64,000 bases of DNA, taken from positions 3,074 through 67,073 of the forward strand of contig JAQVVF010000002.1 of NCBI GenBank assembly GCA_028699085.1. The letters are read 5' to 3'. The DNA is from Patescibacteria group bacterium. Lineage in GTDB: Bacteria > Patescibacteriota > JABMPQ01 > JAQVVF01. This document shows, one piece after another, positions 1 through 64,000 of the stretch. The stretch's first letter is position 1. Every line of letters starts with the position of its first letter. The position numbers and the translations under genes were made by a program. The notes below the pieces were generated by a model that was not told the DNA's origin, ran no database searches, and worked only from the letters and a program-made list of their open reading frames with translations.

Positions 1-597
1 AGAACAAGTTACTGCAACTTCTGGTAAAATATGAGTTGATAATATAATTGTTTTTTCTTTGCCTAATTCTTTAATTAAATTTCTAATTTCAATAATCTGC
101 TTTGGATCAAGGCCAATTGTTGGCTCATCCAAAATTAAAACTTTTGGATCGCCGATTAAAGCCTGCGCCAAACCAACTCTCTGTTTATAGCCTTTTGAAA
201 GACGAGAGATAATCTCATTCTTCATATGTGAAATACCACAACGCTCCATGATATTCTTGATATGCTGATTTTTCTTTTCTGGTTCGACATCTTTCAATTC
301 TGCAATATATCTTAAAAAAGAATAAACTTCCATATCTTGATATAATGGAGTATTTTCTGGCAAATAACCAATTCTTTTTCTAACTTCTACAGGATCGTTA
401 AAAACATCAAAGCCATCAATTTCTACTTTTCCAGAAGTTGGAGGAAAAAAACCAGTCAAAATTCTCATAGTTGTTGTTTTTCCAGCACCATTAGGACCTA
501 AAAAACCGATTATTTCACCTTTCTGTACTTCAAAAGAAACACCGTCAAGAGCTTTAAAATCTGCGTATGTTTTTGTAAGATTTTCTACTTTAATCAT
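1..597 (-). CDS. ABC transporter ATP-binding protein (partial, truncated by the window start)
   Basis: Reverse translation from ATG at 595-597 reads MIKVENLTKTYADFKALDGV...GPNGAGKTTTMRIL (Walker A)...LSKGYKQRVGLAQAL...LILDEPTIGLD (Walker B). It is absent from the ORF track because it runs off the window edge. Confidence 0.8.
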   Translation of the reverse strand, partial: MIKVENLTKTYADFKALDGVSFEVQKGEIIGFLGPNGAGKTTTMRILTGFFPPTSGKVEIDGFDVFNDPVEVRKRIGYLPENTPLYQDMEVYSFLRYIAELKDVEPEKKNQHIKNIMERCGISHMKNEIISRLSKGYKQRVGLAQALIGDPKVLILDEPTIGLDPKQIIEIRNLIKELGKEKTIILSTHILPEVAVTCS

Positions 598-718
598 AAT
601 GTTAGTGTTTATACCATAATAGCGTCTTGAGTATTTTTGTCAATCAAAGTTATAAACATCTTGACGGATAATATTATTGTGGCTAAATAAAATATTTATT
701 AATTATTTTCAAAATCTC

Positions 719-747
719 TTGACTATTAAAATTAAATCTACTAAACT
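719..747 (+). promoter_or_regulatory. Candidate sigma70 promoter for the tRNA-Arg array (-35 TTGACT 719-724, 17-nt spacer, -10 TAAACT 742-747)
   Basis: Hexamers with 17-nt spacing lie 38 nt upstream of the first tRNA. A second possible pair is TTGACG 661-666 / TAAATA 684-689. Confidence 0.35.
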
Positions 748-784
748 GATATATTAGAAATAAATATTCTTCCCTTCGAAGTTC

Positions 785-861
785 GGACCTGTAGCTCAGC
801 TGGATAGAGCGTCCGTCTCCGGAACGGAAGGTCACCGGTTCGAATCCGGCCAGGTCCACCA
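785..861 (+). tRNA. tRNA-Arg (anticodon CCG)
   Basis: Cloverleaf read by hand: acceptor GGACCTG/CAGGTCC, D-arm GCTCAGCTGGATAGAGC, anticodon stem GTCCG/CGGAA (weak first pair), loop TCTCCGGAA (9 nt, unresolved), T-arm CACCGGTTCGAATCCGGC, encoded CCA. Confidence 0.8.
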
Positions 862-880
862 GCCATTCTTGTTCTTTTTA

Positions 881-953
881 GGCCCCATAGCTCAGTGGAT
901 AGAGCAGCGGTTTCCTAAACCGCGGGTCGCCAGTTCAAGTCTGGCTGGGGTCA
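881..953 (+). tRNA. tRNA-Arg (anticodon CCT)
   Basis: Acceptor GGCCCCA/TGGGGTC (one G-U), anticodon stem GCGGT/ACCGC, loop TTCCTAA, T-arm GCCAGTTCAAGTCTGGC. No encoded CCA. Confidence 0.8.
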
Positions 954-973
954 CAACCACCAGTTTACGGTTA

Positions 974-1049
974 GCGCCTGTAGCTCAGTGGATAGAGCAG
1001 CGGACTTCGAATCCGACTGTCGCAGGTTCAAATCCTGTCAGGCGCGCCA
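974..1049 (+). tRNA. tRNA-Arg (anticodon TCG)
   Basis: Acceptor GCGCCTG/CAGGCGC, D-arm GCTCAGTGGATAGAGC, anticodon loop CTTCGAA, T-arm GCAGGTTCAAATCCTGT, encoded CCA. Confidence 0.8.
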
Positions 1050-1074
1050 AATTCAGATATTCTGTTTGAGTCAA

Positions 1075-1150
1075 GGGCCTGTAGCTCAGTGGATAGAGCA
1101 TCCGCCTTCTAAGCGGAGGGTCGTCGGTTCGAGCCCGATCAGGCCTGCCA
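1075..1150 (+). tRNA. tRNA-Arg (anticodon TCT)
   Basis: Acceptor GGGCCTG/CAGGCCT, anticodon stem TCCGC/GCGGA, loop CTTCTAA, T-arm GTCGGTTCGAGCCCGAT, encoded CCA. Confidence 0.8.
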
Positions 1151-1220
1151 AAGTTTACACTTTTGTAAACAACCAATTTATTTCTTTGCACTTTTAATCA
1201 CAATTATTCTTGTACCTTTA

Positions 1221-1296
1221 GCGCCTGTAGCTCAGTGGATAGAGCACTGGTCTGCGGAACCAGGGGTCGTCGGTTCGAAACCGATCAGGCGCGCCA
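1221..1296 (+). tRNA. tRNA-Arg (apparent anticodon GCG)
   Basis: Acceptor GCGCCTG/CAGGCGC, anticodon stem CTGGT/ACCAG, loop CTGCGGA (positions 34-36 = GCG), T-arm GTCGGTTCGAAACCGAT, encoded CCA. It is near-identical to tRNAs 3 and 4 outside the anticodon arm. Confidence 0.7.
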
Positions 1297-1322
1297 AACA
1301 ACATCTTTGATGTTGTTTTTTC
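1296..1322 (+). terminator. Rho-independent terminator after the tRNA-Arg array
   Basis: Stem CAACATC (1299-1305), loop TTT, stem GATGTTG (1309-1315), then a T6 run. Confidence 0.6.
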
Positions 1323-1395
1323 TTTGACAAAAATTAATAAATTCAGTATTAATTAAAATTATTATAAAAAATTGAAAATTTGCTTAAGAATACTA

Positions 1396-1423
1396 TTGCA
1401 AATATTTTTTAGAAGCCTATAAT
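1396..1423 (+). promoter_or_regulatory. Candidate sigma70 promoter for arcA-argS (-35 TTGCAA 1396-1401, 16-nt spacer, -10 TATAAT 1418-1423)
   Basis: The -10 is a perfect consensus hexamer. It lies about 100 nt upstream of the ATG at 1521, and the leader holds two small hairpins (GGGCAAATGCCC and GCAGGCAAAACCTGC). Confidence 0.45.
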
Positions 1424-1520
1424 GTGCTGAAGCACCTTGACAATTTATTACATTTTTTGAAAAATCGAAAGGGCAAATGCCCTAGCAAAGCAGGCAAAAC
1501 CTGCAAGGAGCAAGAAGAAG

Positions 1521-2774
1521 ATGGAACAAAAAACAAAAGGATTGAAAGTTTATTCTGAAATTGGACGACTCCGTCGAGTCATGATTCATTTCCCTGGTAA
1601 CAACCATGCCTTGATGACTCCTGACAATATCAATCCTGGAAGCGAGAACTATTTGCTCTATGATGATATCGTCAATCCCAAGCGTACCAGACAGGAATTT
1701 CATACCTTTGCCGATATCTTGAGAGCTGTCGCCGAAGTCGTCACCATCGAAGATTTGATGACTGATATTTTCCGCGATCCGCAAATTCGTCTTCATGCAA
1801 TCAATATTGTTGCAAAAATTGAAGGTCTTAACCAAAATGACGCTTCAGAACTCGACTCTCTCGAAGGAGACCAGCTGACGCGTACGTTCATCATCGGCCG
1901 TTACGATGGTCAGATGAATGGCAAGAAATACTTTGAGCCTGATCCCAATTTGATTTTCACTCGCGATATTGCAGCTATTGTTGGCAATCATGCAGTTCTC
2001 TGCTATGCCAGCAAGAAAGCTCGCAATCGTGAGATGGCAATTGTCCGACTTGTTCTGAAATATCATCCGCTCTTCAGCGATCTCAAGTTGATTGACATCA
2101 ACGAAGATACTGATCAAATCGTTACCATTGAAGGCGGAGACATGGCAGTCGTTAGCGACAAAGTAGTTCTGGTTGGATGTTCCGAAAGGACTAACGAAAT
2201 TGCCATTGACCGGCTCGCCAATCGCCTTCTGCAAAATGGTTTCGAAACTGTCGCTCGAGTCAGTCTCGCTGAGGCTCGCTCGTGCATGCACTTGGATACG
2301 ATCTTCACTCGCATTTCTCACAACGAAGCAATTGTTCATGCTCCAATGGTTTTGAAAAATGGTGGCTTGAAAATCGAGTACAGATCGAAGCGTATCAAAG
2401 AATGGACTAGAGATAACAACAACTTGATTAGCTTCCTCTATGCAAACAATATCGAACTTGATCCCATCGTCTGTGGTGGACATAATGAAGTCAATCAGCT
2501 CCGCGAACAGTGGACCGATGGCGCCAACATGTTTGCACTGGCACCCGGAGTAGTCATTGGCTACAACTGCAATGACAATACTCTGCTGGAACTGGGCAAG
2601 CGAGGTTACAAAGTCATCGACGCCGACGAATTCGTCCGCAATTCCGGCTACTACATGTATCGCTACGAGCAGGCTGATTGGAAACTGGCGATTGCTCTGC
2701 CTGGCGCTGAACTCTCTCGCGGCCGCGGCGGTCCTCGCTGTATGACCTGCCCTCTCCTGCGTGATGACGTCTGA
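1521..2774 (+). CDS. arcA: Arginine deiminase (amidinotransferase superfamily)
   Basis: N-terminal VYSEIGRLRRVMIHFPG...LLYDDI, mid FTRD and MHLDTIFT motifs, and C-terminal GGPRCMTCPL catalytic-Cys motif are all characteristic of ADI. The start has an AAGGAG-like RBS. GC content is clearly higher than in neighbouring genes. Confidence 0.8.
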   Translation: MEQKTKGLKVYSEIGRLRRVMIHFPGNNHALMTPDNINPGSENYLLYDDIVNPKRTRQEFHTFADILRAVAEVVTIEDLMTDIFRDPQIRLHAINIVAKIEGLNQNDASELDSLEGDQLTRTFIIGRYDGQMNGKKYFEPDPNLIFTRDIAAIVGNHAVLCYASKKARNREMAIVRLVLKYHPLFSDLKLIDINEDTDQIVTIEGGDMAVVSDKVVLVGCSERTNEIAIDRLANRLLQNGFETVARVSLAEARSCMHLDTIFTRISHNEAIVHAPMVLKNGGLKIEYRSKRIKEWTRDNNNLISFLYANNIELDPIVCGGHNEVNQLREQWTDGANMFALAPGVVIGYNCNDNTLLELGKRGYKVIDADEFVRNSGYYMYRYEQADWKLAIALPGAELSRGRGGPRCMTCPLLRDDV

Positions 2775-2790
2775 TCTAAGGAGTCACCAA

Positions 2791-4656
2791 ATGAAAACTC
2801 AAAATCTTTTGGAATTTGTTTGTTATCAACTTCTTTTCGCTGCACAGACTACTGTCAATCCAGACTTCAGTACAGCCGAATTTTCACCAAGCAAGCTCAA
2901 GAAACCGCCCAAGCCAGAACTTGGCGATTTCGCTTTTCCTTGCTTTCAGTTGAAAGACTTCGGTGATCCCGCAGACATCGCAGTCTACATTCAAGATTTT
3001 CTGCAAACTGCTATTCCAGCCAATGATCTGATCAAGAAGGTTGAAGTCCAAGGACCTTTCGTCAACATTCATCTCAACACCGGAGTTTTGGCCCAATTGG
3101 TCTGCTCACAGATCTTGGAAGAAGGCCCAAACTACGGCACAGGTTCTGTTGGCCACGGCCAGCGCGTCATGATCGAATTCTTGGCTCCAAACAGTAACAA
3201 GCCTTTGCATCTCGGACACGTCCGGAATGCTTTGCTTGGCGCCAGCATCTCTCGAATTTTCCAAGCCATGGGCTTCGAAGTTATTCGCGCCAACTTGATC
3301 AACGATCGAGGTGCCCACATCTGCAAAAGCATCTATGCTTGGCAAACATGGGGCAATGGCGAAACTCCGCAAAGTACTGGCATCAAGGGCGACCACTTCG
3401 TTGGACGCTACTATGCCCTGTATGGAAAGAAGGAAGACGAAGCTTTTGCTGCTCTTCTCACGTCTCAAGGACTTGATCCGCAAGCTCCTTTGGATGACAA
3501 GGAAGAACGCAAAGCTGCTTTCCTGGAACAGTATCCACCAGCCTTGGCTGTCAAAGATATGCTACTGAAATGGGAAGCCAGCGATCCGAAAGTCTTAGCC
3601 CTTTGGCAGATGATGAATGGCTGGACATACGCCGGTTTTGATGCAACCCTCGCCAAACTCGGAATCGTATTCGATCGAATCTACTATGAAAGCACTACCT
3701 ACTTGCTTGGAAGACAACATGTATTGGACGGACTTAGTCGAGGCGTCTTTTACCGCAAAGAAGATGGAGCAGTTTACGCTGACCTAAAAAATGAAGGTCT
3801 TGATGACAAACTGCTTCTCCGATCAGATGGCACTTCAGTTTATATCACTCAAGATATCGGCACTGCGATTTTGAAATCAACAGACTATCAGCCTCTTGCT
3901 CGATCAGTCTATATCGTTGGCTCAGAACAAATTCACCATTTCAAAGTCCTCTTCTTGCTTCTGAAAATGCTTGACATTGAAGAAGTCAAAAATACTCTCC
4001 TCTATCATCTGCCTTATGGCATGGTCAACCTGCCTGAAGGAAAAATGAAGTCACGACTGGGCAAAATCGTTGATGCTGATGACTTGATCAGAAGCATCGT
4101 CGAACTCGCCAGAACTGAAGCTGAAGCTCTCAACGAAGGAAGGGAAGAAAAAATCACTGAAGTCGAACTTGACGAAATCGCTCGGCAAGTCGGACTTGGA
4201 GCGTTGAAATTCTTCTTCCTTGACAGCAAAGCCCTCTCGGAAATGCGCTACGACCCCAAAAAGTCAATCGCATTCAATGGCCGAACTGGACCTTTCGTCC
4301 AATATACGTATGCTAGAATTGCCAGCTTGCTACGGAAAGCTGAAGAAATCAAGGATCCAGCAAAAATTGATTTCTTGACTCTGCACGAAAGCGACGAACA
4401 TTCATTGCTCCTCGCTCTCACAGAGTTTGGAGCAGTAATTCAGGCAGCAGCAGAAAACTACGATCCATCAAAAATTTCTGCTTATCTTTTTGACCTTGCT
4501 AGAATTTTCAATCGATTCTATGCAAGCCATCGAATCTTTTCTGACGATGTGCCAAAGCAAACTCAATTAGCTCGTCTTGCACTTTGCAAATGCACTGGTG
4601 TTGTAATCAAAAAAGGCCTCGATCTCCTAGGAATCGAAGCCCCTGAAAAAATGTAA
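2791..4656 (+). CDS. argS: Arginyl-tRNA synthetase (class I)
   Basis: Start chosen at ATG 2791, which has a AAGGAG RBS at 2778-2783; the ORF track begins at 2761. HIGH-type motif PNSNKPLHLGHVRN and a C-terminal DALR anticodon-binding region (DLARIFNRFY). GC-rich like arcA. Confidence 0.9.
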   Translation: MKTQNLLEFVCYQLLFAAQTTVNPDFSTAEFSPSKLKKPPKPELGDFAFPCFQLKDFGDPADIAVYIQDFLQTAIPANDLIKKVEVQGPFVNIHLNTGVLAQLVCSQILEEGPNYGTGSVGHGQRVMIEFLAPNSNKPLHLGHVRNALLGASISRIFQAMGFEVIRANLINDRGAHICKSIYAWQTWGNGETPQSTGIKGDHFVGRYYALYGKKEDEAFAALLTSQGLDPQAPLDDKEERKAAFLEQYPPALAVKDMLLKWEASDPKVLALWQMMNGWTYAGFDATLAKLGIVFDRIYYESTTYLLGRQHVLDGLSRGVFYRKEDGAVYADLKNEGLDDKLLLRSDGTSVYITQDIGTAILKSTDYQPLARSVYIVGSEQIHHFKVLFLLLKMLDIEEVKNTLLYHLPYGMVNLPEGKMKSRLGKIVDADDLIRSIVELARTEAEALNEGREEKITEVELDEIARQVGLGALKFFFLDSKALSEMRYDPKKSIAFNGRTGPFVQYTYARIASLLRKAEEIKDPAKIDFLTLHESDEHSLLLALTEFGAVIQAAAENYDPSKISAYLFDLARIFNRFYASHRIFSDDVPKQTQLARLALCKCTGVVIKKGLDLLGIEAPEKM

Positions 4657-4679
4657 TTAACTTTGTACTTTGTTTTTAG

Positions 4680-4703
4680 TCCTTCATCTCGAAGGATTTT
4701 TTA
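4680..4703 (+). terminator. Rho-independent terminator after argS
   Basis: Stem TCCTTC (4680-4685), 5-nt loop, stem GAAGGA (4691-4696), then T6. Confidence 0.5.
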
Positions 4704-4712
4704 TTACCTTTT

Positions 4713-5777
4713 TTATTTCTTTTTACTACCAGTCAAAATCAAAACAATTTTCTCGCCTTTTTTAAATTTTATTTTTTTCAATGCTGGAAACACAGTTATT
4801 GCAGTTGGCTCTAAAAAAATTAATTCTTTTTCTTGAATTATTTTATCCCACTTTTTGATTTCATTATCAGTAACTTCGACAACAAAACCTTTTGTCTCTT
4901 TCAATACAAGAATTGCTTTGGGAGAACAATAACTTTCTAAAGCAACAATGCCTTCGGCAATTGAATCATTTATCTTTTTTAATTGATAATATGACTTATT
5001 TTTTTCTAACGCCTTTTTAACTGGATCAGCATTCTTTATTTGTACGCCGATTAGTTGAGGAATCTTTTCAATTTTATTATCCTTTTTCAATATTTCAAAA
5101 CCTCTGAATATACCATGGAACAAACAACCATTTCCAATTGGAATAATTATCTTGTCAGGTAGATTATTCTTAAAACTTTTATATAATTCAAAACTAATTT
5201 CCTGACTGCCTAAATCTCTAAATGAATTTTGTCCAGCAGAAAAATGATATATCTTTTTTTCATTATCAATTACATTTCTGTAAACATCTTCAAAAAATCC
5301 AGGTTTTTTAATTACCTTAGCTCCAAAAGATTTAATTAATTCTAATTTACTTTTTGAAACTTTTTTTGGCACAAAACATTTGCATTTTAATCCAGCTTTT
5401 TTTGCATAATATGCTGCTGATACAGCTGCATTACCAGAAGATATTACTCCAACTTCTTTCACTTTTTGTTCTTTAGCAACATTAATTGCTACAACAGTTT
5501 CTCGATCTTTAAATGATCCTGTTGGATTTAAATTTTCCATTTTTCCAAAAACCTCAATGTTGGGAAAATATTTTTTTAGATTATCAAATTTCTTTAGTGG
5601 CGTGTTGCCTTCTTTCAAACTTAACCATCTTTTTTTCAAGCTCTTTTTCAAAACAGAAATATCTTTAACAACTGGAGTAAAATTATCATAGTATAAATTA
5701 TCCAAACAACACTTTGGATTTTTTTTATCAAAATCAAATTTTTTACCGCACTTTAAACAAACAATTTGCAACTTCAT
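4713..5777 (-). CDS. Threonine synthase-like PLP-dependent enzyme with N-terminal Cys4 zinc ribbon
   Basis: NPTGSFKDRE and ISSGNAAVSAAYYAKKAG motifs (fold-type II PLP enzyme, ThrC hallmark), plus an N-terminal CLKCGKK...CC ribbon. AT-rich codon usage like the bulk genome. Confidence 0.65.
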   Translation of the reverse strand: MKLQIVCLKCGKKFDFDKKNPKCCLDNLYYDNFTPVVKDISVLKKSLKKRWLSLKEGNTPLKKFDNLKKYFPNIEVFGKMENLNPTGSFKDRETVVAINVAKEQKVKEVGVISSGNAAVSAAYYAKKAGLKCKCFVPKKVSKSKLELIKSFGAKVIKKPGFFEDVYRNVIDNEKKIYHFSAGQNSFRDLGSQEISFELYKSFKNNLPDKIIIPIGNGCLFHGIFRGFEILKKDNKIEKIPQLIGVQIKNADPVKKALEKNKSYYQLKKINDSIAEGIVALESYCSPKAILVLKETKGFVVEVTDNEIKKWDKIIQEKELIFLEPTAITVFPALKKIKFKKGEKIVLILTGSKKK

Positions 5778-5816
5778 ATATTAAAAAAAATAATTAATAA
5801 AAAAAAGAATGAAGAA

Positions 5817-6371
5817 TCAATCAACCAGCATCCGGAATTCTCCATTCAGCTCGAAAAGAACAACCTGCAGAGAAAAATCCGGCATTGCTTTTCGCAAAAT
5901 CGCCAAAAGATTTTTCTGCTCTGACTCATAATAATAAGGAACGATATTGATTGCTTCACCTGCAATTTCAGATTTTTTCAAACAGAGTCCAGCATCCAGC
6001 ATTACACAAGTAAACTTGCCACTCGGATATTTCAATTTGATCGTACCATTCAGTTTCCAACTTCCATCTTCTTTCTGCTTGGGACGTCTTCTTGGCGGAA
6101 GCTCCATCAACATCTGAAAAACTCTTTCTGCATCAGGAACCAGAGAAGCTTCATAAGCGATATAATCAGGGTTCGGAGCAAAATCAACAACCAAAGCATC
6201 TCTTTCCGTTTCATCCAGATCTTTTAATTCATGAAAATCATCAATAAACAACATTGTCTTATCATCCAATTGTCTCAATTGCTCCAATATTCTCCAGCCA
6301 ACTACTGACCATAACGTTGGACCCTTTGCTTGATAATAGTGTCCAGCCTCCAAGATCCTTGCTTCTTCCAT
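5817..6371 (-). CDS. Hypothetical protein (GC-rich orphan)
   Basis: Start reassigned to the internal Met (MEEARILE...) at 6369-6371, which is preceded by a GGAGGAGG RBS. The ORF-track extension to 6437 reads through an upstream terminator hairpin. No recognisable motifs. GC-richer than its neighbours. Confidence 0.5.
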   Translation of the reverse strand: MEEARILEAGHYYQAKGPTLWSVVGWRILEQLRQLDDKTMLFIDDFHELKDLDETERDALVVDFAPNPDYIAYEASLVPDAERVFQMLMELPPRRRPKQKEDGSWKLNGTIKLKYPSGKFTCVMLDAGLCLKKSEIAGEAINIVPYYYESEQKNLLAILRKAMPDFSLQVVLFELNGEFRMLVD

Positions 6372-6396
6372 TTTCCTCCTCCTCTCTATCCAAAAG

Positions 6397-6427
6397 CAAA
6401 AAAAAGATCTCGGACTTCCGAGATCTT
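6397..6427 (-). terminator. Strong rho-independent terminator (minus strand)
   Basis: Perfect 10-bp stem AGATCTCGGA/TCCGAGATCT (6405-6426) with a 2-nt loop, followed on the minus strand by T8. Confidence 0.55.
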
Positions 6428-6576
6428 TATGTATCAATTTTTCAAAAAATTAAAGATTCGGGAATCCATTTTCCATTAATTCATTTCTACGACGATTTGT
6501 AATTGCAGTAATATTTTTCATTCACTTTAAAGAATACGCTAAGTCAAAATAAGTGTCAAGTCGATTTTTATAAAAG

Positions 6577-7173
6577 TTATTCTAATTTTCCACCAGTTAT
6601 CTTATCAATATATTCCTTATTTTTCATTAGTATTTTTCCAACTCTAGGATATGCTTTGAATCGATTATAAGATATTTTGAATGGATAAATATCAGCTTTG
6701 TTTTTTTCAACATTAAAAAATGTCCGACAATCTGAATAAGCTAAAATTTTTTCTTCTATTGTTTTTGCTAAAGTATCTTTATTACCTAATCCAATTTTTT
6801 TATTCACTTCTTTTGTCTGACCAACACCGCCCATATGCCGAATACAAACTCTTGCAATTTTTTCCGGCCACTTCATTTTCTTCGCTAGTTCATAACCTCT
6901 TAGTCCATGATAAATTGCTGGCTGTAATTCCTTTGATGCTTTGCTTCCAGAAATCATTCGTCCTAAATCATGAATATAACAACCAATTTTCAAAAAATCC
7001 AAATCAATTTTGTAGCCATTTTTAATTGCTAAATTTGCAATCTTTTTAGAAAAATTCCAAACTACAGTTTCATGATCCCAAGTTTCATCGACTTGCTCTG
7101 ATATACCATTTTCTTTTGCTATTTTTTTCATTAAACTTTTGACTTGTAATAAACTAGGTAATTTTTTCAACAT
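6577..7173 (-). CDS. HD-domain phosphohydrolase
   Basis: H...HD motif (IGCYIHDLGR) and downstream RHMGGVG. The start is ambiguous: the ORF track gives 7221, but Met17 at 7173 avoids overlap with the upstream gene. Confidence 0.6.
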   Translation of the reverse strand: MLKKLPSLLQVKSLMKKIAKENGISEQVDETWDHETVVWNFSKKIANLAIKNGYKIDLDFLKIGCYIHDLGRMISGSKASKELQPAIYHGLRGYELAKKMKWPEKIARVCIRHMGGVGQTKEVNKKIGLGNKDTLAKTIEEKILAYSDCRTFFNVEKNKADIYPFKISYNRFKAYPRVGKILMKNKEYIDKITGGKLE

Positions 7174-8015
7174 ATTTTTGAATCTAAAAAAACAATGAAA
7201 ACTAGATATCCAATTATACATCCAATTGTAATTGGAGGCAATGCCGGAAAAGCTTTTTTTTCTTTCTTAAAATAAAAATAAACATTAATTGCCATAACAC
7301 CAAACAAAGCTCCAATTATTACTAAAACAGAACTTAACGAACTATCTCTCAAAACTGAAACTGCAAAAATAATTGGAAAAGCTAAATCTCCAGTTCCTAA
7401 AAACATAAAATCTTCACCTGGTTTTGCTTTATCTATTCCAGCTAAAAAACCGACTAATTTATTTGGCACAATAATCGATAAATTAGCGCCATTCTCCATC
7501 ATTTTTTTAAACATCAAAACCATATGCTTAGTTTTGAATACAGCAATAAAATCATAGACTGACAAAATAACAAGCATAATAATTATTTGCCCTGGCAAAA
7601 AAGATAATCCGATATAAGAGCTGATCCCAGAAATTGCTAATATAATTGCAATATTATGCGTTAAGACAGAAGGCATAAATCTCCGTAATAAAACTATAAT
7701 CAACGCCAAACCTAATCCTAAATATCCTAATGCAAAAACATCAAAAAATGCTAAACAACCCGAAAACAATAAAACATAAAAAAAACTAGAAAATATAATT
7801 CTACTTTTTGCATACTTAATCACTAATAGAACAACCACAGTACCGACTAAAAAGGCAATCAAAAATTGCCATAATGAATAAGATTGCTTTGCTACTAATT
7901 CTTTTACTTCTTCAACTTGAAAAAGTCGCCAACCCAAATATAAACCTAAAAACTGCGTTATTAAAAATAACAATCCTTCAAAAAACATAAAATTAAAAGA
8001 AAAATTTTTTTCCAA
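7167..8015 (-). CDS. Presenilin/signal-peptide-peptidase-like GxGD intramembrane aspartyl protease (family A22-like)
   Basis: Polytopic membrane protein carrying YD (SVYDFIAV), GxGD (FLGTGDLAFP) and PAL (AFPALPP) motifs in the canonical order and spacing. Confidence 0.5.
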   Translation of the reverse strand: MEKNFSFNFMFFEGLLFLITQFLGLYLGWRLFQVEEVKELVAKQSYSLWQFLIAFLVGTVVVLLVIKYAKSRIIFSSFFYVLLFSGCLAFFDVFALGYLGLGLALIIVLLRRFMPSVLTHNIAIILAISGISSYIGLSFLPGQIIIMLVILSVYDFIAVFKTKHMVLMFKKMMENGANLSIIVPNKLVGFLAGIDKAKPGEDFMFLGTGDLAFPIIFAVSVLRDSSLSSVLVIIGALFGVMAINVYFYFKKEKKAFPALPPITIGCIIGYLVFIVFLDSKIC

Positions 8016-8114
8016 AATTTTAAAATTATTTTATATAACACTATTTTATCATTTTTATAAAAAATAGAAATAAATAACAAAAAATCGTGGTTTTTCCACG
8101 ATTTTTAATTTATC

Positions 8115-8687
8115 TTATTTTTCGCCTACCAACTGCACTGCATCAATTTCTGTCCATTCATTAGGAGCTTTTGTAGTATCAAGTGTAATCTTCACAGTCT
8201 TTACTAAATAATCAGTCTTGTTAAATTTTAATTGCAAATTATTTATTCCTTTTGTTGGATCATCTCCTGTCCAAATCTGATGATATTTACCGTTAGTATC
8301 CTTTAATTCAATCTTTGTTACTGCACCACTTCCATAACTTTCTTTTACTCTTACAGCAGTTGCATGAACAGCAGTAGCAAAATTAACTTCTAATGTCTCG
8401 ATGCCAACATTTTTATCCTTTGGAGCCCAAGCATTTACATCATCAGAATAAGCATTTACATTTGGTTTGCCAATTGCTTGTTTTGCTGACCAGGATTCAT
8501 CATTCTTAGCATTATTATAGGTCGATGAAGCAATCGCACTCACTGCCCATTGTCCGTTCTCATCTGACAAAATCTGACTATCAGGAACATTACTAATTGT
8601 TGCAGTTTGATTTTTGCTACAACCTGCACCAATTCCAACCAATACGATTGTCAAAAAAAATATCACAAGATAAATCCTCTTTTTCAT
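8115..8687 (-). CDS. Secreted lipoprotein, function unknown
   Basis: Signal peptide with lipobox (LVGIGAGC|SKN); the rest looks soluble and beta-rich. Confidence 0.5.
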   Translation of the reverse strand: MKKRIYLVIFFLTIVLVGIGAGCSKNQTATISNVPDSQILSDENGQWAVSAIASSTYNNAKNDESWSAKQAIGKPNVNAYSDDVNAWAPKDKNVGIETLEVNFATAVHATAVRVKESYGSGAVTKIELKDTNGKYHQIWTGDDPTKGINNLQLKFNKTDYLVKTVKITLDTTKAPNEWTEIDAVQLVGEK

Positions 8688-8713
8688 ATTTTTTACTAAT
8701 ATTTCATAAAAAA

Positions 8714-9607
8714 TTATTCCTCTAATGCTTTTTTGGTAGCAACAGGCAAATCATCAATAACATCAGTTGCTAATACTGATCTTTCTCCTAACTTTTTACT
8801 AGCAATATCGCCTGCTAACCCATGCAAAAATACTGCAGTTGCCACTGATTCAAAAGGCAAATTAATATTTGCAGCCCAATACGCCGCTGTCATTCCTGCT
8901 AATGTATCTCCTGTTCCCGCAGTTGCCAAAGCAGGTCCGCCTGATTTATTAATAATAACTCTTTCACCATCTGAAATAACAGTCTCATATCCCTTTATCA
9001 CCAAAATGCTTTTCCATTTCTTTGCTTTTTTTCTGACTAACCATTCTCTATCTCTCTCAACATTATCAACATCTAAATCACAAAGTCTTGCCATCTCGCC
9101 AGCATGAGGCAACAAAACCGTTTTATTATCTCCCCATTCTATCAAAAGCTCAACATGACCAGAAAAAGCATTTAAGCCATCTGCATCTAAAACAACATTT
9201 TTCTGCAAATCTTTTAGCCTCTTAAATAGTTTACAAATCAGATGCCTCGTCTCTTCATGTTGCGAAAGACCTGGACCAATTAAAATTACATCATATTTTT
9301 TTGCTTCTTCTATAATTCTTTCAAAAGATGATAATGCCAAAGTCTTATCTTTTGTTTCATCACAAGGCAAAGTCAAAACTTCTGGAATCAATTTTGTATA
9401 AATATCATTCAAGCTTTTTGGAAATACTAACAAAACATAACCAGCTCCAGCTCTCATTGCTGCCTCACAACATAAAGTTGCAGCTCCAGACATTCCTTCA
9501 GATCCAGCAACAATCATCACACTGCCAACAGACTTTTTATTCGCATCTTTTGGTCTGGGAGCTAAAATTTCTGGATATAATAATTTATCTTGCTCAATTG
9601 GCTTCAT
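8714..9607 (-). CDS. nnrD: ADP/ATP-dependent (S)-NAD(P)H-hydrate dehydratase (YjeF C-terminal family)
   Basis: MIVAGSEGMSGAA...GPGLS...DADGLN...GGPALATAGTGDTLAGM, the classic carbohydrate-kinase-like fold motifs. Confidence 0.8.
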   Translation of the reverse strand: MKPIEQDKLLYPEILAPRPKDANKKSVGSVMIVAGSEGMSGAATLCCEAAMRAGAGYVLLVFPKSLNDIYTKLIPEVLTLPCDETKDKTLALSSFERIIEEAKKYDVILIGPGLSQHEETRHLICKLFKRLKDLQKNVVLDADGLNAFSGHVELLIEWGDNKTVLLPHAGEMARLCDLDVDNVERDREWLVRKKAKKWKSILVIKGYETVISDGERVIINKSGGPALATAGTGDTLAGMTAAYWAANINLPFESVATAVFLHGLAGDIASKKLGERSVLATDVIDDLPVATKKALEE

Positions 9608-9679
9608 AATATTAAATAGTTCTTCAATACTTTTTACTTTTACCTTGTAACTTTTTAATTTTTTCTTTTGACTTTTAAC

Positions 9680-10762
9680 TTAAAATCTCAACATCGCTCC
9701 AATTCCACCCATTCCCGCTAATTTTTCATTATCTTCCACAAATTCAATTTTTGCTTTATGGCTAAAAACCTTTTGAACTAATTCATCAACTACATCCTTG
9801 ACATCTTCTGTTTTGAAACTGCAATAAGGACAAACAACTTCATCAAGACCCAAAAAATCACAATTTGGACATTTCTTTCCAGTTGTACTTAATTTAGAAT
9901 CAAGCAACAAAGTTTTAACATCTCTCTCTTGTGCTGCATTCAAAACATTTTTCAAACCGGCAACAGCTAGCTGACCATTCAAACTATTATTTAATTCTTC
10001 AACAAGCATTGCCTCATTTTTTCTTTCTACTTTTTCTTGAACTTGCAATGACTGTTCTAAAAAATGTTCATTAGGCTTGAATAATTCTGTATAAAATTCA
10101 CCTACTACTCTATTTTTCAATTCTGTATGCAAAATTTTCTTTAATTCCGGCAAGATCTCTTTTGATCCAGCTAAAATCAGTCTATCAAATCCTTTTTCTT
10201 TCCAAAATTTAAAAAGCTGATCATTGATCTTTTTCAAATGACGATGCACATGCTCTTCGATATGCAAAGCCTCGCCTTGTTGTACTAATCCGCCTTGATC
10301 ATGTTTGCCAGGAAACTCATCAAAAATATAGCTAAAATCTTGAATCACACCCAAAAAGACTGTAAACAATTTTGCTTTTTCTTTATCACAAACTACAACA
10401 CAATATCTTTCTAATTCATCAAGGACTTGTAACAGTTGCTCAATATGAACATTTTTTTCAACATAAGCTCCTGTCTTAATTGGACAAGGAAATTTATAGA
10501 TTGACCAAAAATTTTTAGATGGACTAGCGTAAAATGCCATGCCTCGGATTTTTTTATCCAATCTCAAATCAATCCATTCTTCAACTTGTTTTGTTGCTTC
10601 ACTTCCCAATTTTTCTTCAACATTTTTCAATAAATCTTTTAGCTTATTTTCAATTTCTTCTGGCTTGTAACGTCTTTGATCGCAATTTAAATAAAGTGTT
10701 ACTACATCCTCTTTGTCGCTTTGTAAACGATTTAATTTTGTTATGTCTTTATTTTCTATCAT
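9680..10762 (-). CDS. eRF1/Pelota-like protein (bacterial eRF1-domain protein) with zinc-ribbon insert
   Basis: Central KHDQGGLVQQGEALHIEEHVHRH resembles the eRF1 domain-2 KHGRGGQSA...RH region, although no GGQ is present. The C-terminal AGMGGIGAMLRF matches the eRF1/Pelota domain-3 GGIAAILRY motif. A CPNC...CPYC ribbon sits in domain 3. Confidence 0.5.
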   Translation of the reverse strand: MIENKDITKLNRLQSDKEDVVTLYLNCDQRRYKPEEIENKLKDLLKNVEEKLGSEATKQVEEWIDLRLDKKIRGMAFYASPSKNFWSIYKFPCPIKTGAYVEKNVHIEQLLQVLDELERYCVVVCDKEKAKLFTVFLGVIQDFSYIFDEFPGKHDQGGLVQQGEALHIEEHVHRHLKKINDQLFKFWKEKGFDRLILAGSKEILPELKKILHTELKNRVVGEFYTELFKPNEHFLEQSLQVQEKVERKNEAMLVEELNNSLNGQLAVAGLKNVLNAAQERDVKTLLLDSKLSTTGKKCPNCDFLGLDEVVCPYCSFKTEDVKDVVDELVQKVFSHKAKIEFVEDNEKLAGMGGIGAMLRF

Positions 10763-10775
10763 ATTTTTAATTTAT

Positions 10776-10805
10776 TGTAGGGAGCAAAAATTTTTGCTCC
10801 CTACA
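10776..10805. promoter_or_regulatory. 30-bp perfect palindrome in a divergent promoter region
   Basis: TGTAGGGAGCAAAAA|TTTTTGCTCCCTACA. It lies 14 nt upstream of the eRF1-like start codon and just upstream of the plus-strand tRNA promoter. Confidence 0.5.
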
Positions 10806-10818
10806 TATTTTATCACAA

Positions 10819-10847
10819 TTTACAAAATTTTAAAAATCAAGTATAAT
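10819..10847 (+). promoter_or_regulatory. Candidate sigma70 promoter for the tRNA-Gly/Thr locus (-35 TTTACA 10819-10824, 17-nt spacer, -10 TATAAT 10842-10847)
   Basis: Near-consensus hexamers with 17-nt spacing, 30 nt upstream of tRNA-Gly. Confidence 0.45.
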
Positions 10848-10877
10848 TTCTCAAGAATAATAAATAATAATTCACGA

Positions 10878-10948
10878 GCGAGTATAGCACAGTGGTAGTG
10901 CGCTTGCTTCCCAAGCAAGATATGTGAGTTCGATTCTCATTACTCGCT
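10878..10948 (+). tRNA. tRNA-Gly (anticodon CCC)
   Basis: Acceptor GCGAGTA/TACTCGC, D-arm GCACAGTGGTAGTGC, anticodon stem CTTGC/GCAAG with loop TTCCCAA, T-arm GTGAGTTCGATTCTCAT. Confidence 0.8.
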
Positions 10949-10952
10949 ATCC

Positions 10953-10975
10953 GCCAGAGTAGCTCAGTCGGCAGA
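10953..10975 (+). pseudogene. tRNA 5' fragment (acceptor plus start of D-arm: GCCAGAG TA GCTC AGTCGG...)
   Basis: Matches the canonical tRNA 5' end but no complete D-arm follows. Its acceptor is complementary to CTCTGGC at 11128-11134. Confidence 0.35.
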
Positions 10976-10994
10976 CCTGCCCGCCAGAGCCAAA

Positions 10995-11067
10995 GCCCGT
11001 GTAGCTCAGTTGGTAGAGCAATGCTTTCGTAAAGCAGAGGTCGTCGGTTCGATCCCGACCATGGGCT
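10995..11067 (+). tRNA. tRNA-Thr (anticodon CGT)
   Basis: Acceptor GCCCGTG/CATGGGC (one G-U), D-arm GCTCAGTTGGTAGAGC, anticodon stem ATGCT/AGCAG with loop TTCGTAA, T-arm GTCGGTTCGATCCCGAC. Confidence 0.8.
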
Positions 11068-11088
11068 CTGGCTTTGGCAGGCGGGGCA

Positions 11089-11135
11089 ACACTTTCGTAA
11101 AGTGAAGGTCAAGAGTTCGATTCTCTTCTCTGGCT
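11089..11135 (+). pseudogene. tRNA 3' fragment (anticodon arm CACT-TTCGTAA-AGTG, T-arm AAGAGTTCGATTCTCTT, acceptor CTCTGGC)
   Basis: It has the same TTTCGTAAAG anticodon-loop motif as the intact tRNA-Thr. It lacks its own D-arm and 5' acceptor. A third degenerate copy (ACGTTCGTAAAGCAAAGG) lies at about 11143-11165. Confidence 0.35.
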
Positions 11136-11208
11136 AAAAAACAACGTTCGTAAAGCAAAGGTCGAAAGTAGATCCTGGAAAGTGGCTAATATTTAAAATT
11201 AAACATTC

Positions 11209-11233
11209 AAAAACCCGTCATTCGACGGGTTTT
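11209..11233. terminator. Bidirectional hairpin terminator AAAACCCGTC-ATTC-GACGGGTTTT
   Basis: Perfect stem flanked by an A-run and a T-run. It sits between the plus-strand tRNA locus and the stop of minus-strand gene 11252..13057. Confidence 0.6.
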
Positions 11234-11251
11234 AGTATGCTCAGTTTTTTC

Positions 11252-12057
11252 CTATTTCACTCCAATCGCAAAATATTGTGTCTTAATTGGATATTTTGTG
11301 AAATATTTTACAATGAATTTCTTGTCTTTCTTGATTATCTTGGCATCTGTGAATGTTGTATTAATATTCTGCCATGTGCCAGTTCCTTTTTTGTATTTTA
11401 AGAATAGATTTGCTTTTGTTGCTGATTTATTCTTTTTAAGATATTTCTTTAATTGCTTTTTAGTAAATTTGAATGATACTTTGATTTTGAATTTCTGTGA
11501 TGATTTTTTTACTTTGTATTTGTATAAATTTGTTTTCAATTTCCACTTTTTCAAGAACGTTTTGTTTGGATAACCAGTTGATTTATTCCATTTCATCCAA
11601 TATGCGCTGTTCTTTGTTAATTTGGTTGGAAGCTTTGTGAAATTGATTGTTAGACTTTGACCAGAGATTATTTCATTATTTAATTCTGATTCAAGAATAA
11701 ATTTCTGTCCTGCCCTTAATAAATCTTCGGCCTGATTATTTTCAACCTGGTTAGCTTCAATGATGTATGCTTCTGTTTTGATTTCTTCTGTATTACCAAG
11801 ACTGTCAATTGAAAAGAATTTTAAAGTTGTATCTTGAGTAATTACTATTGGATTTGAATAAACTGTTGAAGAAGTTGTTGGATCTGTGCCATCAATTGTG
11901 TAATAAGTTGCAACAACTGTTGAGTCTGCATCTGTGGCAGATAAAGTAATAGTTTGAGGAGCAGTATATGTTCCTCCAGCTAGCGAAGCTGTGGTTGTAG
12001 GAGCAAGGTAATCAATAAACCATGAAGCAATGTAATTTGCTGATATACCGCCGGCAG
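11252..12057. repeat. Dispersed repeat of about 0.8 kb, near-identical to 56644-57428 (3' module of the propeller-family genes)
   Basis: Aligned by eye: long runs of identity with scattered substitutions and one roughly 20-nt indel. Related but more diverged copies occur at 35539-35935 and 18082-18480. Confidence 0.7.
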
Positions 12058-13057
12058 TTGTAAAATCACCTCCGACATAGAGTTCGTCATTATAGACTGT
12101 TAATGCATCTACTTCATAATTCATTCCAGATCCTACTGCACTCCAAGAAAAGCCATTCCATTTCGAAATACAATTACCATAATCACCAGTAAAATCTCCA
12201 CCAGCATAAAGTTCATTATCATATACAACTAATGAATAAATATTTCCTGTAATTGTAGTGCCAACAGCACCTAAAGAATTATTATCCCAAACAGCAATAT
12301 AGTTAGAAACACCACCGCCAGCAATAGTGAATATTCCGCCAATATACAATTCATTATCGTAAACTGCTAAGGAATACACAAAACTATCAAGCTCAGTTCC
12401 ATCTCCAACTTTGCTCCAAGAACTTCCATTCCATTTCGAGATGTAATTGCCATTAACAGATGTAAATGCTCCTCCAACATAAAGTTCGTTATTATAAACA
12501 CAAAGAGAATTTACATAAGAGTTTAATTCTGTTCCAGCTCCAACTGGAGTCCATGAAGAATCATTCCATTTAACGATATAATTAGCAGGAGCACCATCAA
12601 TATTAGCATTACCACCAACATATAATTCATTATTATAGACAGCTAAGGAATAAACATTACCAGTTACTGCAGTGCCAACAGCACTTAAAGAACTGCCATC
12701 CCAAACAGCAATATAATTGGCAACACTGCCGCCAGCAATAGTAAATGTTCCGCCAATATATAGCTTGTTATTATAAACTACCATAGAAGTAGCTCGACCA
12801 TTGTTAATTCCTGTACCTGCTACTGAACTCCATGAACTGCCATTCCATTTAGCAATTCTTGAACCAGGACTAGTTGTAAAATAACCACCGACATATAGTT
12901 CATTATTGTAAACTGCAAGCGAACGTATATAGCTATCAGTTCCATCACCCAATGCACTCCAAGATGAACTTGTTCTAGCAAAAGATTGATTAACGAAACA
13001 ATAAACACCAATGACTAGAATCATAAACAACGTCATTCTTAAAAATATTTTTTTCAT
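11252..13057 (-). CDS. Secreted 7-bladed beta-propeller surface protein with lysine-rich C-terminal domain (paralog family member 1)
   Basis: Signal peptide MKKIFLRMTLFMILVIGVYCFVNQSFA, then seven repeats of about 47 aa (VYNNELYVGGxFT...NYIAKWNGSSWSxVG). An Ig-like segment follows (YTIDGTDPTTSSTVYSNPIVITQDTTLKFFSID), then a roughly 125-aa K-rich tail ending FAIGVK. Confidence 0.8.
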   Translation of the reverse strand: MKKIFLRMTLFMILVIGVYCFVNQSFARTSSSWSALGDGTDSYIRSLAVYNNELYVGGYFTTSPGSRIAKWNGSSWSSVAGTGINNGRATSMVVYNNKLYIGGTFTIAGGSVANYIAVWDGSSLSAVGTAVTGNVYSLAVYNNELYVGGNANIDGAPANYIVKWNDSSWTPVGAGTELNSYVNSLCVYNNELYVGGAFTSVNGNYISKWNGSSWSKVGDGTELDSFVYSLAVYDNELYIGGIFTIAGGGVSNYIAVWDNNSLGAVGTTITGNIYSLVVYDNELYAGGDFTGDYGNCISKWNGFSWSAVGSGMNYEVDALTVYNDELYVGGDFTTAGGISANYIASWFIDYLAPTTTASLAGGTYTAPQTITLSATDADSTVVATYYTIDGTDPTTSSTVYSNPIVITQDTTLKFFSIDSLGNTEEIKTEAYIIEANQVENNQAEDLLRAGQKFILESELNNEIISGQSLTINFTKLPTKLTKNSAYWMKWNKSTGYPNKTFLKKWKLKTNLYKYKVKKSSQKFKIKVSFKFTKKQLKKYLKKNKSATKANLFLKYKKGTGTWQNINTTFTDAKIIKKDKKFIVKYFTKYPIKTQYFAIGVK

Positions 13058-13096
13058 TTTTTGATTTTATTTTATATATTGAACCTAATTAATAAT

Positions 13097-13131
13097 ATTA
13101 TATCACATTCGAATAAAAAAAATTATCCACA
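13097..13131 (-). promoter_or_regulatory. Promoter module of paralog 1: extended -10 (minus-strand TGATATAAT, hexamer 13097-13102), A8/T8 tract, TTATCCACA box (13123-13131)
   Basis: Same architecture as the modules at 35421-35478 and 58529-58575. The -10 lies about 40 nt upstream of the ATG at 13057. Confidence 0.4.
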
Positions 13132-13173
13132 AAAGAATAATAACATAATATTATACCGACACAAATAACATTC

Positions 13174-13199
13174 AAAAACCCGCCATCCAGACGGGTTTT
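13174..13199. terminator. Hairpin terminator AAAACCCG...CGGGTTTT after the prsA-like gene
   Basis: 8-bp stem with a 9-nt loop, flanked by an A-run and a T-run. It is a sequence relative of the hairpin at 11209-11233. Confidence 0.5.
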
Positions 13200-13234
13200 A
13201 ATTTTGTTATTTAAAATTTAGTTATTTTGTTATT

Positions 13235-14293
13235 CTATTTAACAGGTTCTACTTCCACATCTTCAATTTCTACATCATCAGCTGTAGTATCAGTATTTTC
13301 TAAATTCAAACCTTCAATTGTCGCCTGTTCTTTATTCCATTTTATATCTTTAACATAAATTTTAATCTTTGCTTTTTTCTTTTGATCCAAGAACCATTTG
13401 TCAAAATCATCTTCTACTTTAAAAAAGATATGAGATGCCTTGACTTGTTCATCATCTCCAGATCCTTTTTTCTTATCAACTTTTATGATATGAAATCCTT
13501 CAATAGTTCTGACAATTTCACTCGTTTCACCAACATTTAATTTAAAAGCAGCGATTTCAAATTCTGTTTCCATTTCATCTTTGCCAATAAAACCTAGATT
13601 GCCACCATCTTTTTTAGTTGATTTATCCTGGCTAACTTCTTTTGCTAATTCTGCAAAATCTTTTCCTGCCTTCAATTTTGCCAATGCATCTTCAGCTTTC
13701 TTTTTGGCTTCTTCGCTTTTTGCCTTTCGGTCTTTATCAATTTTATCATCCATCAAATATGACTTTTGCAATTTATCATACATTAATGAAGGCTCCAAAA
13801 CTTCTTTTTTAAATTCTGAAATGCTCATATCATACAAACTTTTGATTTCTTTAGCCAATTCGTCTTCAGTATCATAATCCTCTAAAACTAGCTTGTACTC
13901 TTTTTCAATATCTTCTTTGGAAATCTTTATATTATATTTTTCTGATAATTGGCTAACTACCTTGTCCTCTATCAAACGATCTAAAGCCATCTTCTTAATA
14001 TCTAAATCACTGATTTTTTCTTCTGATTGTCCTTCTTGAGAATCATAAAAAAATTTCAAAGCTTGATAATTCTTTTCTAATTTTGACTGCATCACAAAAC
14101 TGCCATTTACTCGAGCCGAAGGTATCGGCAATGATTTAGAAATTCTTCCGCCAACATTTCCAGATAAACCAAATTTCCAAAATAAAAATCCCAAGAGAAC
14201 AACTGCCAAAATAATTCCTAGAATAATCCAAAATTTATTTTTTTTGTTTTCTTTTTTGTTTCCTAATACTGGACTTTCAAAATTTTGTTCCAT
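13235..14293 (-). CDS. Membrane-anchored PpiC/parvulin-type peptidyl-prolyl isomerase (PrsA/SurA-like foldase)
   Basis: N-terminal TM helix and a C-terminal parvulin domain (GGNLGFIGKDEMETEFEIAAFKLNVGETSEIVRTIEGFHIIKV). Confidence 0.75.
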   Translation of the reverse strand: MEQNFESPVLGNKKENKKNKFWIILGIILAVVLLGFLFWKFGLSGNVGGRISKSLPIPSARVNGSFVMQSKLEKNYQALKFFYDSQEGQSEEKISDLDIKKMALDRLIEDKVVSQLSEKYNIKISKEDIEKEYKLVLEDYDTEDELAKEIKSLYDMSISEFKKEVLEPSLMYDKLQKSYLMDDKIDKDRKAKSEEAKKKAEDALAKLKAGKDFAELAKEVSQDKSTKKDGGNLGFIGKDEMETEFEIAAFKLNVGETSEIVRTIEGFHIIKVDKKKGSGDDEQVKASHIFFKVEDDFDKWFLDQKKKAKIKIYVKDIKWNKEQATIEGLNLENTDTTADDVEIEDVEVEPVK

Positions 14294-14323
14294 ATAATTT
14301 TATGATTTGTTTAATTTCAACAA

Positions 14324-14719
14324 CTAATTATTAGTAAAAAAGTAATTCCACCATTTTTCAATATTCAATTTATTTTTCTGATCACTATTATCTTGAGACA
14401 ATTCAACCACGCTATTCATATTATCAGGCAAAGATTCAATTGAAACAGCTGTCTCGCCATCTTTTTGCATTCCTAAATTTTGCCTAGCTTGAATTTCTTT
14501 AAAAGCATCAGTATTTAAATAGTCTACCAAACCTCCTAATTCTTTATTCTTTCTTTCTAAAGTATTAATTTCTGCTTGAATCTTTTCAATCTCCTGATTA
14601 ACCATATAACGATTGACTAGTTCTCTTACTAATCCCATGGCAATGAAGATTACAAAAACAAGACCTGTCACAGTAATTAAACGCAAAGACCATTTCTTTG
14701 TTAATAATCTTTTTTTCAT
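14324..14719 (-). CDS. FtsB/DivIC-like septum formation initiator
   Basis: Single N-terminal TM helix followed by a coiled coil (EIEKIQAEINTLERKNKELG). Assignment rests on size and topology. Confidence 0.5.
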   Translation of the reverse strand: MKKRLLTKKWSLRLITVTGLVFVIFIAMGLVRELVNRYMVNQEIEKIQAEINTLERKNKELGGLVDYLNTDAFKEIQARQNLGMQKDGETAVSIESLPDNMNSVVELSQDNSDQKNKLNIEKWWNYFFTNN

Positions 14720-14865
14720 TACGAATTTCTAATTTTAAATTACTAATTTCTATTAAATTTTCAATAAAGTAATTTCTAAACACTTAACATTATTTAATCC
14801 GTAAAGGTTTAAAAATTAAAGCATTAAGAATTTAATAAAAATTAGAAATTAGAAATTGAAAATTT

Positions 14866-15456
14866 TTATTCCACTTTCTCGCTCTTCTTCACTCCCTTTC
14901 CTTCTCTTTTATAAATATCCCATTTTACACGAGAAATAAATTCAATTAACTCTTCTGCTGATATTTTTTTACGAGCTAAACGGGCTAATTCAATAACTAA
15001 ATCTTGAGTTTGTCTTGGACCGCTCAAACATTCCAAATCAGTCTTTTTTCCATAATCCATTTCAATTTTCAATGTTCCATATTTAAAAAAAGTTGCCAAA
15101 AAACCAGGAATCTCATAGCTTACATTACCAACATGATCTAGAGGGAATTCTTCAACTGCTCTATTAAAAAGACCCTTTTGACTAACTTTAATAATTCTTT
15201 GATTTGTGATCACAACACTATCAAAATACCAATTCATCCAGACATATAATGTATACAAAACCGCAAATATTAAAAGCAATAAAAAGATAACTCCGCCAAT
15301 CCAATGTTTAAATAAAACAAAAGCAAATACGAAAGGTATTGCAAAAAATAATATACTTTTTACAATAGAAGATAGACGGCTTCCCCAACTTTTACGAAAT
15401 ACTACAACTACCTCTTCGTCTTGTTTTAGATCTTGTGAAAAATAATCTTCAAACAT
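14866..15456 (-). CDS. Membrane protein with bacterial PH-like (YdbS/YdbT-type) domain
   Basis: Two TM helices then WYFDSVVITNQRIIKVSQKGLFNRAVEEFPLDHV, typical of the bPH_2 fold. Confidence 0.45.
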   Translation of the reverse strand: MFEDYFSQDLKQDEEVVVVFRKSWGSRLSSIVKSILFFAIPFVFAFVLFKHWIGGVIFLLLLIFAVLYTLYVWMNWYFDSVVITNQRIIKVSQKGLFNRAVEEFPLDHVGNVSYEIPGFLATFFKYGTLKIEMDYGKKTDLECLSGPRQTQDLVIELARLARKKISAEELIEFISRVKWDIYKREGKGVKKSEKVE

Positions 15457-15711
15457 AATAACTTACACTAATTAATTTTCGAATTCTTACGAATAGCTAT
15501 TCGAATATTTGCATATTCATAAATTAGCATAATTCGTATATTCGTATTACATTATGCAAAGCAAATTAAAAAAGAAAATAATTTGGGTTGTGCTAGTCGC
15601 TGTTACAGTTACTTTAGTTTTGACTTGGCTGATTTTTCCAGCCTTATCATAGATTATACCACAAATTTATAGTTTTATTAAATTTGATTTTAAAAATAGT
15701 TAAGCAATTAA

Positions 15712-17502
15712 CTATTTTTTTAGTACTTCTAGAAATGCTTCTTGTGGAATTCTGACTCTACCTAATTCTTTCATCTTTCTTTTTCCTTTTTTCTGCTTCT
15801 CTAATAATTTCTTCTTTCTTGTTACATCTCCGCCATATAATTTTGCAATGACATCTTTTCTCATTGCTTTAATATCTTCACGTGCAATTATTTTTCCGCC
15901 AATTGCTGCCTGCAACGAAACTTGAAAACTTTGTTGCGGAACAACATTTTTTAATTTTTTAACAATACTTTTTGCTTCTGTCATAACTCTTTCTTTTGGG
16001 ATAATGCGAGATAAGGCCAATACTAAATCATTAGCAACTAGAACATCAAGTCTTACTAGATCTTCAACTTTATAATCAGAAATTTCATAATTAACTGATG
16101 CATATCCGCTTGATACACTTTTTAATTTATCATAAAAATCAGTGATCACTTCAGCTAATGGTACATCATAATGCAAAATAGATCTCGTCTCATCCAAATA
16201 TTCTGTATTTTTGTATTGACCTCGATAGAATTGCATCAGCTCCATCAGTTTTCCAACATAAGTACTTGGCGAGATAACGTCCATTGAAACCCAAGGCTCA
16301 GCAATACTATCAACCAAGCTCAAATCTGGCAAATCAGCAGCACTAAATATTGTGATTTGTTTTTTTGATTTTAAATTTATTTTGTAGGCTACTGACGGGA
16401 CAGTAATTGTTAAAGTTAAACCAAACTCTCTTTTTAATCTTTCAGTAATAATTTCTAAATGCAATAATCCTAAAAAACCACAACGAAAACCTCGTCCTAA
16501 AGCTTTTGATGATTCAACTTCATAATCTAATGATGCATCATTTAATTTTAATTTTCCTAAAGCATCTTTCAGATTATCAAAGTCATCAGCATTCTCTGGA
16601 TAAAAAGACGCAAACACCATTGGCTTTACTTCTTTATATCCAGGCAATGGCTCTGTAATATTCGGACTTGCCATTGTATCACCAACACGACATTCTGAAA
16701 CTTCTTTCAATCCAGCAACAACGTAACCTACTTCCCCAGCTGTTATTTTATCAATTTCAACCTGCTTTGGTTTAAAAACACCAACTTCCAAAACTTCCGA
16801 TTCTTTTTCTGTCGACATCATCTTAATAGTGTCTCCAATCTTTATTGATCCACTAAAAATTCTAATGTAAGCAATTGCACCTTTATATTCGCTGAATACA
16901 GAATCAAAAATCAATGCCTTTAATTCATTATCATCTTCTTTTTTTGGAGCAGGAATCTTTTCAACAATCTTTTCTAAAACTTGAGCCACGCCTTCGCCAG
17001 TCTTTGCCGATATCTTCATAATTTCATTTTCTTTGCAACCCAATAGCTGTACGATTTCTCGACAAACTTTTTCTACATTTGCGTTTGGTAAATCTATCTT
17101 ATTAATAATTGGAACAATTTCTAAATCATGTTCTAACGCTAGATAAAGATTAGCAATTGTCTGCGCTTGTACGCCTTTTGTCGCATCAACCAAAAGCAAA
17201 GCTCCTTCACATGCAGCAATACTTCTTGACACTTCATAAGTAAAATCAACATGACCTGGAGTATCAATCAAATTCAAAACATAATCCTTACCATTCGAAT
17301 TATAATTTAACCTAACAGGCTGAAGCTTAATTGTAATTCCTCTTTCTTTTTCCAGATCCATTTGATCTAAAAGTTGTGCCTGCATTTTCCTTTTTTCAAC
17401 AGTATTTGTCAATTCCAAAAGACGATCAGCCAAAGTTGATTTTCCATGATCAATATGCGCAATAATACAAAAATTTCGGATACTCTTGATATCTTTTACC
17501 AT
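15712..17502 (-). CDS. lepA: Elongation factor 4
   Basis: NFCIIAHIDHGKSTLADRLL...DTPGHVDF G-domain and the LepA C-terminal region. Confidence 0.9.
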   Translation of the reverse strand: MVKDIKSIRNFCIIAHIDHGKSTLADRLLELTNTVEKRKMQAQLLDQMDLEKERGITIKLQPVRLNYNSNGKDYVLNLIDTPGHVDFTYEVSRSIAACEGALLLVDATKGVQAQTIANLYLALEHDLEIVPIINKIDLPNANVEKVCREIVQLLGCKENEIMKISAKTGEGVAQVLEKIVEKIPAPKKEDDNELKALIFDSVFSEYKGAIAYIRIFSGSIKIGDTIKMMSTEKESEVLEVGVFKPKQVEIDKITAGEVGYVVAGLKEVSECRVGDTMASPNITEPLPGYKEVKPMVFASFYPENADDFDNLKDALGKLKLNDASLDYEVESSKALGRGFRCGFLGLLHLEIITERLKREFGLTLTITVPSVAYKINLKSKKQITIFSAADLPDLSLVDSIAEPWVSMDVISPSTYVGKLMELMQFYRGQYKNTEYLDETRSILHYDVPLAEVITDFYDKLKSVSSGYASVNYEISDYKVEDLVRLDVLVANDLVLALSRIIPKERVMTEAKSIVKKLKNVVPQQSFQVSLQAAIGGKIIAREDIKAMRKDVIAKLYGGDVTRKKKLLEKQKKGKRKMKELGRVRIPQEAFLEVLKK

Positions 17503-17584
17503 ATTCTAGATTTTAACTCATTATCAACAAAATTTCAATCCAAAATGCAAGAGACAGAACAATGTCCTGCCTCTAAATAACTAA

Positions 17585-17977
17585 CTATATATTCTTTATA
17601 ATCTCCTTCACATTTGGCGCACAATCTTCTGGCAAATTATCAACTTCAATCCATTTCCATTCTTTAATATCTTTACCAATTCTTATCTCGCCAATTCTTT
17701 TTGCCAAAAAATGAACCAAAACGACAAATGAATCTTCTTCATTTGGTTTCGGTATCATCATCGTTTTTAAGGATTTTATGATTTCCACATCGATTCCCAT
17801 TTCTTCTTTGACTTCTCTTTTCGCTACTTCTTCCAAAGAATTATTCCAATCCTTAAAATCAAAATTTTCTACTTTGCCACCAGGAAATTTCCAAAAATTA
17901 TCATCGCCATGTTTATTCAAAAGCACTTTATTATCTTCAATGATAATTGGACCAGATGCAATAATTATTTTTGGCAT
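17585..17977 (-). CDS. NUDIX hydrolase
   Basis: Nudix box GGKVENFDFKDWNNSLEEVAKREVKEEMGI. Confidence 0.75.
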   Translation of the reverse strand: MPKIIIASGPIIIEDNKVLLNKHGDDNFWKFPGGKVENFDFKDWNNSLEEVAKREVKEEMGIDVEIIKSLKTMMIPKPNEEDSFVVLVHFLAKRIGEIRIGKDIKEWKWIEVDNLPEDCAPNVKEIIKNI

Positions 17978-18081
17978 AATTTTTAAGAATTATATTAAAT
18001 TATAACAAATAATAATATTAAATAAAATTAAAAAATAAAAGCGAGAATTTTTCATCTCGCTTTTTGATATTTCAGTTATTT

Positions 18082-19647
18082 CTATTTCATTCCTATTGCA
18101 AAATAATTAGTCTTTTTTGGAAAATGAGTAAAATATTTTACAATCATTTTCTTGTTTTTCTTAACTAATTTTGCATCTGTAAAAACTTCAGTCAAATTTT
18201 TCCAAGAAGTCTTTTTATTTTTATACTTCAAAGTCAAATTTGATTTCGAAGCTAATGAATTTTTCTTTTTTAATTTATTCAAAAGTTTTTTTGTATATTT
18301 AAATGTAACTTTTACTTTAAATTTTTGCGATGACTTTTTAGCTTTGTATTTATTTAAATTTGTTGTTAATTTCCAATATCTCTTTAATGCAGTCTTTTTA
18401 GAAGTTTTCCATTTCTTTGGATAAGCATCATATTTATTCCATTTCATCCAATAAGCATTATTTTTAGTCAACTTATTTGGCAAATTCTTGAAAAAAATAT
18501 TCAAGCTTTGGCCAGAAATTGCATATTCGTCCAAAACTGATCTCAAAGTCACTTCATCTCCATTTACTAAATTTTCCTCTTCGATTAATCTCCATTCTTC
18601 TGTTGTGTAATCACGTTTCCAGACTTTCGCAGTACCATTCACATAACCACCTGCATATAAACCATCAAAACCAAAAGATAATGCATTAGCTCCCGTATAT
18701 AAACTTGGAGATGATTCAAGAACAGTCTGACTCCAAGAGCTATTGACAAACGACCAAACAACTGCTCTCGTCTCAGAATTTACTTCGTCGTATCCAACAA
18801 CATATAAATTATCTTTTAGAGCAATCATCCGACCAGCATAATTTACTGAAGTACTAGAAGTTAAAGAATCTAGCCAATTTCCATTTTCATATTTCCAAAC
18901 CAAAATATTACTGTTGCCATAGCCACTACCATAAATAGTTCCATCACTAGTCTGAGCTAAAGAATTAATTTCTGAGCCACTCAAATTATAAGTCATATTA
19001 GACCAAGTATTATTAGAATATTTCCAAATTCTTGCATTATAATCAGCTCCATCATAATAACTACCACCTGCATAAATACTACCATCATAACTTTGTAATA
19101 AACTGTTAACGTTATTTCCATTCAATCCTTCGATACTATTAGCTACATCAGACCACACTTCATTAGAATATTTCCAAACTCTTGCATGAAAATTATTGTA
19201 TTGACCACCAGCATAAATAGAGCCATCAGAAGCTAAAAGCAAATCATTAACGCTGCTTCCTTCTAAAACGCCAGTAACATCCAACCAAGATGCTCCCAAA
19301 CATTTCCAAACTCTTGCATAACTTATCATCCCCTCATAATATGTACCCCCTGCATAAATATTACCATCAGAACTCTGAACAAAGCTTAAAACATAAGAAC
19401 CATTTAAACCTGCACTAATATCCTGCCAGACTCCTCCAGCATATTTCCATATTCTTGCATAACTATTTCCGTCATACCCGCCTCCGGCATATACTGATCC
19501 ATCAGAAGCCGTAAAAAGAGCGCCAATTTCACTACCATCGATTGTACCCGTAATGTCTGTCCAGGCCAATGTTGCTTTTGAAAAACCAAAACAACAAAGG
19601 ACTAAACTCACGCAAAGCGCAAATCCAAATAGTACTTTTTTTCGCAT
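18082..19647 (-). CDS. Secreted beta-propeller surface protein with K-rich C-terminal domain (paralog 2, diverged)
   Basis: Start taken at MRKKVLFG, which begins a signal peptide. Blades read DGSIYAGGxY...ARIWKYSNxxWS. The C-terminal K-rich domain is homologous to that of 11252..13057 and ends FAIGMK. Confidence 0.75.
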   Translation of the reverse strand: MRKKVLFGFALCVSLVLCCFGFSKATLAWTDITGTIDGSEIGALFTASDGSVYAGGGYDGNSYARIWKYAGGVWQDISAGLNGSYVLSFVQSSDGNIYAGGTYYEGMISYARVWKCLGASWLDVTGVLEGSSVNDLLLASDGSIYAGGQYNNFHARVWKYSNEVWSDVANSIEGLNGNNVNSLLQSYDGSIYAGGSYYDGADYNARIWKYSNNTWSNMTYNLSGSEINSLAQTSDGTIYGSGYGNSNILVWKYENGNWLDSLTSSTSVNYAGRMIALKDNLYVVGYDEVNSETRAVVWSFVNSSWSQTVLESSPSLYTGANALSFGFDGLYAGGYVNGTAKVWKRDYTTEEWRLIEEENLVNGDEVTLRSVLDEYAISGQSLNIFFKNLPNKLTKNNAYWMKWNKYDAYPKKWKTSKKTALKRYWKLTTNLNKYKAKKSSQKFKVKVTFKYTKKLLNKLKKKNSLASKSNLTLKYKNKKTSWKNLTEVFTDAKLVKKNKKMIVKYFTHFPKKTNYFAIGMK

Positions 19648-19756
19648 TTTTGTTTTTCCTCGTCCGCCATAGTTCACTACCTTCGCAAAAGCGTGGAACA
19701 AAAGCGGATGTTTATTTATTAAATTATAATAATCTAAGATTTCGTACTCCTTTAAT

Positions 19757-21298
19757 CTACTTATCCTTAGCCATTCCCAACTCTTTAAACTTAAATACCC
19801 ATGCTAGCAGAACAAACACTCCTGCACCTACAACAAATGCACTTCCTGCTTGCAATAATATTCCTAAATAAGTCTGCATATCAACAAGATTTGCCATAAC
19901 AAATAATATACAATAACAGACAACACCTGCGATCACAGTAATGACCGAAGTTTTTAAAATACTTTTCGTAATTTCAGAATCTCCTAAATCTCCCAGCCTA
20001 TATCTCAATACAATAAATAATAACAACATATTTATTAAAGCAGCCAAAGAAAAAGCCAGAGCTAATCCTAATACCCCAAAATATTTTGACAATATTAATC
20101 CGCCCGCAATATTTGCTATCATTGACACAATACTAATAAACACTGGAGTTTTCGCATCTTGCATTGAATAAAAAGATCTTACCAGCAACGGAATCAGTGC
20201 CTGAGCAAATAGACTTAAAGTAAATAATCCTAATGATTGGGCAGTCAAATAAGTATCTTCCCAATCAAATTTCCCAGAACCCAAAACCAATCTTACAATT
20301 TGCGCACGTAGTAATAACATGAAGACAGAAATAGGAATTACAAAAAACATTATTTTTGAAAAAGCAAAAGAAAAAGTATCTTTAAATAATGCTGATTTTC
20401 TTAATGACACAGCTTCTGCTAACTTTGGAAAAGAAGAGAGAGCAATTGAAATTCCAAAAACTCCTACTGGAAAATATTGCAAGTTGCTTGCAAAATTAAA
20501 AATTGTGATACTGCCAACTGATATTAAAGATGCAATAACTGTTATCACCCATAAATTTATTTGCGTCATTGCCAAACCCATAATTGATGGAATCATTAAA
20601 TTAACCACTTTCTGAACACCTTTATGCGCATAATCAAAAACAAATTTATACCGATAACCTAATTTATAAACACTAGGCAATTGGACTACAAAATGCAAAA
20701 AAGCGCCAATTACAACTCCATAAGCTATTCCCATTATTCCATATGGCTCTACCAAAAAAGCAGCTCCAAAGATAATACCTAAATTATACATTATTGGAGC
20801 CAATGCATAAAAAAAGAATCTTTTATATGAAGTCAAAATCGCACCAGCGATATTTGAAAATCCAAAAAATATCGGCGACAACAACATTATCCTAGTTAAT
20901 TGAGCAGTCAAATCTTTTTCCGTTTCGCTAAATCCAGGAGCAATCAAAAACATCAGATTAGGAGCAAATACAAAAATTACTGCACAAATTATTATTGTAA
21001 TTCCTAGAATTATGTTCAGTAAAGAATTAGTCAAATGCCAAGCTTCTTTTTGTTTTTTTTGAGATAAATAATCAACAAAAATCGGAATAAAAGCAGAAGA
21101 TAATGCTCCTAAAATCAATAAATTAAAAATAAAATCCGGAATTCTAAAAGCAGCATAATATGCATCCAAATCTCTACCAGCGCCAAACTGTTCTGCAAAT
21201 AATCTATCTCTTACCAAACCCAAAAAGCGTGAAATAAATGAAGATATTCCCAAAATTAATGCACCTGATAAAAAATATTTTTTATACTTTTCAAACAT
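19757..21298 (-). CDS. murJ: Lipid II flippase MurJ (MviN)
   Basis: N-terminal LGLVRDRLFAEQFGAGRDLDAYYAAFRIPDF with multiple TM helices throughout. Confidence 0.85.
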   Translation of the reverse strand: MFEKYKKYFLSGALILGISSFISRFLGLVRDRLFAEQFGAGRDLDAYYAAFRIPDFIFNLLILGALSSAFIPIFVDYLSQKKQKEAWHLTNSLLNIILGITIIICAVIFVFAPNLMFLIAPGFSETEKDLTAQLTRIMLLSPIFFGFSNIAGAILTSYKRFFFYALAPIMYNLGIIFGAAFLVEPYGIMGIAYGVVIGAFLHFVVQLPSVYKLGYRYKFVFDYAHKGVQKVVNLMIPSIMGLAMTQINLWVITVIASLISVGSITIFNFASNLQYFPVGVFGISIALSSFPKLAEAVSLRKSALFKDTFSFAFSKIMFFVIPISVFMLLLRAQIVRLVLGSGKFDWEDTYLTAQSLGLFTLSLFAQALIPLLVRSFYSMQDAKTPVFISIVSMIANIAGGLILSKYFGVLGLALAFSLAALINMLLLFIVLRYRLGDLGDSEITKSILKTSVITVIAGVVCYCILFVMANLVDMQTYLGILLQAGSAFVVGAGVFVLLAWVFKFKELGMAKDK

Positions 21299-21447
21299 AA
21301 AGTTTAGAAAATCCTAAATACTAAATTCTAAATCCTAAACAAATTTAAAATTAAAATTACCAAATATAAAACATCGACATCGTTTTTTAAAATTTGAATT
21401 TTAATCGTTTGGATTTATTTAGAATTTTGTACTTAGAATTTAGAATT
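21299..21447. repeat. AT-rich inverted-repeat intergenic element (family member, homologous to 59006-59138)
   Basis: CTAAATTCTAAA...AAACAAAT.TAAAATTAAAAT.ACCAAAT...ATCG...TTTAGAATTTTGT.CTTAGAATTTAGAATTTTATT is shared with the element at 59006-59138; the last roughly 32 nt are nearly identical. Confidence 0.6.
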
Positions 21448-24333
21448 TTATTTAACGAATACCACTGCATATGCCTTATCCTTATTTAAATTCGTTCGAT
21501 ATTGCAATCCTTCCGAAACTTCAGTCAATAAATTATCCGAAGAATATTTCCAATTCACATAATAATTTCTGGGATATTTTAGAATACTTGTTGTGTCAAA
21601 TGCTTTTGTACCTGGTTGCTTCTGAAAAAACATGCCATAAGAAGTTGCTACGTCTTGACCAGAATTTTTAACTTTGAATGGCAATTTATATTTTATAACC
21701 ATTGTTTTTGCCTGACCACATTCAACACCAATCCAATTTCCAAAAACTGTTTTACCTCCCTCTTCCATAATTCTGATTCCATTCTCATTATTCACTTTCA
21801 TATTGCTCTCAATGTTTGAAATCATAGGATCAGGATCAGAACCTTCTTCCAAAGGTCGAAGAACTCCCCAAAATTCCTTATCAAAACCTTTTGCTTCCAT
21901 CAACTCGCTTCCTAAAGGCACATAAAATCTCATATATGCCATATTTTTAACGCCTGTCCACATGCTATCTGGATCTCCATTATGAATTCTCGTAACCGTA
22001 ATTGTATCAATAACAGTACCATCTTCCATGATTTCAGCTTCATGTAAAATCTTTTGATTAACAACATTATCTGTTTTTCCACCACCGATATTAGTTATTA
22101 CAGTTGATAAATAATCTTTGCTCGGATTTTTTATTTCGCCAGTCCAATTAAACTCTTTTACAAAATTTTCTAATCTTTCATCAACAAAATACATCATTAT
22201 ATCCTTCTGATCAAGCATCTTGTACATCACATTTGCTGTTTCTAACCATTTAGCTTTATCTAAATTTGCCAATCTGTCAACAAATACTGGAAATAAATCA
22301 GCCAAAAATTTCTTTGGTTCATTCAGTTCTTTATCATAATCAATTTCTACTTCATACTGGGTTTTTTCAAAAAAATTGTCAGCATTAACAGTTGTATCAT
22401 ATTCAGGCATTTCAATATCTCCAGTAACTCCTAATAATGCCTCCATTACATTGCCAGTAACTGTAAAAACGCCATCAACAGTCGGCCCACCAGACTTTTC
22501 ATACATTGACATTACCTTTTTTGCTGACATTGGAAAATCTAAGAACCAGTTTGCATCTCTTAAAAATAATTTAACTTGAATCAACCGCAAAGGTTCTGGA
22601 GCAATTATTTTTTCCATTAAATTTCCATCCAAATTATATGGACCTTCTATTTTAATATTTTTTATTCTGCCAGAATCAATATCAACTAAAGCATAAGTTC
22701 CCATAAAACCGCCAGTTGGTCGAAGCTCTCTATTATTTTCAAATAATACCAAATATCTTTTTGCGCCTTTGTGTCCAAGCATTTGCAAAAAATAATCAGA
22801 ATAGGAAACTAAAGTTTTCAAATCTGAACTTATTTTAGGCAAATTATCCTTTATTGTCGCAATTTTTGGCGCAACATCAGCTGGCAAATCAGATATTTTT
22901 ACATTTTTTAAGTCAGAATTAGCTGCGTCTAATTTAGAAACTGCCAAATTTAAATTATTAGTTCCCTCAGACAACAATTCAGTTAATGATGATTTTTGAT
23001 CGTTATTTTCACTACCAGGCAGACTAATAAAACTGCCTAGATCATTAAACGGCGTTACTGCTAAAGTCATATATTCACCAGCTTTAGACAAATTCGCACC
23101 AGCTGAAAGTAAATTATCACCTGATCGAACTGCTGATGCACCGGGCATAATTTTTAACATTGATGTTATTACCTCTCCGTATTGATTCAAATCTTTCTGA
23201 GCATTCAAGAATCTATCGCCAGCCACACCAAATTTATATGATGCCATTTCAAAATCAGTACTTGTTGCCGAATTAGTTGCTGATCCCATATATTGATATG
23301 CAACTAATGCATCACTAAGTATTTTTGATTTTGTATCTTTAGCTTGTGTATTAAAAAAATCTAGACCTTTAATTCCTGAAAATAAAACAATGCCAACAAA
23401 GACAAAACCAATCAAAGAAAAACCAAATCCTTTATTAAATCTATTTTTAAATACTAACAAATAATCAACTTTTGGTTTCAATTGCTGTCGCTGTCTTTCT
23501 TGTTGCGTTTCAATTAATTTTCTTTCTTCAATTTCTTGTTGTTCTAATTGCTTTCTTAATTCCATTTCTTGTTTTTCAACTCTTTTCTTAATTCTTAGCT
23601 CCTCTTTTCTTGCTTTTAATTCTAATTCTAATCTTTGCTTTTCTAATATTTTCTTTTCTCTCAGACTTTTTTCCTCTGCTTCTCTTTTCAATTTTAATTG
23701 CTGTTTTTGCCAAAGAATTTTGTCTCGTAATGCTTTCTTATCTGCTTGTTTCTTCTGTTTCTCCTCTTGTTTTGCCAATAACCATTTCTTTTTCTGTTCT
23801 CTTTTCTCTAGCTCTTTTTGTAACTTTAAATTTTGTTGTTCTAATAATCTCGCCTTTCTTACTTCTTGCTCTTCCTGTTTTTTTTCAAATTCTAATCTTT
23901 TAATTTCAGCTATTCTTTGATTTCTCAATTTTTTCTTTTCGACTTGTCTCTGCAGCCAACTTTTTGCAAAAGATATTTTTTTTATTTTTGGTTTTTCATT
24001 TTTAACTTGTAATGGTTTTTCTATCTGCTTAATCTGTTTTAAAATTGTTGGTTTAGACTGATCATAATGTTTAACCAAAATCTTCTCATCATCGGTTGAT
24101 TCTTGAATTACTGGTTTTTGACATTCTGATTGTTTAGCTTCCTGTGTATTCGAAACTGCATTTTTTCCAGCATCCTCTTTTAATGTTACTCGCAAATTTA
24201 TTAGGTCTCTCTCTATCCTTCTTTTTTCCTCTTCACGTTTTGCTTTTCCTATTTCACGCAAATCTAAAACATCCGGCCCATTATTAAAATCCGCCACATC
24301 TCCTATGATTCTAAATTTGTTTTTGTTTAACAT
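21448..24333 (-). CDS. Large membrane-anchored protein with N-terminal E/R/K-rich single-alpha-helix-like region and large extracytoplasmic domain
   Basis: Residues about 30-290 are almost entirely E, K, R and Q in a heptad-less charged pattern (EEKRRIERD...KQEEKQKKQADKK...). A TM helix (FGFSLIGFVFVGIVLF) follows, then about 650 aa with no recognised motifs. Confidence 0.65.
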   Translation of the reverse strand: MLNKNKFRIIGDVADFNNGPDVLDLREIGKAKREEEKRRIERDLINLRVTLKEDAGKNAVSNTQEAKQSECQKPVIQESTDDEKILVKHYDQSKPTILKQIKQIEKPLQVKNEKPKIKKISFAKSWLQRQVEKKKLRNQRIAEIKRLEFEKKQEEQEVRKARLLEQQNLKLQKELEKREQKKKWLLAKQEEKQKKQADKKALRDKILWQKQQLKLKREAEEKSLREKKILEKQRLELELKARKEELRIKKRVEKQEMELRKQLEQQEIEERKLIETQQERQRQQLKPKVDYLLVFKNRFNKGFGFSLIGFVFVGIVLFSGIKGLDFFNTQAKDTKSKILSDALVAYQYMGSATNSATSTDFEMASYKFGVAGDRFLNAQKDLNQYGEVITSMLKIMPGASAVRSGDNLLSAGANLSKAGEYMTLAVTPFNDLGSFISLPGSENNDQKSSLTELLSEGTNNLNLAVSKLDAANSDLKNVKISDLPADVAPKIATIKDNLPKISSDLKTLVSYSDYFLQMLGHKGAKRYLVLFENNRELRPTGGFMGTYALVDIDSGRIKNIKIEGPYNLDGNLMEKIIAPEPLRLIQVKLFLRDANWFLDFPMSAKKVMSMYEKSGGPTVDGVFTVTGNVMEALLGVTGDIEMPEYDTTVNADNFFEKTQYEVEIDYDKELNEPKKFLADLFPVFVDRLANLDKAKWLETANVMYKMLDQKDIMMYFVDERLENFVKEFNWTGEIKNPSKDYLSTVITNIGGGKTDNVVNQKILHEAEIMEDGTVIDTITVTRIHNGDPDSMWTGVKNMAYMRFYVPLGSELMEAKGFDKEFWGVLRPLEEGSDPDPMISNIESNMKVNNENGIRIMEEGGKTVFGNWIGVECGQAKTMVIKYKLPFKVKNSGQDVATSYGMFFQKQPGTKAFDTTSILKYPRNYYVNWKYSSDNLLTEVSEGLQYRTNLNKDKAYAVVFVK

Positions 24334-24461
24334 AACTCCAAAAATCTCTGCAAAAGCAAAGTTTCTGATATAACTATATTATAAAACAAAATAACATAAT
24401 AGTGAACAATAAAAAACCACTAAAAGTGGCTATTTTTATACTAGTTAATAACAACAAATAT

Positions 24462-25595
24462 CTATTCTAAAATTGATTGATACACATCTAATGTTTCTTT
24501 TGCACATCTTTCCCAGCTATATTTTTTTACCTGTACAAGTCCCAACTTTTTCATTTCTTCTTTTAAAACATTATCATTTAAAACCTTTAAAATAACGTTA
24601 GCAATATCATCATCGTTCTTAGGATCAAAATATTTTGCTGCTTCTCCCAAAATTTCCGGCAAACAAGAAGTTTTCGCAGTCACAACTGGCAAACCATAAC
24701 TCATTGCTTCAAGAGGAGGCAAGCCAAAACCTTCGATAAAAGATGGAAAAACATACAACGATGCATTTTGATACAATCCAGCAAGCTCGCTATCTTTTGC
24801 AAAACCAAAAAAGACAACCTCACCAGAATCAAGTAATCCTAATTCTCTGGCCAAACTCTGCAGTCTCTGATAAAAATAATCTTTCTTTCCAACCAAAACC
24901 AATTGATAATCAAAATTATTTTTTCGTAATTTTTTAAAAACTTTCAATAATCTCTCTAAGTTTTTATGTGGATAAGCATTGCCAACATAAAGCAAATATG
25001 GTTTTTCTATTTTATGCAATTTCAAAAAATCTTTATTTGTCGATTCTATTTCTGGATTATTTTTTTCACAAGACTCATATGTTACAACGATTTTTTCATC
25101 ATCTAAATTAAAATGTTCGATCAACCTTTTTTTGGTATATTTTGAAACTGTTATTACTTTTTTGCACTTTCTGACAGCAGAACTAATCACTTTTTTATAA
25201 GCCATATTCTTCAAGGCATATTTTATCGGACCTAAAGTTGTCGCTCTCTTGGTAGGAAAATCAAGTAAAATTAAATCGTGAACAGTCACAACAAAATTGC
25301 CTTTATATAATAGCGGAACATTAAAATGAGGAAAATGCACTAGATCAAAATTACCTTTTTTCAAAACTTTCGGCATATTTATTTGTTCGTTCAACGTATA
25401 CCATTTAAAATCAGCTAATGCCTTTTTAAAATTCTTATTTTCTACTTTATAATAATCAAAATTTTCCTTGCGCAAAAAAATAGTATAATCATTCTTTTGA
25501 TCAACTTTTTCTAAATATTTTATTAACTTTTCTGTATATCTTCCAAGTCCTTTGCCAAATGGACCAAAGAAACGAGCATCAATTGCAATTCTCAT
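24462..25595 (-). CDS. Glycosyltransferase family 4 (GT-B)
   Basis: C-terminal EGFGLPPLEAMSYGLPVV motif. Confidence 0.8.
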   Translation of the reverse strand: MRIAIDARFFGPFGKGLGRYTEKLIKYLEKVDQKNDYTIFLRKENFDYYKVENKNFKKALADFKWYTLNEQINMPKVLKKGNFDLVHFPHFNVPLLYKGNFVVTVHDLILLDFPTKRATTLGPIKYALKNMAYKKVISSAVRKCKKVITVSKYTKKRLIEHFNLDDEKIVVTYESCEKNNPEIESTNKDFLKLHKIEKPYLLYVGNAYPHKNLERLLKVFKKLRKNNFDYQLVLVGKKDYFYQRLQSLARELGLLDSGEVVFFGFAKDSELAGLYQNASLYVFPSFIEGFGLPPLEAMSYGLPVVTAKTSCLPEILGEAAKYFDPKNDDDIANVILKVLNDNVLKEEMKKLGLVQVKKYSWERCAKETLDVYQSILE

Positions 25596-25624
25596 AAAAT
25601 ATTAAATAATTTTAAAATCAAAAA

Positions 25625-26845
25625 CTATCTGCCCCAAATTGCATCTAAAAGTTTAATTCTTGTAACCATAAATCCAGGAATTAATCCACTCAAGATTCCA
25701 ACCAAAATTACAGCCTCACCCCTTATAATCAGGTTAAAATAATCTACTGCTAAAACCACATCTCCAATTGGCAACTCAAATGGCCTATGTTGAAAATATG
25801 GCACTAAAAATAAATAAAATATTCCAGCTCCAACAATTACTCCTAAAAATGAATAAACAATTGTCTGCAAAACATAATTAGTTCTAATGATATATGGCTT
25901 TATCCCAATTGCTCTCAAAATACCAATTTCTTGTTTTTTATTTGAAATGTCAACATAAACAACAATAAAAATAGTTACAGCAGCAATAATAATCCCAACG
26001 ACTGTCATCAAAACATTTATCGACAAAAAACTTTTTGCAACTGTCGTCATTAATCCTGCAACTTCGTCCCAGGTATAAAAATTTGCATCAATATTCTCCC
26101 CTTTTAGTTCATTAATCACTTTTTTCTCACTGGCATTTTTACTTGTTTTTAATATTATATTATTCGTCTTATCTTTAAATAAAGCATTCAACTCTTCAAC
26201 AGACTTTTTTGTTACAAAAGCTCTCTGGTCAGTATTAATAAATTTTGTATAGAAAATTCCTCTGATCGTATAATCCTTACTAATACTATCAAAAGCTAAA
26301 GTTACTTTATCTCCTACTTTTGCACCCTTAAAAGAAAAAGCATTCATTTCCACATCTTTTCCTCCTGCTATTTGACGACCAATAATAATTCCGTCATTGT
26401 CATCAGTAGATAAATAAGATCCTTCTATCATTTTCTCTGAAATATTCGTTACGCTTTTTTCTGTTTCAGGATCAATAGCTAATATTTGCCAATTTCCTTT
26501 TTTATTTTTATATTTCAAACTTGCAGGAATTATTAATTGACTACTTTTCCCTTCTATTTCAGAAACATTACTAATTTTAGACATAATACTGCTTGTATCA
26601 ACAAAAAATTCTTGACCCTCATTTGGAGCTAACATGATATTACCCGTATAAGTATTTATTATCTGATCATTAGAGCTTTTGATAATTCCATTAAAAAGAG
26701 AATTGACAAAAACAAGATTAACAAATGAAACGGACATTAAAAAAACAATTAAGAAAAATGTCCATTTATTACCATGGCGCAAAAATTTCCAAACTAGAAA
26801 AAATGGAATTCTAGATTCATACCGAAATTTATTTTTTATTTTCAT
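25625..26845 (-). CDS. ABC transporter permease, FtsX/MacB-like
   Basis: N-terminal TM helix, large periplasmic domain, and a C-terminal 3-TM FtsX-like domain. Overlaps the ATPase gene by 4 nt. Confidence 0.7.
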   Translation of the reverse strand: MKIKNKFRYESRIPFFLVWKFLRHGNKWTFFLIVFLMSVSFVNLVFVNSLFNGIIKSSNDQIINTYTGNIMLAPNEGQEFFVDTSSIMSKISNVSEIEGKSSQLIIPASLKYKNKKGNWQILAIDPETEKSVTNISEKMIEGSYLSTDDNDGIIIGRQIAGGKDVEMNAFSFKGAKVGDKVTLAFDSISKDYTIRGIFYTKFINTDQRAFVTKKSVEELNALFKDKTNNIILKTSKNASEKKVINELKGENIDANFYTWDEVAGLMTTVAKSFLSINVLMTVVGIIIAAVTIFIVVYVDISNKKQEIGILRAIGIKPYIIRTNYVLQTIVYSFLGVIVGAGIFYLFLVPYFQHRPFELPIGDVVLAVDYFNLIIRGEAVILVGILSGLIPGFMVTRIKLLDAIWGR

Positions 26846-27540
26846 ATAATTTTTCCATCTGCTAATTTAATAATTCTATTAGCATAAGCCTCCTCTTCTT
26901 TTTCATGGGTCACCATCACGATTGTATGGCCTTCTTTATTTAACGCTTTAAAAATAGCTAAAACTTCTTTTGCCGCTACTGTATCAAGATTTGCTGTTGG
27001 TTCATCAGCAAAAATAACCATTGGATCATTAATCAAAGATCTAGCAATAGCAACTTTTTGTTGTTCTCCTCCAGAAAGCTGGCTCGAAAGATTATCAGAC
27101 TTTTTTTCTAATCCTACTTTTTTCAATAAAGTTTTTGCTTTATGCTTGCATGATTTATAGCTAGTTAACATCATAGCCGGAAGCATAACATTTTCCAAAG
27201 CTGAAAGTTCAGCTATTAATGCATATTCTTGAAATATATATCCTAAAAAATTGAGACGTAATTTAGTTCTTTCTTTTTCTTTCATATTAATCACTTCATT
27301 TCCTTGCAAAAAAATTTTTCCAAAATTAGGCTTATCCAAAAGACCTAATTGATGCAACAATGTTGATTTACCAGAACCATTTCTACCTACAATAATTAAA
27401 AAATCTCCTTTATAGATATCTAGAGAAACAGAATCCAAAGCTTTTACTTTAATTTCTCCTAGCTCATAAATTTTAGAGATGTTTTTTACTGATATTAAAA
27501 CTTCTTTTTTATTCATAGTATTTTTTAAAAATACTAACAA
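26842..27540 (-). CDS. ABC transporter ATP-binding protein (MacB/LolD-like)
   Basis: Walker A GRNGSGKST, signature LSGGEQQKVAIARSL, Walker B IFADEPTANLD. Confidence 0.85.
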   Translation of the reverse strand: MLVFLKNTMNKKEVLISVKNISKIYELGEIKVKALDSVSLDIYKGDFLIIVGRNGSGKSTLLHQLGLLDKPNFGKIFLQGNEVINMKEKERTKLRLNFLGYIFQEYALIAELSALENVMLPAMMLTSYKSCKHKAKTLLKKVGLEKKSDNLSSQLSGGEQQKVAIARSLINDPMVIFADEPTANLDTVAAKEVLAIFKALNKEGHTIVMVTHEKEEEAYANRIIKLADGKII

Positions 27541-28709
27541 ATTCTATTAAAGACATTTAATGTCTCCTTTGCACATTTCATCCAGTCAAACTTTAAAACT
27601 TGTCTTTTTCCTTCTGCTATCAAATGTTCTCGTAATTTTTCATCTTCCAATCCTTGTTTCATTGCCTCAAAAATTTCATTAACATTATATGGATCAACCA
27701 GTATTGCTGCTTTTTCACACACCTCTGACAATGACCCAACATTTGAGGTCACAACTGGACAACCAGCTGACATCGCTTCCAATGGCGGAAAACCAAATCC
27801 TTCATAAAAAGATGGATAAACAAACAATTTTGCTAAGCTATATAAAACAGTTTTATCCTTTTCATCAATGTAACCCAAAAATATTATATCATTTTTAAAT
27901 TCACTTTGCTCATAGATTTTCCTCACTCTTTTTTCCAACCAACCTGAAGATCCAGCTATAATTAATTTTAAATTTGATTGTTGATTTGTTTTACTGTTTG
28001 CTTGTTTCTTTAATAAATCAAATGCTTCCATCAAGCCAACAATATTTTTTCTTGGCTCCATAGCACCTAAAAACAACACAAAATTTTCCGGCAAATTATA
28101 TTTTTTTGAAACTTTCTCTATTCCCAATTCTCTACCCTGCCTATCGGCAGGCAAATTCTCAATTCTATTTTCTATTCCCGAATATACAACATATACTTTT
28201 TCTTTATTCACGCCATATTTAGTTATTAAATCGCTAGCTGTAGATTGAGATACACAAATAACAGCATCAGAATTAACAATCTTTTTTTTCGGTCCAACAA
28301 TATTATGCCAAAATCTTCTTTTTAGAGAATAAAACCTTCTAAAATAATCAAAAGACAAATCATGAATCGTTGTTACAAATTTACAATTACTAGAAACAGC
28401 AGAAAATAGAATATTTGGCGCAAAAAAAATATCCAAATCTTTGATTAATTTATCAATCTTTGGATACTTCAACAACCAGAAACTAGTATTCAAAACTTTA
28501 TTAGGATAATTAAATTTACAGATTTCAACATTAGAAAATTTTTCAAATTCACTAACATCTAAGCTATTTTTTTTATACGCATTGCAAAAAAGTTTATACT
28601 GATTTTTCTTATCAATCAGAAACAAATTACGCATCAAATTTATGAGATACTGCTGTACACCACTCCTCTTGCCTTCCATCAAAGACCTTATATCAATTCC
28701 TATAATCAT
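27534..28709 (-). CDS. Glycosyltransferase family 4
   Basis: EGFGFPPLEAMSAGCPVV motif. Confidence 0.8.
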   Translation of the reverse strand: MIIGIDIRSLMEGKRSGVQQYLINLMRNLFLIDKKNQYKLFCNAYKKNSLDVSEFEKFSNVEICKFNYPNKVLNTSFWLLKYPKIDKLIKDLDIFFAPNILFSAVSSNCKFVTTIHDLSFDYFRRFYSLKRRFWHNIVGPKKKIVNSDAVICVSQSTASDLITKYGVNKEKVYVVYSGIENRIENLPADRQGRELGIEKVSKKYNLPENFVLFLGAMEPRKNIVGLMEAFDLLKKQANSKTNQQSNLKLIIAGSSGWLEKRVRKIYEQSEFKNDIIFLGYIDEKDKTVLYSLAKLFVYPSFYEGFGFPPLEAMSAGCPVVTSNVGSLSEVCEKAAILVDPYNVNEIFEAMKQGLEDEKLREHLIAEGKRQVLKFDWMKCAKETLNVFNRIC

Positions 28710-28734
28710 AAACGAAAACTAAAAACATAAAAAA

Positions 28735-29343
28735 TCAGTTTTCTTCTCTAAAATATTCCCACAAAAATGCTAATCCGATTCCAACAAACAGACCAGCAAC
28801 AAGACCAATCAAAGTCAACATTAGAGGACTATATTTTACTTCCGTAATGATTGGATCTTCGGAAATTACATCAAAAGCATTTTTTTGTTCATTGGTTACT
28901 TCCAAACTAGCTACTTTATTTTTCATAACATCAACAGTTGCCTTTGACAACTTCTCTAAATCTTGTCTATTCTTATTTGTTAATCTCATTTCGACTTGAT
29001 GAGCAGAAACTTGTTTTGGTTTAAACTTTTTTGCATCTTTGTAAATATCATCTGGAGCAACATTCGCTTCTGTATAAATTTCTTGAACAATATTTGGAGT
29101 TTGTAACCAACCTGCTACCGTATTTGAAACAATTTCGACAGCCTTACCAGCATAATAATTATCATATTGATAATCAGCTGTCGCTTCTTTATTCACGCGA
29201 TGAAAAGACATTGAAATATTAGAACTAAAAGCTTGAGGTTTAGCATAGGCATAAATCAGTGCTGCCAAACCACACAAAATAATACAAGCAACTATTGTAA
29301 ATTTGTGTCTCAAAACTACTTGAATATAATTCTTTGGATGCAT
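28735..29343 (-). CDS. Wzz-like polysaccharide chain-length determinant (short form)
   Basis: N-terminal and C-terminal TM helices flank a soluble domain, a topology typical of the PCP/Wzz family. Assignment is by topology and gene context only. Confidence 0.4.
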   Translation of the reverse strand: MHPKNYIQVVLRHKFTIVACIILCGLAALIYAYAKPQAFSSNISMSFHRVNKEATADYQYDNYYAGKAVEIVSNTVAGWLQTPNIVQEIYTEANVAPDDIYKDAKKFKPKQVSAHQVEMRLTNKNRQDLEKLSKATVDVMKNKVASLEVTNEQKNAFDVISEDPIITEVKYSPLMLTLIGLVAGLFVGIGLAFLWEYFREEN

Positions 29344-29374
29344 AATTGTTTATTAGTTTTTAATAAATCAAAAA

Positions 29375-30499
29375 TTAATTTATTTTGTAATAATTTTCTC
29401 TGCTGTCTTTAAAATTTCTATAAGAATCAAAAATATATTTTTCTATTCGATTTTTAAATAATTTTATATCAAAATCCAAAGCTCTCTTTCTTATTTCTTC
29501 TGGATTAAAATCTTTATCATTAAAATCTCTCACAGCATCAACTAAACTCCACGGAGATTGATCTTCAAATAAGATACCAGTTTTCTTAGGAATTACTGTT
29601 TCTACTGCTCCACCTTTTTTATAAGCAATAACTGGCCTTCCAGATGCCATTGCCTCCAAAGCAGTAATGCCAAAATCTTCTTCTTGAGGGTGAATAAAAG
29701 CTTTGCATCTTGAAAGATAATATGCTTTTTCTTTATCCGAAACTGGACCTAAAAATTCAATATTATCATTTGCCATTTTTTTCAAAGTTTCTAATTCTTC
29801 TCCTGTCCCGATTACCTTTAATGGCAATCTTAATGCATTAAAAGCTTCAACAACTAGATCAACTCTTTTATAAGGACGAAGTCTTGAAACAACCAAAAAA
29901 TAATCATCAATATCATTAGAAATATAATATTTACCTGTTTCAACAGGAGGATAAATAATATCGCTTTTTCTTTTATAATATTTTTCTATTCTTTCAGAAA
30001 CTGTCTTAGAATTAGCAATCATTTTGTCAACTCTTAAAGCAGCTAATTGATCCCAAGTTCTAATTTTCTGCAAAACTAAAGGCAACATTTTTTTAATAAC
30101 ACCTGGCTGCTTTATTTCTTCTGTATAACTATGCGTATCATTCCAAAGATATCTCGTTGGAGAATGAACATAGCTAATATGTAAAGTTTCCGGTCTGACA
30201 ATTACTCCTTTTGAAAATGCAGAACAATCAGACAACACAATATCATATTTAGAAAAATCAAATTGCTCAATAGCTGCTGGCATCATTGAGATATACCATT
30301 TATATTGTTTAACACCAAAAGGCAGACGTTGAATAAAAGATGTCTTTATATTTAAGTGCTTAAAAGCACCTCGAGTTTCTTTCTCATCGTATGTAATTGT
30401 ATAAACAGGAGCTCTTGGAAAAATTTCATGAAAAATTTCCAAGACTTTTTCAGCCCCACCAACTTGATTTAAAAAATCATGTACTAATGCTACTTTCAT
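29375..30499 (-). CDS. Glycosyltransferase family 4
   Basis: ITALEAMASGRPVIAYKKGGAVE motif. Confidence 0.8.
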   Translation of the reverse strand: MKVALVHDFLNQVGGAEKVLEIFHEIFPRAPVYTITYDEKETRGAFKHLNIKTSFIQRLPFGVKQYKWYISMMPAAIEQFDFSKYDIVLSDCSAFSKGVIVRPETLHISYVHSPTRYLWNDTHSYTEEIKQPGVIKKMLPLVLQKIRTWDQLAALRVDKMIANSKTVSERIEKYYKRKSDIIYPPVETGKYYISNDIDDYFLVVSRLRPYKRVDLVVEAFNALRLPLKVIGTGEELETLKKMANDNIEFLGPVSDKEKAYYLSRCKAFIHPQEEDFGITALEAMASGRPVIAYKKGGAVETVIPKKTGILFEDQSPWSLVDAVRDFNDKDFNPEEIRKRALDFDIKLFKNRIEKYIFDSYRNFKDSRENYYKIN

Positions 30500-30591
30500 A
30501 ACAAATTTAAAGTTTAAATCTCAAAATGTAAAATGACAATTTTAATTTTTTATTTGTCATTTTTCATTTTAAATTTTTCATTTTTAATTTT

Positions 30592-31977
30592 CTATGCTGC
30601 TCCATGCATTGTTATAACAATTATGATTGTCTTCAAAAAAATCTGTAAATCTAACAACAACGACCAATTTTCAATATAATAGGTATCTAATCGAACTTCT
30701 TCATTAAAACTAAGATCAGAAGCTCCGGAAACTTGCGCCATTCCAGTCATTCCCGGCTTTATTTCTAAAACTCGTCTTTGATGCTTTGTATATTTTTCTA
30801 CTTCTTGTGGCTCATGTGGTCTTGGACCAATCAAACTCATTTCATTTCGAATAACATTCATCAATTGAGGCCATTCATCAATTCTTGTTTTTCTTAAAAA
30901 TTTTCCTACTCTCGTAATTCTAGGATCATCTTTCATCTTAAATAATGGACCTTTCCTTTCACTATATTTCAGTAATTCTTTTTTCATCCTGTGGGCATTC
31001 TTAACCATTGATCTAAATTTAAAAATATAGAATTCACCATCTTTTTTCACTCGTTTCAATTTTACAAAAACCGTTCCTCGAGAATCAATTTTGATAATTA
31101 ATGCAATCAATAAAAATATTGGCGATAGAATAATCAACAAAACTAATGCCAAGATAACATCAATTATTCTCTTGATAATTCTGCCCCATCCATCCAAAGG
31201 AGTTCTTCTTAAATATACAATTGGAACACCATAAAAAGTTTCCACATCGATATTTGTTGCTTGTGTACCAAAAAGATCTGGTGCATATTTAAAATCAATT
31301 TTTCTTTCATCGGCAAAATCTATCAAAGATAGCACTTGACCTTTTGGTAATTTGGGGTCAATCTGAATAATTTCATCAATTCCCTTTCGCTGAGAGATCC
31401 TCTCTAATGTTCCTTCTACAGTTTCATTAAAACTTTTAATTCTCGCAACTACCTTATAACCAGAATATTTTTTATCTGTTAGATAACGAACAATGCTTTG
31501 GCTAATTGGATTTAAACCGACTAATACAACTCGATGAACACCGATATTGAAACGAAAAAGCCATTTCTGAAAAATCTTGACCAGCTGACGAGCAAAAACA
31601 ACATAGAAAATACTTAAAAACCAAACTACTAGAACAATGAAACGAGATCCAAATAATTCTTGAGCAAAGAATAAAAAGGCAAAAATCGCTGCCATGCCAG
31701 TTGAAACTGCTACAAATACTAAATACAAATCATCAACAAATCTTCTTTTTTTCTTTACGTCATACAATCCCAAAAAAGCAAAAATCAATAACCAAGCCAC
31801 AGCAATCACAGCTACAAAAATAATAAATTGCGCAAACGGTAAATCAAATTTTACTTCTCTGATATCAACAAAATAATTAGTGAATCTCAAAAAATAAGCT
31901 GAAATAGCAGCCAAAACAAGCATTATGAAATCTAATGGAACTAATGCAGCAGTAAAAAACAATTCAGATCTCTTCAT
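30592..31977 (-). CDS. Polyprenyl-phosphate sugar phosphotransferase (WbaP/EpsL-like initiating transferase)
   Basis: Multi-TM N-terminal region and a C-terminal Bac_transf domain (IGPRPHEPQEVEKY...KPGMTGMAQVSG). Confidence 0.85.
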   Translation of the reverse strand: MKRSELFFTAALVPLDFIMLVLAAISAYFLRFTNYFVDIREVKFDLPFAQFIIFVAVIAVAWLLIFAFLGLYDVKKKRRFVDDLYLVFVAVSTGMAAIFAFLFFAQELFGSRFIVLVVWFLSIFYVVFARQLVKIFQKWLFRFNIGVHRVVLVGLNPISQSIVRYLTDKKYSGYKVVARIKSFNETVEGTLERISQRKGIDEIIQIDPKLPKGQVLSLIDFADERKIDFKYAPDLFGTQATNIDVETFYGVPIVYLRRTPLDGWGRIIKRIIDVILALVLLIILSPIFLLIALIIKIDSRGTVFVKLKRVKKDGEFYIFKFRSMVKNAHRMKKELLKYSERKGPLFKMKDDPRITRVGKFLRKTRIDEWPQLMNVIRNEMSLIGPRPHEPQEVEKYTKHQRRVLEIKPGMTGMAQVSGASDLSFNEEVRLDTYYIENWSLLLDLQIFLKTIIIVITMHGAA

Positions 31978-32004
31978 GTTGGCAGAAAAAAATTATTAGA
32001 AAGA

Positions 32005-32039
32005 GTTAACTGTTAACTGTCAACTGTTAACTATTAACT
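32005..32039. repeat. Five tandem heptads (GTTAACT GTTAACT GTCAACT GTTAACT ATTAACT) with an embedded promoter upstream of the sugar-transferase gene
   Basis: On the minus strand the array contains TTGACA, a 17-nt spacer and TCTAAT, about 25 nt before the ATG at 31977. Each heptad carries the palindromic hexamer GTTAAC. Confidence 0.5.
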
Positions 32040-32106
32040 AGCATTATTTTACCCTAAAAATAAAAAAAACTCAACAAAACCTGTTGAATTGTTTATAACT
32101 TTTAAA

Positions 32107-32576
32107 AACTCAAGTAAGTCAGTAAGCCAGGTTCTGTACCGCACATAAAATTTTATGTGCGGTAGTGATTATCTCTCTAGACTGTCGATCGCTCGACAGC
32201 TCAAGCCCCAGTTTATATTGGGTTGCATCAGGTAGAGTTTGCCCTATTGTTATGTCACCATAACAATCTGTGGTCTCTTAAACCACTCTTTTCACCCTTA
32301 CCTAGCACATAAATGCACTAGGCGGTATATGTCTCTGTGGTACTTGTCCTAGCTTCAAAACAACCAGTTCTCTTAAGAAGAACCGGATATTTCTTATACT
32401 TGGTTCCATTTCGGAACTACCACTTAATTCGGAAGTCGGAAATCGGAGCTTCAGAAATCGGAACGATCCGACCTCCGACATCCGATATCTGACTTCCGAA
32501 TTGATGCCCGGACTTTCCTCCCCGCACATAACTTTTGTAAATCATGCACAGAGCAATCACTCAACTTACTTGAGTT
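32107..32576 (-). ncRNA. rnpB: RNase P RNA (bacterial type, about 470 nt with an expansion segment)
   Basis: The minus strand contains GGAAAGTCCGGGC (P4 5' strand), AAGGGTGAAA (P10/11 region), ACAGAACCTGGCTTA (P4 3' strand) and a 13-bp P1 between 32564-32576 and 32107-32119. A candidate promoter is minus-strand TTGACA (32604-32609), 17 nt, TATTAT (32581-32586). Confidence 0.8.
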
Positions 32577-32748
32577 AAATAATAATAGCAAAACTTAACA
32601 AATTTGTCAATATCAGTTTTAAGGCTTATATTAGGCAAAAAAATCATAAACCAAAAAGCAATAAAACAATTTAACAATATCACAATACCCGCAATATCCA
32701 ATTTTCTTAAATTTCATTTTTTTAACCAGTTTAACAAATCTAACTAGT

Positions 32749-33192
32749 CTAACTTTTTTTTTCTTTATCTAATGCTTCATTAACCAATCTATCCGCCTCT
32801 TTATTTTTTTCACGCGGAATATGACTAAATTTTACACTTTCAAAATTTTTAATTAATCCTTGAACAATAGAAAACAAAGGTTTCATGTTTTTATTTTTCA
32901 CCTTGTATTGCCCTTTCAATTGCTTTACAACTAACTCACTATCCAAATAGCAATGAACAGATTTTGCTTTAAAATTCTGTGCTTCCTGTAAACCAACGAT
33001 CAACGCGTTATATTCTGCCTGATTATTAGTAGCCTCACCAATAAATTCAGAAACTTTTTCAACTGCCAAGCCATCGGAATTATAAAGCACTACTCCAATT
33101 CCAGCTGGACCAGGATTTCCTCTTGATCCACCATCAGTATAGATGTCTAATTCTTTTGTTTTTTTACTATCAATATAATCTGTCGTCGCCAT
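32749..33192 (-). CDS. rnhA: Ribonuclease HI
   Basis: IYTDGGSRGNPGPAGIGVV...NNQAEYNALIVGL catalytic-core motifs. Confidence 0.85.
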   Translation of the reverse strand: MATTDYIDSKKTKELDIYTDGGSRGNPGPAGIGVVLYNSDGLAVEKVSEFIGEATNNQAEYNALIVGLQEAQNFKAKSVHCYLDSELVVKQLKGQYKVKNKNMKPLFSIVQGLIKNFESVKFSHIPREKNKEADRLVNEALDKEKKS

Positions 33193-33337
33193 AGTCGTAA
33201 TTGTTTAATTGCTAAATTGTTAAAAAGTTTTCCCGTCAACAATTTAACAATAAAACAATTAAACAATTCAGACAATATAAAAAAAGCCGTAAATTTTAAT
33301 TACGGCTTTCATATAGGGAATTCTACTTCTCACAATT

Positions 33338-35347
33338 TTATTCAAAATCTAAATTTTGTTCTTCAGTTATTTCAGAGTTAGTCAGATTTGACAAAGCATC
33401 TTTAGAAGCAATCACAAATTTTACTTTCTCTAGTGTTCTAAAATAGAATGTCGGAGCAAATGGCCTGTTCTTTGTAGTAATATCTAAAGGATTAGGAATT
33501 GTATTTTTTGGGGTTTTGATAAGATAATTTCTAATTTTAAATTTTATTGTGTGTGATGTTTTGTTTTGATAAATTCGGTATGGTCCTCGCCAGTTGTTAT
33601 CTCTATCTTTGATGAATAATCTTAGATCTTTTTCTTTAATCTTGGTTTTATCAAGTTTTGTTTTTGAATAACGAATAGCTACATTAAAATTAATATGCTT
33701 ATTAACTTTTTTGGAATAAGCTTTTTTAACTGTGCCGATATTTGATGACAGTTTTAGATAGCCTGGATAGCTGTTCTTTTTCGTGAAACTGCCAAGATAT
33801 TTCTTTTTGTTTCTATTTAATTTAGTGTAAAGCTTGTTAATGACTTTTGCTTTTGGAAGCTTGTAAAATGTTAAATCTGCATTTGCTTCATTACTTTCAT
33901 AGATTTGATTTAAGACTGTGTCTTTAAGATCAATTTTTTCTGAAAAAGGAGTTGGAGTTACTGGAATTGAAATTGTGTACACTTCTGTTTTTACATCTTC
34001 AATATTTCCTGGACCATCGACAGAAAAGAATTTTAAAGTCGTATCTTCAGAAATAGTGATTGGAGATGAATAGACATTAGAAGATGTTGTTGGTGTTGAG
34101 CCGTCAGTTGTGTAATATGTTCCAGTAACTGTTGAATCTGTATCTGTAGCTGATAAAGTTACTATTTGATCTGAAGTATATGTGCCACCAGCTGGTGAAG
34201 CTGTTGTTATTGGAGCGATATAATCTATATACCAGGAAGCAATACTCTTTGTAGTAATTCCATCTGCTGAATAAAAATATCCTCCAGTATACAATTCATT
34301 ATTATAAACTGCCAAAGCATTAACTGTACTATTAACACCAAAAATTCCTACTTTGCTCCAGCTAGTCCCATTCCATTTAGCAATACGTCTTGCAACAGTA
34401 TCATCAACGTTATAAAAATGTCCTCCAATATACAATTCATTATTATAAACTGCCAAAGCATTAACTTTCCTATTAGCCATTGTACCTAAACCAGAAGTAC
34501 CTACTTGGCTCCAATTAATACCATTCCATTTGGCAATACCATTAACAGTAATGCCATCAGCTGTTGCAAGTTCTCCTCCAGCGTATAGTTCATTTTGATA
34601 AACTGCTAAAGAATAAACTCTAGAATTCATACCTGAAAGACCAACTTTACTCCAATTAGAACCATTCCATTTAGCAATATAATTAACAGTAATATCGTCA
34701 ACTATGGTAAAATGCCCTCCAGCGTACAACTCATTATTGTAAACTGCTAAAACATCTGGATATTGGTTCATTCCTGAAGTACCAACAGCACTCCAGTTAG
34801 CACCATTCCATTTAGCGATACGATTTATAGAAATGCCATCTGCTGCAGTAAAAAGTCCTCCAGCATATAATTCATTATTATAAGCTCCTAAAGTAGTTAC
34901 GATAGAATTCATTCCTGAAATGCCTACCTTGCTCCAGTTAGTGCCATTCCATTTTGCAATATAATTGACAGTGATACCGTCCATTGTAATGAAATCTCCT
35001 CCAACATATAATTCATCGTTATAAACAGCTAAACCATAGATTGTACTGCCAATTTCCGTACCTGAAGTACCTACCAGGCTCCAATTAGTGCCATTCCATT
35101 TAGCAATATGATTAACAGTAATGCCATCAACAGTAGCAAAATCGCCTCCAGCATACAATTCATTTTTATAAACTACTAAAGCATTGATTCCTCCATAACT
35201 CCATTGAGTGCCATCACTTTCCATGCCTGAAATTCCAACTTTGTTCCAAGCTGAGCTTGTTCTAGCAAGAGCCTGATTAGCTAAAAAATAGCATGAGCCT
35301 AGAGCCAAGAATGCAAAAACAATACTTCTTAAAAATGTCTTTTTCAT
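33338..35347 (-). CDS. Secreted beta-propeller surface protein (paralog 3) with a distinct K-rich C-terminal domain
   Basis: Start set at MKKTFLRS, a signal peptide; the ORF-track extension to 35386 lies in the leader. It has about 7-8 blades (VYNNELYAGGxFT...NxIAKWNGxNWS), the same Ig-like segment, and a diverged K-rich tail. Confidence 0.75.
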   Translation of the reverse strand: MKKTFLRSIVFAFLALGSCYFLANQALARTSSAWNKVGISGMESDGTQWSYGGINALVVYKNELYAGGDFATVDGITVNHIAKWNGTNWSLVGTSGTEIGSTIYGLAVYNDELYVGGDFITMDGITVNYIAKWNGTNWSKVGISGMNSIVTTLGAYNNELYAGGLFTAADGISINRIAKWNGANWSAVGTSGMNQYPDVLAVYNNELYAGGHFTIVDDITVNYIAKWNGSNWSKVGLSGMNSRVYSLAVYQNELYAGGELATADGITVNGIAKWNGINWSQVGTSGLGTMANRKVNALAVYNNELYIGGHFYNVDDTVARRIAKWNGTSWSKVGIFGVNSTVNALAVYNNELYTGGYFYSADGITTKSIASWYIDYIAPITTASPAGGTYTSDQIVTLSATDTDSTVTGTYYTTDGSTPTTSSNVYSSPITISEDTTLKFFSVDGPGNIEDVKTEVYTISIPVTPTPFSEKIDLKDTVLNQIYESNEANADLTFYKLPKAKVINKLYTKLNRNKKKYLGSFTKKNSYPGYLKLSSNIGTVKKAYSKKVNKHINFNVAIRYSKTKLDKTKIKEKDLRLFIKDRDNNWRGPYRIYQNKTSHTIKFKIRNYLIKTPKNTIPNPLDITTKNRPFAPTFYFRTLEKVKFVIASKDALSNLTNSEITEEQNLDFE

Positions 35348-35420
35348 TAATTTTAATTTTATTTTACTTGTCCGCCGAAGTTTCACAAAACGAAGGCGGA
35401 TAAAGATTTTAATTAATTAT

Positions 35421-35478
<58 letters not shown>

Positions 35479-35538
35479 GATTGAAAATAAAAAAGACGGA
35501 TCACATTTGAATCCGTCTTTGTCTTTTGAAAATCTACT

Positions 35539-37302
35539 CTATTTCACTCCAATCGCAAAATATTGTGTCTTAACTGGATATTTCGTAAAATATTTTACAA
35601 TGAATTTCTTGTCTTTCTTAATTATCTTAGCATCTGTAAATGCTGTATTGATATTCTGCCAAACGCCAGTTCCTTTTTTGTATTTTAAGTACAGATTTGA
35701 TTTTGTTGCTGACTTATTCTTCTTTAAGTATTTCTTTAATTGCTTTTTTGTGAATTTAAATGATACTTTGATTTTGTATTTTTGTGATGATTTTTTTACT
35801 TTGTATTTATATAAATTAGTTGTTAATTTCCACTTTTTCAAGAATGTTTTATCAGGATAACCTTTTTGTTTTTTCAGTTTCATCCAATAATTGTTATTCT
35901 TTGTTAATTTAGTTGGAAGATATTTAAATGTTGTTACTGAATCATTACAAGATATTTTCTGTTCTGATAAATATGATGCTAATGTCACTTTCGTTCCGCA
36001 TAAATCAATTTCATAAGTTTCTGTTTTTACTTCTTCAACATTGCCTGCGCTATCAACTGAAAAAAACTTCAAAGTTGTATCTTCAGTAATTGATATTGGA
36101 GCTGAATAAACTGATGAAGAAATTGTTGGAGTTGAACCATCAATAGTGTAATATGTTGCTGAAATTGGTGAATCTGTGTCAGTTGCGGTTAACGTAACAT
36201 TTTGGACTGCAGTATATGTACCGCCTACTGGTGAAGCTACTGTTGTTGGAGCTGTTGTATCTATATACCAAGAAGCAATGTAATTTACTGAAACATCGCC
36301 TGCAGTAATAAAAGTTCCTCCTGCATAAAGTTCGTCATTGTAAACAGCTAACGAAAAAACTACTGGGGGTAAACCTTCCGTACCAGTCATCCCAGACCCT
36401 GCTGGGCTCCAAGAAGAACCATTCCATTTAGCGATATTATATGCAGTAGTACCGCCAGCTGTAGTGAAAGAGCCTCCTGCGTATAGTTCATTATTATAGA
36501 CTGCTAAAGAATAAACATGAGTATTACTACCCGCCATTCCCGTACCAACTGTATTCCAATTTGTCCCATCCCATCTAGCAATATAATTGACTGTATGACC
36601 ACCAGCAGTAATAAAATCTCCTCCAGCATACAATTCATTATTATAAACTGCTAATGTCCTGATTCTATCGCTAGTTGATGAAAGAGTAAGACTGCTCCAG
36701 GCAGTACCGTTCCATTTAGCAATTTTAGCTGCTGGAGTTGTAAAAGATCCCGCAGCATATAGTTCATTATTATATTCTGCTAAAGCATAAACATCATTAT
36801 CCATTCCACTTCCTACTGCACTCCAAGATGAACCATCCCATTTAGCAATATTGCTAACTGGCGCCGTAAAGAATCCTCCGACATATAAATTATTACCATA
36901 AACAGCTAAAGACCGAACTTCATCATCCATCCCTGAATTAATTGATCTCCAATTACTACCATCCCATTCAGCAATATATGTAACTGCAATACCGCCAGCA
37001 GTAGTAAAAGCACCTCCAGCATATAATTTATTATTATAAACAGCCATAGTATATACATAATTATCCATTCCAGAGCCAACTTGGCTCCAACTAGTTCCAT
37101 TCCATTTTGCTATGAAATTTGTAAAAGTTCCTCCAACATAGAGCTCATTATTATATACAGCAAAAGAAGCAACTGGAAAATCTACTCCAGATCCAACAGC
37201 ACTCCAGCTCGAACTAGTTCTCGCAAAAGATTGATTTGCCATAAAACAAGATCCTACAATCAAAATCATAAACAGCGCAATTTTTAAAAACCATTTTTTC
37301 AT
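35539..37302 (-). CDS. Secreted beta-propeller surface protein with K-rich C-terminal domain (paralog 4)
   Basis: Signal peptide MKKWFLKIALFMILIVGSCFMANQSFA, repeated blades, an Ig-like segment, and a K-rich domain about 90% identical to paralogs 1 and 5. Confidence 0.8.
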   Translation of the reverse strand: MKKWFLKIALFMILIVGSCFMANQSFARTSSSWSAVGSGVDFPVASFAVYNNELYVGGTFTNFIAKWNGTSWSQVGSGMDNYVYTMAVYNNKLYAGGAFTTAGGIAVTYIAEWDGSNWRSINSGMDDEVRSLAVYGNNLYVGGFFTAPVSNIAKWDGSSWSAVGSGMDNDVYALAEYNNELYAAGSFTTPAAKIAKWNGTAWSSLTLSSTSDRIRTLAVYNNELYAGGDFITAGGHTVNYIARWDGTNWNTVGTGMAGSNTHVYSLAVYNNELYAGGSFTTAGGTTAYNIAKWNGSSWSPAGSGMTGTEGLPPVVFSLAVYNDELYAGGTFITAGDVSVNYIASWYIDTTAPTTVASPVGGTYTAVQNVTLTATDTDSPISATYYTIDGSTPTISSSVYSAPISITEDTTLKFFSVDSAGNVEEVKTETYEIDLCGTKVTLASYLSEQKISCNDSVTTFKYLPTKLTKNNNYWMKLKKQKGYPDKTFLKKWKLTTNLYKYKVKKSSQKYKIKVSFKFTKKQLKKYLKKNKSATKSNLYLKYKKGTGVWQNINTAFTDAKIIKKDKKFIVKYFTKYPVKTQYFAIGVK

Positions 37303-37363
37303 TATTTTATTTTATTTTTTATAAATATTTCTTAATGATTTAAGAATATGATAAATTGATATT

Positions 37364-39073
37364 TTAATCAATTTTAAAATCAATCAATCTAAGTTGTAAA
37401 ATTCTCTCTCCATTCCATTCGTTACAATCAAGCTGAAAAACTATATCCATTTTTCCACTTTTATTTAGTTCTTCAATTCGATGTCCATGATTAAAACCAA
37501 TCACATCAAAAATACGATTATCAGAATTTGATTTAATTTTCATTTTCAAATGCTTCTTTGTTTTTCCAACAGGATAAGCATTAACAACTTGAATATCTTT
37601 TGCTAAAAAAACTGGTTTTTGATTTCCCATTCCATGCGGTTCAAAATCTAATAATCTTTCATATAAATTCCAATTCACATCTTTAAAATCGATTTCACTA
37701 TCGATTTCAATTACTGGCTGTAAATCTTTTTCAGTCAATTTTTCAGAAGCTAACTTCTCTAATTTTTCATGAAACTTCTCAAAATTTTCGTTTTTTAAAG
37801 AGAAACCAGCTGCCTGTTTATGTCCGCCATATTCCAATAATAAATCCTTGCAAGAAGAAATTGCAGAAATAATATCGAAAGCTGGAATACTACGAGCCGA
37901 ACCAACAGATTCTATTAGGCCTCTACCGCAAATCAAAGTCGGTCGATTATATTCTTCACAAATTTTGCCAGCCACAATTCCGACAACACCCAAAGGCCAT
38001 TTCCAACCAGATGCCATTAATACTTTTTGATTTTTAAAATCACCAATTTTCTTTTTAGCTTCATCAACTAATTTACTTGTCAAAGCTTGACGACTTGAAT
38101 TTGTTTTATCAATTTTTTTAGAAAGCCAAACAGCCTTATCTAAATCTTCCGTAATCAACAGCATATATGAAGCAGAAGCACGATCCATTCTCCCTGCTGA
38201 ATTAATTCTTGGTGCAATTACAAAACCGACTCTATCGCTATCAACAGTCTTAGCATCAACACGAGCTATTTGCATTAAACTTTGCAAACCAATTCTTTGA
38301 GTCTCTTTTATAATCTTCAGACCGTATTTAACTAAAGTTCTATTTTCAGAAAGAATTGGTGAACAATCCGCGATTGTTCCAATTGTTACCAAATCAAGCA
38401 AGCTCTTTTCCCAACCATCTGCTACTTTTACCCCAGATTCAAATTTTGAAATTATTGCTTGAGCTAATTTGAATGTAATTCCCACGCCAGCCAATTCTTT
38501 ATACGGATATTTATCGCCATTTCTTTTAGAATCTACCACAATATATTTTTTATCAAAATTTTCAGGCACATTATGATGATCAGTTATAACACAATCAATT
38601 CCATATTTTTCTTTTGCATAATCAATCTCTTTTCTATTTGAAACACCACAATCACAACTAACAATTAATTTAATATCTTTTTTTGCCAACCAATCAATCG
38701 CTTTTTTATTCATACCATAGCCTTCCGAAACTCGATCAGGAATATAAACCTGGCCAGCCAAACCAATTTTTTTGAATAATTCAGTCAATAAAACAGACGA
38801 AGTCACTCCGTCTGCATCATAGTCACCAAAAATTGCAACACGCTCTTTATTTTTGATTGCTAACAATAATCTATCAACTGCTCGATCCATATCTTTTAAT
38901 AAAAAAGGATCAAACAAGTCTTTTGAATAATCCGGATTAAAAAATTCATCAATTTTTTCTTGATTATCAATCCCACGATTATGTAATAATTGCAAAATCA
39001 CAGAATCATATTCCGGGAATTGACTTACAATGTCATTGCTTATTTTTTGTTTGACTTTCCAAAATTTTTCCAT
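37364..39073 (-). CDS. recJ: Single-stranded-DNA-specific exonuclease RecJ
   Basis: DHH motifs (VAIFGDYDADGVTS, DCGVSN, ITDHH) and a DHHA1 region (GGHKQAAGF). Confidence 0.85.
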   Translation of the reverse strand: MEKFWKVKQKISNDIVSQFPEYDSVILQLLHNRGIDNQEKIDEFFNPDYSKDLFDPFLLKDMDRAVDRLLLAIKNKERVAIFGDYDADGVTSSVLLTELFKKIGLAGQVYIPDRVSEGYGMNKKAIDWLAKKDIKLIVSCDCGVSNRKEIDYAKEKYGIDCVITDHHNVPENFDKKYIVVDSKRNGDKYPYKELAGVGITFKLAQAIISKFESGVKVADGWEKSLLDLVTIGTIADCSPILSENRTLVKYGLKIIKETQRIGLQSLMQIARVDAKTVDSDRVGFVIAPRINSAGRMDRASASYMLLITEDLDKAVWLSKKIDKTNSSRQALTSKLVDEAKKKIGDFKNQKVLMASGWKWPLGVVGIVAGKICEEYNRPTLICGRGLIESVGSARSIPAFDIISAISSCKDLLLEYGGHKQAAGFSLKNENFEKFHEKLEKLASEKLTEKDLQPVIEIDSEIDFKDVNWNLYERLLDFEPHGMGNQKPVFLAKDIQVVNAYPVGKTKKHLKMKIKSNSDNRIFDVIGFNHGHRIEELNKSGKMDIVFQLDCNEWNGERILQLRLIDFKID

Positions 39074-39210
39074 AATTTCTAATTATCAATTTCTAATTTC
39101 TATTAAATTTCTAATGCATTAATTATCTAATCTTGAACAAAAAAACAAGTTTTCGTTTAGAAATTAGAAATTAATAATTTAATAGAAATTAAAAATTAGA
39201 AATTAAAAAT
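39074..39210. repeat. AT-rich inverted-repeat intergenic element (TTCTAATTT / AAATTAGAA family)
   Basis: The left arm AATTTCTAATTATCAATTTCTAATTTCTATTAAATTTCTAAT is opposed by a right arm TTTAGAAATTAGAAATTAATAATTTAATAGAAATTAAAAATTAGAAATT. Its core CTAATTTCTATTAAATTT is shared with the element at 14720-14865. Confidence 0.55.
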
Positions 39211-40263
39211 TTTGCTTGCAATCATCAATTCTTCATCAGTCTCGATTGCTTTAATTTCTACATTCTTCAAAAATGGCAAACCATTACAAATAGCTTCACG
39301 AGTCAAAGGATCTCCAGATCCAATTGATCCAGTAAATATCAAGACATCAAGCCCTCCCAAAATTGAATAATAAGCGCCTATATATTTTTTTACTCGATAA
39401 ACAAAAATATCAAAAGCAATTAAAGCAATCTTTTCATTTTTTTTAACTCTTTCCAAAACTTTCAACCAGTCTGTTTCACCACATAATGCTAAAATACCAG
39501 ATTTAAAATTCAAAATTTCTTCAATTTGGTCAGCTGTTAGATTTTCTTTCTTCTGCAAATACGTTACAACAGCTGGATCAATATCACCACACCTACTCAT
39601 CATCATCAAGCCTTCTAATGGCGTAAAACCCATTGATATATCAACAGATTTGCCATTCTCGATTGCACAAACAGAACATCCTCCACCCAGATGGCAAGAG
39701 ATTATTCGCAAATTTTTTACTTTTTCCTTGTCACTTTTTACTTTTGAATTTTGACTTTTAACTTTTTCACTCACATACTCATGAGAAATTCCATGAAATC
39801 CATATCGCCTAATCCCATACTTTTTAACATATTTATCACTAATCCCGTATCTCCAAGCTCTCTCTGGAATACTCTGATGGAAAGCAGTATCAAAAACAGC
39901 CACATTCAAAACATTTGGCAAAAGTTTCATCGCTGCCTTAATTCCCATCAAATTTGCTGGATTATGCAATGGCGCTAATTTACTTATATTTTCCAAATCC
40001 TTTAAAACGCTTTCATTAATTTCAATTGGCTCAATAAATTTTGTCCCTCCATGAACAACGCGATGACCAATTTTCACAATATCATCTTTATATTCCTTGA
40101 TTCCTTCCAAGACAATTCCCAAAGCCTGCTCATGATCTTTAACTTCGTTTTCACCAATGTGTTCGATATATCCAGATCTAATTAATTTTAAGTCAACCTC
40201 TGAAAATAATTTATACTTTAAAGAAGTTGAACCTGAATTTATTACCAATATATGTTTTTGCAT
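39196..40263 (-). CDS. ackA: Acetate kinase
   Basis: N-terminal ILVINSGSTSLKYKLF, and HLGGGCSV...SMGFTPLEGLMMMSRCGDIDP motifs. Confidence 0.8.
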   Translation of the reverse strand: MQKHILVINSGSTSLKYKLFSEVDLKLIRSGYIEHIGENEVKDHEQALGIVLEGIKEYKDDIVKIGHRVVHGGTKFIEPIEINESVLKDLENISKLAPLHNPANLMGIKAAMKLLPNVLNVAVFDTAFHQSIPERAWRYGISDKYVKKYGIRRYGFHGISHEYVSEKVKSQNSKVKSDKEKVKNLRIISCHLGGGCSVCAIENGKSVDISMGFTPLEGLMMMSRCGDIDPAVVTYLQKKENLTADQIEEILNFKSGILALCGETDWLKVLERVKKNEKIALIAFDIFVYRVKKYIGAYYSILGGLDVLIFTGSIGSGDPLTREAICNGLPFLKNVEIKAIETDEELMIASKIFNF

Positions 40264-40272
40264 AAAATTAAA

Positions 40273-40803
40273 TTATTTTTTTTCTGGCACAGGCAAACCA
40301 ATCTTCTGCAAAGGTAAATAATTAAAATAATATGAACATCCTTTGATAGAAATTACATAATCCAGAACATCTTTATAAACAGGATTCTTAAACCAATCAT
40401 TCAAAATATAAATATATTCAACCTCGACATTTAGCCTTGATAGAAGTTTTCGGTACTGTTTTATTTTAAAATCACAAGTCTGCAACTTTTCATCAGTTGA
40501 ACCAGCAACATTTTGAAATTTTATCTCGAGAATAAAAAAAGTATTGTTCACAATAACAAAAATTGCATCATCTGGCAAAAGCTTTTTTGAAATAAAATCT
40601 TTATAATCTATTTTCATCTCTTTTAAATATACATACAAACTATTCTTCTTATAAGATTTAGCAACTTCATCTTTTTTGTAATAAATTTTATGCCCAACAA
40701 CATTATAATTCATTTGCTTCTTTATAAATGTCAAAAAATCAACCTTTCCCTCATAATAAAGACCAGTTTTTGTATTAGCGCCTCCAATACCACCTTTTTT
40801 CAT
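40273..40803 (-). CDS. Candidate type II restriction endonuclease (PD-(D/E)xK-like)
   Basis: Immediately downstream of, and co-oriented with, the DNA methyltransferase gene. Carries a PDDAIFVIV...FFILEIKFQ pattern resembling a D...E.K catalytic core. No other recognisable motifs. Confidence 0.4.
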   Translation of the reverse strand: MKKGGIGGANTKTGLYYEGKVDFLTFIKKQMNYNVVGHKIYYKKDEVAKSYKKNSLYVYLKEMKIDYKDFISKKLLPDDAIFVIVNNTFFILEIKFQNVAGSTDEKLQTCDFKIKQYRKLLSRLNVEVEYIYILNDWFKNPVYKDVLDYVISIKGCSYYFNYLPLQKIGLPVPEKK

Positions 40804-40814
40804 ATTTTTTTAAA

Positions 40815-41609
40815 TTATTTATTATTTTCTTCTAATTCCTTAAATCTTTTAATTGATAAATCCAAATATTGTTTCTCGATATCAATTCCTATAAATTTTC
40901 TACCAAACATATATGCAGCTAAACCAGTTGTTGAACTTCCGGTAAAGGGATCTAAGACTAAATCGCCTTTATTTGTACTTGCCAAAACTATTCTTTTTAA
41001 TAAATCCAATGGTTTTTGTGTCGGGTGCTTACCAAATTTTTTTTCAACTACTTTAGGAGTATTAATCGACCAAACAGACCTCATTTGTAATCCTGGCTTT
41101 TTTATTTGATCTTCTGGCCAATCACCATTTTTCATTAAATCATAATTAAAAGTATGCTTTGCCTTCTTCTCTTTTCTGGCCCAAATTAAAGTCTCATGAC
41201 TTGCGGTAAAAAAACGACAACTTAAATTAGGCGATGCATTTGGTTTAAACCAAGATATATCATTCAAAATATGAAAACCAGCTCCCTGCAACGCAAAACC
41301 ACATTGAAATATAGAATGATATGTTCCACTAATCCAAATAGAACCTCCTGGCTTTAAAACTCTTTTACAAGTCTTTATCCAATTAAAATGAAACAAAAAA
41401 TTCTTCTTTGTACCATTGCTCAAATCCCAATTGCCCTTCTTGACACTAACCATTTTACCATTTTGACAAGTAAAACTACCACTAGAAAGAAAATAAGGCG
41501 GATCCGCAAAAATCATATCGACCGAATTTTCTTTTATGTTCTTCAAAATATTCAAACAATTAGCATTATAAAGTTTGAATCTAGGCTCTTCAAAATAAAT
41601 TTTATTCAT
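40815..41609 (-). CDS. DNA methyltransferase (beta-class N6A/N4C, DPPY motif)
   Basis: MIFADPPYFLSS catalytic motif IV in the N-terminal region, and motif I FTGSSTTGLAA near the C-terminus (circularly permuted beta-class order). Confidence 0.8.
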   Translation of the reverse strand: MNKIYFEEPRFKLYNANCLNILKNIKENSVDMIFADPPYFLSSGSFTCQNGKMVSVKKGNWDLSNGTKKNFLFHFNWIKTCKRVLKPGGSIWISGTYHSIFQCGFALQGAGFHILNDISWFKPNASPNLSCRFFTASHETLIWARKEKKAKHTFNYDLMKNGDWPEDQIKKPGLQMRSVWSINTPKVVEKKFGKHPTQKPLDLLKRIVLASTNKGDLVLDPFTGSSTTGLAAYMFGRKFIGIDIEKQYLDLSIKRFKELEENNK

Positions 41610-41623
41610 ATACTTTTTAAATT

Positions 41624-42196
41624 TTACTTTTTAACAATTAATTCACCGATATCTCCATTTTCTACTCCTGCAGAATTTGCTTCATCAGTATCAATTTGAA
41701 AAAAGAATTGAAAATTTTCTTTCACTCTAACAACTACATTATTAAATAATAATCCACGATCACCAAAACATGAAACAGAAACTCTTTGTCCATCTTTCAA
41801 ATTTAATTCTTTAGCCTGTTTTTCTGAAATATGGATATGCCTCATTGCCAAAATCAATCCTTCTAGCAAATCGACAGATCCGTTAGGTCCAATTAATTTA
41901 ATAGGCGCTGAACCAACTACATCTCCAGAAACTCTTAATGGAGGAATATTGCCCAACATAAAACCATCAGTTTTCGAAACTTCTACTTGAGTTCTCGGTC
42001 GGACAGGTCCAATAATTCTAACTTTTTCAATTTTATTTTTTGGCCCTACAACTTGCAAAGTTTCTTCACAAGCAAATTCGCCTTCTTGCGATAAATCTGC
42101 TTTTTTTGTTAATTTATGACCTTTTCCAAAAAGCGAATCTAAATGTTCTTGACTCAAATGAATATGTCGAGCGCTAACTTCAATTTTTATTTTCAT
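41624..42196 (-). CDS. pduL: PduL-type phosphate acyltransferase
   Basis: Two PduL half-domains carrying SARHIHLS and AMRHIHISE motifs. Confidence 0.75.
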   Translation of the reverse strand: MKIKIEVSARHIHLSQEHLDSLFGKGHKLTKKADLSQEGEFACEETLQVVGPKNKIEKVRIIGPVRPRTQVEVSKTDGFMLGNIPPLRVSGDVVGSAPIKLIGPNGSVDLLEGLILAMRHIHISEKQAKELNLKDGQRVSVSCFGDRGLLFNNVVVRVKENFQFFFQIDTDEANSAGVENGDIGELIVKK

Positions 42197-42214
42197 AATT
42201 CAAAATTAAATTCT

Positions 42215-43825
42215 TTATATTGCTTTAGTTAAATCAATTCCCGTCATCTCCGCTGGTTTTTCAATGCCCATTAATGCCAAAATTGTTGGCGCAACATCAG
42301 CCAAGGCACCAGTAGGAGATTCTAAGCTCAAATCTGTATTATCAGATTTCCGTTCCAAACCCTTGCCAATCAAAATTAATGGCACTGGATTTGCAGTATG
42401 TTCTTTCTCACTTCGGCCTGTTTGCAAATTAATTTTTTCTTCGCAATTACCATGATCAGCAGTCAAAACTACTACGCCATTATTATTCATTACTTCTGGA
42501 ATTATTTTTTGCAAACAAGAATCCACAAAATCCAAACCTTTTACTGTAGCCTCAATATTTCCGGTATGCCCAACCATATCTGGATTAGCAAAATTAATTA
42601 AAACAAAACTATACCTTTCCTTTATTGCCTTAAGAGCTTCAGAAGTGACGCCTTCTGCTGACATCTCCGGTTTTTCGTCATAAGATTCTACTTTTGGAGA
42701 TGCCACAACTTTATGTATCTCACCTGCAAAAGTTTTCTCGCGTCCGCAGTTAAAAAAGAAAGTGACATGTGCAAATTTTTCTGTTTCAGCAACATGAAAT
42801 TGTTTTAAATTCTTTTTACTGATAATTTCTGATAAGCCATTTGGAGTTTCTTTTTGCTGAAAAGCAATATGATCGCATAATCCTTTTTTATATTCAGTAA
42901 AACAAACAAAAAATAAATCTTCAATTTTTTCACGTTTAAAACCTTTGAAATCATCACTAACAAAAGCTTCTGTAACTTGTCTCGCTCGATCAGTTCGATA
43001 ATTGAAAAAGATTACTGAATCACCTTTTGAAATCTTAGTAACTGGTTTTTCTTTTGATCCTAAAACAACCGGCTCCATCTGCTCATCATAAACTTTTTTA
43101 TTATATGAATCCTTGATTGCTGAAATCGGATCAGAAAAATATTTTCCTTTACCTAGCACCATCGCATTATAGGCTTTTTCAACTCTATCCCAATTATCAT
43201 CTCGATCCATTACATAATATCTACCACTCATTGTCGCTATTTTACCTACTGAAAACCATCCACTTGTTTCCTTTTGAATTCTTCTAACCATATCTATTCC
43301 TGAATCTTTTGGCATATCTCTTCCATCCATAAAACAATGAATAAAAACTTTTTTAACTCTATTCTGCTTAGCTAATTTTAATAACGCAAATAAATGCTCA
43401 ATATGCGCATGTATACCGCCACTACTAATCAAACCCATCAAATGCAAACTGCTTTTATTTTTTTTGACATGTTCAATCGCACCCATCAAAGCTTCATTTT
43501 TAAAAAAGGTCTTATTTAAAATAGCTGTATTTATTAACGGCAAGCTTTGGTAAGAAATTCTTCCTGCTCCCAAATTACCATGACCGACTTCTGAATTTCC
43601 CATATCTCTCCATGGCAAACCAACTTCCTCGCCAGAAGCTTGAATTGTTGTATGAATATAAGTTTTTAGCAATTCATTATAATAAGGCATCTTTGCTTGC
43701 GTAACGCAATTTCCTTTACCTGGAGGAGCAATTCCAAATCCATCTAGAATAATTAATACTGCTTGTTTATATTTTGTAGACATAAATTTTCTATTTCCAA
43801 TTCTCAATTTACAATAAATTTTCAA
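42215..43825 (-). CDS. gpmI: 2,3-bisphosphoglycerate-independent phosphoglycerate mutase
   Basis: AVLIILDGFG...SEVGHGNLGAGR... and a metalloenzyme domain typical of iPGM. Confidence 0.9.
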   Translation of the reverse strand: MKIYCKLRIGNRKFMSTKYKQAVLIILDGFGIAPPGKGNCVTQAKMPYYNELLKTYIHTTIQASGEEVGLPWRDMGNSEVGHGNLGAGRISYQSLPLINTAILNKTFFKNEALMGAIEHVKKNKSSLHLMGLISSGGIHAHIEHLFALLKLAKQNRVKKVFIHCFMDGRDMPKDSGIDMVRRIQKETSGWFSVGKIATMSGRYYVMDRDDNWDRVEKAYNAMVLGKGKYFSDPISAIKDSYNKKVYDEQMEPVVLGSKEKPVTKISKGDSVIFFNYRTDRARQVTEAFVSDDFKGFKREKIEDLFFVCFTEYKKGLCDHIAFQQKETPNGLSEIISKKNLKQFHVAETEKFAHVTFFFNCGREKTFAGEIHKVVASPKVESYDEKPEMSAEGVTSEALKAIKERYSFVLINFANPDMVGHTGNIEATVKGLDFVDSCLQKIIPEVMNNNGVVVLTADHGNCEEKINLQTGRSEKEHTANPVPLILIGKGLERKSDNTDLSLESPTGALADVAPTILALMGIEKPAEMTGIDLTKAI

Positions 43826-43905
43826 TAATCAATTCTCAAAAAATATCAAAAATTGAACATTAGAAATTGTAAATTGATTGGAAATTGATAACTGAAATTT
43901 GGTAA

Positions 43906-45147
43906 TTATTTCAATAGCTCTTCTATTTCCATCAACCTATTATATTTACACACTCTTTCTCCTCTCGATAATGATCCAGACTTAATCTGTGCAGCATTTG
44001 TTCCAACACAAAGATCAGCAATAAAAGTATCTACTGTCTCTCCAGATCGGTGCGAAATCATTGTCGCATAGCCTTTTGACTTTGCTAATTTTATGCATTC
44101 AAAAGTTTCTGTCAAAGTACCAATTTGATTTGGTTTTATCAAAACAGAATTTGCACAATTCTCGGCAATGCCTTTTTTTACTCTCTCAATATTTGTTACA
44201 AACAAATCATCACCAACAATTTGTATTTTGTCACCAAGTTTTTCAGTAATTTTTTTATAACCGTCCCAATCTTCTTCAGCCAAAGGGTCTTCAATACTTT
44301 TTATTGGATATTTTGTAACCCAATCATTCATCATTGCAATAAGATGATCTGACTCAATGCATTTTCCTGAATTTAAACAGTACCCTTTTTCCTTAGTATA
44401 AAAAGAAGATGCAGCTACATCCAATCCAATATTGACATCAGCACCTGGTTTATAACCAGCCTCCTCGATTGCTTTTATTATTGTCTCAATTGCATGTTCA
44501 TTATTATCCAATCTTGGTGCAAATCCGCCCTCATCGCCAACGCCGATCGAATATTCTCCTCTTTGTAAAATATCTTTCAACGCATGAAAAACTTCTGAAC
44601 CAACCCTGACTTTTTCATAAAGATTAATTGCGTTAGGTACAATCATAAATTCCTGAACATCCAATCCAGAATCAGCGTGTTTACCGCCATTGATAATATT
44701 AAAATAAGTATGCGGCAAAACAAAATTGTTATTACCAAAAATCTCTCCAATATATTGATATAATTCTAATTCTTTAGAATTACTAGCAGCAACACAACAT
44801 GCCAATGACACACCCAAAATTGCATTAGCCCCTAATTTTGATTTATTAGGCGTGCTATCTAAAGCAATCAAAGTTCGATCAATTTTTTCTTGCTTAAAAA
44901 CATCCATATTAATTAATCTTTCCGAAATAATATCATTGACATTCTTACATGCTCTAAGCACTCCTTTTCCGCCATATCTTTTTTTATCATTATCTCTTAA
45001 TTCCAAAGCCTCAAATTTTCCTGTTGAAGCGCCAGAAGGAACTCTAGCAATACCAAATTTTCCATCATCAAGACTAACTCTAACTTCAACAGTCGGTTCG
45101 CCTCTTGAATCTAAAATTTCACGAGCTCTAACTTTTTTTATTTTCAT
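43906..45147 (-). CDS. eno: Enolase
   Basis: REILDSRGEPTVEV N-terminus and the SHRSGET motif. Confidence 0.9.
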   Translation of the reverse strand: MKIKKVRAREILDSRGEPTVEVRVSLDDGKFGIARVPSGASTGKFEALELRDNDKKRYGGKGVLRACKNVNDIISERLINMDVFKQEKIDRTLIALDSTPNKSKLGANAILGVSLACCVAASNSKELELYQYIGEIFGNNNFVLPHTYFNIINGGKHADSGLDVQEFMIVPNAINLYEKVRVGSEVFHALKDILQRGEYSIGVGDEGGFAPRLDNNEHAIETIIKAIEEAGYKPGADVNIGLDVAASSFYTKEKGYCLNSGKCIESDHLIAMMNDWVTKYPIKSIEDPLAEEDWDGYKKITEKLGDKIQIVGDDLFVTNIERVKKGIAENCANSVLIKPNQIGTLTETFECIKLAKSKGYATMISHRSGETVDTFIADLCVGTNAAQIKSGSLSRGERVCKYNRLMEIEELLK

Positions 45148-45161
45148 AAATATTTTTAATT

Positions 45162-46325
45162 TTATTTATCTAATAAACATTCAATTCCCGGCATTGTTTT
45201 TCCCTCCAAAAATTCCAACATTGCTCCTCCGCCAGTTGATAAAAAATAAATTTTATCTTCTAAACCTAATTTTCTGATCGCCATTGAAGTTTCTCCGCCA
45301 CCAACAACAGCTTTTTTAACCTTTACCAATTCTCTCGCTAACTCATCAGTACCTTTTGCATATTTTTCATTTTCAAATTTTCCCATTGGCCCATTCCAAA
45401 CAAGCAATCTTGCTTTATCAATTTTCCTCTTAAACAGATCAATCGTCTTTGGTCCAATATCATAAATAAATTCATCACTATTAATTCCATTGCCTATATC
45501 AACAATTCTTGTCCCATCGCCGTTATCTTTTCCAACAGTTACATCAATGGGAATATCAATATTAGTATTTTTTAGAACTGTTTCTTTAATTAACGGAATC
45601 TCTTTTTTTTCAACCATTGATCCTCCAACATTCAAGCCATTCACCATAAAAATTGTATTTGATAATGCCCCTGCAACCAATAACTTATCAGCCTGCTTTG
45701 CCAACTTGTTTATCAAATTTAATTTAGTAGAAATTTTCGCTCCTCCTAAAATTACTAGATATGGGTGTTCTGGTTTTTCCAAAACCTCTGTCAATACATC
45801 AACTTCTTTTTCCAATAATAATCCAGCAACAGCGGGCAAAAATTTAGCTACTCCAGTAACCGAAGCATGAGCGCGATGCACAGATCCGAATCCATCAACA
45901 CAGAATATCTCACCCAAACTCGCTAATTTTTTAGCAAATTTTAAATCGCATTTTTCTTCTTCAGGATAGAATCTAACATTCTCTAGCAAGATGACTTCAC
46001 CAAATCTCGCCTTCTTCACTTTATCATTGACTTCTTGCCCAATACAGTCATCCAATTTCTCAACTTTTCTGCCTAGCATCTGACTCAAACTTTTCGCAAT
46101 TGGATCTAACCTTAATTCTTCGACAACTTTTCCTTTTGGTTTTCCAAGATGCGACATTAATACGACCTTAGCATTCTTTTTCACTAAATAATTTATTGTA
46201 TCCAAACTCTTTTTAATTTTGAAATCATCAAGAATTTTTCCATTTTCAATTGGTACATTAAAATCAGCTCTAACTAAAACAGTTTTATTTTTTACATCAA
46301 TATCTTTGATTGTTTTCTTATTCAT
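45162..46325 (-). CDS. pgk: Phosphoglycerate kinase
   Basis: VRADFNVP N-terminus and the GGGA/GGGE hinge motifs. Confidence 0.9.
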   Translation of the reverse strand: MNKKTIKDIDVKNKTVLVRADFNVPIENGKILDDFKIKKSLDTINYLVKKNAKVVLMSHLGKPKGKVVEELRLDPIAKSLSQMLGRKVEKLDDCIGQEVNDKVKKARFGEVILLENVRFYPEEEKCDLKFAKKLASLGEIFCVDGFGSVHRAHASVTGVAKFLPAVAGLLLEKEVDVLTEVLEKPEHPYLVILGGAKISTKLNLINKLAKQADKLLVAGALSNTIFMVNGLNVGGSMVEKKEIPLIKETVLKNTNIDIPIDVTVGKDNGDGTRIVDIGNGINSDEFIYDIGPKTIDLFKRKIDKARLLVWNGPMGKFENEKYAKGTDELARELVKVKKAVVGGGETSMAIRKLGLEDKIYFLSTGGGAMLEFLEGKTMPGIECLLDK

Positions 46326-46398
46326 TTTTTTACTTTTAACTTGTAGCTTTTTACCTGCCTACCGACAGGCAGGCTTTTTAATTTTGACCTTTTACTTT

Positions 46399-46656
46399 TT
46401 ACTCTCCTTCAATTTCAATCAATTTATATCCATTTTCACCTCGTTTTTCTATAATAACAATTTCTGAATTTTTAGCAATCGTACCCTTAGCCAACATTTT
46501 AATATTAAACTTTAAGTTATCGGCTAAAATCTCTTGCCCATGCTCAATAAACTTTCCCAATTCTATTTTAATCTTATCAATTTTTTTGAATTTATTTTTC
46601 TGAGCATAACTCAATGAAATCTTTAACAAATTGTCAGCGGCATGAAAATCATGCAT
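46399..46656 (-). CDS. HypA-like N-terminal domain protein (lacks the zinc-ribbon half)
   Basis: N-terminus MHDFHAADNLLKISLSYAQ resembles HypA (MHE.S.A..L...). The protein has 85 aa and no CxxC...CxxC. Confidence 0.4.
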   Translation of the reverse strand: MHDFHAADNLLKISLSYAQKNKFKKIDKIKIELGKFIEHGQEILADNLKFNIKMLAKGTIAKNSEIVIIEKRGENGYKLIEIEGE

Positions 46657-46717
46657 AGTAGTTCTTTTTACTTTTTACCTGTAGCTTTTTAATTTTTACT
46701 TTTGACTTTTACCTTTT

Positions 46718-48025
46718 CTAATGCGTCGCACAACTAATACAAGGATCAAAAGCTCTGATCATCATTTTTATCTTTTTCTCTCTTTCAATATCTGATAAAT
46801 TTTTAAATTCAGACAAAAACACGCTTAAATCATCTTCTAGTTTTGCCAAAAACTGCGCAGTTGGTGTAATAATATTGCAGTTCTTAATATATCCTTTTTT
46901 ATCAGTTTCATAGTAATGGTACAAAGTACCCCTTGGCGCCTCAATTGCCGCTACTCCTTGACCAGCTTTAACTTTAAAACTAGCATTCTTTACATCCAAC
47001 CAATTAATCTTTTTTAATTCTCGCAAAAGATTCCTGATTTCTTCGACACAATGAATTAATTCAACAGCTTGAGCCAAAACATTATAAAAAGTATTGCTTG
47101 TTGGAAAATCAATATTCGCTGTTTCCAAAAATTTTGCAGCTTCCTCATTTAACAAATATTTATTGATGTTTATTCGGGCTAATGCCCCACAAAAAAATGG
47201 CTTACCATTATAATTAACTCTTTTTACTAATTCATTCCGTAATTCAATTTCTTTTATCTTTTTAACAAATTTAGAAGCTTCAATTCCTTTCATTTGCTTA
47301 CCAAATATTTTCTTTACTAAATTCTTTTTTGTTTCCCAAATTTTAATTTCACCATCATAAATCGCATACTCAGTATCATCAGATAAAGCAATAAAATTTC
47401 CTAAATTTTTAAATTTAGGATAATCAAGATCTCTAAATAATTGAGCGATTTGTTGAGCCATTTCTAAAATATCTCCAGAACCATCTAAAAATTTTTCTAA
47501 ATTTTCTTCTTCTGGCCATTTTCTAAATCCACCAACCATATTTGTTAAAGGATGCGTTATTCTTCCACCAATCACCAAGCATAAATCAGTTGCCCATTTC
47601 CGGATATCAATCGCCATCTGTGCTTCATTCGGATATCTGCCAGCCATCTTTTTTGTATCATCATAATTCAAAAAATCAGGTAAAGATAAAAAGAAAAGAT
47701 GTAAAGCATGACTATGAATTACTTGAGCTAATTCCAAAATTTTTCGAAGCATCACAACTTCAGAACTGACTCGAACATCAAAACATTTTTCCAATGCCTT
47801 TACGGCTGTTAGATGATGAACAATCGGACAAATACCACAAATTCTTGAAGTAATTGTTGGCGCTTCAGAATAATGTCTGCCTACCAATGTTCCTTCAATT
47901 AATCTCGCCCCTTCTTCCGTAATAATATGCGCTTCCGAAATTTCTCCAGCTAAAATCTTGCCTTCAAAAGAGGCATGTCCTTCCATCTTAGCTAGATGAT
48001 TAATTTTAATTATTTTTTTTGGCAT
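46718..48025 (-). CDS. [NiFe]-hydrogenase large subunit (group 3-like)
   Basis: N-terminal RICGICPIVHH and C-terminal DPCISCATH Ni-Fe ligand motifs. Confidence 0.85.
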   Translation of the reverse strand: MPKKIIKINHLAKMEGHASFEGKILAGEISEAHIITEEGARLIEGTLVGRHYSEAPTITSRICGICPIVHHLTAVKALEKCFDVRVSSEVVMLRKILELAQVIHSHALHLFFLSLPDFLNYDDTKKMAGRYPNEAQMAIDIRKWATDLCLVIGGRITHPLTNMVGGFRKWPEEENLEKFLDGSGDILEMAQQIAQLFRDLDYPKFKNLGNFIALSDDTEYAIYDGEIKIWETKKNLVKKIFGKQMKGIEASKFVKKIKEIELRNELVKRVNYNGKPFFCGALARININKYLLNEEAAKFLETANIDFPTSNTFYNVLAQAVELIHCVEEIRNLLRELKKINWLDVKNASFKVKAGQGVAAIEAPRGTLYHYYETDKKGYIKNCNIITPTAQFLAKLEDDLSVFLSEFKNLSDIEREKKIKMMIRAFDPCISCATH

Positions 48026-48060
48026 AAAATTTAAACATCATATTTCTGACAAAAATTAAA

Positions 48061-48393
48061 TTAAACTAAATTCATTCGAAATTCACATCCATAATCTTCA
48101 AAACCAAATTTCAAATACCACTGATGAACTTGCTCTCTCGATTTTCTGCTTGTCGCAATCAATTTATAACAACCTCTATCTTTAGCTTCCTTAATGACAG
48201 TTTTGACCAATTCAGTTCCTGTCCCTTTTCCTCTCTGGCTTTCTTCTACAAATACATCCTCCAATAAACCATAAGGCTCTTTATGCAAATCATTATATAT
48301 TAAATATAAATAGGCGCGGCCAACTATTTTCCCTTCATCTTCAACAATAAGTTTTACTGCTTGAGAATCTTTTACTGATAGTTTAATTTCCAT
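48061..48393 (-). CDS. GNAT family N-acetyltransferase
   Basis: Acetyl-CoA-binding motif ESQRGKGTGTELV. Confidence 0.65.
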   Translation of the reverse strand: MEIKLSVKDSQAVKLIVEDEGKIVGRAYLYLIYNDLHKEPYGLLEDVFVEESQRGKGTGTELVKTVIKEAKDRGCYKLIATSRKSREQVHQWYLKFGFEDYGCEFRMNLV

Positions 48394-48397
48394 AATA

Positions 48398-49171
48398 TTA
48401 TTCTTTACTTTTTATTATCTTATTTTTAATATTAAATATTTCTAATATCTCATTAAAATCTTTTTCCCATTTCTCATCGCCAATTATATTTTTAATCTTT
48501 TTTTCAAAATTTTCCCACTGAACTTCTTTCATTGGTCCCCGGCAAATCTGACAAGGCATTCCTGCTTTAGGGCATGGAGCATCACAACCACCAAGCGCCA
48601 TTGGACCAAAACAAGGCAATCCCATTTTTAAAAGACAAGGAGTCTGCGCTAGCTGGCATTCATAGCAAACTGGTCTTTCTATAATTCTAAAGGATAAACT
48701 ATTCAAAACAAAAGACATAAATCTAACAAATTCTCTCGGATTAATCGGACAAGTTGGGATTACACCATCAATCTTCACAATTTTCGATAATTCCAAAATA
48801 TTCGGATTAAAAACCTTTTTATTCGTCTTTGGATAAACATATTTGCAAGCTTTTTTCTTGTCAGTATGATTTCGCATCGCGTATGTTCCCCCCGTATGTG
48901 CACATCCTCCTAAAACAATTAATTTTTTAGTCCTTAATCTCAAATCAATAAGTTCATCAAAATTACTTTTCAATATCGGACTGCCTTCAACAAAAACAAT
49001 ATCGTATTTTTCAATTTCAGAATGTTCTTTTTCTTCCAACAATCTAAATTTTACTAAATCAATCTTATCAGCAATTTCCAAAAATTCATTGCCTAAATCA
49101 AGCAAACTAAAATAGCATCCTTCACAAGATGTCAAAGAAACCATTGCTACTTTTAATTTTTGTTGTTCCAT
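48398..49171 (-). CDS. [NiFe]-hydrogenase small (delta) subunit
   Basis: N-terminal LTSCEGCYFS and downstream Cys clusters of the NuoB-like fold. Confidence 0.8.
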   Translation of the reverse strand: MEQQKLKVAMVSLTSCEGCYFSLLDLGNEFLEIADKIDLVKFRLLEEKEHSEIEKYDIVFVEGSPILKSNFDELIDLRLRTKKLIVLGGCAHTGGTYAMRNHTDKKKACKYVYPKTNKKVFNPNILELSKIVKIDGVIPTCPINPREFVRFMSFVLNSLSFRIIERPVCYECQLAQTPCLLKMGLPCFGPMALGGCDAPCPKAGMPCQICRGPMKEVQWENFEKKIKNIIGDEKWEKDFNEILEIFNIKNKIIKSKE

Positions 49172-49228
49172 CTATTTAACTTAGATTAAAAATCTTTAGG
49201 CCGAAAGCTTAAAGATCAAAAATCTGAA

Positions 49229-49990
49229 TTAAATCAACTTCAATGTGCATTCTGTTGCAAAAGAATAATCAGTTAATCTGATTCTTTCAATTTCGGTTGC
49301 CATTCTACGAACATCATTCAAATGAATTAAAACCAAATCGCCGATATGAACTTTGCCTCTCAAAAAACCATAGCCACATTCTCTCTCTTTATCATCTATT
49401 TTCAAAATCAAGCTGTCATCTTTCAATTCCAAAACATCTCCACATTCTACAAAACATCTTTTTCCATAACGCACCAATTTTGGAGTCAATCGTTCATAAA
49501 TAGAAGCATGAAAACTATGATGTGGCAAAGATTCAGACCTAACTAAACTATTAAGCAACATTCTTATCATTCTTCTTTTTTCTTCAGGCAAGACAGAAAA
49601 TTCTATATTCGTAATTATCTTTTGAATATCGCTAGCTGTTGGCAATTGAAGCAAATCGTTACCAATCCAATGTGCTTGCACTACTTGAATTTCAAAAGGA
49701 TCATCAATTCTATTTTGTTGTGCAATCAACAAATAATAGAAATATGAATAAAGCTGCTTCAGGCAATTTTCAATCCATTCATCACTTTTGCCACCATTGC
49801 CACCTACAAAACTATATAATCCATCACAAAATGCTCTATCATTTGAACAGCAATTCCATGAAAATCTCGCTGCCTCAATTAATCCTTCTCTGCTCATTAC
49901 CTTTCCTCCTTTATCTTTAAATTTAAAAGAGCAACTGTTACTAATATTTAAAAGCAGTTCATCATAATCATATCTTACAATACTTTTCAA
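49229..49990 (-). CDS. Hypothetical protein; its N-terminal domain is paralogous to 50003..50509 and its C-terminal roughly 90 aa is HypC-like
   Basis: Shares AHWIGNDLL and HHSFH motifs with the neighbouring ORF. The C-terminus ...GKVHIGDLVLIHLN... resembles the HypC/HupF beta-barrel but lacks the N-terminal MC. Confidence 0.45.
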   Translation of the reverse strand: MKSIVRYDYDELLLNISNSCSFKFKDKGGKVMSREGLIEAARFSWNCCSNDRAFCDGLYSFVGGNGGKSDEWIENCLKQLYSYFYYLLIAQQNRIDDPFEIQVVQAHWIGNDLLQLPTASDIQKIITNIEFSVLPEEKRRMIRMLLNSLVRSESLPHHSFHASIYERLTPKLVRYGKRCFVECGDVLELKDDSLILKIDDKERECGYGFLRGKVHIGDLVLIHLNDVRRMATEIERIRLTDYSFATECTLKLI

Positions 49991-50002
49991 AGAATAAATA
50001 AT

Positions 50003-50509
50003 CTATTTTTTCTTTATTAAATTTTTGTTTATTCTGTTGTAATATCTTAAATTTTTCATCTGAATTTTATCCAATTTCTGAATTTTTTCTTTCCAATGAA
50101 AAGAATAATAATTTTTGCCTATCTTTCTTATACTTATCTGGCAAATTCTTTTTAATTTATCATTCAACTTAATTTTTGGGTTGAATGGTTTTGCCTGCCA
50201 AACATGATATGAATGATGCGGATAACCATTATTTTCATATTTTGCCTTTTCTAGCAAATCATTACCAATCCAATATGCTTCCAAAACCTCTTCACTCAAT
50301 GGATCAGAAATTTTGTTTGCCTTTGCGATTTGCTTACAATAAAAATAAACTGCCTTAAAATTTTTTAATATTTTTTTGATTTCCTTCTTGTTTCCTTTTC
50401 CTTTTAACGAATAATTAACAAAAATATCAGCACAGCTTTTTTTCGGCCCGCACAAACCTAGCCTGTGTGGCACTAAAGAATATCTACAAGCATCCTGTAA
50501 AGTGAACAT
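50003..50509 (-). CDS. Hypothetical protein (paralog of the N-terminal domain of 49229..49990)
   Basis: AYWIGNDLL and HHSYHVW motifs; basic C-terminus. Confidence 0.45.
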   Translation of the reverse strand: MFTLQDACRYSLVPHRLGLCGPKKSCADIFVNYSLKGKGNKKEIKKILKNFKAVYFYCKQIAKANKISDPLSEEVLEAYWIGNDLLEKAKYENNGYPHHSYHVWQAKPFNPKIKLNDKLKRICQISIRKIGKNYYSFHWKEKIQKLDKIQMKNLRYYNRINKNLIKKK

Positions 50510-50513
50510 AAAA

Positions 50514-51416
50514 TTAGCTATAATTCAAAACCAATTTATCTCTTTTTCTCTCTAAAATTATAAATACTATTACTCCCCAAAACATCAAGCTAATTCCAAT
50601 GATTTGGCTAAAACTATAAATCTTACCTTGAAATATTTCTAATAGACTAGTAATTGGCGCTCCTAAAGCTAAAATGGCTACCGCATAAATTAATGGCATA
50701 TATTTCAAGCCTGTATACCAAGTATAAACATAGCCTAATAATAAAATTGAAGTTATTAAAACAAACATTATATTGAAAAAATTCAAATCTAACAAAGCGC
50801 TTGTTTGACCAGTTATAATCCAATAACAAATTATAATCAATGATCCAAATGTCATTCTACCCCAAGCTACAATTTTTGGTGAAATCTCGCTAACCAATTT
50901 TTTAGAAATTAAGTTCTCTATTGCCCACAAAAATGTTGCGCCTAAAACCAACAAATCGCCAAAATCTAAACTAAAAACACCATTTATCTTAAACAATAGA
51001 ATTCCACCAATTAATAAAAATAACAAACCAATCAGATAATGCCATTTTAATTTTTCTTTCAAAAATATTGGCGCTAGAATTGCAATAAAAATAAATAAAA
51101 ATTTATGGATATAAGATGCCTCAGGACCAGAAGTCATACTCAATCCTTTGAAAAACATTAAAAAAGGAATACTACCTCCAATAATACCGATAATAATTAG
51201 ACTTAACCAATTTTTTCTGGATATTTTTTTTAAATCTTGCCTCTCTTTCAACATTAAAATTATACCTCCTAAACATAAAGCTACAACAATATTTTTCAAA
51301 CCAGTGAAAATATACGAATTGATTGCTTTTGCACCAAATTGATTAATAAAAATTGAAATACCAGAAATTATTGCTGTCGACAATACTAAAAAAATTCCTT
51401 TATTTTGCATAATCAC
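50514..51416 (-). CDS. EamA/DMT-family transporter
   Basis: 10 predicted TM helices in two EamA-like halves. Confidence 0.7.
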   Translation of the reverse strand: MIMQNKGIFLVLSTAIISGISIFINQFGAKAINSYIFTGLKNIVVALCLGGIILMLKERQDLKKISRKNWLSLIIIGIIGGSIPFLMFFKGLSMTSGPEASYIHKFLFIFIAILAPIFLKEKLKWHYLIGLLFLLIGGILLFKINGVFSLDFGDLLVLGATFLWAIENLISKKLVSEISPKIVAWGRMTFGSLIIICYWIITGQTSALLDLNFFNIMFVLITSILLLGYVYTWYTGLKYMPLIYAVAILALGAPITSLLEIFQGKIYSFSQIIGISLMFWGVIVFIILERKRDKLVLNYS

Positions 51417-51613
51417 TTAGTTAATTTAAAAAATTCATTTGCTTGTTGTTCTGTCATCTTTTGAACAACAAACTTATTTTGAACCAATACCCAATCGCCA
51501 ACTTTTACATTCTTTATTAACGAATTAGCAATTTTAACCTTATCTGATTTGTAATCAATTTCGAAACCTTTCTTATCAATTTTACTTACTTTTCCAGGTA
51601 TCGTTAAACACAT
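51413..51613 (-). CDS. hypC: Hydrogenase maturation factor HypC
   Basis: N-terminal MCLTIPGKV (the MCLAIP motif) and size (66 aa). Confidence 0.75.
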   Translation of the reverse strand: MCLTIPGKVSKIDKKGFEIDYKSDKVKIANSLIKNVKVGDWVLVQNKFVVQKMTEQQANEFFKLTK

Positions 51614-51674
51614 GTTAAAAAAATCAAAAACTAAAACTAAAAGTAAAAAATATTGTCGTCGTACTTTTTACTTT

Positions 51675-52514
51675 TTAAATTATATTCGGTATCCATTCAA
51701 TTTTATCCCAAGCAAATACCGGTCCATCTTTACATACATAATAAGGACCAATTGCACAATGTTCGCACACTCCTATTCCACATTCCATCCTTCTTTCAAG
51801 TGAAACAAAAATATCAGAATGGGGGATAGACAGTTTATCTAATTCCAAGATTACAAATTTCACCATTATCGGCGGACCACAAACCAAAACAACTGGTTTT
51901 TCGACCAAATCTTCATTTTTAATTAATTCAGTCACTAACCCAACATTACATTTATATTGCGAATCTTTGCACATATTATCTTCCTTATCTACCATTAGTT
52001 TCAAATCAATTTTATTATTTTCCCATTTTTCAAAATTACTACTAAACAATAGATCATCAAAAGATCTAGCTCCATAAAAAATTTGAAATTTTCCATGATA
52101 ATTTTTTCTATCAATCAAATAATCATCTATTATTGATTTAAAAGGCACAAAACCACAACCGCCTGATACTATCAATACATTTCTTTTTTTAATTATATCC
52201 ATAGGAAATCCATTTCCATAAGGACCTCTTAATCCTAATCTTTGCCCAATTTGCATTCTATTCAAAAAATTAGTTAAGTTTCCAACGGCTCGTACTGCAA
52301 TTTCAAAATTTTCTTTAATTCTTGGGCTAGTTCCAAAGGAAAAAGGCGCATCACCTAATCCTGGAATAGAAACCTTAATAAATTGTCCAGGAATAAAATT
52401 AAAATTTTCTTTATCAACATTATTTTCAAATTCCAAAACAAATCTTTTTACATCAGAAGATTCTTTAATTACTCGCTTAATTACAACTAATTTTGTTTGA
52501 TATGGATTAAGCAC
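51675..52514 (-). CDS. Hydrogenase gamma subunit (PyrK-like FAD/NAD-binding with 2Fe-2S)
   Basis: Ferredoxin-reductase fold and a C-terminal CGIGVCEHCAIGPYYVCKDGPVF cluster. Confidence 0.7.
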   Translation of the reverse strand: MLNPYQTKLVVIKRVIKESSDVKRFVLEFENNVDKENFNFIPGQFIKVSIPGLGDAPFSFGTSPRIKENFEIAVRAVGNLTNFLNRMQIGQRLGLRGPYGNGFPMDIIKKRNVLIVSGGCGFVPFKSIIDDYLIDRKNYHGKFQIFYGARSFDDLLFSSNFEKWENNKIDLKLMVDKEDNMCKDSQYKCNVGLVTELIKNEDLVEKPVVLVCGPPIMVKFVILELDKLSIPHSDIFVSLERRMECGIGVCEHCAIGPYYVCKDGPVFAWDKIEWIPNII

Positions 52515-52524
52515 AATTTTTATT

Positions 52525-53529
52525 TTAACTTTTTAACACATCTTGTAATACCTTCATAAAATCAATATCAACCGGACAAACTCTTGAACAACGACCGCAT
52601 TTTACACATCCAGGTATTTTATATTTTTCTGGAATTCTTACAAATTTATGATAAAACCAAAACCACATTCGCTGTTCAGTATTTTTTAATAATCTTGTTT
52701 TTCCAGAAATTTCTGAAAATTCATGGTACATACAAGCGTCCCAGCACCTCACTCTTTTTCCCTTACTTCTATCCAAACTTGGCTCGTCATCAATTCTAAA
52801 ACAATAACAAGTCGGACAAACTAAAGTGCATTGTCCGCATTCAATACATCTTTTTCCAATGTTCTCCCATATTTTTTTCGTATAACTTTTTTTCATTTTA
52901 TCATTAATCGCCATCATTGTTCTATCCAAACCTTCCTCTTTAATCGGTCCAACATACTCAATCTTGTCATAATTTTTATAACCAAATCCATCCAAAACTT
53001 TCATTCCCTCTTCTGATCCAACAAAAATCAAATTAGAACCATTAAAAATTTTGTCTGTCTTATCAGAATTTAACTCAAGAAAAATATCAAATTTAATATG
53101 TTCTAAAATATTTTCTTCAAATTGTTGCACATAAATTAATTCCTCAGAATAACTTTTTTTAGAAGCAATACCATATCCAATTACCAAAGTCTGCCTTTTT
53201 CTTTCTTGATAATATGGATCTTTTGCAAAAACCTGATCATATAATTCCAATGCCTTCAAATCAGATATCGTCATTCCCACAATTGCCCTTTTTTCATAAC
53301 TATAGTTTGGTTCTTTCAACTTTTGATGGTCATAATCAAACAAAGGCTCACAATCAGGTAAAAATAAATTTTTAAAGGAATAATGCGTCAATCTGCCATC
53401 TAAAACTAAATGTTCTGTTTTTTTAATCTCTCTAACAAGCAATCTATTTGCTCGATCCAAAACTGGGCCATATACTTTATGGTTTTTTTGTAAAAAATTA
53501 ATTAATTCTAAGAATTTTGTTTTGGTCAA
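52525..53529 (-). CDS. Hydrogenase beta subunit (4Fe-4S protein; sulfhydrogenase HydB / AsrA-like)
   Basis: CIECGQCTLVCPTCYCF and CVKCGRCSRVCP motifs. Confidence 0.7.
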   Translation of the reverse strand: MTKTKFLELINFLQKNHKVYGPVLDRANRLLVREIKKTEHLVLDGRLTHYSFKNLFLPDCEPLFDYDHQKLKEPNYSYEKRAIVGMTISDLKALELYDQVFAKDPYYQERKRQTLVIGYGIASKKSYSEELIYVQQFEENILEHIKFDIFLELNSDKTDKIFNGSNLIFVGSEEGMKVLDGFGYKNYDKIEYVGPIKEEGLDRTMMAINDKMKKSYTKKIWENIGKRCIECGQCTLVCPTCYCFRIDDEPSLDRSKGKRVRCWDACMYHEFSEISGKTRLLKNTEQRMWFWFYHKFVRIPEKYKIPGCVKCGRCSRVCPVDIDFMKVLQDVLKS

Positions 53530-53548
53530 TCTCTATTCCAAATTAATA

Positions 53549-54388
53549 TTATATTTTATTTTTTGATCCAAATATTTCGATCTTTTTCCTTACTACTTCT
53601 TTAATTACATCGTCTATTGGCTCCATGATATCATAAGGCTTAATCACATCTTCGTCTTCTAAAATCTCGCGCAAGGCCTTTGCAAAAGCCAATCGAAGCT
53701 CTGTATTTACATTAATCTTGCAAATTCCCATGCTAATTGCTTTTTTAATATCTTCAGAAGAAATACCTGATCCACCATGCAAAACCAATGGAATATTGAC
53801 AACCTGAAAAATTTTTTTCAATCTGTCAAAATCTAAAACTGGATTTCCTTTATTCTCGCCATGAACATTGCCAATGCCTACTGCTAAAAAATCAACGCCA
53901 GTTTTTTCAATAAACTTTTGGCATTCAATAGGATCAGCCTTCAAAATTCTAACGTTTTCATCTTTAGAAGGAGTCGGTACAAGACCAATTTCACCTTCGA
54001 CGACAACACTTCTTTCATGAGCATAATCAACAACTTGTTTCGTTAATTCAATATTTTCATCTAATGACATTTTTGAACCGTCAATCATTACTGAATTATA
54101 GCCATTATCTACAGCCCACTTACACATTTCAAAACTCTTTCCATGATCTAGATTCAAATTAATTTGCGCTTTTGATTTTTCCGCAAAAATTTTCATCGAA
54201 TCAAAAAAAATTTCCATGCCAGCATGTTTTATCTCGCCTTCAGAAGTCTGCAAAATTATTGGCGAATTCATTTCTTCCGCAGCAGCCACAATCCCTTTTG
54301 TAATTTCCAAATCAGAAGTATTAAATGCACCAACTGCATAATGATCTTCTTGTGCTTTCTTTAATAATATTTGAGATGAAACTATCAT
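53549..54388 (-). CDS. fba: Class II fructose-bisphosphate aldolase
   Basis: Start set at MIVSSQILLKK; the ORF-track extension to 54457 is hydrophobic leader read-through. YAVGAFN and LDHG motifs. Confidence 0.85.
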   Translation of the reverse strand: MIVSSQILLKKAQEDHYAVGAFNTSDLEITKGIVAAAEEMNSPIILQTSEGEIKHAGMEIFFDSMKIFAEKSKAQINLNLDHGKSFEMCKWAVDNGYNSVMIDGSKMSLDENIELTKQVVDYAHERSVVVEGEIGLVPTPSKDENVRILKADPIECQKFIEKTGVDFLAVGIGNVHGENKGNPVLDFDRLKKIFQVVNIPLVLHGGSGISSEDIKKAISMGICKINVNTELRLAFAKALREILEDEDVIKPYDIMEPIDDVIKEVVRKKIEIFGSKNKI

Positions 54389-54412
54389 AATAGTTTTAAA
54401 ATAATATTTAAT

Positions 54413-54531
54413 AACCAAGATACAAGATACAAACAAATTCCAAATTAGAATAATCAATAACCAAACTCGTCGATCGTTAGGTTTGATTATTGGATATTGA
54501 ATATTTTAATTTGTTTGTATCTTGTTTCTTG
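54413..54531. repeat. Long inverted repeat (about 22/24-bp arms, about 70-nt spacer with central CGATCG palindrome) between tpiA and fba
   Basis: CAAGATACAAGATACAAACAAATT at 54413-54437 opposes AATTTGTTTGTATCTTGTTTCTTG at 54508-54531. Confidence 0.55.
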
Positions 54532-54535
54532 ATTA

Positions 54536-55297
54536 TTAGATTTTCATAACTTGTTTCACTATTCCCACAAATTCATTTGCCTTCACACTAACTCCCCCGA
54601 CTAGAACTCCATCAATATCTTTTTCCAAAACAAAAGATGCAATATTTTGTGGGTTTACACTTCCTCCATACAAAATTCTTATTATTTCAGATTCTTTTTC
54701 TGAATAATTATTTTCCAAAATATCTCTTATTCTAGAAATTACAATTTGCGCATCAGATGGCTCTGCAGAATTAGAAGAGCCAATCGCCCAAATTGGTTCG
54801 TAAGCAATTGTCACACCTATAACATCCTTGCTTTTCACGCCTTCTAATGCCAATTCAACTTGCTGTGTTACTTTTTCCTCTGTCATTCCTTTTTCTTTTT
54901 CATCTTTTGTTTCTCCAACGCAAATTATTGGCTTCAAGCCTTTTTGTAAACATTCTAAAACTTTATCATTAACCATAGCATCTGTTTCTTTTAAATTTTT
55001 CCTTCTTTCAGAATGACCAACTATTACATAAGAACAACCTAAATCTAAAATTTGATCGCAAGAAATCTCGCCGGTATAAGCTCCATTTCCTTTCCAAAAA
55101 ACATTTTGACTTCCTAATTTTATGCTTGAAGGCAATTGATAATGCACATTTGCTAAATGGACAAAAGAAGGGCAAACCACAACCTCTGCTTTTTCCGATA
55201 GATTAGTCAAACCTTGCCGGATATCCAAAGTCAACCTTCGAGATTCTTCTAAGGTCAAATTCATTTTCCAATTTCCAACTATTAATTTATTTCGCAT
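54536..55297 (-). CDS. tpiA: Triosephosphate isomerase
   Basis: LIVGNWKMN N-terminus and the AYEPIWAIG motif. Confidence 0.9.
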   Translation of the reverse strand: MRNKLIVGNWKMNLTLEESRRLTLDIRQGLTNLSEKAEVVVCPSFVHLANVHYQLPSSIKLGSQNVFWKGNGAYTGEISCDQILDLGCSYVIVGHSERRKNLKETDAMVNDKVLECLQKGLKPIICVGETKDEKEKGMTEEKVTQQVELALEGVKSKDVIGVTIAYEPIWAIGSSNSAEPSDAQIVISRIRDILENNYSEKESEIIRILYGGSVNPQNIASFVLEKDIDGVLVGGVSVKANEFVGIVKQVMKI

Positions 55298-55300
55298 AAA

Positions 55301-55783
55301 TTAAAATATATTTTTAATTCCGAAACTTAAAAAAGTCATGATAGCAGATTCCAGAATAATTCCTAAAACAATAAATAATACTGCCTTTCTGTATCTAATT
55401 CCAAAGACGAAAGCCACTATTGCCGCAGTCCAACCTCCAAATGCAGGCAAAGGAATTGCCGCTGCTAACAGAACCGCTAACACGCCCCATTTATCAAAAT
55501 TTTTCTTATGCTTTAATTTAGTTTTTTCAAAAAGATTAGAAAAAAATCGCTCCCAAAATTTAAACTTTCTTCTCAAAAAATCAGATAATAAAACAAAAAT
55601 CGTCAATAATAATATCGCAGAAATCGAATTACCAATCGCAGCAATAATCAAAACATTCCACCAAGATAAAATATTCTGTGCAGCATAAATAGGAATAACA
55701 ATTTTTATATCACCAAATATTGAAATAAATAATGCCGTAATTTGCGGCGGAAAATTTTGAAAAAAACTTCCAATATCCAACAT
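55301..55783 (-). CDS. Small multi-TM membrane protein, unknown function
   Basis: Four predicted TM helices; no motifs. Confidence 0.45.
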   Translation of the reverse strand: MLDIGSFFQNFPPQITALFISIFGDIKIVIPIYAAQNILSWWNVLIIAAIGNSISAILLLTIFVLLSDFLRRKFKFWERFFSNLFEKTKLKHKKNFDKWGVLAVLLAAAIPLPAFGGWTAAIVAFVFGIRYRKAVLFIVLGIILESAIMTFLSFGIKNIF

Positions 55784-55788
55784 AATAA

Positions 55789-56511
55789 TTACTTTTTATT
55801 TTTGTTTATTTTATATTTTCCCGTCCATAACCACCATCTAACTTTAAATAAATCAGAAAAAACTTTTAAATATGAGCTCAATTTTACATTACTGCCAGCA
55901 GCATTAAACCAAGTAATTGGCTCTTCTTTTATTTTGTAACCGAATTTTTTTGCTAATGCCAAAACTTCGACATCAAAACCCCAGCCAACTAATTTTTGAA
56001 TTGGAAAAACATCAGCTACTACTCTTTTACTAAAAATTTTAAAACCGCATTGTGTGTCATGAATACCAGGAACAGCAACAATTTGGATTAAAACATTACC
56101 AAATTTTCCAGCCAATTCCTTATACCAAGCTTGCGGAACAGCTACTTTTGCACCTTTTATATCACGTGATCCAATCACAACATCATAATCTTCATCAAAA
56201 TATTTCCAAAAATGATCTAATTCATTAATTTTTGTTGCATTATCAGCATCCATGAAGAGACAGTAATCGCCTTGCGCCATCAGCATACCTTCCTTAATAG
56301 AATATCCTTTGCCCATGTTTTTCCGAGTCTTATTCAATTTAAAGCCTTCTGCCTTTTCCACGACATCTCTAGTTTTATCTTTACTTCCATCATCAATTAC
56401 TAAGACTTCCCAATCATAATCCTGTCTATTCAAATATTCTTTGATAGATTCTAATGTTTTAGTTATTCTTTTTTCTTCGTTATACGCCGGAATAATTACT
56501 GAAAGCTTCAT
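55789..56511 (-). CDS. Glycosyltransferase family 2 (polyprenyl-phosphate hexosyltransferase-like)
   Basis: N-terminal LSVIIPAYNEE...VLVIDDGSKD and the DxD region. Confidence 0.8.
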   Translation of the reverse strand: MKLSVIIPAYNEEKRITKTLESIKEYLNRQDYDWEVLVIDDGSKDKTRDVVEKAEGFKLNKTRKNMGKGYSIKEGMLMAQGDYCLFMDADNATKINELDHFWKYFDEDYDVVIGSRDIKGAKVAVPQAWYKELAGKFGNVLIQIVAVPGIHDTQCGFKIFSKRVVADVFPIQKLVGWGFDVEVLALAKKFGYKIKEEPITWFNAAGSNVKLSSYLKVFSDLFKVRWWLWTGKYKINKNKK

Positions 56512-56643
56512 AATATAAAAATATAAATCTAAAAATTTATTACTTTTATTATAACAAATTTTTATTTAAAAAAATAGAGGCACAATTCTATGCCTCTATC
56601 AGCATTAAATCAGCGTTAGAAATCAGCGTAAAATCAGCGCTTG

Positions 56644-58488
56644 CTATTTAACGCCAATCGCAAAATATTGTGTTTTGACTGGATATTTTGTAAAGTATTT
56701 TACAATGAATTTCTTATCTTTCTTGATTATCTTTGCATCAGTGAATGTCGTATTAATATTCTGCCAAGCGCCAGTTCCTTTTTTGTATTTCAAGAATAGA
56801 TTTGATTTTGTTGCTGATTTGTTCTTCTTCAAATATTTCTTTAATTGCTTTTTAGTGAATTTGAATGATACTTTGATTTTGTATTTCTGTGATGATTTTT
56901 TTACTTTGTATTTGTACAAATTTGTTTTTAATTTCCATTTTTTCAAGAATGTTTTGTTTGGATAACCAGTTGATTTATTCCATTTCATCCAATATGCGCT
57001 GTTCTTTGTTAATTTTGTTGGAAGTTTTGTGAAATTGATAGTTAGATCTTGGCCAGAGATTGTTTGCTCATTTAAAGCTGATTCTAAAGTAAATTTTTGT
57101 CCTGCTTTCAATAAATCTTCAGCTTGATTATTTTCAATAATGTATGCTTCTGTTTTGATTTCTTCTGTATTACCAAGACTGTCAACTGAAAAGAATTTTA
57201 AAGTTGTATCTTGAGTAATTACTATTGGATTTGAATAAACTGTTGAAGAAGTTGTTGGATCAGTACCATCAATTGTGTAATAAGTTGCAACAACTGTTGA
57301 GTCTGCATCTGTGGCAGATAAAGTAACAGTTTGAGGAGCAGTATATGTTCCTCCAGCTGGCAAAGCTGTGGTTGTAGGAGCAAGGTAATCAATAAACCAT
57401 GAAGCAATGTAATTTGCTGATATACCATCGACTTCGGAAAATTCTCCACCAGCAAAAAGTTCGTCATTATAAACTCCCAAACCCCAAACAGGTTGATTCA
57501 TTCCTGAGCTACCAACTGAAGACCAAACAGAACCATTCCATTTAGCCATTCTATTAGCAGTCAACCCGTCGGCAGTAGTAAAATTTCCACCAGTATAAAG
57601 TTCATTGTTGTAGACCATAAAAGCATAAACAAAGCTATCCATTCCCGAACTTCCAACTGCAGACCAAGCAGAACCATCTCCTTTAGCAATATAATTAACC
57701 GAACCACCATCAGCAGTAGTAAAATACCCACCAGCATAAAGTTCGCTATTATAAACTGCTAAAGCGGCAACGGAAGTCTCCATCCCTGAACTACCTACTT
57801 GAGACCATGTAGAACCATTCCACTTAGCAATATGGCTAGCTCCATTACCATCAGCTGTAGTAAAATCTCCACCAGCATAAAGCTCGTTATTATAAACCGT
57901 TAGAGTAAGAACAGCTCCATCCATCCCTGAACTACCTACTTGAGACCATGCAGAACCATTCCATTTAGCAATACGATTAGCCGAAATACCATCAGCAGTA
58001 GTAAAATATCCACCAGCGTAGAGTTCATTATTATAAACTGCTAAAGTCTGAACTTGACCTCCTAGTCCTGCATTACCAACTTTAGACCACGCATAGCCAT
58101 TCCATTTTGCAATATAGTAAGCAGCTTGACCATCAACCTCAGAAAACCAACCACCAGCATAAAGCTCATTCTCATAAACTGCTAAAGCATAAACGGAGGG
58201 ACTAGAAGAGGTCATACCAGAAGTGCCAACTTTTGACCATGCAGAGCCATTCCATTTAGCAATACAATTAGCCGAAATACCATCAGCAGTAGTAAAATAC
58301 CCACCAACGTAAAGTTCATTATTATAAACTGTAAATGCATAAACAATATTATCAGTTCCAGAGCTTCCAACTTTCGACCATGTTGAACTTGTCTTTGCAT
58401 CAACATTATTAAAAAACAAAACGCTAGCCAATCCCAGACACAAGAATAAACCTAGACAAACCAAAACTTTTCTTAATAAACTCTTCAT
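56644..58488 (-). CDS. Secreted beta-propeller surface protein with K-rich C-terminal domain (paralog 5)
   Basis: Signal peptide, 8 blades (VYNNELYAGGxFTTADGxSANxIAKWNGSAWSxVGSSGM), and a C-terminal 0.8 kb near-identical to paralog 1. Confidence 0.8.
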   Translation of the reverse strand: MKSLLRKVLVCLGLFLCLGLASVLFFNNVDAKTSSTWSKVGSSGTDNIVYAFTVYNNELYVGGYFTTADGISANCIAKWNGSAWSKVGTSGMTSSSPSVYALAVYENELYAGGWFSEVDGQAAYYIAKWNGYAWSKVGNAGLGGQVQTLAVYNNELYAGGYFTTADGISANRIAKWNGSAWSQVGSSGMDGAVLTLTVYNNELYAGGDFTTADGNGASHIAKWNGSTWSQVGSSGMETSVAALAVYNSELYAGGYFTTADGGSVNYIAKGDGSAWSAVGSSGMDSFVYAFMVYNNELYTGGNFTTADGLTANRMAKWNGSVWSSVGSSGMNQPVWGLGVYNDELFAGGEFSEVDGISANYIASWFIDYLAPTTTALPAGGTYTAPQTVTLSATDADSTVVATYYTIDGTDPTTSSTVYSNPIVITQDTTLKFFSVDSLGNTEEIKTEAYIIENNQAEDLLKAGQKFTLESALNEQTISGQDLTINFTKLPTKLTKNSAYWMKWNKSTGYPNKTFLKKWKLKTNLYKYKVKKSSQKYKIKVSFKFTKKQLKKYLKKNKSATKSNLFLKYKKGTGAWQNINTTFTDAKIIKKDKKFIVKYFTKYPVKTQYFAIGVK

Positions 58489-58528
58489 AAATTTTATTTT
58501 TATTTTAATAAATAAATTGATTACTTAC

Positions 58529-58575
58529 ATAATATCACACCCGAAGAAGAAGAAGAAGAAGAAGAGTTATCCACA
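58529..58575 (-). promoter_or_regulatory. Promoter module of paralog 5: extended -10 (minus-strand TGATATTAT, hexamer 58529-58534), (GAA)7 at 58543-58563, TTATCCACA at 58567-58575
   Basis: Same order and spacing as the modules at 35421-35478 and 13097-13131. The -10 lies 41 nt upstream of the ATG at 58488. Confidence 0.45.
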
Positions 58576-58624
58576 AAAAAAAGAGCCCAAAATATTATGC
58601 TCTAATAAATTTTAAATTAAATCT

Positions 58625-59005
58625 CTATCTTTTATCCAAATATCCTTGCAATATCTCTCTCGCTGCCAACTGATGCTCATCAACATCACTTCCTGACTTT
58701 TTCGCTCCAATCGAAGTCAATCTTTCATCTTCTAATATAACTTTTGCGATAATCTCTTTTTTTAGTCTTTCAACAAAATATTCAGTCTTCTTTGTTTGAT
58801 TTGTTTTTTGGCCTTGCATATTCAAAGGCATACCAACTACAATCTCAGCAATTTCTTCTTTTTCAACAAGCTTCTTAATTTCGTTAATTAAATTGCTTAT
58901 TCCATTATTTTTTAAACTCAAAAAAGGCAATGCAATTTTATTTTGATCATCGCCTTTTGCTAATCCAATATGTTTTCCACCAAAATCTATTCCTAATATT
59001 GTCAT
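58625..59005 (-). CDS. ruvX: YqgF/RuvC-like pre-16S rRNA nuclease / Holliday junction resolvase-like
   Basis: MTILGIDFGGKHIGLA N-terminus. Confidence 0.8.
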   Translation of the reverse strand: MTILGIDFGGKHIGLAKGDDQNKIALPFLSLKNNGISNLINEIKKLVEKEEIAEIVVGMPLNMQGQKTNQTKKTEYFVERLKKEIIAKVILEDERLTSIGAKKSGSDVDEHQLAAREILQGYLDKR

Positions 59006-59138
59006 AAAAACTCTAAACTCTAAATTCTAAACAAATATAAAATTAAAATACCAAATTTAAAAACTAATCGTTAAATTTGAACATTTGTATTTTGAACATT
59101 TGAATTTGTTTAGAATTTTGTGCTTAGAATTTAGAATT
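59006..59138. repeat. AT-rich inverted-repeat intergenic element (homolog of 21299-21447)
   Basis: Shares CTAAATTCTAAAC...AAAATTAAAATACCAAAT...GTTTAGAATTTTGTGCTTAGAATTTAGAATTTTATT with the element at 21299-21447. Confidence 0.6.
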
Positions 59139-59894
59139 TTATTCTTTTGTCAATATTTCATATCCATCATCAGTTACAGCAACTGTATGTTCAAAGTGAG
59201 CAGATAATTCACCGTCCGCTGTCATTATTGACCAGCCATCAATTCCTTGTTTAATTCGCCAATCTCCAACATTAACCATTGGTTCAATTGCCAAAACCAT
59301 TCCCTTTTTCATTATTGGACCAGTTCCTTCACGTCCATAATTCAAAATTTGTGGTGGCTCATGAACTTGTTTTCCAACACCATGACCAGTTAAATCACGG
59401 ACAACTGAAAAACCATTTGCCTCAGCATATCTCTGGACTGCTTGTCCAATATCTCCAATATGTCCATTAGGCCTTACTTGATCAATACCTTTATACATTG
59501 AAGCTTCAGTAACTTTTATTAATTTATCAGCCAAAGGAGTCATCTTTCCAACACCAAAACTAATTGCACTGTCAGTATACAAATTTTTATATCTTAAACC
59601 GAAATCTAAACTCACTAAATCACCTTCTTTGATAATTCTATCTCCAGGAGTACAATGCACTATTTCATCATTTATAGATAAACAAACAGTTGCTGGATAA
59701 CCACGATAGCCCATAAAAGCGGGCTTTGCGTCAAATTTTTCACAAAGCTCATTTATTCTTTTATCTAATCCTTTAGTCAAATAGCCAGGTCTAGAGATTT
59801 CCTCTTTCAAAATTTCCATAATCCTCGCTAGCTTTCTTCCACCTTCATGGATTATCTCAATCTCTTCATCAGTTTTTATAATAATCTTTGACAT
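59139..59894 (-). CDS. map: Methionine aminopeptidase type I
   Basis: Pita-bread fold motifs (GHGVG..HE, AIEPM). Confidence 0.9.
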   Translation of the reverse strand: MSKIIIKTDEEIEIIHEGGRKLARIMEILKEEISRPGYLTKGLDKRINELCEKFDAKPAFMGYRGYPATVCLSINDEIVHCTPGDRIIKEGDLVSLDFGLRYKNLYTDSAISFGVGKMTPLADKLIKVTEASMYKGIDQVRPNGHIGDIGQAVQRYAEANGFSVVRDLTGHGVGKQVHEPPQILNYGREGTGPIMKKGMVLAIEPMVNVGDWRIKQGIDGWSIMTADGELSAHFEHTVAVTDDGYEILTKE

Positions 59895-59989
59895 AATTTT
59901 GAATTTTTAATTTCGAATTTTGAATCAATTTTAAATGACTCAATTTTTAATTTTGAAACAGATAATTTAAAAAAAATAAAATTCTGATT

Positions 59990-60658
59990 TCAAAATTCAG
60001 AATTCAAAATTTTCTGTAATTTATTCTTAATATCCTCATGTACAACCTGAATTGGCCTCTCTCCATTAATTTCCTGTAATACTCCCCGTTTTTTATATTC
60101 TAAAATTGCTGGCTGAACTTTTTCATGTGCCCATTTTAATCTCTCTTTAATTTTTTCCGGATTATCATCACTACGATGTTCTAATTTTCCTCCACATTTA
60201 GGGCAATTCAAATTTTTAGAATCTGCAGGTAAAACATTTTTACAGTCTACGCAAATCCTTCTTTGGGTCAATCTTTTCATTGCTTCTTCATCAGAAATTT
60301 GAATATTAAAAACAACAATTTTTTTATTAATTTCCATATCTTTCAAAATCTCATCCAAATCAAAAACTTGCTGACTTGTTCTTGGATAACCGTCTAAAAC
60401 GATAGTTTTGCCATGATCATTTTCTAACAAAGCTTTCTTAATCAATTCTTTAACCATTTCATCTGGTACTAACTTGCCCTCTTTGTGAATAATAACATCA
60501 ATTTTTTTTCCTAAATCTGTCTGCTTTTTTACTTCAGATCGCAAGATTCCGCCCATTTCAATATAATTAAAATCAAATTTTTCACCAATCATTTTGGCTT
60601 GTGTTCCCTTGCCAGATCCAGACGGCCCCATAAACAAAATTAATAATTTATTTTCCAT
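59990..60658 (-). CDS. adk: Adenylate kinase (with zinc-binding lid)
   Basis: Start set at MENKLLILFMGPSGSGKGTQ; the ORF track starts at 60712. The lid carries CVDCKNV...CPKCGG. Confidence 0.85.
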   Translation of the reverse strand: MENKLLILFMGPSGSGKGTQAKMIGEKFDFNYIEMGGILRSEVKKQTDLGKKIDVIIHKEGKLVPDEMVKELIKKALLENDHGKTIVLDGYPRTSQQVFDLDEILKDMEINKKIVVFNIQISDEEAMKRLTQRRICVDCKNVLPADSKNLNCPKCGGKLEHRSDDNPEKIKERLKWAHEKVQPAILEYKKRGVLQEINGERPIQVVHEDIKNKLQKILNSEF

Positions 60659-60788
60659 AATATAACTTAAATTGCTATTTAATAATATATCACTCTTCCA
60701 TAATTTAAACAAGAAAAAAGAAGGTTTCCACCTTCAGTCTTCGTATTCGTGAGATTCGTGGCCGTAAGGCATTCGTGAGATTCACGAT

Positions 60789-62069
60789 TTAATAAAAGCT
60801 TTCATAATCTCTCATCACCATTTCTGATTCTATTTGTCTCACTGTTTCAATAACTACACTAACCACGATCAAAATTCCAGTACCGCCAATTACTAACGAT
60901 GGCATATCAAATGCTGCTTTCATTATAAAAGGCAATACTGCAACAAGACCTAAGAAAAATGAGCCAGTCAAAGTAATTCTTGTCATCGTCTTTGTTAAAT
61001 ATTCTCTTGTATGAGTACCTGGCCTAATTCCAGGGATAAAGCCACCTTGTTTTTGTAAATGCTCAGAAATTTGCTTTGGATCAAAAGTAACTGCAGTATA
61101 AAAATAAGTAAAGAAAATTACCATTACAAAATATAATGCTCCATAAAATAAATTATTGTTAAACAAATCAGCAACATTTTGCGCAATATCCTTAACCATC
61201 GCATTATTCACATTAACCAAAAAATTCGCAATCATACCTGGCAATAACATTAATGACATCGCGAAAATGATTGGGATAACACCAGCTTGATTAACTTTCA
61301 AAGGTAAATGAGAAGTTGTTCCGCCATACATTTTCATACCTCGTACTCGTCTTGCATACTGAACAGGAATATTTCTTTGTCCTTCTGTTATAAAAACTAT
61401 ACCAGCAATTACAACAACTGCGACAACTGCAAAAATTACTAATTCTATTACCTTTGATTGTTCAAAATTAACAAATGTCTGTTGAATAGCCATAGGAATA
61501 GCAGAAACTATACCAGCAAAGATAATTAATGATACGCCATTGCCAATTCCTTTTTCAGTTATTAGTTCACCAAGCCACATCAAGAATATTGTTCCCGCTG
61601 TCAACGTTATAATCATCGTTGTCAATTTGAAAGGATCAAGATCGCCTAAAATATTTTGTCCTGATTTCTGTAATAATACAATCATCGAATAAGACTGCAA
61701 AGCAGCCAAAGGAATAGTCAACCATCTCGTAATCTGATTCATTTTTCTTCTGCCATCTTCGCCTTCTTCTTTTTGCATTTTCTCCAAAGCCGGCACAACC
61801 ATAACTAAAAGCTGCATAATAATAGAAGATGTAATATAAGGACCAACGCCCATTGCTACAATTGAAAAATTTTCCATGCCACCACCAGTGAACATATTTA
61901 ATAAACCAAAAATTTGGTTGCTTTCAAAAAAACTCTTCAAAGCTGCTGCATCAATACCTGGAACAGGAATATGAGCTGTAAATCTAAAAACAATCAAAAG
62001 ACCAACTGCGAATAAAATCTTTTTTCGTAGCTCTTTTATTTTAAAAATTTGGGCTATCTTCTGAAACAT
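60789..62069 (-). CDS. secY: Preprotein translocase subunit SecY
   Basis: 10-TM topology and conserved SecY motifs (GIGNGVSLIIFAGI). Confidence 0.9.
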   Translation of the reverse strand: MFQKIAQIFKIKELRKKILFAVGLLIVFRFTAHIPVPGIDAAALKSFFESNQIFGLLNMFTGGGMENFSIVAMGVGPYITSSIIMQLLVMVVPALEKMQKEEGEDGRRKMNQITRWLTIPLAALQSYSMIVLLQKSGQNILGDLDPFKLTTMIITLTAGTIFLMWLGELITEKGIGNGVSLIIFAGIVSAIPMAIQQTFVNFEQSKVIELVIFAVVAVVVIAGIVFITEGQRNIPVQYARRVRGMKMYGGTTSHLPLKVNQAGVIPIIFAMSLMLLPGMIANFLVNVNNAMVKDIAQNVADLFNNNLFYGALYFVMVIFFTYFYTAVTFDPKQISEHLQKQGGFIPGIRPGTHTREYLTKTMTRITLTGSFFLGLVAVLPFIMKAAFDMPSLVIGGTGILIVVSVVIETVRQIESEMVMRDYESFY

Positions 62070-62098
62070 CCTTGAATTTTTAATTTATATTAACAAAT

Positions 62099-62623
62099 CT
62101 ATTTACTAGTTTTTGCAATTTTTTGCACTTTTACAACTGGATTTTTCTTATTATCAGTAGCTTTTTCTTTTTTAACAATCTCAATAATTTTAATACTGCC
62201 ACCAGCCTTTTCAATTTTCTCTTTTGCAGATTTAGAAAAATAATCGGCAACAACATTCAGCTTCTTCTTAATATCGCCATCACCTAAAATTTTTACTTTT
62301 CTCTTAGCAGATTTAATCAAGCCAACCTCAAACATAACTTTTTTATCAATAGTATCATTATCCTTAAAATCCTTTTCCAAAGTTAAAACATTAACAATTT
62401 CATATTTGTCTGATAAACTCTTAAATCCTCTTTTCTTAGGGATTTGCATATACAAAGGAGTCCTACCGCCTTCAAAGCTTGGTCGCCTGCTATAACCTGA
62501 TCTAGCTTTCTGACCTTTACAACCTCTTCCAGAAAAAATTCCATGGCCAGATCCAATTCCACGTCCAACAATCTTTCTTTTCTTTGTAGATCCTTTTGCT
62601 GGTTTTAATTCGTATAATTTCAT
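62099..62623 (-). CDS. rplO: 50S ribosomal protein L15
   Basis: KRKIVGRGIGSGHGIFSGRGCKGQKARSG glycine-rich N-terminus. Confidence 0.85.
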   Translation of the reverse strand: MKLYELKPAKGSTKKRKIVGRGIGSGHGIFSGRGCKGQKARSGYSRRPSFEGGRTPLYMQIPKKRGFKSLSDKYEIVNVLTLEKDFKDNDTIDKKVMFEVGLIKSAKRKVKILGDGDIKKKLNVVADYFSKSAKEKIEKAGGSIKIIEIVKKEKATDNKKNPVVKVQKIAKTSK

Positions 62624-62643
62624 AATAATTAATATCCAATATC

Positions 62644-63240
62644 TTATTTTTTAACAACTTTAGCAACCTTTTTAACTTCAGCTACTTTCTTTATCTCAAC
62701 TTTTTCTTCTGTTTTTGCTTCCTTCTTCTTGCCAATCAAATCTTCAATTTTTTTTCCTCTTGATTCTGCAATCTCTTCAGGCTTTCTCAATTTTTCAAGT
62801 GCCAAAATAGCTGCTCTTGCATTATTTGGAGTATTATTTGAACCATACATCTTTGCAGTTATATTTCTTATTCCTGCCAAATCCATAACAGTACGCACTG
62901 CTCCGCCAGCAATAACGCCTGTTCCAGCTTTTGCAGGTTTCAAAAACACCTGTGCACCACAATATTTAACCCATACTTCATGTGGAATTGTATTATCAAC
63001 AATAGAAACTTTAATCATGTTCTTTTTTGCTATTGCCACAGCTTTTCCAATTGCCGTAGATACATCTCCGCCCTTACCCATTCCCATACCAACCATGCCT
63101 TTTTTGTTGCCCATAACAATAGTCGCTCTAAATCTAAAACGACGTCCACCAGCAACAATTCTAGTAACTCTAGCAATATCAACTAATTGTTGATCAAATT
63201 CATTTTTATCTCTTCCAAATTTTCTATTGTTTCTAGCCAT
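62644..63240 (-). CDS. rpsE: 30S ribosomal protein S5 (with K-rich C-terminal extension)
   Basis: VDIARVTRIVAGGRRFRFRATIVMGNKKGMVGMGMGKG motif. Confidence 0.85.
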   Translation of the reverse strand: MARNNRKFGRDKNEFDQQLVDIARVTRIVAGGRRFRFRATIVMGNKKGMVGMGMGKGGDVSTAIGKAVAIAKKNMIKVSIVDNTIPHEVWVKYCGAQVFLKPAKAGTGVIAGGAVRTVMDLAGIRNITAKMYGSNNTPNNARAAILALEKLRKPEEIAESRGKKIEDLIGKKKEAKTEEKVEIKKVAEVKKVAKVVKK

Positions 63241-63319
63241 TTATTTAATTCAGTAATTAAGTAATTTATAATTCGAAATAACTCGTAATTTAGTTATTTT
63301 TAATTTAGTTATTTAGTTA

Positions 63320-63664
63320 TTAGAATTTAAGTCCACCTTTTCTTGCGCCATCAGCCAAAGACTTAACCCTACCAGCATATTTATATCCGCCTCTATCAAA
63401 AACAACTTCTGTAATCTTCTTCTCTGATGCTTTCTTTGCAATCAATTTTCCAACTTCCAAAGCAATTTCACCTTTCTTTAACTTTAAATCTTTCAATTCT
63501 GTGTCAGTTGCAGCAACCAAAGTCTTACTAGCAGAATCATCAATCAATTGAGCATAGATATGTTTATTACTTCTGAACACTACTAACCTAGGCTTTGTTG
63601 AAAAACCTTCCATTCTTGATCTTATTCTTTTATGTCTTCTAATTCTAAGTAATTTTTTATTCAT
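63320..63664 (-). CDS. rplR: 50S ribosomal protein L18
   Basis: [18 protein letters not shown] motif. Confidence 0.85.
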
Positions 63665-63731
63665 ATAATAGACTGTAATTGATTATTCGCAAATGTATTC
63701 GTATTTATTCGAAAATTAATTCGTGCGCTAC

Positions 63732-64000
63732 CTATTTAGCTCCTTCTGAAGCAACAGCTTTTTTACCTTCTTTTCTAATAATATGTTCACCAAGATAATG
63801 GATTCCTTTACCTTTATAAGGTTCAGGTTTTTTAAATTCTCTTATTTCGGCTGCTGCTTGACCTACTAATTGTTTGTCAATTCCAGAAACAGTTATTAGA
63901 TTCTTTTTAACATCAAATTTAATTCCTTCAGGTGCTTTATATTCAATTGGATGAGAAAAACCTAATTTCATAACTAATTTATCGCCATTAATTTGAACAT
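63732..64000 (-). CDS. rplF: 50S ribosomal protein L6 (partial; the N-terminus lies beyond the window end)
   Basis: C-terminal half of L6 ([14 protein letters not shown]...GKGIHYLGE) immediately upstream of rplR. Confidence 0.8.

Follow-up and report, generated by a model that had tools for sequence, protein, structure and literature searches.

Genes for tRNAs are normally among the most conserved and are known as passive targets in which large mobile elements land. At the locus described here, the tRNA itself was exchanged: a complete tRNA-Thr(CGT) gene with a self-pairing stem on both sides sits inside a resident tRNA-Thr(CGT) gene. How did one tRNA gene come to lie within another of the same anticodon, and which of the two still works? 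The locus is located in a stretch of 64,000 nucleotides (the window) from a Patescibacteria group bacterium. A first-pass annotation, made from the sequence alone, had proposed that a tRNA gene was disrupted here by insertion or duplication of another tRNA, or by repeated recombination at an integration hotspot. The literature searched held nothing relevant on nested bacterial tRNA genes.

A tRNA-Thr(CGT) gene inside a tRNA-Thr(CGT) gene

The following features define the locus and the background used below.

10819..10847, forward strand: promoter-like site of the tRNA-Gly/tRNA-Thr unit, TTTACA-17-TATAAT (11 of 12 consensus positions)
10877..10949, forward strand: tRNA-Gly(CCC), conserved, at the left edge of the variable block (ARAGORN; Rfam, 71.6 bits)
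10953..10975, forward strand: outer tRNA-Thr(CGT), allele A, positions 1-23, comprising the acceptor 5' strand, U8 and A9, the D-stem 5' strand, the D-loop and the first 2 bases of the D-stem 3' strand (sequence; orthologous to 3711..3689 of the related genome L001)
10976..10994, forward strand: 5' flank of the insert (CCTGCCCGCCAGAGCCAAA), stem partner of 11068-11085 (folds; motif search)
10995..11067, forward strand: inner tRNA-Thr(CGT), allele B, complete (ARAGORN; Rfam full model 1-71)
11068..11085, forward strand: 3' flank of the insert (CTGGCTTTGGCAGGCGGG), stem partner of 10976-10994 (folds; sequence)
11086..11135, forward strand: outer allele A, positions 24-73, comprising the remaining D-stem, the anticodon arm, the variable loop, the T arm, the acceptor 3' strand and the discriminator (Rfam partial match; orthologous to L001)
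11136..11141, forward strand: A6 spacer between allele A and an older remnant (sequence)
11142..11187, forward strand: decayed 3' remnant of an earlier tRNA-Thr(CGT), nearest to allele C, approximately from anticodon stem to discriminator
11214..11233, forward strand: terminator hairpin, CCCGTC ATTC GACGGG TTTT, the right border of the transcription unit (sequence; inverted repeat I24)
32107..32572, reverse strand: RNase P RNA, bacterial class A (Rfam RF00010, 187 bits)

Allele B is the intact tRNA-Thr(CGT) that the first-pass annotation had recognized. ARAGORN calls Thr(cgt) at 10995-11067, and the Rfam tRNA model scores it at 65.1 bits (gathering score, 29); a cloverleaf above the gathering score with a defined anticodon identifies a canonical bacterial tRNA. 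CCA is not encoded at its 3' end. The tRNA-like 5' end upstream and the complementary 3' portion downstream were likewise found as described, at 10953-10975 (GCCAGAG TA GCTC AGTCGGCA GA) and 11086-11135 (GC A ACACT TTCGTAA AGTGA AGGTC AAGAG TTCGATT CTCTT CTCTGGC T). Joined at 10975/11086, the two parts give a clean 73-nt tRNA-Thr(CGT) in ARAGORN; the program is permissive and called many trial junctions of these halves, with the canonical 73-nt form coming from 10975/11086. A partial tRNA match in Rfam covers 11077-11135 (24.6 bits). Allele A thus spans 10953-11135 and is interrupted between tRNA positions 23 and 24, in its D-stem 3' strand, by 110 nt (10976-11085) composed of a 19-nt flank, allele B and an 18-nt flank. 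When run with default settings, ARAGORN called the inner tRNA alone. Annotation pipelines likewise report nothing but this tRNA and overlook the split gene that surrounds the insert.

The two alleles are only 75% identical and differ in every stem, so that duplication is rejected as the source of the inner gene; the longest run that they share is approximately 11 nt. Three copies of an anticodon-loop motif had been reported. Two of them, at 11025 and 11093, are exact copies of TTTCGTAAAG, which has no other exact copy in the 64 kb; the third, at 11146, reads GTTCGTAAAG and has one mismatch.

Comparison with the orthologous locus bears out disruption by an inserted tRNA. L001 carries an uninterrupted allele A at the same place, and the fragments in the window correspond to its positions 1-23 and 24-73 (73 nt), with no base lost or duplicated. 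Pairs 4:69 and 49:65 are both A-T in the window and G-C in L001. These differences are compensatory across the insert, which indicates that allele A worked as a tRNA until recently.

We consider it probable that the locus represents a nested gene replacement, in which a 110-bp B segment was inserted into allele A, B is the working gene and A is a young pseudogene. The B segment would be a complete foreign tRNA-Thr(CGT) gene with two complementary G+C-rich flanks.

The flanking stem and the fate of the interrupted gene

The partially inverted blocks that had been noticed around the inner gene are the two insert flanks, which pair with each other. They do so in register across 19 positions, with 13 Watson-Crick pairs, 2 G-U pairs and 2 mismatches; 15 of the 19 positions are paired, or 17 if the base before allele B and one bulged position are counted. 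The helix (approximately 17 bp) is predicted to prolong the acceptor stem of allele B and to begin, without a break, with the pairing of the very first and the last inserted base. As RNA, the region folds with -83.6 kcal/mol (z = -5.4), a value equaled by 0 of 200 shuffled sequences, and as DNA it has z = -4.2 relative to shuffled sequence. Judged by these folding models, the structure of the nested region is not due to chance.

The 5' flank has a G+C content of 68%, compared with approximately 31% for the genome, and the 18-mer flank motif has no second occurrence in the 64-kb window. Both flanks show 6-nt periodic units (GCCAGA/GCCAAA and TCTGGC/TTTGGC). A view of the flanks as concentric remnants of host acceptor stems (GCCAGAG/CTCTGGC and GCCAAAG/CTTTGGC) found no support in this form, as the units are parallel and not nested. 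Two stretches repeat allele A: CCGCCAGAG (10981-10989, inside the 5' flank) is a second copy of its leader and acceptor strand, and CTCTGGCT (11066-11073, the last bases of allele B plus the 3' flank) is a second copy of its 3' end. The account proposed here cannot explain these copies.

The promoter-like site, putative by consensus match, is conserved in L001, L002, L005 and L035, and a homologous terminator hairpin occurs in L001, L002 and L035; a terminator scanner made no call at 11214..11233 because the T run has a length of only 4. If nested replacement is correct, the whole unit would be transcribed from the promoter before tRNA-Gly to this hairpin. In the transcript, the flank helix would stack on the acceptor stem of B and keep it folded apart from the similar D-arm, anticodon-loop and T-loop sequences of A. 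RNase P would then cut at G10995, and 3' trimming and CCA addition would yield mature tRNA-Thr(CGU), which decodes ACG, a rare codon. Both parts of A would be released as separate pieces, for which there is no known rejoining route. B is inferred to be processed and charged, and A to be dead, a very young pseudogene that so far has no disabling mutations. The ACG codon has a frequency of 4.4 per 1000 here, and because of this rarity the locus can probably tolerate disruption.

Could allele A instead remain functional? The insert would then be a tRNA-containing intron, with A restored either by excision (RNase P, RNase Z or RNase III) followed by ligation, or as a non-covalent split tRNA held by the stem. 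The A halves are pristine and reconstitute a perfect cloverleaf, and in the predicted fold the insert rod starts and ends at the junction while the outer acceptor, anticodon and T arms still form. Complementary leaders play a similar part in the split tRNAs of archaea. However, the junction in the predicted fold is a three-way junction without unpaired bases and without a bulge-helix-bulge, and the host is a bacterium, with bacterial proteins and a class A RNase P RNA. No intron family was matched, and a self-splicing core would not fit into 110 nt. After cleavage by RNase P and RNase Z, tails of 19 and 18 nt would have to be trimmed precisely, and displaced tRNAs at related loci decay to stumps, as is expected of dead genes. 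We regard this possibility as very unlikely.

The same observations bear on a single tRNA with a long intron, which the first-pass annotation had named as the case that would speak against its reading. This case fails, with no predictor call, no bulge-helix-bulge and no self-splicing core; formally, such a tRNA is compatible with the exact 23+50 split. Rfam searches of 10600-11500 gave no group I or group II intron family at E<=10, only tRNA matches and noise. The insert sits in the D-stem (positions 23/24), not in the anticodon loop, and 73 of its 110 nt are tRNA. An archaeal bulge-helix-bulge intron or split tRNA, which has a 4-bp helix between two 3-nt bulges where exon and intron meet, was also considered and rejected, as no 4-bp central helix forms in manual registers around 10970-10976 and 11080-11086 (GGCA against GGCG).

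Disrupted tRNA genes with partly similar features occur elsewhere. In archaea, mobile elements disrupt tRNA genes, as at the Caldiarchaeum tRNA-Thr(GGU) locus (PMC3293823), and there, as in split and permuted tRNAs, complementary sequences flank tRNA pieces; in addition, the Caldiarchaeum locus is heterogeneous in the population, with allele fragments beside another allele. The archaeal tRNAs are rescued by the bulge-helix-bulge splicing endonuclease, whereas the present locus is bacterial, has no such motif and contains an interrupted gene that is most likely dead. The tRNA group I introns of Patescibacteria are self-splicing ribozymes in the anticodon loop (PMC13011429). They belong to the same phylum and also interrupt tRNA genes in a way that standard finders miss, but the present insert, which carries a tRNA, lies in the D-stem and lacks a ribozyme core.

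tRNA-Thr(CGT) alleles in related genomes

The nested arrangement was found in one assembly only, and the closest relatives, L035 and L038, have no nesting. The tRNA-Gly gene is 100% identical in these two genomes and 97-99% identical in L001 and L002. Upstream intergenic DNA is 97.3% (L035) and 99.1% (L038) identical to the window. The tRNA-Thr(CGT) genes, by contrast, are 89% (L035) and 78% (L038) identical to allele A and differ in the acceptor, anticodon and T stems. Values of 78-89% for tRNA-Thr(CGT), with flanks at 97-99% and an identical tRNA-Gly, indicate that the gene is being replaced rather than drifting.

At least five alleles occupy this slot among close relatives: allele A (window, L001), allele C (intact in L002, L003, L004 and L038), allele G (L035, L036, L039), allele E (L005) and the allele of L007. 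They are mosaic; for example, allele G has the D-loop and T arm of A with the anticodon stem of C. In the window, L001 and L002, 3' stumps lie behind the intact gene. The stump in the window had been described as a third, degenerate copy of the anticodon arm. It is indeed present, at 11142-11187, but it holds more than that arm, namely a degenerate T arm and the acceptor 3' strand (..AGCAA AGGTC GAAAG TAGATCC TGGAA AGTGGC T). Local alignment scores were 50 with C, 44 with G, 36 with A and 35 with B. The stump is approximately 80% identical to C and continues into TAATAT, the bases that lie downstream of C itself, so that its alignment to the L002 allele runs into the 3' flank. In L001, a hairpin before tRNA-Gly that contains AAAGCCCGTAGCTC was examined as a possible decayed B allele; Rfam sees no tRNA-like signal in it.

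A fragment matching an allele that is intact in sister strains, together with at least five alleles at one slot, strengthens the earlier suggestion of an integration or recombination hotspot. With less certainty, the compared sequences suggest that the slot bounded by the end of tRNA-Gly and the terminator may be a replacement hot spot for whole tRNA-Thr(CGT) alleles. Older alleles would then have been left as 3' stumps after allele swaps between lineages. The genes adjoining the locus code for a baeRF-family protein and a surface protein, in an order common to relatives without the insert. The neighbors are conserved housekeeping-type genes and one variable surface-protein gene (601 aa), which lies beside the tRNA in some relatives and is absent in others.

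Exact-protein look-ups found no independent assembly of the nested locus: one 1.6-kb contig ended short of it, and the P0042 look-up led to a contig without the tRNA. A scan of the genome collection with a neighboring protein returned one relative only. An assembly or amplification artefact, i.e., a strain-variant or inverted-repeat chimera, should thus be considered. The source is a metagenome-assembled genome, several tRNA-Thr alleles coexist in related populations, and the exact locus was not found in a second assembly. However, the approximately 11-nt run shared by A and B is far below assembler k-mers, and the G+C-rich flanks occur in no other allele. These flanks are imperfect complements (2 G-U pairs, 2 mismatches), unlike those of amplification chimeras, and allele A is split exactly to the base. 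In addition, an analogous stem-flanked B occurs in three independent assemblies of another organism. An artefact is extremely unlikely.

Origin of the insert

These three assemblies (L019, L025, L032) represent one distant Patescibacterium with a B-like tRNA-Thr(CGT) that is identical to allele B of the window at 69 of 73 bases (95%). Its acceptor is extended by an 11-12-bp stem, unrelated in sequence to the window flanks, that directly abuts a tRNA-Thr(CGT) remnant starting in the D-loop. Among 93 tRNAs in the DNA examined, leader-trailer stems of >6 bp were found in the B alleles alone. The 5' fragment of the displaced tRNA is not visible in L032, so this is not a clean second nesting. The recurrence of a stem-flanked B beside a tRNA-Thr remnant hints at a mobile tRNA cassette.

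Within the preferred reading of nested replacement, B was most likely acquired on a small cassette with hairpin-forming flanks, or it is all that is left of a larger integrating element. It may then have spread, or been retained, since it provides the very function that it destroys. In a more tentative version, which we consider rather unlikely, B and its acceptor-extending stem would form a mobile selfish tRNA cassette that moves between Patescibacteria, enters the D-arm region of a resident isoacceptor gene, uses its promoter and replaces the destroyed function; a host could not easily lose such a cassette, since it provides what it has removed. The stem would then either be the structure that is recognized, as DNA or as RNA, or insulate B from misfolding with the two halves of the host gene.

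The insert resembles MITEs and other palindromic insertion elements in being small and non-coding and in having imperfect terminal inverted repeats of 18-19 nt, i.e., the 19- and 18-nt flanks. It differs from them in having no target-site duplication (GGCAGA/.../GCAACA, the joined halves matching the uninterrupted orthologue base for base), in its single copy in the 64 kb, in repeats that are not conserved between the two instances and in its cargo, a tRNA with an acceptor stem that is lengthened by the repeats. Multiple copies with conserved ends, as in MITEs, were not seen, the flank motif being unique in the window and the flanks of the second B being unrelated. Such unrelated flanks in the window and the distant B are unexpected for a transposon with defined ends. 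GGCAG (10970-74 and 11076-80) was rejected as a target-site duplication, as the second copy continues with GCGGG and not with A.

The insert could also be the residue of a larger integrative element, i.e., a tyrosine-integrase island or prophage that entered at the D-arm with its own tRNA-Thr by attP and whose body was later deleted. In the Islander work, tRNA genes are classical attachment sites, and displaced fragments mark island ends (attL/attR). Sublocations lie at the anticodon loop, the T-loop and the 3' end, with the D-loop as a rare case. The D-loop sublocation is reported for some integrases (bioRxiv 10.1101/2020.11.02.365908). The present locus is similar to such islands and prophages in its tRNA target, its stacked 3' fragments behind an intact gene and its variable neighbors, and the D-arm breakpoint resembles the rare D-loop sublocation. 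Behind the intact genes of L001, L002 and the window, the stumps begin at a classical crossover site, the anticodon loop. Also consistent with such a residue are the 601-aa surface-protein gene that varies among relatives and 2 kb of compositionally foreign DNA next to the L032 tRNA-Thr (50-56% G+C vs approximately 39%).

However, the displaced target fragments in direct orientation (11142-11187 and the L001 and L002 stumps) concern older events and not the nested insert. No recombinase, transposase or integrase was found in or adjoining the insert, which is too small to hold a gene, and the search for an integrase near the locus found none in the window, nor was one found in the L032 island. 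Searches with Pfam, PHROGs and PADLOC gave no recombinase, phage or defense match in the variable genes that adjoin tRNA-Thr in L032 and L007. A megablast of 9000-14000 against a phage database gave no match. Scans of viral contigs with the B acceptor pattern and with the B anticodon/T-arm patterns gave nothing; a looser D-arm and anticodon pattern found ordinary phage tRNA arrays only (L042, L043). Unlike the usual integrase-borne attP segments, the insert does not regenerate its target: it brings a whole different tRNA within 110 bp, the 5' part of A is fused to a flank and not to a tRNA 3' part, both target halves stay, and no direct repeat brackets 10976-11085. A deletion that left just a palindromic stem and a tRNA, with the target intact, would be a remarkable coincidence. 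We consider such a residue unlikely.

Tycheposons and related elements that target tRNA genes offer a further comparison. They are reportedly kilobases long, with recombinases and cargo, and leave arrays of partial tRNAs behind. Common features are the reuse of one tRNA gene in a streamlined genome and the accumulation of partial tRNAs at a hypervariable island; the unit here differs in that it consists of no more than a tRNA and a stem, and what varies is the tRNA allele itself.

Finally, the arrangement may have arisen without dedicated mobility, by one-off DNA uptake with illegitimate or microhomology-mediated recombination or by replication template switching among tRNA-Thr alleles. Alleles at the slot are mosaics (G contains parts of A and C), and whole blocks were apparently exchanged between lineages, as the stump matches C at only approximately 80%, against 99% identity of the flanks with those of the C-bearing L038. 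Slippage or template switching could also give the local A copies in the flanks (CCGCCAGAG, CTCTGGCT) and the 6-nt units. Illegitimate joins, however, usually delete or duplicate target bases, and none was lost here; moreover, a one-off event leaves unexplained the 95%-identical distant B with acceptor-extending flanks against a D-arm-truncated tRNA-Thr. We find this origin distinctly unlikely.

Strains with near-identical flanks thus differ in their tRNA-Thr(CGT) allele, and one genome has the new allele inside the old. This turnover could be the footprint of selfish tRNA cassettes or of selection for escape from tRNA-targeting toxins. If recurrent, the nested arrangement would represent a minimal type of gene replacement, in which a tRNA invades the gene of its own isoacceptor. 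It would then account for some of the 'missing' or duplicated tRNAs and tRNA fragments in annotations of Patescibacteria, and would provide a testable case of tRNA allele turnover in bacteria.

A complete tRNA-Thr gene within a split one

The stretch at 10877-11233 (+) reads as a single small transcription unit. It includes an outer, split tRNA-Thr(CGT), designated allele A, and an inner, complete one, allele B.

Features of the tRNA unit and of the surrounding window
9680-10762, -, baeRF/Vms1-like protein gene, divergent, adjoining the tRNA unit
10819-10847, +, promoter-like site TTTACA-17-TATAAT, 11 of 12 consensus positions matched
10877-10949, +, tRNA-Gly(CCC) (ARAGORN, Rfam)
10953-10975, +, allele A 5' part, first 23 nt of the tRNA: GCCAGAG TA GCTC AGTCGGCA GA
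10976-11085, +, insert, 110 nt: flank, complete tRNA, flank
10976-10994, +, insert 5' flank, 19 nt, G+C-rich, CCTGCCCGCCAGAGCCAAA
10995-11067, +, allele B, complete tRNA-Thr(CGT) (ARAGORN; Rfam 65.1 bits, threshold 29)
11068-11085, +, insert 3' flank, 18 nt, CTGGCTTTGGCAGGCGGG
11086-11135, +, allele A 3' part, tRNA positions 24-73, directly after the insert: GC A ACACT TTCGTAA AGTGA AGGTC AAGAG TTCGATT CTCTT CTCTGGC T
11142-11187, +, third, degenerate tRNA piece: CAACG TTCGTAA AGCAA AGGTC GAAAG TAGATCC TGGAA AGTGGC T
11214-11233, +, terminator hairpin, end of the unit
11252-13057, -, 601-aa surface-protein gene, between the tRNA-Thr terminator and a SurA-like gene
32107-32572, RNase P RNA, bacterial class A

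The first-pass annotation had described an intact tRNA-Thr(CGT) between a tRNA-like 5' end and a 3' portion, a third degenerate copy and three copies of an anticodon-loop motif. This description was correct in every particular, and the actual layout is more regular than that reader could see. The 5' part of allele A starts three bases past the end of tRNA-Gly(CCC), its GCCAGAG is the perfect complement of the acceptor 3' strand in 11086-11135, and six A's separate the 3' part from the third piece. When joined, 10953-10975 and 11086-11135 give a 73-nt tRNA-Thr(CGT) that has all four stems intact and is called by ARAGORN. The motif TTTCGTAAAG has exact copies at 11025 and 11093 and at no other place in the 64 kb, and the third copy (11146) carries one mismatch. 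Judged from sequence, the outer fragments are two parts of one gene, cut at one phosphodiester bond.

The predicted RNA fold of 10950-11140 (-83.6 kcal/mol, z = -5.4; none of 200 shuffles was equally stable) keeps the outer acceptor stem, anticodon arm and T arm, and the DNA fold of the region is the same. In the insert, one continuous helix runs through 6, 10 and 8 bp, separated by two 1x1 mismatches, and the last 8 bp include the B acceptor stem. Its first pair, C10976:G11085, consists of the first and last inserted bases, and the outer D-stem junction thus becomes a three-way junction without unpaired nucleotides. The G+C content of the flanks is 68-72%, versus ~31% for the genome, and a motif search found no further copy of the flank motif within the window. 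CCGCCAGAG (A leader and acceptor strand) is present at 10951-59 and again in the flank at 10981-89, and CTCTGGCT (A 3' end) at 11128-35 and again at 11066-73.

A single tRNA with a long intron does not account for these features. An archaeal-type intron was rejected because the bulge-helix-bulge motif is absent and the host is bacterial, and a self-splicing intron because no Rfam intron family matched at E<=10 and only 37 nt lie outside the inner tRNA. Known tRNA introns of Patescibacteria are group I ribozymes located in the anticodon loop (PMC13011429). Duplication, also proposed initially, fails as well, since A and B share 75% identity and none of their stems is the same. The structure is known from one assembly; an assembly artefact is unlikely, as A and B have no words longer than ~11 nt in common, the break in A is exact, and the two flanks are unique and do not complement each other perfectly.

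tRNA-Thr(CGT) alleles in related genomes

The same gene neighbourhood was recovered in several related genomes, with the window serving as the reference for identities. In L001 (neighbour protein 89%), an uninterrupted GCCGGAG...CTTCGGCT is orthologous to the window's outer gene and represents allele A. Allele C (GCCACTT...AAGTGGCT) occurs in L002, L003 and L004 (neighbour protein 89%) and at the same slot in L038. The closest relatives, L035, L036 and L039, which have the same 599-aa gene, carry allele G (GCCGATG...CATCGGCT), a mosaic with an A-like D-loop and T arm and a C-like anticodon stem. L005 (neighbour protein 90%) has allele E (GCCGAAG...), and L007 (61%) yet another allele.

The two A pieces in the window match positions 1-23 and 24-73 of the L001 gene, with no base lost or duplicated; this orthologous comparison bears out the initial suggestion that one tRNA gene was disrupted by another. 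The seven differences between the two A genes include two fully compensatory pair changes, 4:69 and 49:65 (each A-T in the window vs G-C in L001). The change at pair 4:69 spans the insert; A was therefore still evolving as a functional tRNA until a short time before the insert arrived.

Upstream intergenic DNA, tRNA-Gly and the neighbouring gene are 97.3%, 100% and 94% identical between L035 and the window, and 99.1%, 100% and 91% between L038 and the window. The identity of tRNA-Thr(CGT) to A is 89% in L035 and 78% in L038, and the short Gly-Thr spacer also differs in both. Thus, tRNA-Thr(CGT) is less conserved than the surrounding non-coding DNA and, on these identities, has been replaced at this slot and has not drifted.

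The third fragment (11142-11187) aligns best with C (score 50, vs 44 for G, 36 for A and 35 for B), and the alignment runs on into C's own 3' flank, TAATAT, which makes it the stump of a C-type gene. This stump is ~80% identical to C, whereas the flanks are 99% identical to those of the C-bearing L038, and the displacement of C by A thus predates the divergence of the window and L038 strains. The whole block (A, spacer and stump) was, from these comparisons, probably imported by recombination. Another stump, D, which starts in the anticodon loop, is shared by L001 and L002. Between tRNA-Gly and the terminator, the slot has become a graveyard for older alleles.

Gene neighbours and other structured elements

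Proteins encoded around the tRNA unit show full identity to MDD3887362-69, which come from a 200.5-kb contig of the metagenome-assembled genome of a Patescibacteria group bacterium, and genes for a SurA-like isomerase, DivIC and LepA lie past the direct neighbours. No recombinase is present among the neighbours of the unit, where remnants of an integrase had been thought worth seeking. The divergent baeRF/Vms1-Ankzf1-like gene (peptidyl-tRNA hydrolase family) borders the tRNA-Gly(CCC)/tRNA-Thr(CGT) unit in all relatives, at the same position in L001-L008 and L035-L039, and both tRNAs beside it read rare codons (GGG 3.0 and ACG 4.4 per 1000). The 601-aa surface protein has chitobiase C-terminal/Fn3-associated domains and also matches a phage protein family of unknown function; its gene, which borders the hot spot, is variable, being found in L002, L035 and L041 and missing from L001 and L007. 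In L007, a more distant relative, a 162-aa orphan gene (2259-2747, -, locus coordinates) sits between tRNA-Gly and tRNA-Thr.

A hairpin with an 18-bp stem (CCCCGTACMAAGTTTCTG ... CAGAAACTTKGTACGGGG) terminates exactly at tRNA-Gly G1 in L001 (~3795-3900, -) and L005 (~113-215, -); its stem shows a compensatory change from one genome to the other, around a 60-nt interior that is unrelated. The L001 interior holds AAAGCCCGTAGCTC, similar to the start of allele B, and Rfam shows no tRNA there. The hairpin is lacking in the window, L002 and L035. Intergenic regions of the window, typically those between divergent genes, contain many long A+T-rich inverted repeats that often consist of TTTCTAA-like units (e.g., 54403-54544, 14724-14864, 39063-39214, 30497-30596 and 10776-10805); the last is kept as a hairpin in relatives, its sequence not being conserved.

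Five tRNA-Arg genes in a row, with all five anticodons (CCG, CCT, TCG, TCT and GCG; window 785-1296), are directly followed by arginine deiminase and arginyl-tRNA synthetase genes (1521-4656). The G+C content of this arginine-themed cluster, which may have been acquired, is 47% vs ~31% in the rest of the window.

A second B-like gene and the origin of the insert

A metagenome scan with the B acceptor pattern yielded 26 loci, mostly ordinary tRNAs. Three of them, L019, L025 and L032, are independent assemblies of one distant Patescibacterium (G+C ~39%) that have an identical 1173-nt stretch in common, and their tRNA-Thr(CGT) equals B at 69 of 73 positions. It is bracketed by an acceptor-extending inverted repeat (TGTAATCTTACA-tRNA-TGTAAGATTACA) unrelated in sequence to the window flanks. 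The right repeat arm abuts AGTTGGTAG (D-loop), followed by a 13-bp hairpin, by AGCA, and by part of another tRNA-Thr(CGT) with its anticodon arm, T arm and acceptor 3' strand complete; this partial tRNA scores 29.3 bits in Rfam. A 24-nt copy of the B 3' end (92% identical) occurs ~110 nt beyond the remnant, and the tRNA has DivIC and LepA on the side where the window has them. Among 93 tRNAs compared, leader-trailer stems >6 bp were found in B alleles only. Thus, two distant genomes have a near-identical tRNA, in both cases with a stem and against a D-arm breakpoint of a resident isoacceptor gene.

In L032, the DNA separating the tRNA-Thr remnants from DivIC includes a 2-kb stretch (~5650-7500; 50-56% G+C, genome ~39%) whose three orphan genes (229, 213 and 105 aa) have no match in Pfam, PHROGs or PADLOC. 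In unrelated bacteria (L009, -; L016, -; L024, +; L015 partly), the DNA just 3' of an ordinary tRNA-Thr(CGT) has a ~120-nt conserved G+C-rich structured stretch and then a perfect ~30-nt direct repeat of tRNA positions 43-73. No Rfam family matched, and the arrangement resembles a small integrated element with tRNA-Thr(CGT) as its site, or an RNA with a tRNA-like 3' half at its end. A viral contig with 14 tRNA genes (L043) includes a tRNA-Thr(CGT) at 158-231 (reverse-complement coordinates) with D-arm and anticodon arm identical to those of B, a similar T arm and a different acceptor stem; phages therefore carry B-like alleles.

In structural and functional terms, the likely reading is that B now serves as the active gene and that A, split only recently, has become a pseudogene. 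Transcripts starting at the tRNA-Gly promoter-like site would run through the nested unit, the paired flanks would shield B from similar sequences in the A halves, and RNase P and 3' processing enzymes would free B, whose CCA is not encoded and must therefore be added. We know of no religation route in bacteria for the A halves. ACG, the codon read by tRNA-Thr(CGT), is a rare one that accounts for 4.4 of every 1000 codons and for 9% of those for Thr, and the locus is therefore probably tolerant of such accidents.

With regard to the arrival of the 110 bp, we have no wide preference among three possible mechanisms. A self-contained hairpin-tRNA cassette would agree with how precise the insertion is, with the second case in L032 and with the horizontal distribution of B, although the flanks are not conserved, a target duplication is absent and no enzyme is known. 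The insert may also be the leftover of a larger integrase-borne element with a D-arm attachment site, which has precedent (bioRxiv 10.1101/2020.11.02.365908) and would fit the stumps and variable neighbouring genes, but a very neat deletion would be required and the insert does not regenerate the target. Finally, illegitimate recombination or template switching among alleles could have made the insert, an origin that agrees with the mosaic nature of some alleles and with the copies of local sequence found in the flanks; the recurrence would then be unaccounted for.

The closest known phenomena are displaced fragments at tRNA genes that serve as attachment sites, hypervariable islands with arrays of partial tRNAs (e.g., tycheposons) and the archaeal tRNA-Thr disruption model (PMC3293823). 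Unlike in those systems, what came in here is a complete isoacceptor tRNA with a palindromic stem and nothing else, it lies inside the D-stem with both target halves kept, the target is not regenerated, and it is the tRNA allele itself that varies from strain to strain. In the literature searched, no account was found of one bacterial tRNA gene lying inside another, which is not proof of absence. The finding would be of considerably greater interest if a genome-wide survey showed stem-flanked tRNA cassettes repeatedly invading isoacceptor genes.

Follow-up and report, generated by a model that had tools for sequence, protein, structure and literature searches.

Four intergenic spacers in a Patescibacteria genome appear to be copies of dispersed miniature palindromic repeats, built from tandem 7-nt words, that may persist within operons by folding back on themselves; we hold this view with moderate confidence. 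STRR-like or MITE-like palindromic repeats are, by analogy with known systems, the best reading of what they are. The spacers lie in the window (the whole 64,000-nt stretch of DNA analysed), which is 31% GC and carries nearly all its genes beyond 4.7 kb on the minus strand. Its closest public relative is CAZNOH010000001.1 (CAZNOH01), a MAG labelled uncultured Candidatus Saccharibacteria with a 91% identical MurJ, and relatives farther off carry the label Patescibacteria. Patescibacteria have tiny genomes and few known regulators, and this genome is almost without SD sequences; a structured element inside an operon is therefore a candidate for separating or coupling cistrons. Literature searches found no published description of such elements in Patescibacteria.

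Each of the four spacers separates the stop codon of one gene from the start codon of the following one, both genes being co-directional on the minus strand. Alignment and profile searches placed the elements, all in minus orientation, in two families, with homology spanning the centre as well as the arms. Family A (words TTCTAAA / TTTAGRA) comprises the element at 21299-21447, which fills the spacer between a DUF4012 gene and murJ (MurJ; nhmmer E 3e-29), and that at 59006-59138, which fills the map-ruvX spacer (E 1e-27) and whose stem begins at the stop codon and stops 4 nt short of the ATG. Family B (TTTCTAA / TTAGAAA) comprises the element at 14720-14865, between a bPH-domain gene and divIC (DivIC; E 7e-24), and that at 39074-39195, between ackA and recJ (E 3e-21). 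The initial annotation had drawn this last element as 39074-39210; the element is there, but its right boundary is 39195, at the ackA stop codon, with pairing continuing to about 39211 in the 3′ end of ackA. The strings quoted as shared between elements are indeed present: CTAATTTCTATTAAATTT in the 14720 and 39074 elements, and about 32 nt, TTAGAATTTTGT.CTTAGAATTTAGAATTTTA, in those at 21299 and 59006.

All four spacers are imperfect palindromes over nearly their whole length (120-150 bp), AT-rich and made of 7-nt units, with arms of 15-20% GC. The inverted repeats measure 63 nt with 76% complementarity in the 14720 element (14724-14786 / 14802-14864), 45 nt with 82% in the 39074 element (39071-39115 / 39170-39214), 34 nt with 82% in the 59006 element (59008-59041 / 59099-59132) and 25 nt with 88% in the 21299 element (21309-21333 / 21417-21441). 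Two arms around a neutral spacer of 60-90 nt had been described; the arms stand, but the spacer is largely self-complementary, and each element is one near full-length palindrome. The sense-strand RNA of each is predicted to form a single long hairpin of 46-56 base pairs, with folding energies of -37.1 kcal/mol (z -6.9) for the 14720 element, -32.5 (z -4.8) for 21299, -31.8 (z -6.2) for 39074 and -34.3 (z -7.2) for 59006; among 200 dinucleotide shuffles per element, none was as stable for any of the four. Palindromes and folds together show that the AT-rich inverted-repeat elements reported to fill gaps between co-directional genes are real at all four sites. The base of each stem is at the stop codon, and the other end lies 1-20 nt short of the next start. 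The motif TTAGAAWTTAGAA, with at most one mismatch, has 12 matches in the window against 1.9 expected (about six times chance; 0 of 100 shuffles reached 12). Ten of these matches are within the four elements and two are in genes, which is not the random scatter, genes included, of simple low-complexity sequence.

In a scan of all window spacers the long ones split into two classes. In eight of them there is a terminator (GC-rich stem plus T tract), an extended -10 promoter (TGnTAnAAT), or both; the same scan detected neither signal in the hairpin spacers. The hairpins thus lie inside transcription units and are expected within polycistronic mRNA, so that their spacers should be intra-operon and co-transcribed with the neighbouring genes; both the transcription and the folding of the elements are, in this respect, what we infer from the DNA. 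This layout makes it very improbable that the elements are unusual intrinsic terminators or chance low-complexity sequence. A short T run does follow some of them (for example GAGTTTTTATG at 59006), but canonical GC-rich stem and T-tract terminators with extended -10 promoters are used in other spacers, the hairpin spacers are without a downstream promoter, the stems are AU-rich and 45-60 bp long, and shuffles of both the folds and the motif count exclude chance. An intrinsic terminator was rejected as an assignment, as the combination of a short GC-rich stem, a T tract and a downstream promoter was not found in the hairpin spacers. SD-like sequence upstream of starts is nearly absent from the genome (3 of 37 spacers), which leaves essentially no SD for the arms to sequester.

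The elements are dispersed. The 64-kb window holds two copies of family A and two of family B, and the 42 kb of CAZNOH01 hold three and two, respectively; several related copies per genome are thus found at unrelated sites, and family copies also occupy non-orthologous sites in related genomes. As in MITEs, terminal inverted repeats, small size and lack of coding content go together in these whole-length palindromes of 120-150 bp. The window copies are 62-71% identical to one another, which gives no sign of recent bursts, and the family A and B profiles had no match in the coding DNA of the window. No Rfam model matched a window element, whether the cut-off was the gathering score or E <= 1, and a phage copy had sub-threshold plant miRNA-precursor matches only. 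A Pfam scan of about 48 window proteins (eight small genes at 46.7-51.4 kb lie outside it) found no transposase or RAYT-like gene, and no longer element bounded by the same ends as the hairpin elements was seen.

The lack of a transposase among the scanned proteins agrees with another view, that the hairpins are a mutational by-product, neither mobile nor functional: 7-nt units would multiply by slippage, and intrastrand template switching (quasipalindrome correction) would make and maintain the inverted copies. Other observations agree with such an origin. Period 7 was far commoner than any other period in the window (Tandem Repeats Finder), and lag-7 autocorrelation, 0.53 in the four elements, was still 0.40 in the remaining intergenic DNA (baseline about 0.335); coding DNA showed a period-3 signal only, without lag-7. 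Many hairpins have private words, perfect arrays occur locally, and words are homogenised within an element and between its arms. Local mutation, however, leaves unexplained the presence of the same family at non-orthologous sites and the clean filled and empty sites with flanking duplication described below. Nor, judging by sequence, can it account for the phage copies of family A: this 135-nt family, which has conserved stretches that are not repetitive (for example CTAAGCACNAAATYCTAAACAAAT), occurs in 31%-GC bacteria and in phages of 43-66% GC. We consider it quite unlikely that mutation alone produced the elements, and probable that local mutation contributes to the turnover of their words.

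The phage copies were found by retrieving IMG/VR contigs with a 17-mer from the family A right arm and searching them with the family A profile. Full-length elements are present in phage contigs of 53-57% GC (E down to 4e-19), and contigs of 43-66% GC gave matches that were partial or limited to a single arm. The contigs are genuine phage head modules, encoding portal, scaffold and major head proteins. In them the elements occupy the gap that precedes either the portal gene or the major head gene, and their AT-rich ends, AAATCCTAA...TTAGGATTT, stand out sharply from the GC-rich flanks. At the scaffold-head junction the empty site reads ...AAAAAGGAGGAACTAGCTAA AC ATG and the filled site ...AAAAAGGAGGAACTACATAG (element) CTCCAAAGGAGGAAAC ATG; at the junction upstream of the portal gene the corresponding sequences are ...AAGGAGAGTTGA GAG ATG and ...AAGGAGAGATGA (element) TTGGAGTTGAGA ATG. 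At both of these independent junctions the local 11-12 nt, SD included, stand on either side of the element, imperfectly and a few nucleotides from its ends. They may represent an imperfectly duplicated target or, alternatively, an SD that was restored, and the second possibility counts against the main reading, since duplications that contain the SD could reflect selection restoring it. The same phage junction also receives other heptamer inserts, (GAACATT)5 in one contig (L080) and a TCTCAAT/AGAGATT hairpin in another (L063), and both private-word hairpins and perfect arrays such as (GAACATT)5 fit local generation equally well, which likewise weighs against the main reading.

BLAST gave no match to the element in cultured phages and plasmids, a result to which the low-complexity filter may contribute; a family B 22-mer found nothing in viral contigs, and families C and D were absent from the 149 viral loci retrieved by their 16-mers. 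The best match to the major head protein is below 43% identity and gives no phage host. The families at non-orthologous sites, the copies in GC-rich phage contigs and the filled and empty sites support the earlier suggestion of a miniature mobile element family. The phage contigs offer clean filled and empty sites for tests of mechanism, and a family common to CPR bacteria and phages could act as a marker of host-virus linkage.

Orthologous regions were compared in seven related lineages, in which the flanking proteins are 59-98% identical. Most junctions are filled in some relatives and near empty (2-30 nt) in others. With conserved flanks, the Fer4-FAD junction is 117 nt in one genome versus 10 nt in another, and the TIM-fba junction 148 nt versus 29 nt. 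No flanking duplication was recognisable at the AT-rich bacterial copies, and an apparent empty site at 25596-25624 of the window was rejected, the upstream gene not being the same between the genomes. The sequence of the elements can also be replaced. Between the window and lineage L017, DNA identity is 94% in map, 92% in ruvX and 98% in the next spacer (terminator plus promoter), versus 63% in the hairpin spacer, and the codons adjoining the L017 element also differ from those of the window. The map-ruvX element was therefore swapped locally, probably through recombination, which fits the changed codons better than transposition does. At the DUF4012-murJ junction all three 90%-related genomes have a hairpin, with words altered on both arms in step: TTCTAAA/TTTAGAA, and in L001 and L005 TCCTAAA/TTTAGGA and TTCCAAA/TTTGGAA. 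The bPH-divIC element is 85.7% identical to its CAZNOH01 ortholog, and this element (86%) and that between TIM and fba (80%) seem, from these identities, to evolve normally. Nested inserts occur within arrays of three loci (L105, L112 and L005); small elements nested within STRR arrays were reportedly described by Elhai et al. in 2008.

The map-ruvX junction is occupied by a long hairpin in 7 of 7 relatives, from at least four word families: family A in the window, CAZNOH01 and L020, family B in L015, family C in L022, and the words AATGTCAAAT in L017 and TTACAAA in L013. Such constant occupancy, in spite of complete sequence turnover, could reflect selection for the hairpin rather than tolerance of it, which counts against the main reading. 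It is the reason why some weight stays with host-selected cis-regulatory RNA, that is, with intercistronic hairpins kept as RNase III-type processing or stability determinants or as coupling devices. In the coupling version a terminating ribosome would melt the base of the stem and free the AU-rich leader of the next gene, and the sequence families would be secondary. The position of the hairpins (base at the stop codon, end 1-20 nt before the start), the lack of promoters and terminators in their spacers, the near absence of SD from the genome and the matched word changes on both arms of orthologs (TTCTAAA/TTTAGAA versus TTCCAAA/TTTGGAA) all agree with regulation, as does the position of the phage elements directly upstream of highly expressed head genes. 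The same roles have been speculated for STRR hairpins (PMC2670836).

The composition of the stems bears on this possibility in both directions. CpG shows a 6-fold excess in the 12 nt nearest the apex (25/614 versus 18/2568, p = 1.6e-8), where it looks like a GC clamp that would nucleate single-strand folding; this argues that a folded form, of RNA or of single-stranded DNA, matters. The sense strand is stabler than the antisense in 24 of 29 bacterial elements, with 145 versus 69 G-U pairs. This advantage, however, is confounded by the G/T-rich leading strand and absent in the phage copies; the asymmetry of G-U versus A-C is absent in family A too, and we rejected it as an RNA signature. In a 16-sequence alignment of family A, a 40-pair helix defined by a column-offset scan is 79.5% paired, versus 53-54% when slid by one column, but covariation on this helix was not above shuffles (65/500) and wobble pairs were not favoured (36 on the sense strand versus 32 antisense-equivalent mismatches). 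RNAalifold did not recover the long helix from the same alignment because the heptamer register shifts. Some arm-swap chimeras (the left arm of one ortholog with the right arm of another) fold better, owing to the way the halves are split, and this comparison was discarded for that reason. The pairing of an upstream 3′ UTR with a downstream 5′ UTR that had been proposed therefore holds as a prediction, with co-transcription expected and hairpins running from stop to start, but receives no backing from covariation, which does not exceed the controls. The hairpin is also dispensable at the many junctions that are empty (2-30 nt) in some relatives. Regulation selected by the host is, in our judgement, possible but doubtful as the explanation of the elements.

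On the preferred reading, that of dispersed palindromic repeats, new copies would arise by insertion or recombinational replacement at stop-start junctions, and their words would later be remodelled by slippage of 7-nt units. As we propose, fold-back of the transcript on itself would let only whole-length palindromic inserts persist in operons and RNase P RNA. Folding would return the stop and start codons to about 5-20 nt from each other, adding only a helix. The AU-rich stem of 45-60 bp with its CpG clamp at the apex would be a candidate double-stranded substrate for RNase III-type processing or for segmental mRNA stability, the predicted length comparing with an extended stem of at least about 20 bp required at an RNase III site, where cleavage leaves a 2-nt stagger. 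The hairpin could also tie downstream initiation to upstream translation, which we offer as a predicted, secondary effect. By analogy, the hairpins may plausibly serve RNase III processing, stabilise mRNA or couple translation. Insertion with fold-back would explain the families, their turnover, presence and absence at junctions, the phage copies, the overlaps with gene ends and an insertion in RNase P RNA (see below).

Among known systems, the architecture seems closest to that of cyanobacterial STRR hairpins and the behaviour closest to that of MITE, REPIN or ERIC-type elements. STRRs, like the elements described here, consist of tandem 7-nt units in non-coding DNA, and both form hairpins from inverted arrays between co-transcribed genes, as at hupS-hupL (PMC2670836). 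A heptamer array inside an RNase P RNA gene is a further likeness, STRRs in cyanobacterial RNase P RNA being the subject of a title cited in PMC2858038. For the intercistronic STRR hairpins, roles in transcript stability or translational coupling have been proposed (PMC2670836). The present elements differ, however, in their hosts, which are Patescibacteria and phages rather than cyanobacteria, and in being whole-spacer palindromes of defined length with 135-nt families common to several genomes. STRR1-3 are not known outside heterocystous cyanobacteria, and their sequences are unrelated to the AT-rich words found here (TTCTAAA, TTTCTAA, CAAGATA and others).

ERIC/IRU, Correia/NEMIS, RUP and other bacterial MITEs are likewise imperfect palindromes of about 100-160 bp at transcribed intergenic sites; they recur several times per genome, vary in presence between orthologous sites and can extend reading frames. 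According to De Gregorio et al., such MITEs are said to fold into mRNA hairpins that are substrates of RNase III or RNase E. In contrast to these elements, with which we detected no sequence similarity (Rfam, BLAST), those described here have an internal periodicity of 7 nt, and they are without a TA or other short exact target duplication and without an identified cognate insertion sequence. The intergenic RNase III signals of phage T7 are similar irregular hairpins of about 60 nt, located between co-transcribed genes in one orientation. They are neither heptamer-built nor mobile, and the likeness of the present elements to them is one of predicted hairpins.

REPINs share with our elements the two inverted arms that give a long hairpin, the extragenic position and a family evolving within a genome (PMC3116915). 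An assignment to REP or REPIN was nevertheless rejected. REPs are GC-rich palindromes of 20-40 nt with a GTAG or CGTC head (PMC3733652), whereas the arms here are heptamers of 15-20% GC in which these heads are absent, and the Pfam scan of window proteins revealed no RAYT gene. TIGR arrays, which occur in CPR bacteria and phages, are tandem arrays beside a Tas gene with a Nop domain; each unit, about 36 nt long, combines edge repeats, loop repeats and two spacers of 8-12 nt (PMC12045711). We rejected them as well, the units here being 7 nt long and scattered between housekeeping genes; the Pfam scan of the window proteins, from which eight genes at 46.7-51.4 kb are left out, showed no Nop-domain gene.

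Direct repeats of the intergenic heptamer TAACTGA in Beggiatoaceae, Cyanobacteria and Bacteroidetes offer another comparison. These arrays stand a few nucleotides upstream of start codons where SD is rare, occur also in ribosomal-protein operons, and have a patchy distribution that suggests horizontal transfer (PMC4679880). The window likewise has arrays of TAACTAAA, at 63241-63319, but TAACTGA is a single word in direct repeats with almost no inverted copies, whereas here there are many words and inverted arrangement dominates. The elements of the window connect cyanobacterial STRRs, intergenic heptamer arrays and hairpin MITEs. A wider and, we think, unlikely proposal is that heptamer hairpins are a general, unrecognised class, located specifically at stop-start junctions, that spans CPR bacteria, uncultured phages and cyanobacterial STRRs. 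Such a class might originate from a dedicated mechanism that writes or inserts 7-nt arrays, or from selection, if fold-back enabled terminating ribosomes to re-initiate beyond a spacer of 130 nt in genomes without SD. On that view family A would be no junk but a portable module for translation or processing.

Hairpins and heptamer arrays also occur elsewhere in the window, the window hairpins described here and the array at 9608-9679 being in minus orientation. The initial annotation singled out two sites as related architectures, and both proved weak. At 43826-43905, in the eno-iPGM spacer, z is -0.9, or -2.6 when the marginal heptamer-repeat region is extended to 43787-43905 (family B HMM, E 1e-4). 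At 59895-59989, in the adk-map spacer, z is -0.9 as well, and -2.3 when the inverted repeat of GAATTTT words (31 nt, 81%) is extended to 59895-60011; its outer, 5′ arm lies within the coding end of adk. The C-terminus of adk is lineage-specific, with this arm as its last codons, and diverges exactly at the start of the arm. Stronger hairpins than these two, at 54388-54535 and 33193-33276, had been missed.

The first of these, a family C element (CAAGAWA / ACAAACA) that fills the TIM-fba spacer, has the architecture of the four named elements, with 64-nt arms of 80% complementarity and a predicted fold of dG -49.8 (z -9.3). Its ortholog in L010 is 80% identical, and its words recur at map-ruvX in L022. 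The second, at 33193-33276, is a hairpin of AATTGTT / AACAATT heptamers to octamers (region z -8.4) in the 5′ leader of an RNase HI-like gene and is preceded by a canonical terminator; L010 has a related hairpin inserted at 17835-17951, where the window counterpart is a 10-nt spacer. In the RNase P RNA gene of the window one hairpin loop, 7 nt long in the Rfam model, holds an insertion of 114 nt, and the core of this insertion, at 32428-32500, is a 73-nt heptamer-repeat hairpin (GUCGGAx / UCCGAyy; z -7.3). The hairpins turn over faster than the flanking genes, and they are able to lengthen reading frames and to enter RNase P RNA, all of which is relevant to annotation and strain typing of uncultured lineages.

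A palindrome of AAAATGA words at 30497-30596 (43 nt, 77%; z -2.8) lies in the spacer between a sugar transferase and a glycosyltransferase gene, where the relative carries a family B element. A single-armed AAAAGTA heptamer array is located at 9608-9679, with the same words at 41611-41633, 46326-46403, 46664-46717 and 51613-51677, and an array of this type lies in frame inside ackA. The words found in further spacers are AAAAGTA, TAACTAAA, AATTGTT, CAAGATA, CGCTGATTT and ACGAAT.

Heptamer arrays occur within window genes as well as between them. Inside the acetate kinase gene ackA (minus strand), an array of about 56 nt of the (GTAAAAA)n type (39714-39769) lies in frame and codes for the low-complexity stretch EKVKSQNSKVKSDKEKVKN. 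The class A RNase P RNA gene (32107-32572, minus strand, 187 bits) is 466 nt long, versus 367 nt in the model; one of its hairpin loops carries a 114-nt insertion made up mostly of heptamer repeats, and just downstream of the gene lies another heptamer array, of five GTTAACT units (32005-32039). Two apparent long spacers on the minus strand (46326-46717 and 51417-51674) contain small genes missed by the 100-aa ORF filter, one an ORF of about 86 aa (N-terminus MHDFHAADNLL) and the other a HypC-like ORF (N-terminus MCLTIPGKV). The real spacers beside these ORFs are AAAAGTA heptamer arrays, one of which flanks a GC-rich hairpin, GCCTGCCTGTCGGTAGGCAGG.

The family elements, AT-rich palindromic hairpins of tandem 7-nt words, can themselves harbour small secondary inserts, as in phage contigs L105 and L112 and at 484-657 of L005, a locus from a related lineage. 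Copies of family A carry GGAAAGG..AATTTA..CCTCTC nested in the left arm, and a copy of family B carries a nested 39-nt insert. This nesting is reminiscent of Nostoc, where small dispersed repeats are nested in heptamer arrays. Composite hairpins were found in a more distant Patescibacterium (locus L002, 500-700 and 940-1120), in which family-A-like heptamer arms sit within GC-rich outer arms (CCATTGCG..GCAATGGAAGCACC / GGAATTTCCACTGCGGAGCAGTGG); the two copies are separated by 440 nt, and the region that holds them shows no clear genes.

A family of long, GC-rich hairpins (CTACCTGGCTTTAGCCAAGGGG...; dG -70 kcal/mol, z -11) is present in two relatives, at L010 16641-16787 and L013 6224-6393, with different junctions in the two loci. 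A short version of this hairpin, GCGAGGCTTTAGCCTCG, occupies the scaffold-to-head junction, the spacer upstream of the major head gene, of phage L062. In several phage copies of family A, a small hairpin of the form C(C)UCC-NNN-GGAG(G) immediately follows the element (L035 2605-2620; also L101 and L053). Its anti-Shine-Dalgarno-like CUCC pairs with the Shine-Dalgarno sequence of the downstream head gene.

Three promoter-like regions on the minus strand (13058-13234, 35387-35538 and 58489-58624) each contain a perfect DnaA-box-like 9-mer, TGTGGATAA, followed in two of the three by a (CTT)9 or (CTT)7 microsatellite and then an extended -10 motif; the -10 at 58489-58624 is degenerate (TGATATTAT). 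Downstream of these regions lie paralogous genes for proteins of about 600-680 aa (11252-13057, 33338-35386 and 56644-58488, minus strand) with CHB_HEX_C_1 and Fn3_assoc domains, which look like surface proteins. The coding sequences of two of them include tandem repeats with a unit of 141-147 nt (34509-35189 and 57445-58346; 5-6 copies, 71-79% matches). The promoter spacing ahead of the paralogs could be phase-variable.

The sole plus-strand block in the window consists of five tandem tRNA-Arg genes (785-1296), all with different anticodons (CCG, CCT, TCG, TCT and GCG), and, immediately downstream of them, the genes for arginine deiminase and arginyl-tRNA synthetase (1521-4656). Elsewhere, on the minus strand, a 360-aa protein (9680-10762) matches baeRF family 10/12 and eRF1 domain 3, which are bacterial archaeo-eukaryotic release-factor-like families.

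What the first reader, a model, noticed from the sequence alone, without database searches (positions are those of the whole stretch)
40273..41609. Compact type II restriction-modification pair
A beta-class DPPY DNA methyltransferase (40815..41609) is followed 11 nt downstream by a 176-aa protein with a PD...(D/E)xK-like core and no other homology. The order and tight spacing are typical of MTase-REase operons, so this would be a defence island within housekeeping context. The REase assignment is inferential.
Basis: partly seen in the sequence, partly recalled or inferred. Interest (0 to 1): 0.5.

Follow-up and report, generated by a model that had tools for sequence, protein, structure and literature searches.

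The report
Two-gene restriction-modification insertion, probably GATC
Two adjacent genes in a small uncultured bacterium encode a DNA methylase and a small DNA-cutting enzyme that travel together between very different microbes: an ordinary kind of anti-virus defence whose cutting enzyme belongs to a widespread family nobody seems to have characterised, and which most likely targets the sequence GATC.

Summary
Both ORFs exist as described, on the minus strand: a 264-aa beta-class DPPY N6/N4 methyltransferase (41609..40815), an 11-nt gap, then a 176-aa protein (40803..40273). The restriction-modification reading holds.

- **Spread.** It has more than 3,000 homologues, in at least 591 species-level genomes across many phyla, at 60-82% identity.
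- **Linkage.** Its neighbour is almost always a DNA methyltransferase, in unrelated genomic contexts.
- **Insertion.** In the window the pair sits between pduL and ackA. Distant relatives have pduL-ackA-recJ contiguous without it.
- **Target site.** The methylase is DpnA/LlaDCHIB-like (50-52% identity) rather than CcrM/HinfI-like (41%). It lacks CcrM's Arg44 and C-terminal domain. In other genomes the same nuclease family sits beside a DpnM-like Dam methylase. GATC is the most depleted 4-bp palindrome across host loci. The site is therefore probably GATC, not GANTC; this is inferred.

This is a new member of a known kind, of modest interest.

The parts
40815..41609 (-). Beta-class N6-adenine (or N4-cytosine) DNA methyltransferase, 264 aa, DpnA/LlaDCHIB-like. 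It is a single domain with no CcrM-type C-terminal domain and no N-terminal regulator.
   Evidence: PF01555 E 1e-59. PADLOC MTase_II PDLC03371 E 1e-99. 52% identical to the second MTase of a S. aureus plasmid DpnII-type cassette, 49.8% to LlaDCHIB of pSRQ700, 41-42% to CcrM. DPPY at 36-39; FxGxG-type motif DPFTGSSTTG at 220-229.
40804..40814 (-). 11-nt spacer between the MTase stop and the nuclease start. No room for a promoter or a controller gene, which implies co-transcription with M expressed first.
   Evidence: Sequence read. No terminator-like site between pduL and ackA.
40273..40803 (-). 176-aa PD-(D/E)XK nuclease, the predicted type IIP restriction endonuclease. Proposed catalytic residues are E18, D78, E93 and K95, with Q97 and the G101-S-x-D-E-K106 motif also conserved.
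41624..42196 (-). Upstream boundary of the insertion: PduL-type phosphotransacylase. Its stop is 14 nt before the MTase start.
   Evidence: PF06130 E 4e-71. PduL is directly followed by AckA in L099/L100.
39196..40263 (-). Downstream boundary of the insertion: acetate kinase. Its start is 9 nt after the nuclease stop.
   Evidence: PF00871 E 7e-110. Synteny pduL-ackA-recJ without M-R in L099/L100.

Best explanation
This is a compact, horizontally acquired type IIP restriction-modification module.

- **Modification.** The 264-aa beta-class methyltransferase methylates the adenine of a short palindrome on the host chromosome.
- **Restriction.** The 176-aa PD-(D/E)XK protein, presumably a homodimer, cleaves the same site when unmethylated, for example on incoming phage or plasmid DNA. 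It would use the D78/E93/K95 metal site.
- **Expression.** The genes are read M first, then R after 11 nt. They are transcribed from the host's eno-gpmI-pduL...ackA-recJ gene string, into which they are inserted.
- **Target.** The recognition site is most likely GATC, with m6A protection.

Shown: the gene structure, the folds and motifs, the linkage across taxa and the insertion. Inferred: cleavage activity, dimeric state, the GATC site and the cut position. A 5' overhang such as ^GATC is suggested only by resemblance to EcoRI-branch enzymes.
For: **(1) Both genes are intact, with complete catalytic motifs**.

**(3) The two genes are linked across taxa.**
- In 6 of 6 contigs found by exact-protein look-up the homologue abuts a PF01555 MTase.
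- Of 80 species-representative genome loci, 68 have a window-type MTase hit next to the nuclease gene (0-66 nt away in 64, about 0.5-0.6 kb in 4).
- Among those 68, 63 are in M>R order and 5 in R>M order (one of them on the opposite strand).
- Of the 12 without such a hit, 7 carry a DpnM-like D12 MTase upstream, and 3 of these also have a circularly permuted PF01555 MTase directly downstream of the nuclease, 2 have it further downstream after an inserted gene, and 2 have none.
- Of the other 5, the nuclease lies 120-195 nt from the contig end in 3, and in L054 an unrelated ORF lies upstream.

**(4) The distribution is sporadic and cross-phylum at 60-82% identity.** Hosts include Patescibacteria, Elusimicrobia, Proteobacteria, Bacteroidales, Clostridia, Akkermansia and a Woesearchaeote. 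Flanking genes are unrelated.

**(5) An empty site exists.** pduL-ackA-recJ are contiguous in L099/L100.

**(6) Several lines point to GATC.**
- The window MTase is 50-52% identical to the DpnA-type second MTase of DpnII cassettes. One of these is pSRQ700 (LlaDCHI), whose REase is PF04556 DpnII. It is 41% identical to CcrM.
- It shares their loop-2B signature DPPYFLSxxGxxxxxGxxVxVxKGxWD and their PNLSCR loop-45.
- It lacks CcrM's Arg44, the G1 contact (PMC6787082).
- The alternative partner MTase matches DpnM (2dpm) at E 1.6e-75. It keeps the residues aligned to E. coli Dam K9, N120, R124 and P134. That these four are GATC contacts is my own recollection of the Dam literature.
- In N. gonorrhoeae a frameshifted homologue follows the truncated 'DpnIIB-like' MTase of the dam/drg (NgoAXI, GATC) locus (PMC4269198, PMC6789123).
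- Across 80 host loci GATC is the most depleted 4-bp palindrome (O/E 0.60, CI 0.53-0.67). GANTC is unremarkable at 0.81.
Against: - No biochemical data exist for any member of the nuclease family.
- No REBASE comparison was possible.
- NCBIfam and PADLOC gave no hit for the nuclease, and Pfam PF20472 is below threshold.
- The window itself shows no GATC avoidance (187 observed, 190 expected). If the site is GATC, either the acquisition is recent or selection is weak.
- About 50% MTase identity does not guarantee identical specificity.
- The depletion analysis has no control set of genomes lacking the system.
- A MTase that methylates every GATC could also protect against a nuclease with a longer GATC-containing site.
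- No compositional anomaly marks the insertion.
Confidence: 0.85

Rival explanations
1. It is a HinfI/CcrM-type R-M system recognising GANTC, as the best solved-structure and NCBIfam hits for the MTase would suggest.
For: CcrM (6pbd) is the top PDB sequence match, E 9e-56. The NCBIfam CcrM equivalog model gives the best score (233 bits, far below its cutoff of 830).
Against: - Identity to CcrM is 41%, against 50-52% to DpnA-type GATC MTases.
- CcrM's G1-reading Arg44/Pro45 and its NFKG(T/R)R loop-45 are replaced by the DpnA-type sequences.
- The C-terminal domain that CcrM needs to hold the non-target strand is absent; the protein ends at residue 264.
- The same nuclease family pairs with DpnM-like Dam MTases.
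- GANTC is not specially depleted in host loci (O/E 0.81) or in the window (140 observed, 155 expected).
Confidence: 0.07
2. It is an R-M system whose nuclease recognises a longer or degenerate site containing GATC (for example TGATCA or RGATCY), with a 4-bp-specific MTase giving over-complete protection.
For: MTase-based inference only bounds the nuclease's site from below. Palindromic hexamers AGATCT, TGATCA and GGATCC are the most depleted NGATCN contexts in host loci (0.37-0.44).
Against: All 16 NGATCN contexts are depleted (0.37-0.84), which fits selection at the 4-bp level. Hexamer palindromes are commonly depleted anyway. A 176-aa subunit is small for 6-bp recognition, though PvuII manages it (own knowledge).
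Confidence: 0.08
3. The 176-aa protein is not a restriction enzyme. It is a MutH-like, methylation-directed nicking or repair nuclease, or another DNA-processing factor that works with GATC methylation.
For: It has a PD-(D/E)XK fold like MutH (that MutH has this fold is my own knowledge). It is consistently associated with Dam/DpnA-type MTases. The family is unusually conserved, and the nuclease is often more conserved than its MTase partner.
Against: - The distribution is sporadic and cross-phylum, and the M and R genes sit tightly together (mostly 0-66 nt apart), sometimes with swapped MTase partners.
- Distant relatives lie next to a Dam-family MTase on Lactobacillales plasmids.
- The N. 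gonorrhoeae copy has decayed together with its MTase.
- These features are those of selfish R-M modules, not vertically inherited repair genes.
Confidence: 0.04
4. The adjacency is a coincidence: an orphan regulatory MTase next to an unrelated small hypothetical protein.
For: No direct functional evidence exists. Annotators call the protein 'hypothetical'.
Against: Adjacency is conserved in nearly all of about 85 independent loci from many phyla, while the flanking genes differ. Both genes are absent together at the syntenic site of relatives.
Confidence: 0.01

Closest known systems
DpnII / LlaDCHI-type GATC restriction-modification cassettes (dpnM-dpnA-dpnB; pSRQ700 LlaDCHIA-B-R)
   Same: The window MTase is the counterpart of DpnA/LlaDCHIB: 50% identity to LlaDCHIB, with the same loop signatures. 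In other hosts the same nuclease family sits in a DpnM-like + nuclease + second-MTase cassette. The probable target is the same, GATC.
   Different: The nuclease is not a DpnII-family protein (PF04556). It is about 110-130 aa shorter and unrelated in sequence. The window has only the DpnA-type MTase and no Dam/DpnM-type partner.
CcrM / M.HinfI family (GANTC)
   Same: Beta-class catalytic domain with DPPY. It is the best match among solved structures.
   Different: No C-terminal DNA-binding domain, no Arg44/Pro45 loop-2B, only 41% identity, and paired with a nuclease rather than orphan.
EcoRI-branch PD-(D/E)XK type IIP endonucleases (BstEII, NgoMIV/Cfr10I/Bse634I/SgrAI, MunI, BsoBI, PspGI)
   Same: Shared core fold. 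The PD...ExK hairpin places D78 at the start of one strand and E93-x-K95 in the next.
Pfam PF20472 (PDDEXK_11) proteins of Lactobacillales and streptococci
   Same: Detectable sequence homology (33% identity, tblastn 4e-9). All catalytic and signature residues are shared. The one Lactobacillales plasmid locus examined (L. plantarum) lies next to a D12 'DNA adenine methylase'.
   Different: The window protein scores below the Pfam threshold (16.2 against 23.7 bits). It lacks the roughly 20-40 aa insertions of the Lactobacillales branch.
Neisseria gonorrhoeae NgoAXI (dam/drg) locus
   Same: It contains a 52%-identical MTase and a 47%-identical homologue of the nuclease, in the same M>R order.
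   Different: Both Neisseria genes are frameshifted. The active gene there is the methyl-dependent Drg or Dam (PMC4269198, PMC6789123). The two papers I read describe the truncated MTase but not the nuclease remnant.

Membership tests
Type II (IIP) restriction-modification system | Separate, adjacent genes for a DNA MTase and an endonuclease | tested here: met
   The ORFs are 11 nt apart on the same strand.
Type II (IIP) restriction-modification system | MTase with intact SAM-binding and catalytic (D/N/S)PP(Y/F) motifs | tested here: met
   Full-length PF01555 match; DPPY and DPFTGSSTTG are present.
Type II (IIP) restriction-modification system | Partner protein with a nuclease fold and conserved catalytic residues | tested here: met
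   The AF2 model has a PD-(D/E)XK fold. E18, D78, E93 and K95 are invariant.
Type II (IIP) restriction-modification system | The two genes are inherited and transferred as a unit | tested here: met
   Adjacent in nearly all of about 85 loci from many phyla with differing flanks. Both are absent from the syntenic site in L099/L100.
Type II (IIP) restriction-modification system | Sequence-specific cleavage blocked by the cognate methylation | not testable with these tools
   This needs expression and digestion assays.
DpnII-type GATC cassette | DpnA-type beta-class MTase | tested here: met
   50-52% identity to the second MTase of DpnII cassettes, with shared loop signatures.
DpnII-type GATC cassette | Dam/DpnM-type alpha-class MTase in the cassette | tested here: not met
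   None in the window; the flanks are pduL and ackA. It is present in a minority of related loci.
DpnII-type GATC cassette | DpnII-family endonuclease (PF04556) | tested here: not met
   The 176-aa protein has no PF04556 match even at E<=1. The pSRQ700 REase matches at 3.6e-86.
DpnII-type GATC cassette | GATC specificity | tested here: inconclusive
   Indirect support only: MTase relatedness, DpnM-like alternative partners, the Neisseria dam/drg locus, and GATC depletion in host loci but not in the window.
CcrM / M.HinfI family | [quoted passage not shown] | tested here: not met
   The protein ends where CcrM's catalytic domain ends (alignment A2).
CcrM / M.HinfI family | Loop-2B Arg44/Pro45 and loop-45 residues that read GANTC | tested here: not met
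   Gln/Asn at the Arg44/Pro45 columns; PNLSCR instead of PNFKGTR.
Pfam PF20472 (PDDEXK_11) | Score at or above the gathering threshold (23.7 bits) | tested here: not met
   16.2 bits, E 0.009. It is nevertheless linked by sequence to members that pass, so it is a divergent relative.

The most novel reading that the evidence does not exclude
The 176-aa protein represents an uncharacterised and unusually conserved family of very small restriction endonucleases (60-82% identity across bacterial phyla and one archaeal MAG). It cuts GATC. It has repeatedly and non-homologously taken the place of the DpnII-type nuclease in DpnII-like cassettes, pairing with at least three different MTase arrangements. 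In some Patescibacteria the partner MTase is fused to a full-length LexA, which could tie the system's expression to DNA damage.
Probability: 0.5. Interest if true: 0.45.

Novelty: new member of a known kind. Interest (0 to 1): 0.3.

Why it matters
- **For this genome:** it marks a small defence insertion into the glycolysis / acetate-fermentation gene string of a reduced Patescibacteria genome. It also predicts that the chromosome carries m6A, probably at GATC.
- **More generally:** it flags a large family (over 3,000 sequences, at least 591 species) annotated as 'hypothetical' that is very likely a restriction endonuclease. At about 175 aa it is among the smallest known. If it cuts GATC it would be a compact MboI/DpnII isoschizomer. 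It would also be a clean example of one nuclease module being swapped between different methylase partners.
- **Limits:** none of this challenges current understanding of R-M systems.

Tried and rejected
It was uninformative: GATC 187 observed against 190 expected, GANTC 140 against 155. Only GGCC, TTAA, TATA and GCNGC are mildly low.
- **Sequence search of the nuclease against PDB.** Nothing meaningful, either alone or as a profile.
- **NCBIfam and PADLOC.** No hit for the nuclease.
- **Phage collection tblastn.** No match.
- **Foldseek against BFVD.** Only four uncharacterised viral proteins at E<=1e-3.
- **AFDB50 fold search.** The library was unavailable.
- **Promoter and terminator scans.** At chance level.
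- **Metagenome scan with AckA for close relatives.** It returned only relatives at 33-50% identity. Two of them did give the empty-site synteny.
- **Literature search for PF20472/PDDEXK_11.** No papers. A search for GATC-linked restriction-modification in Patescibacteria returned one paper, which I did not read.
- **The GANTC assignment.** I first took the CcrM hit as implying GANTC and rejected that after the loop-by-loop comparison.
- **REBASE BLAST.** Not possible with these tools.

Full report
**Observation**

A 264-aa ORF lies at 41609..40815 and a 176-aa ORF at 40803..40273, separated by 11 nt.

They sit in a long run of minus-strand housekeeping genes:
- enolase (43906..45147)
- cofactor-independent phosphoglycerate mutase (42215..43825)
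- PduL-type phosphotransacylase (41624..42196)
- [MTase, 176-aa protein]
- acetate kinase (39196..40263)
- RecJ (37364..39073)

The gaps around the pair are 14, 11 and 9 nt. No terminator-like site lies between pduL and ackA. Promoter-like matches are at chance level. GC content of the pair (0.26-0.33) does not differ from its surroundings.

**The methyltransferase**

It matches PF01555 end to end (E 1e-59) and a PADLOC type II MTase model (E 1e-99). DPPY (residues 36-39) precedes the SAM-binding motif DPFTGSSTTG, which is the beta-class order.

The best solved relative by sequence is CcrM (6pbd, E 9e-56), which would suggest GANTC. That inference does not survive closer inspection.

- **Closest annotated relatives.** A tblastn against plasmids shows they are the second MTase of DpnII-type cassettes (Dam-family MTase + 'site-specific MTase' + type II REase). 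Identity is 52% in staphylococcal plasmids, 49.8% in Lactococcus pSRQ700 and 44% in Lactiplantibacillus plasmids. The pSRQ700 REase is a DpnII-family protein (PF04556, E 3.6e-86). From my own knowledge, pSRQ700 encodes LlaDCHI, a GATC system related to DpnII.
- **Identity to CcrM.** Alphaproteobacterial CcrM is only 41-42% identical.
- **What the alignment shows.** In alignment A2 the window enzyme has Gln/Asn at the Arg44/Pro45 columns. It shares the DpnA-type loop-2B signature DPPYFLSxxGxxxxxGxxVxVxKGxWD and the loop-45 sequence PNLSCR (CcrM has PNFKGTR). It ends where CcrM's catalytic domain ends. It is therefore a DpnA/LlaDCHIB-type enzyme, not a CcrM/HinfI-type one.

**The 176-aa protein**

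Pfam gives only a sub-threshold PF20472 (PDDEXK_11) hit (E 0.009). NCBIfam, PADLOC and PDB sequence searches give nothing. It is nevertheless far from an orphan.

- **Family size.** There are 3,282 homologues in the 5.8-billion-protein collection, and the best 120 are all 74-83% identical. In the 50%-clustered library, 791 clusters have E<=1e-3.
- **Link to Pfam.** Distant relatives on Lactobacillales plasmids (33% identity) and their family do pass PF20472.
- **Conserved residues.** A 50-sequence alignment spanning both branches has invariant G8, T11, G14, L15, E18, Y57, P77, D78, E93, K95, Q97, G101, S102, E105, K106, K113 and D145. This is a textbook E...PD...ExK constellation plus family-specific motifs.
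- **Structure.** AlphaFold2 on this alignment gives a confident model (pLDDT 86.6, pTM 0.83). D78 lies at the start of one beta-strand and E93-x-K95 in the next.

The fold class is clear, but there is no close solved relative.

**Linkage and mobility**

- **Exact-protein look-ups.** All six contexts show the homologue abutting a PF01555 MTase, while the flanking genes differ completely.
- **Taxonomic spread.** They include Patescibacteria, Saccharibacteria, Elusimicrobia, Alpha- and Gammaproteobacteria, Bacteroidales, Clostridia, Akkermansia, Zixibacteria, Nitrospirota, Planctomycetia and a Woesearchaeote, at 60-82% identity.
- **Adjacency with the window-type MTase.** Of the 80 loci kept, 68 have such a hit next to the nuclease gene. 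It lies 0-66 nt away in 64 of them and about 0.5-0.6 kb away, with an extra ORF between, in 4. The order is M>R on the same strand in 63 and R>M in 5, one of those on the opposite strand.
- **The other 12 loci.** Seven carry a DpnM-like D12 MTase upstream. Three of these also have a circularly permuted PF01555 MTase directly downstream of the nuclease, two have it further downstream after an inserted gene, and two have none (one contig ends there). In three more the nuclease lies 120-195 nt from the contig end. In L054 an unrelated 183-aa ORF lies upstream. I did not examine L014.
- **Relative conservation.** The nuclease is often more conserved than its partner MTase (for example 61-63% against 44-47% in the Bacteroidales loci). 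It keeps its identity across MTase swaps.
- **Empty site.** Two metagenomic relatives (L099, L100) have PduL, AckA and RecJ contiguous with no M-R between them. The pair in the window is therefore an insertion.
- **Population stability.** The same M-R-AckA-RecJ arrangement, with an identical nuclease protein, recurs in other sequencing runs.

**Recognition site (inferred)**

Four independent lines point to GATC.

1. The MTase groups with DpnA/LlaDCHIB enzymes, as above. All MTases partnered with this nuclease family are 50-56% identical to LlaDCHIB and 41-43% to CcrM.
2. The alternative upstream partner matches DpnM (2dpm) at E 1.6e-75 and E. coli Dam at 7e-41. It keeps the residues aligned with Dam K9, N120, R124 and P134. 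That these are GATC contacts is from my own knowledge of the Dam structures.
3. In N. gonorrhoeae, leuS is followed by drg, then a frameshifted MTase 52% identical to the window's, then a frameshifted homologue (47%) of the 176-aa protein. The literature calls that MTase 'DpnIIB-like' (PMC4269198). It treats the locus as NgoAXI, where dam (GATC, confirmed by SMRT) or drg (cuts GmATC) alternate (PMC6789123).
4. Pooled over 80 carrier loci, GATC is the most depleted of the sixteen 4-bp palindromes (O/E 0.60, bootstrap CI 0.53-0.67). It ranks in the top three in 54 of 85 loci, and the depletion holds in every NGATCN context. GANTC is unremarkable at 0.81.

Against this:
- The window itself shows no GATC avoidance (187 observed against 190 expected).
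- I had no matched set of non-carrier genomes as a control.
- Fifty percent MTase identity does not prove identical specificity.
- The MTase evidence only bounds the nuclease's site.

I put GATC at roughly 0.7, given that the pair is an R-M system.

**Mechanism**

The most likely picture is a type IIP system. The MTase deposits m6A on both strands of the palindrome. The 176-aa protein acts as a homodimer and cleaves unmethylated sites through a D78/E93/K95 metal centre.

M is translated first, and the 11-nt spacing favours coupled expression. There is no room for a controller protein, and no HTH is fused to the MTase in this copy. Expression therefore presumably depends on read-through from the host gene string.

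Structural resemblance to the EcoRI branch hints at a 5' overhang, but that is weak inference.

**Rivals**

- **A GANTC system.** Disfavoured by the loop and domain comparison.
- **A longer GATC-containing site.** Cannot be excluded.
- **A MutH-like non-restriction role.** This fits the fold and the Dam association. It does not fit the sporadic, cassette-like, plasmid-associated distribution or the joint decay in Neisseria.
- **Coincidental adjacency.** Excluded by the co-occurrence data.

**Comparison with known systems and novelty**

The system works like a DpnII/MboI-type GATC R-M. It fails the DpnII membership test on the nuclease (no PF04556) and on the Dam-type MTase (absent here). It is not a CcrM/HinfI family member.

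The nuclease belongs to the PD-(D/E)XK superfamily as a divergent relative of PF20472. Annotators call its members 'hypothetical' or 'PD-(D/E)XK nuclease superfamily protein'. I found no paper naming the Pfam family PF20472/PDDEXK_11. I could not consult REBASE, where it may already be listed as a putative enzyme.

Verdict: a real and ordinary kind of feature, and a new member of a known kind.

Noticed in passing
L001:4502-5995, L002:247-1740, L015:2479-3996, L058:1939-3402, L081:2524-3993, L083:2557-3996: In at least five independent Patescibacteria/Saccharibacteria loci the partner MTase is fused in frame to a full-length LexA. The architecture is LexA_DNA_bind + Peptidase_S24 + N6_N4_Mtase, 479-505 aa, with diverged LexA parts. 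This could couple control of the R-M system to RecA/SOS-type self-cleavage. The window's MTase has no such extension.
   Followed up: partly
L055:3019-5272, L066:340-2302, L074:3030-5395; also L004, L056, L087: An alternative cassette surrounds the same nuclease family: a DpnM-like D12 MTase, then the nuclease, then a circularly permuted PF01555 MTase (SAM motif before HPPY). In L004 and L087 a GmrSD/DUF262-type gene is inserted inside the cassette.
   Followed up: partly
L059:3546-3971, L060:3504-3932, L062:3464-3907: A conserved ORF of about 142 aa lies between M and R in three distant hosts (Zixibacteria, a Gammaproteobacterium, Elusimicrobia). It carries the motif WWHV.P.D.AY.KRGKF.ASTY.QAEFYG. 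The L060 copy has no Pfam match; the other two were not scanned. It may be an accessory or control protein. L058 has an unrelated 196-aa ORF in the same position.
   Followed up: partly
L008:3294-4526 (N. gonorrhoeae NZ_CP119140.1, about 10.2-11.5 kb): Downstream of leuS and drg, the truncated 'DpnIIB-like' MTase of the NgoAXI locus is followed by a frameshifted homologue (47% identity) of the 176-aa nuclease. The two Neisseria papers I read describe the MTase remnant but not this third gene. The record is a chromosome filed in the plasmid collection.
   Followed up: partly
window 1-64000: GGCC (48 observed, 74 expected, z -3.0) and GCNGC (78 against 107, z -2.8) are the most under-represented short palindromes in the window. 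They may point to other R-M systems elsewhere in this genome. GATC is not depleted.
   Followed up: no
window 35539-37302 (-): A 587-aa protein with an N-terminal signal-like segment and about ten repeats of a '...VYNNELYAGG.F...' unit (weak beta-propeller-type hits). It also has a CHB_HEX_C_1/Fn3_assoc domain and a lysine-rich tail. It is probably a surface protein.
   Followed up: no
L005:7597-8532: In one carrier contig a weak DpnII-family (PF04556) ORF lies 2.5 kb downstream of the M-R pair, suggesting a local cluster of GATC-related genes.
   Followed up: no
window 1-64000: Nearly all ORFs of at least 100 aa that look like genes are on the minus strand, and GC skew is negative throughout 30-52 kb. 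This is consistent with one replichore carrying strongly co-oriented genes.
   Followed up: no
L003:1125-3528: In a Buchananbacteria genome the M-R pair lies about 1.6 kb from a PduL / metallo-beta-lactamase-fold / acetate kinase cluster, on the opposite strand. This is a second, independent placement near the same metabolic genes, probably by coincidence.
   Followed up: no
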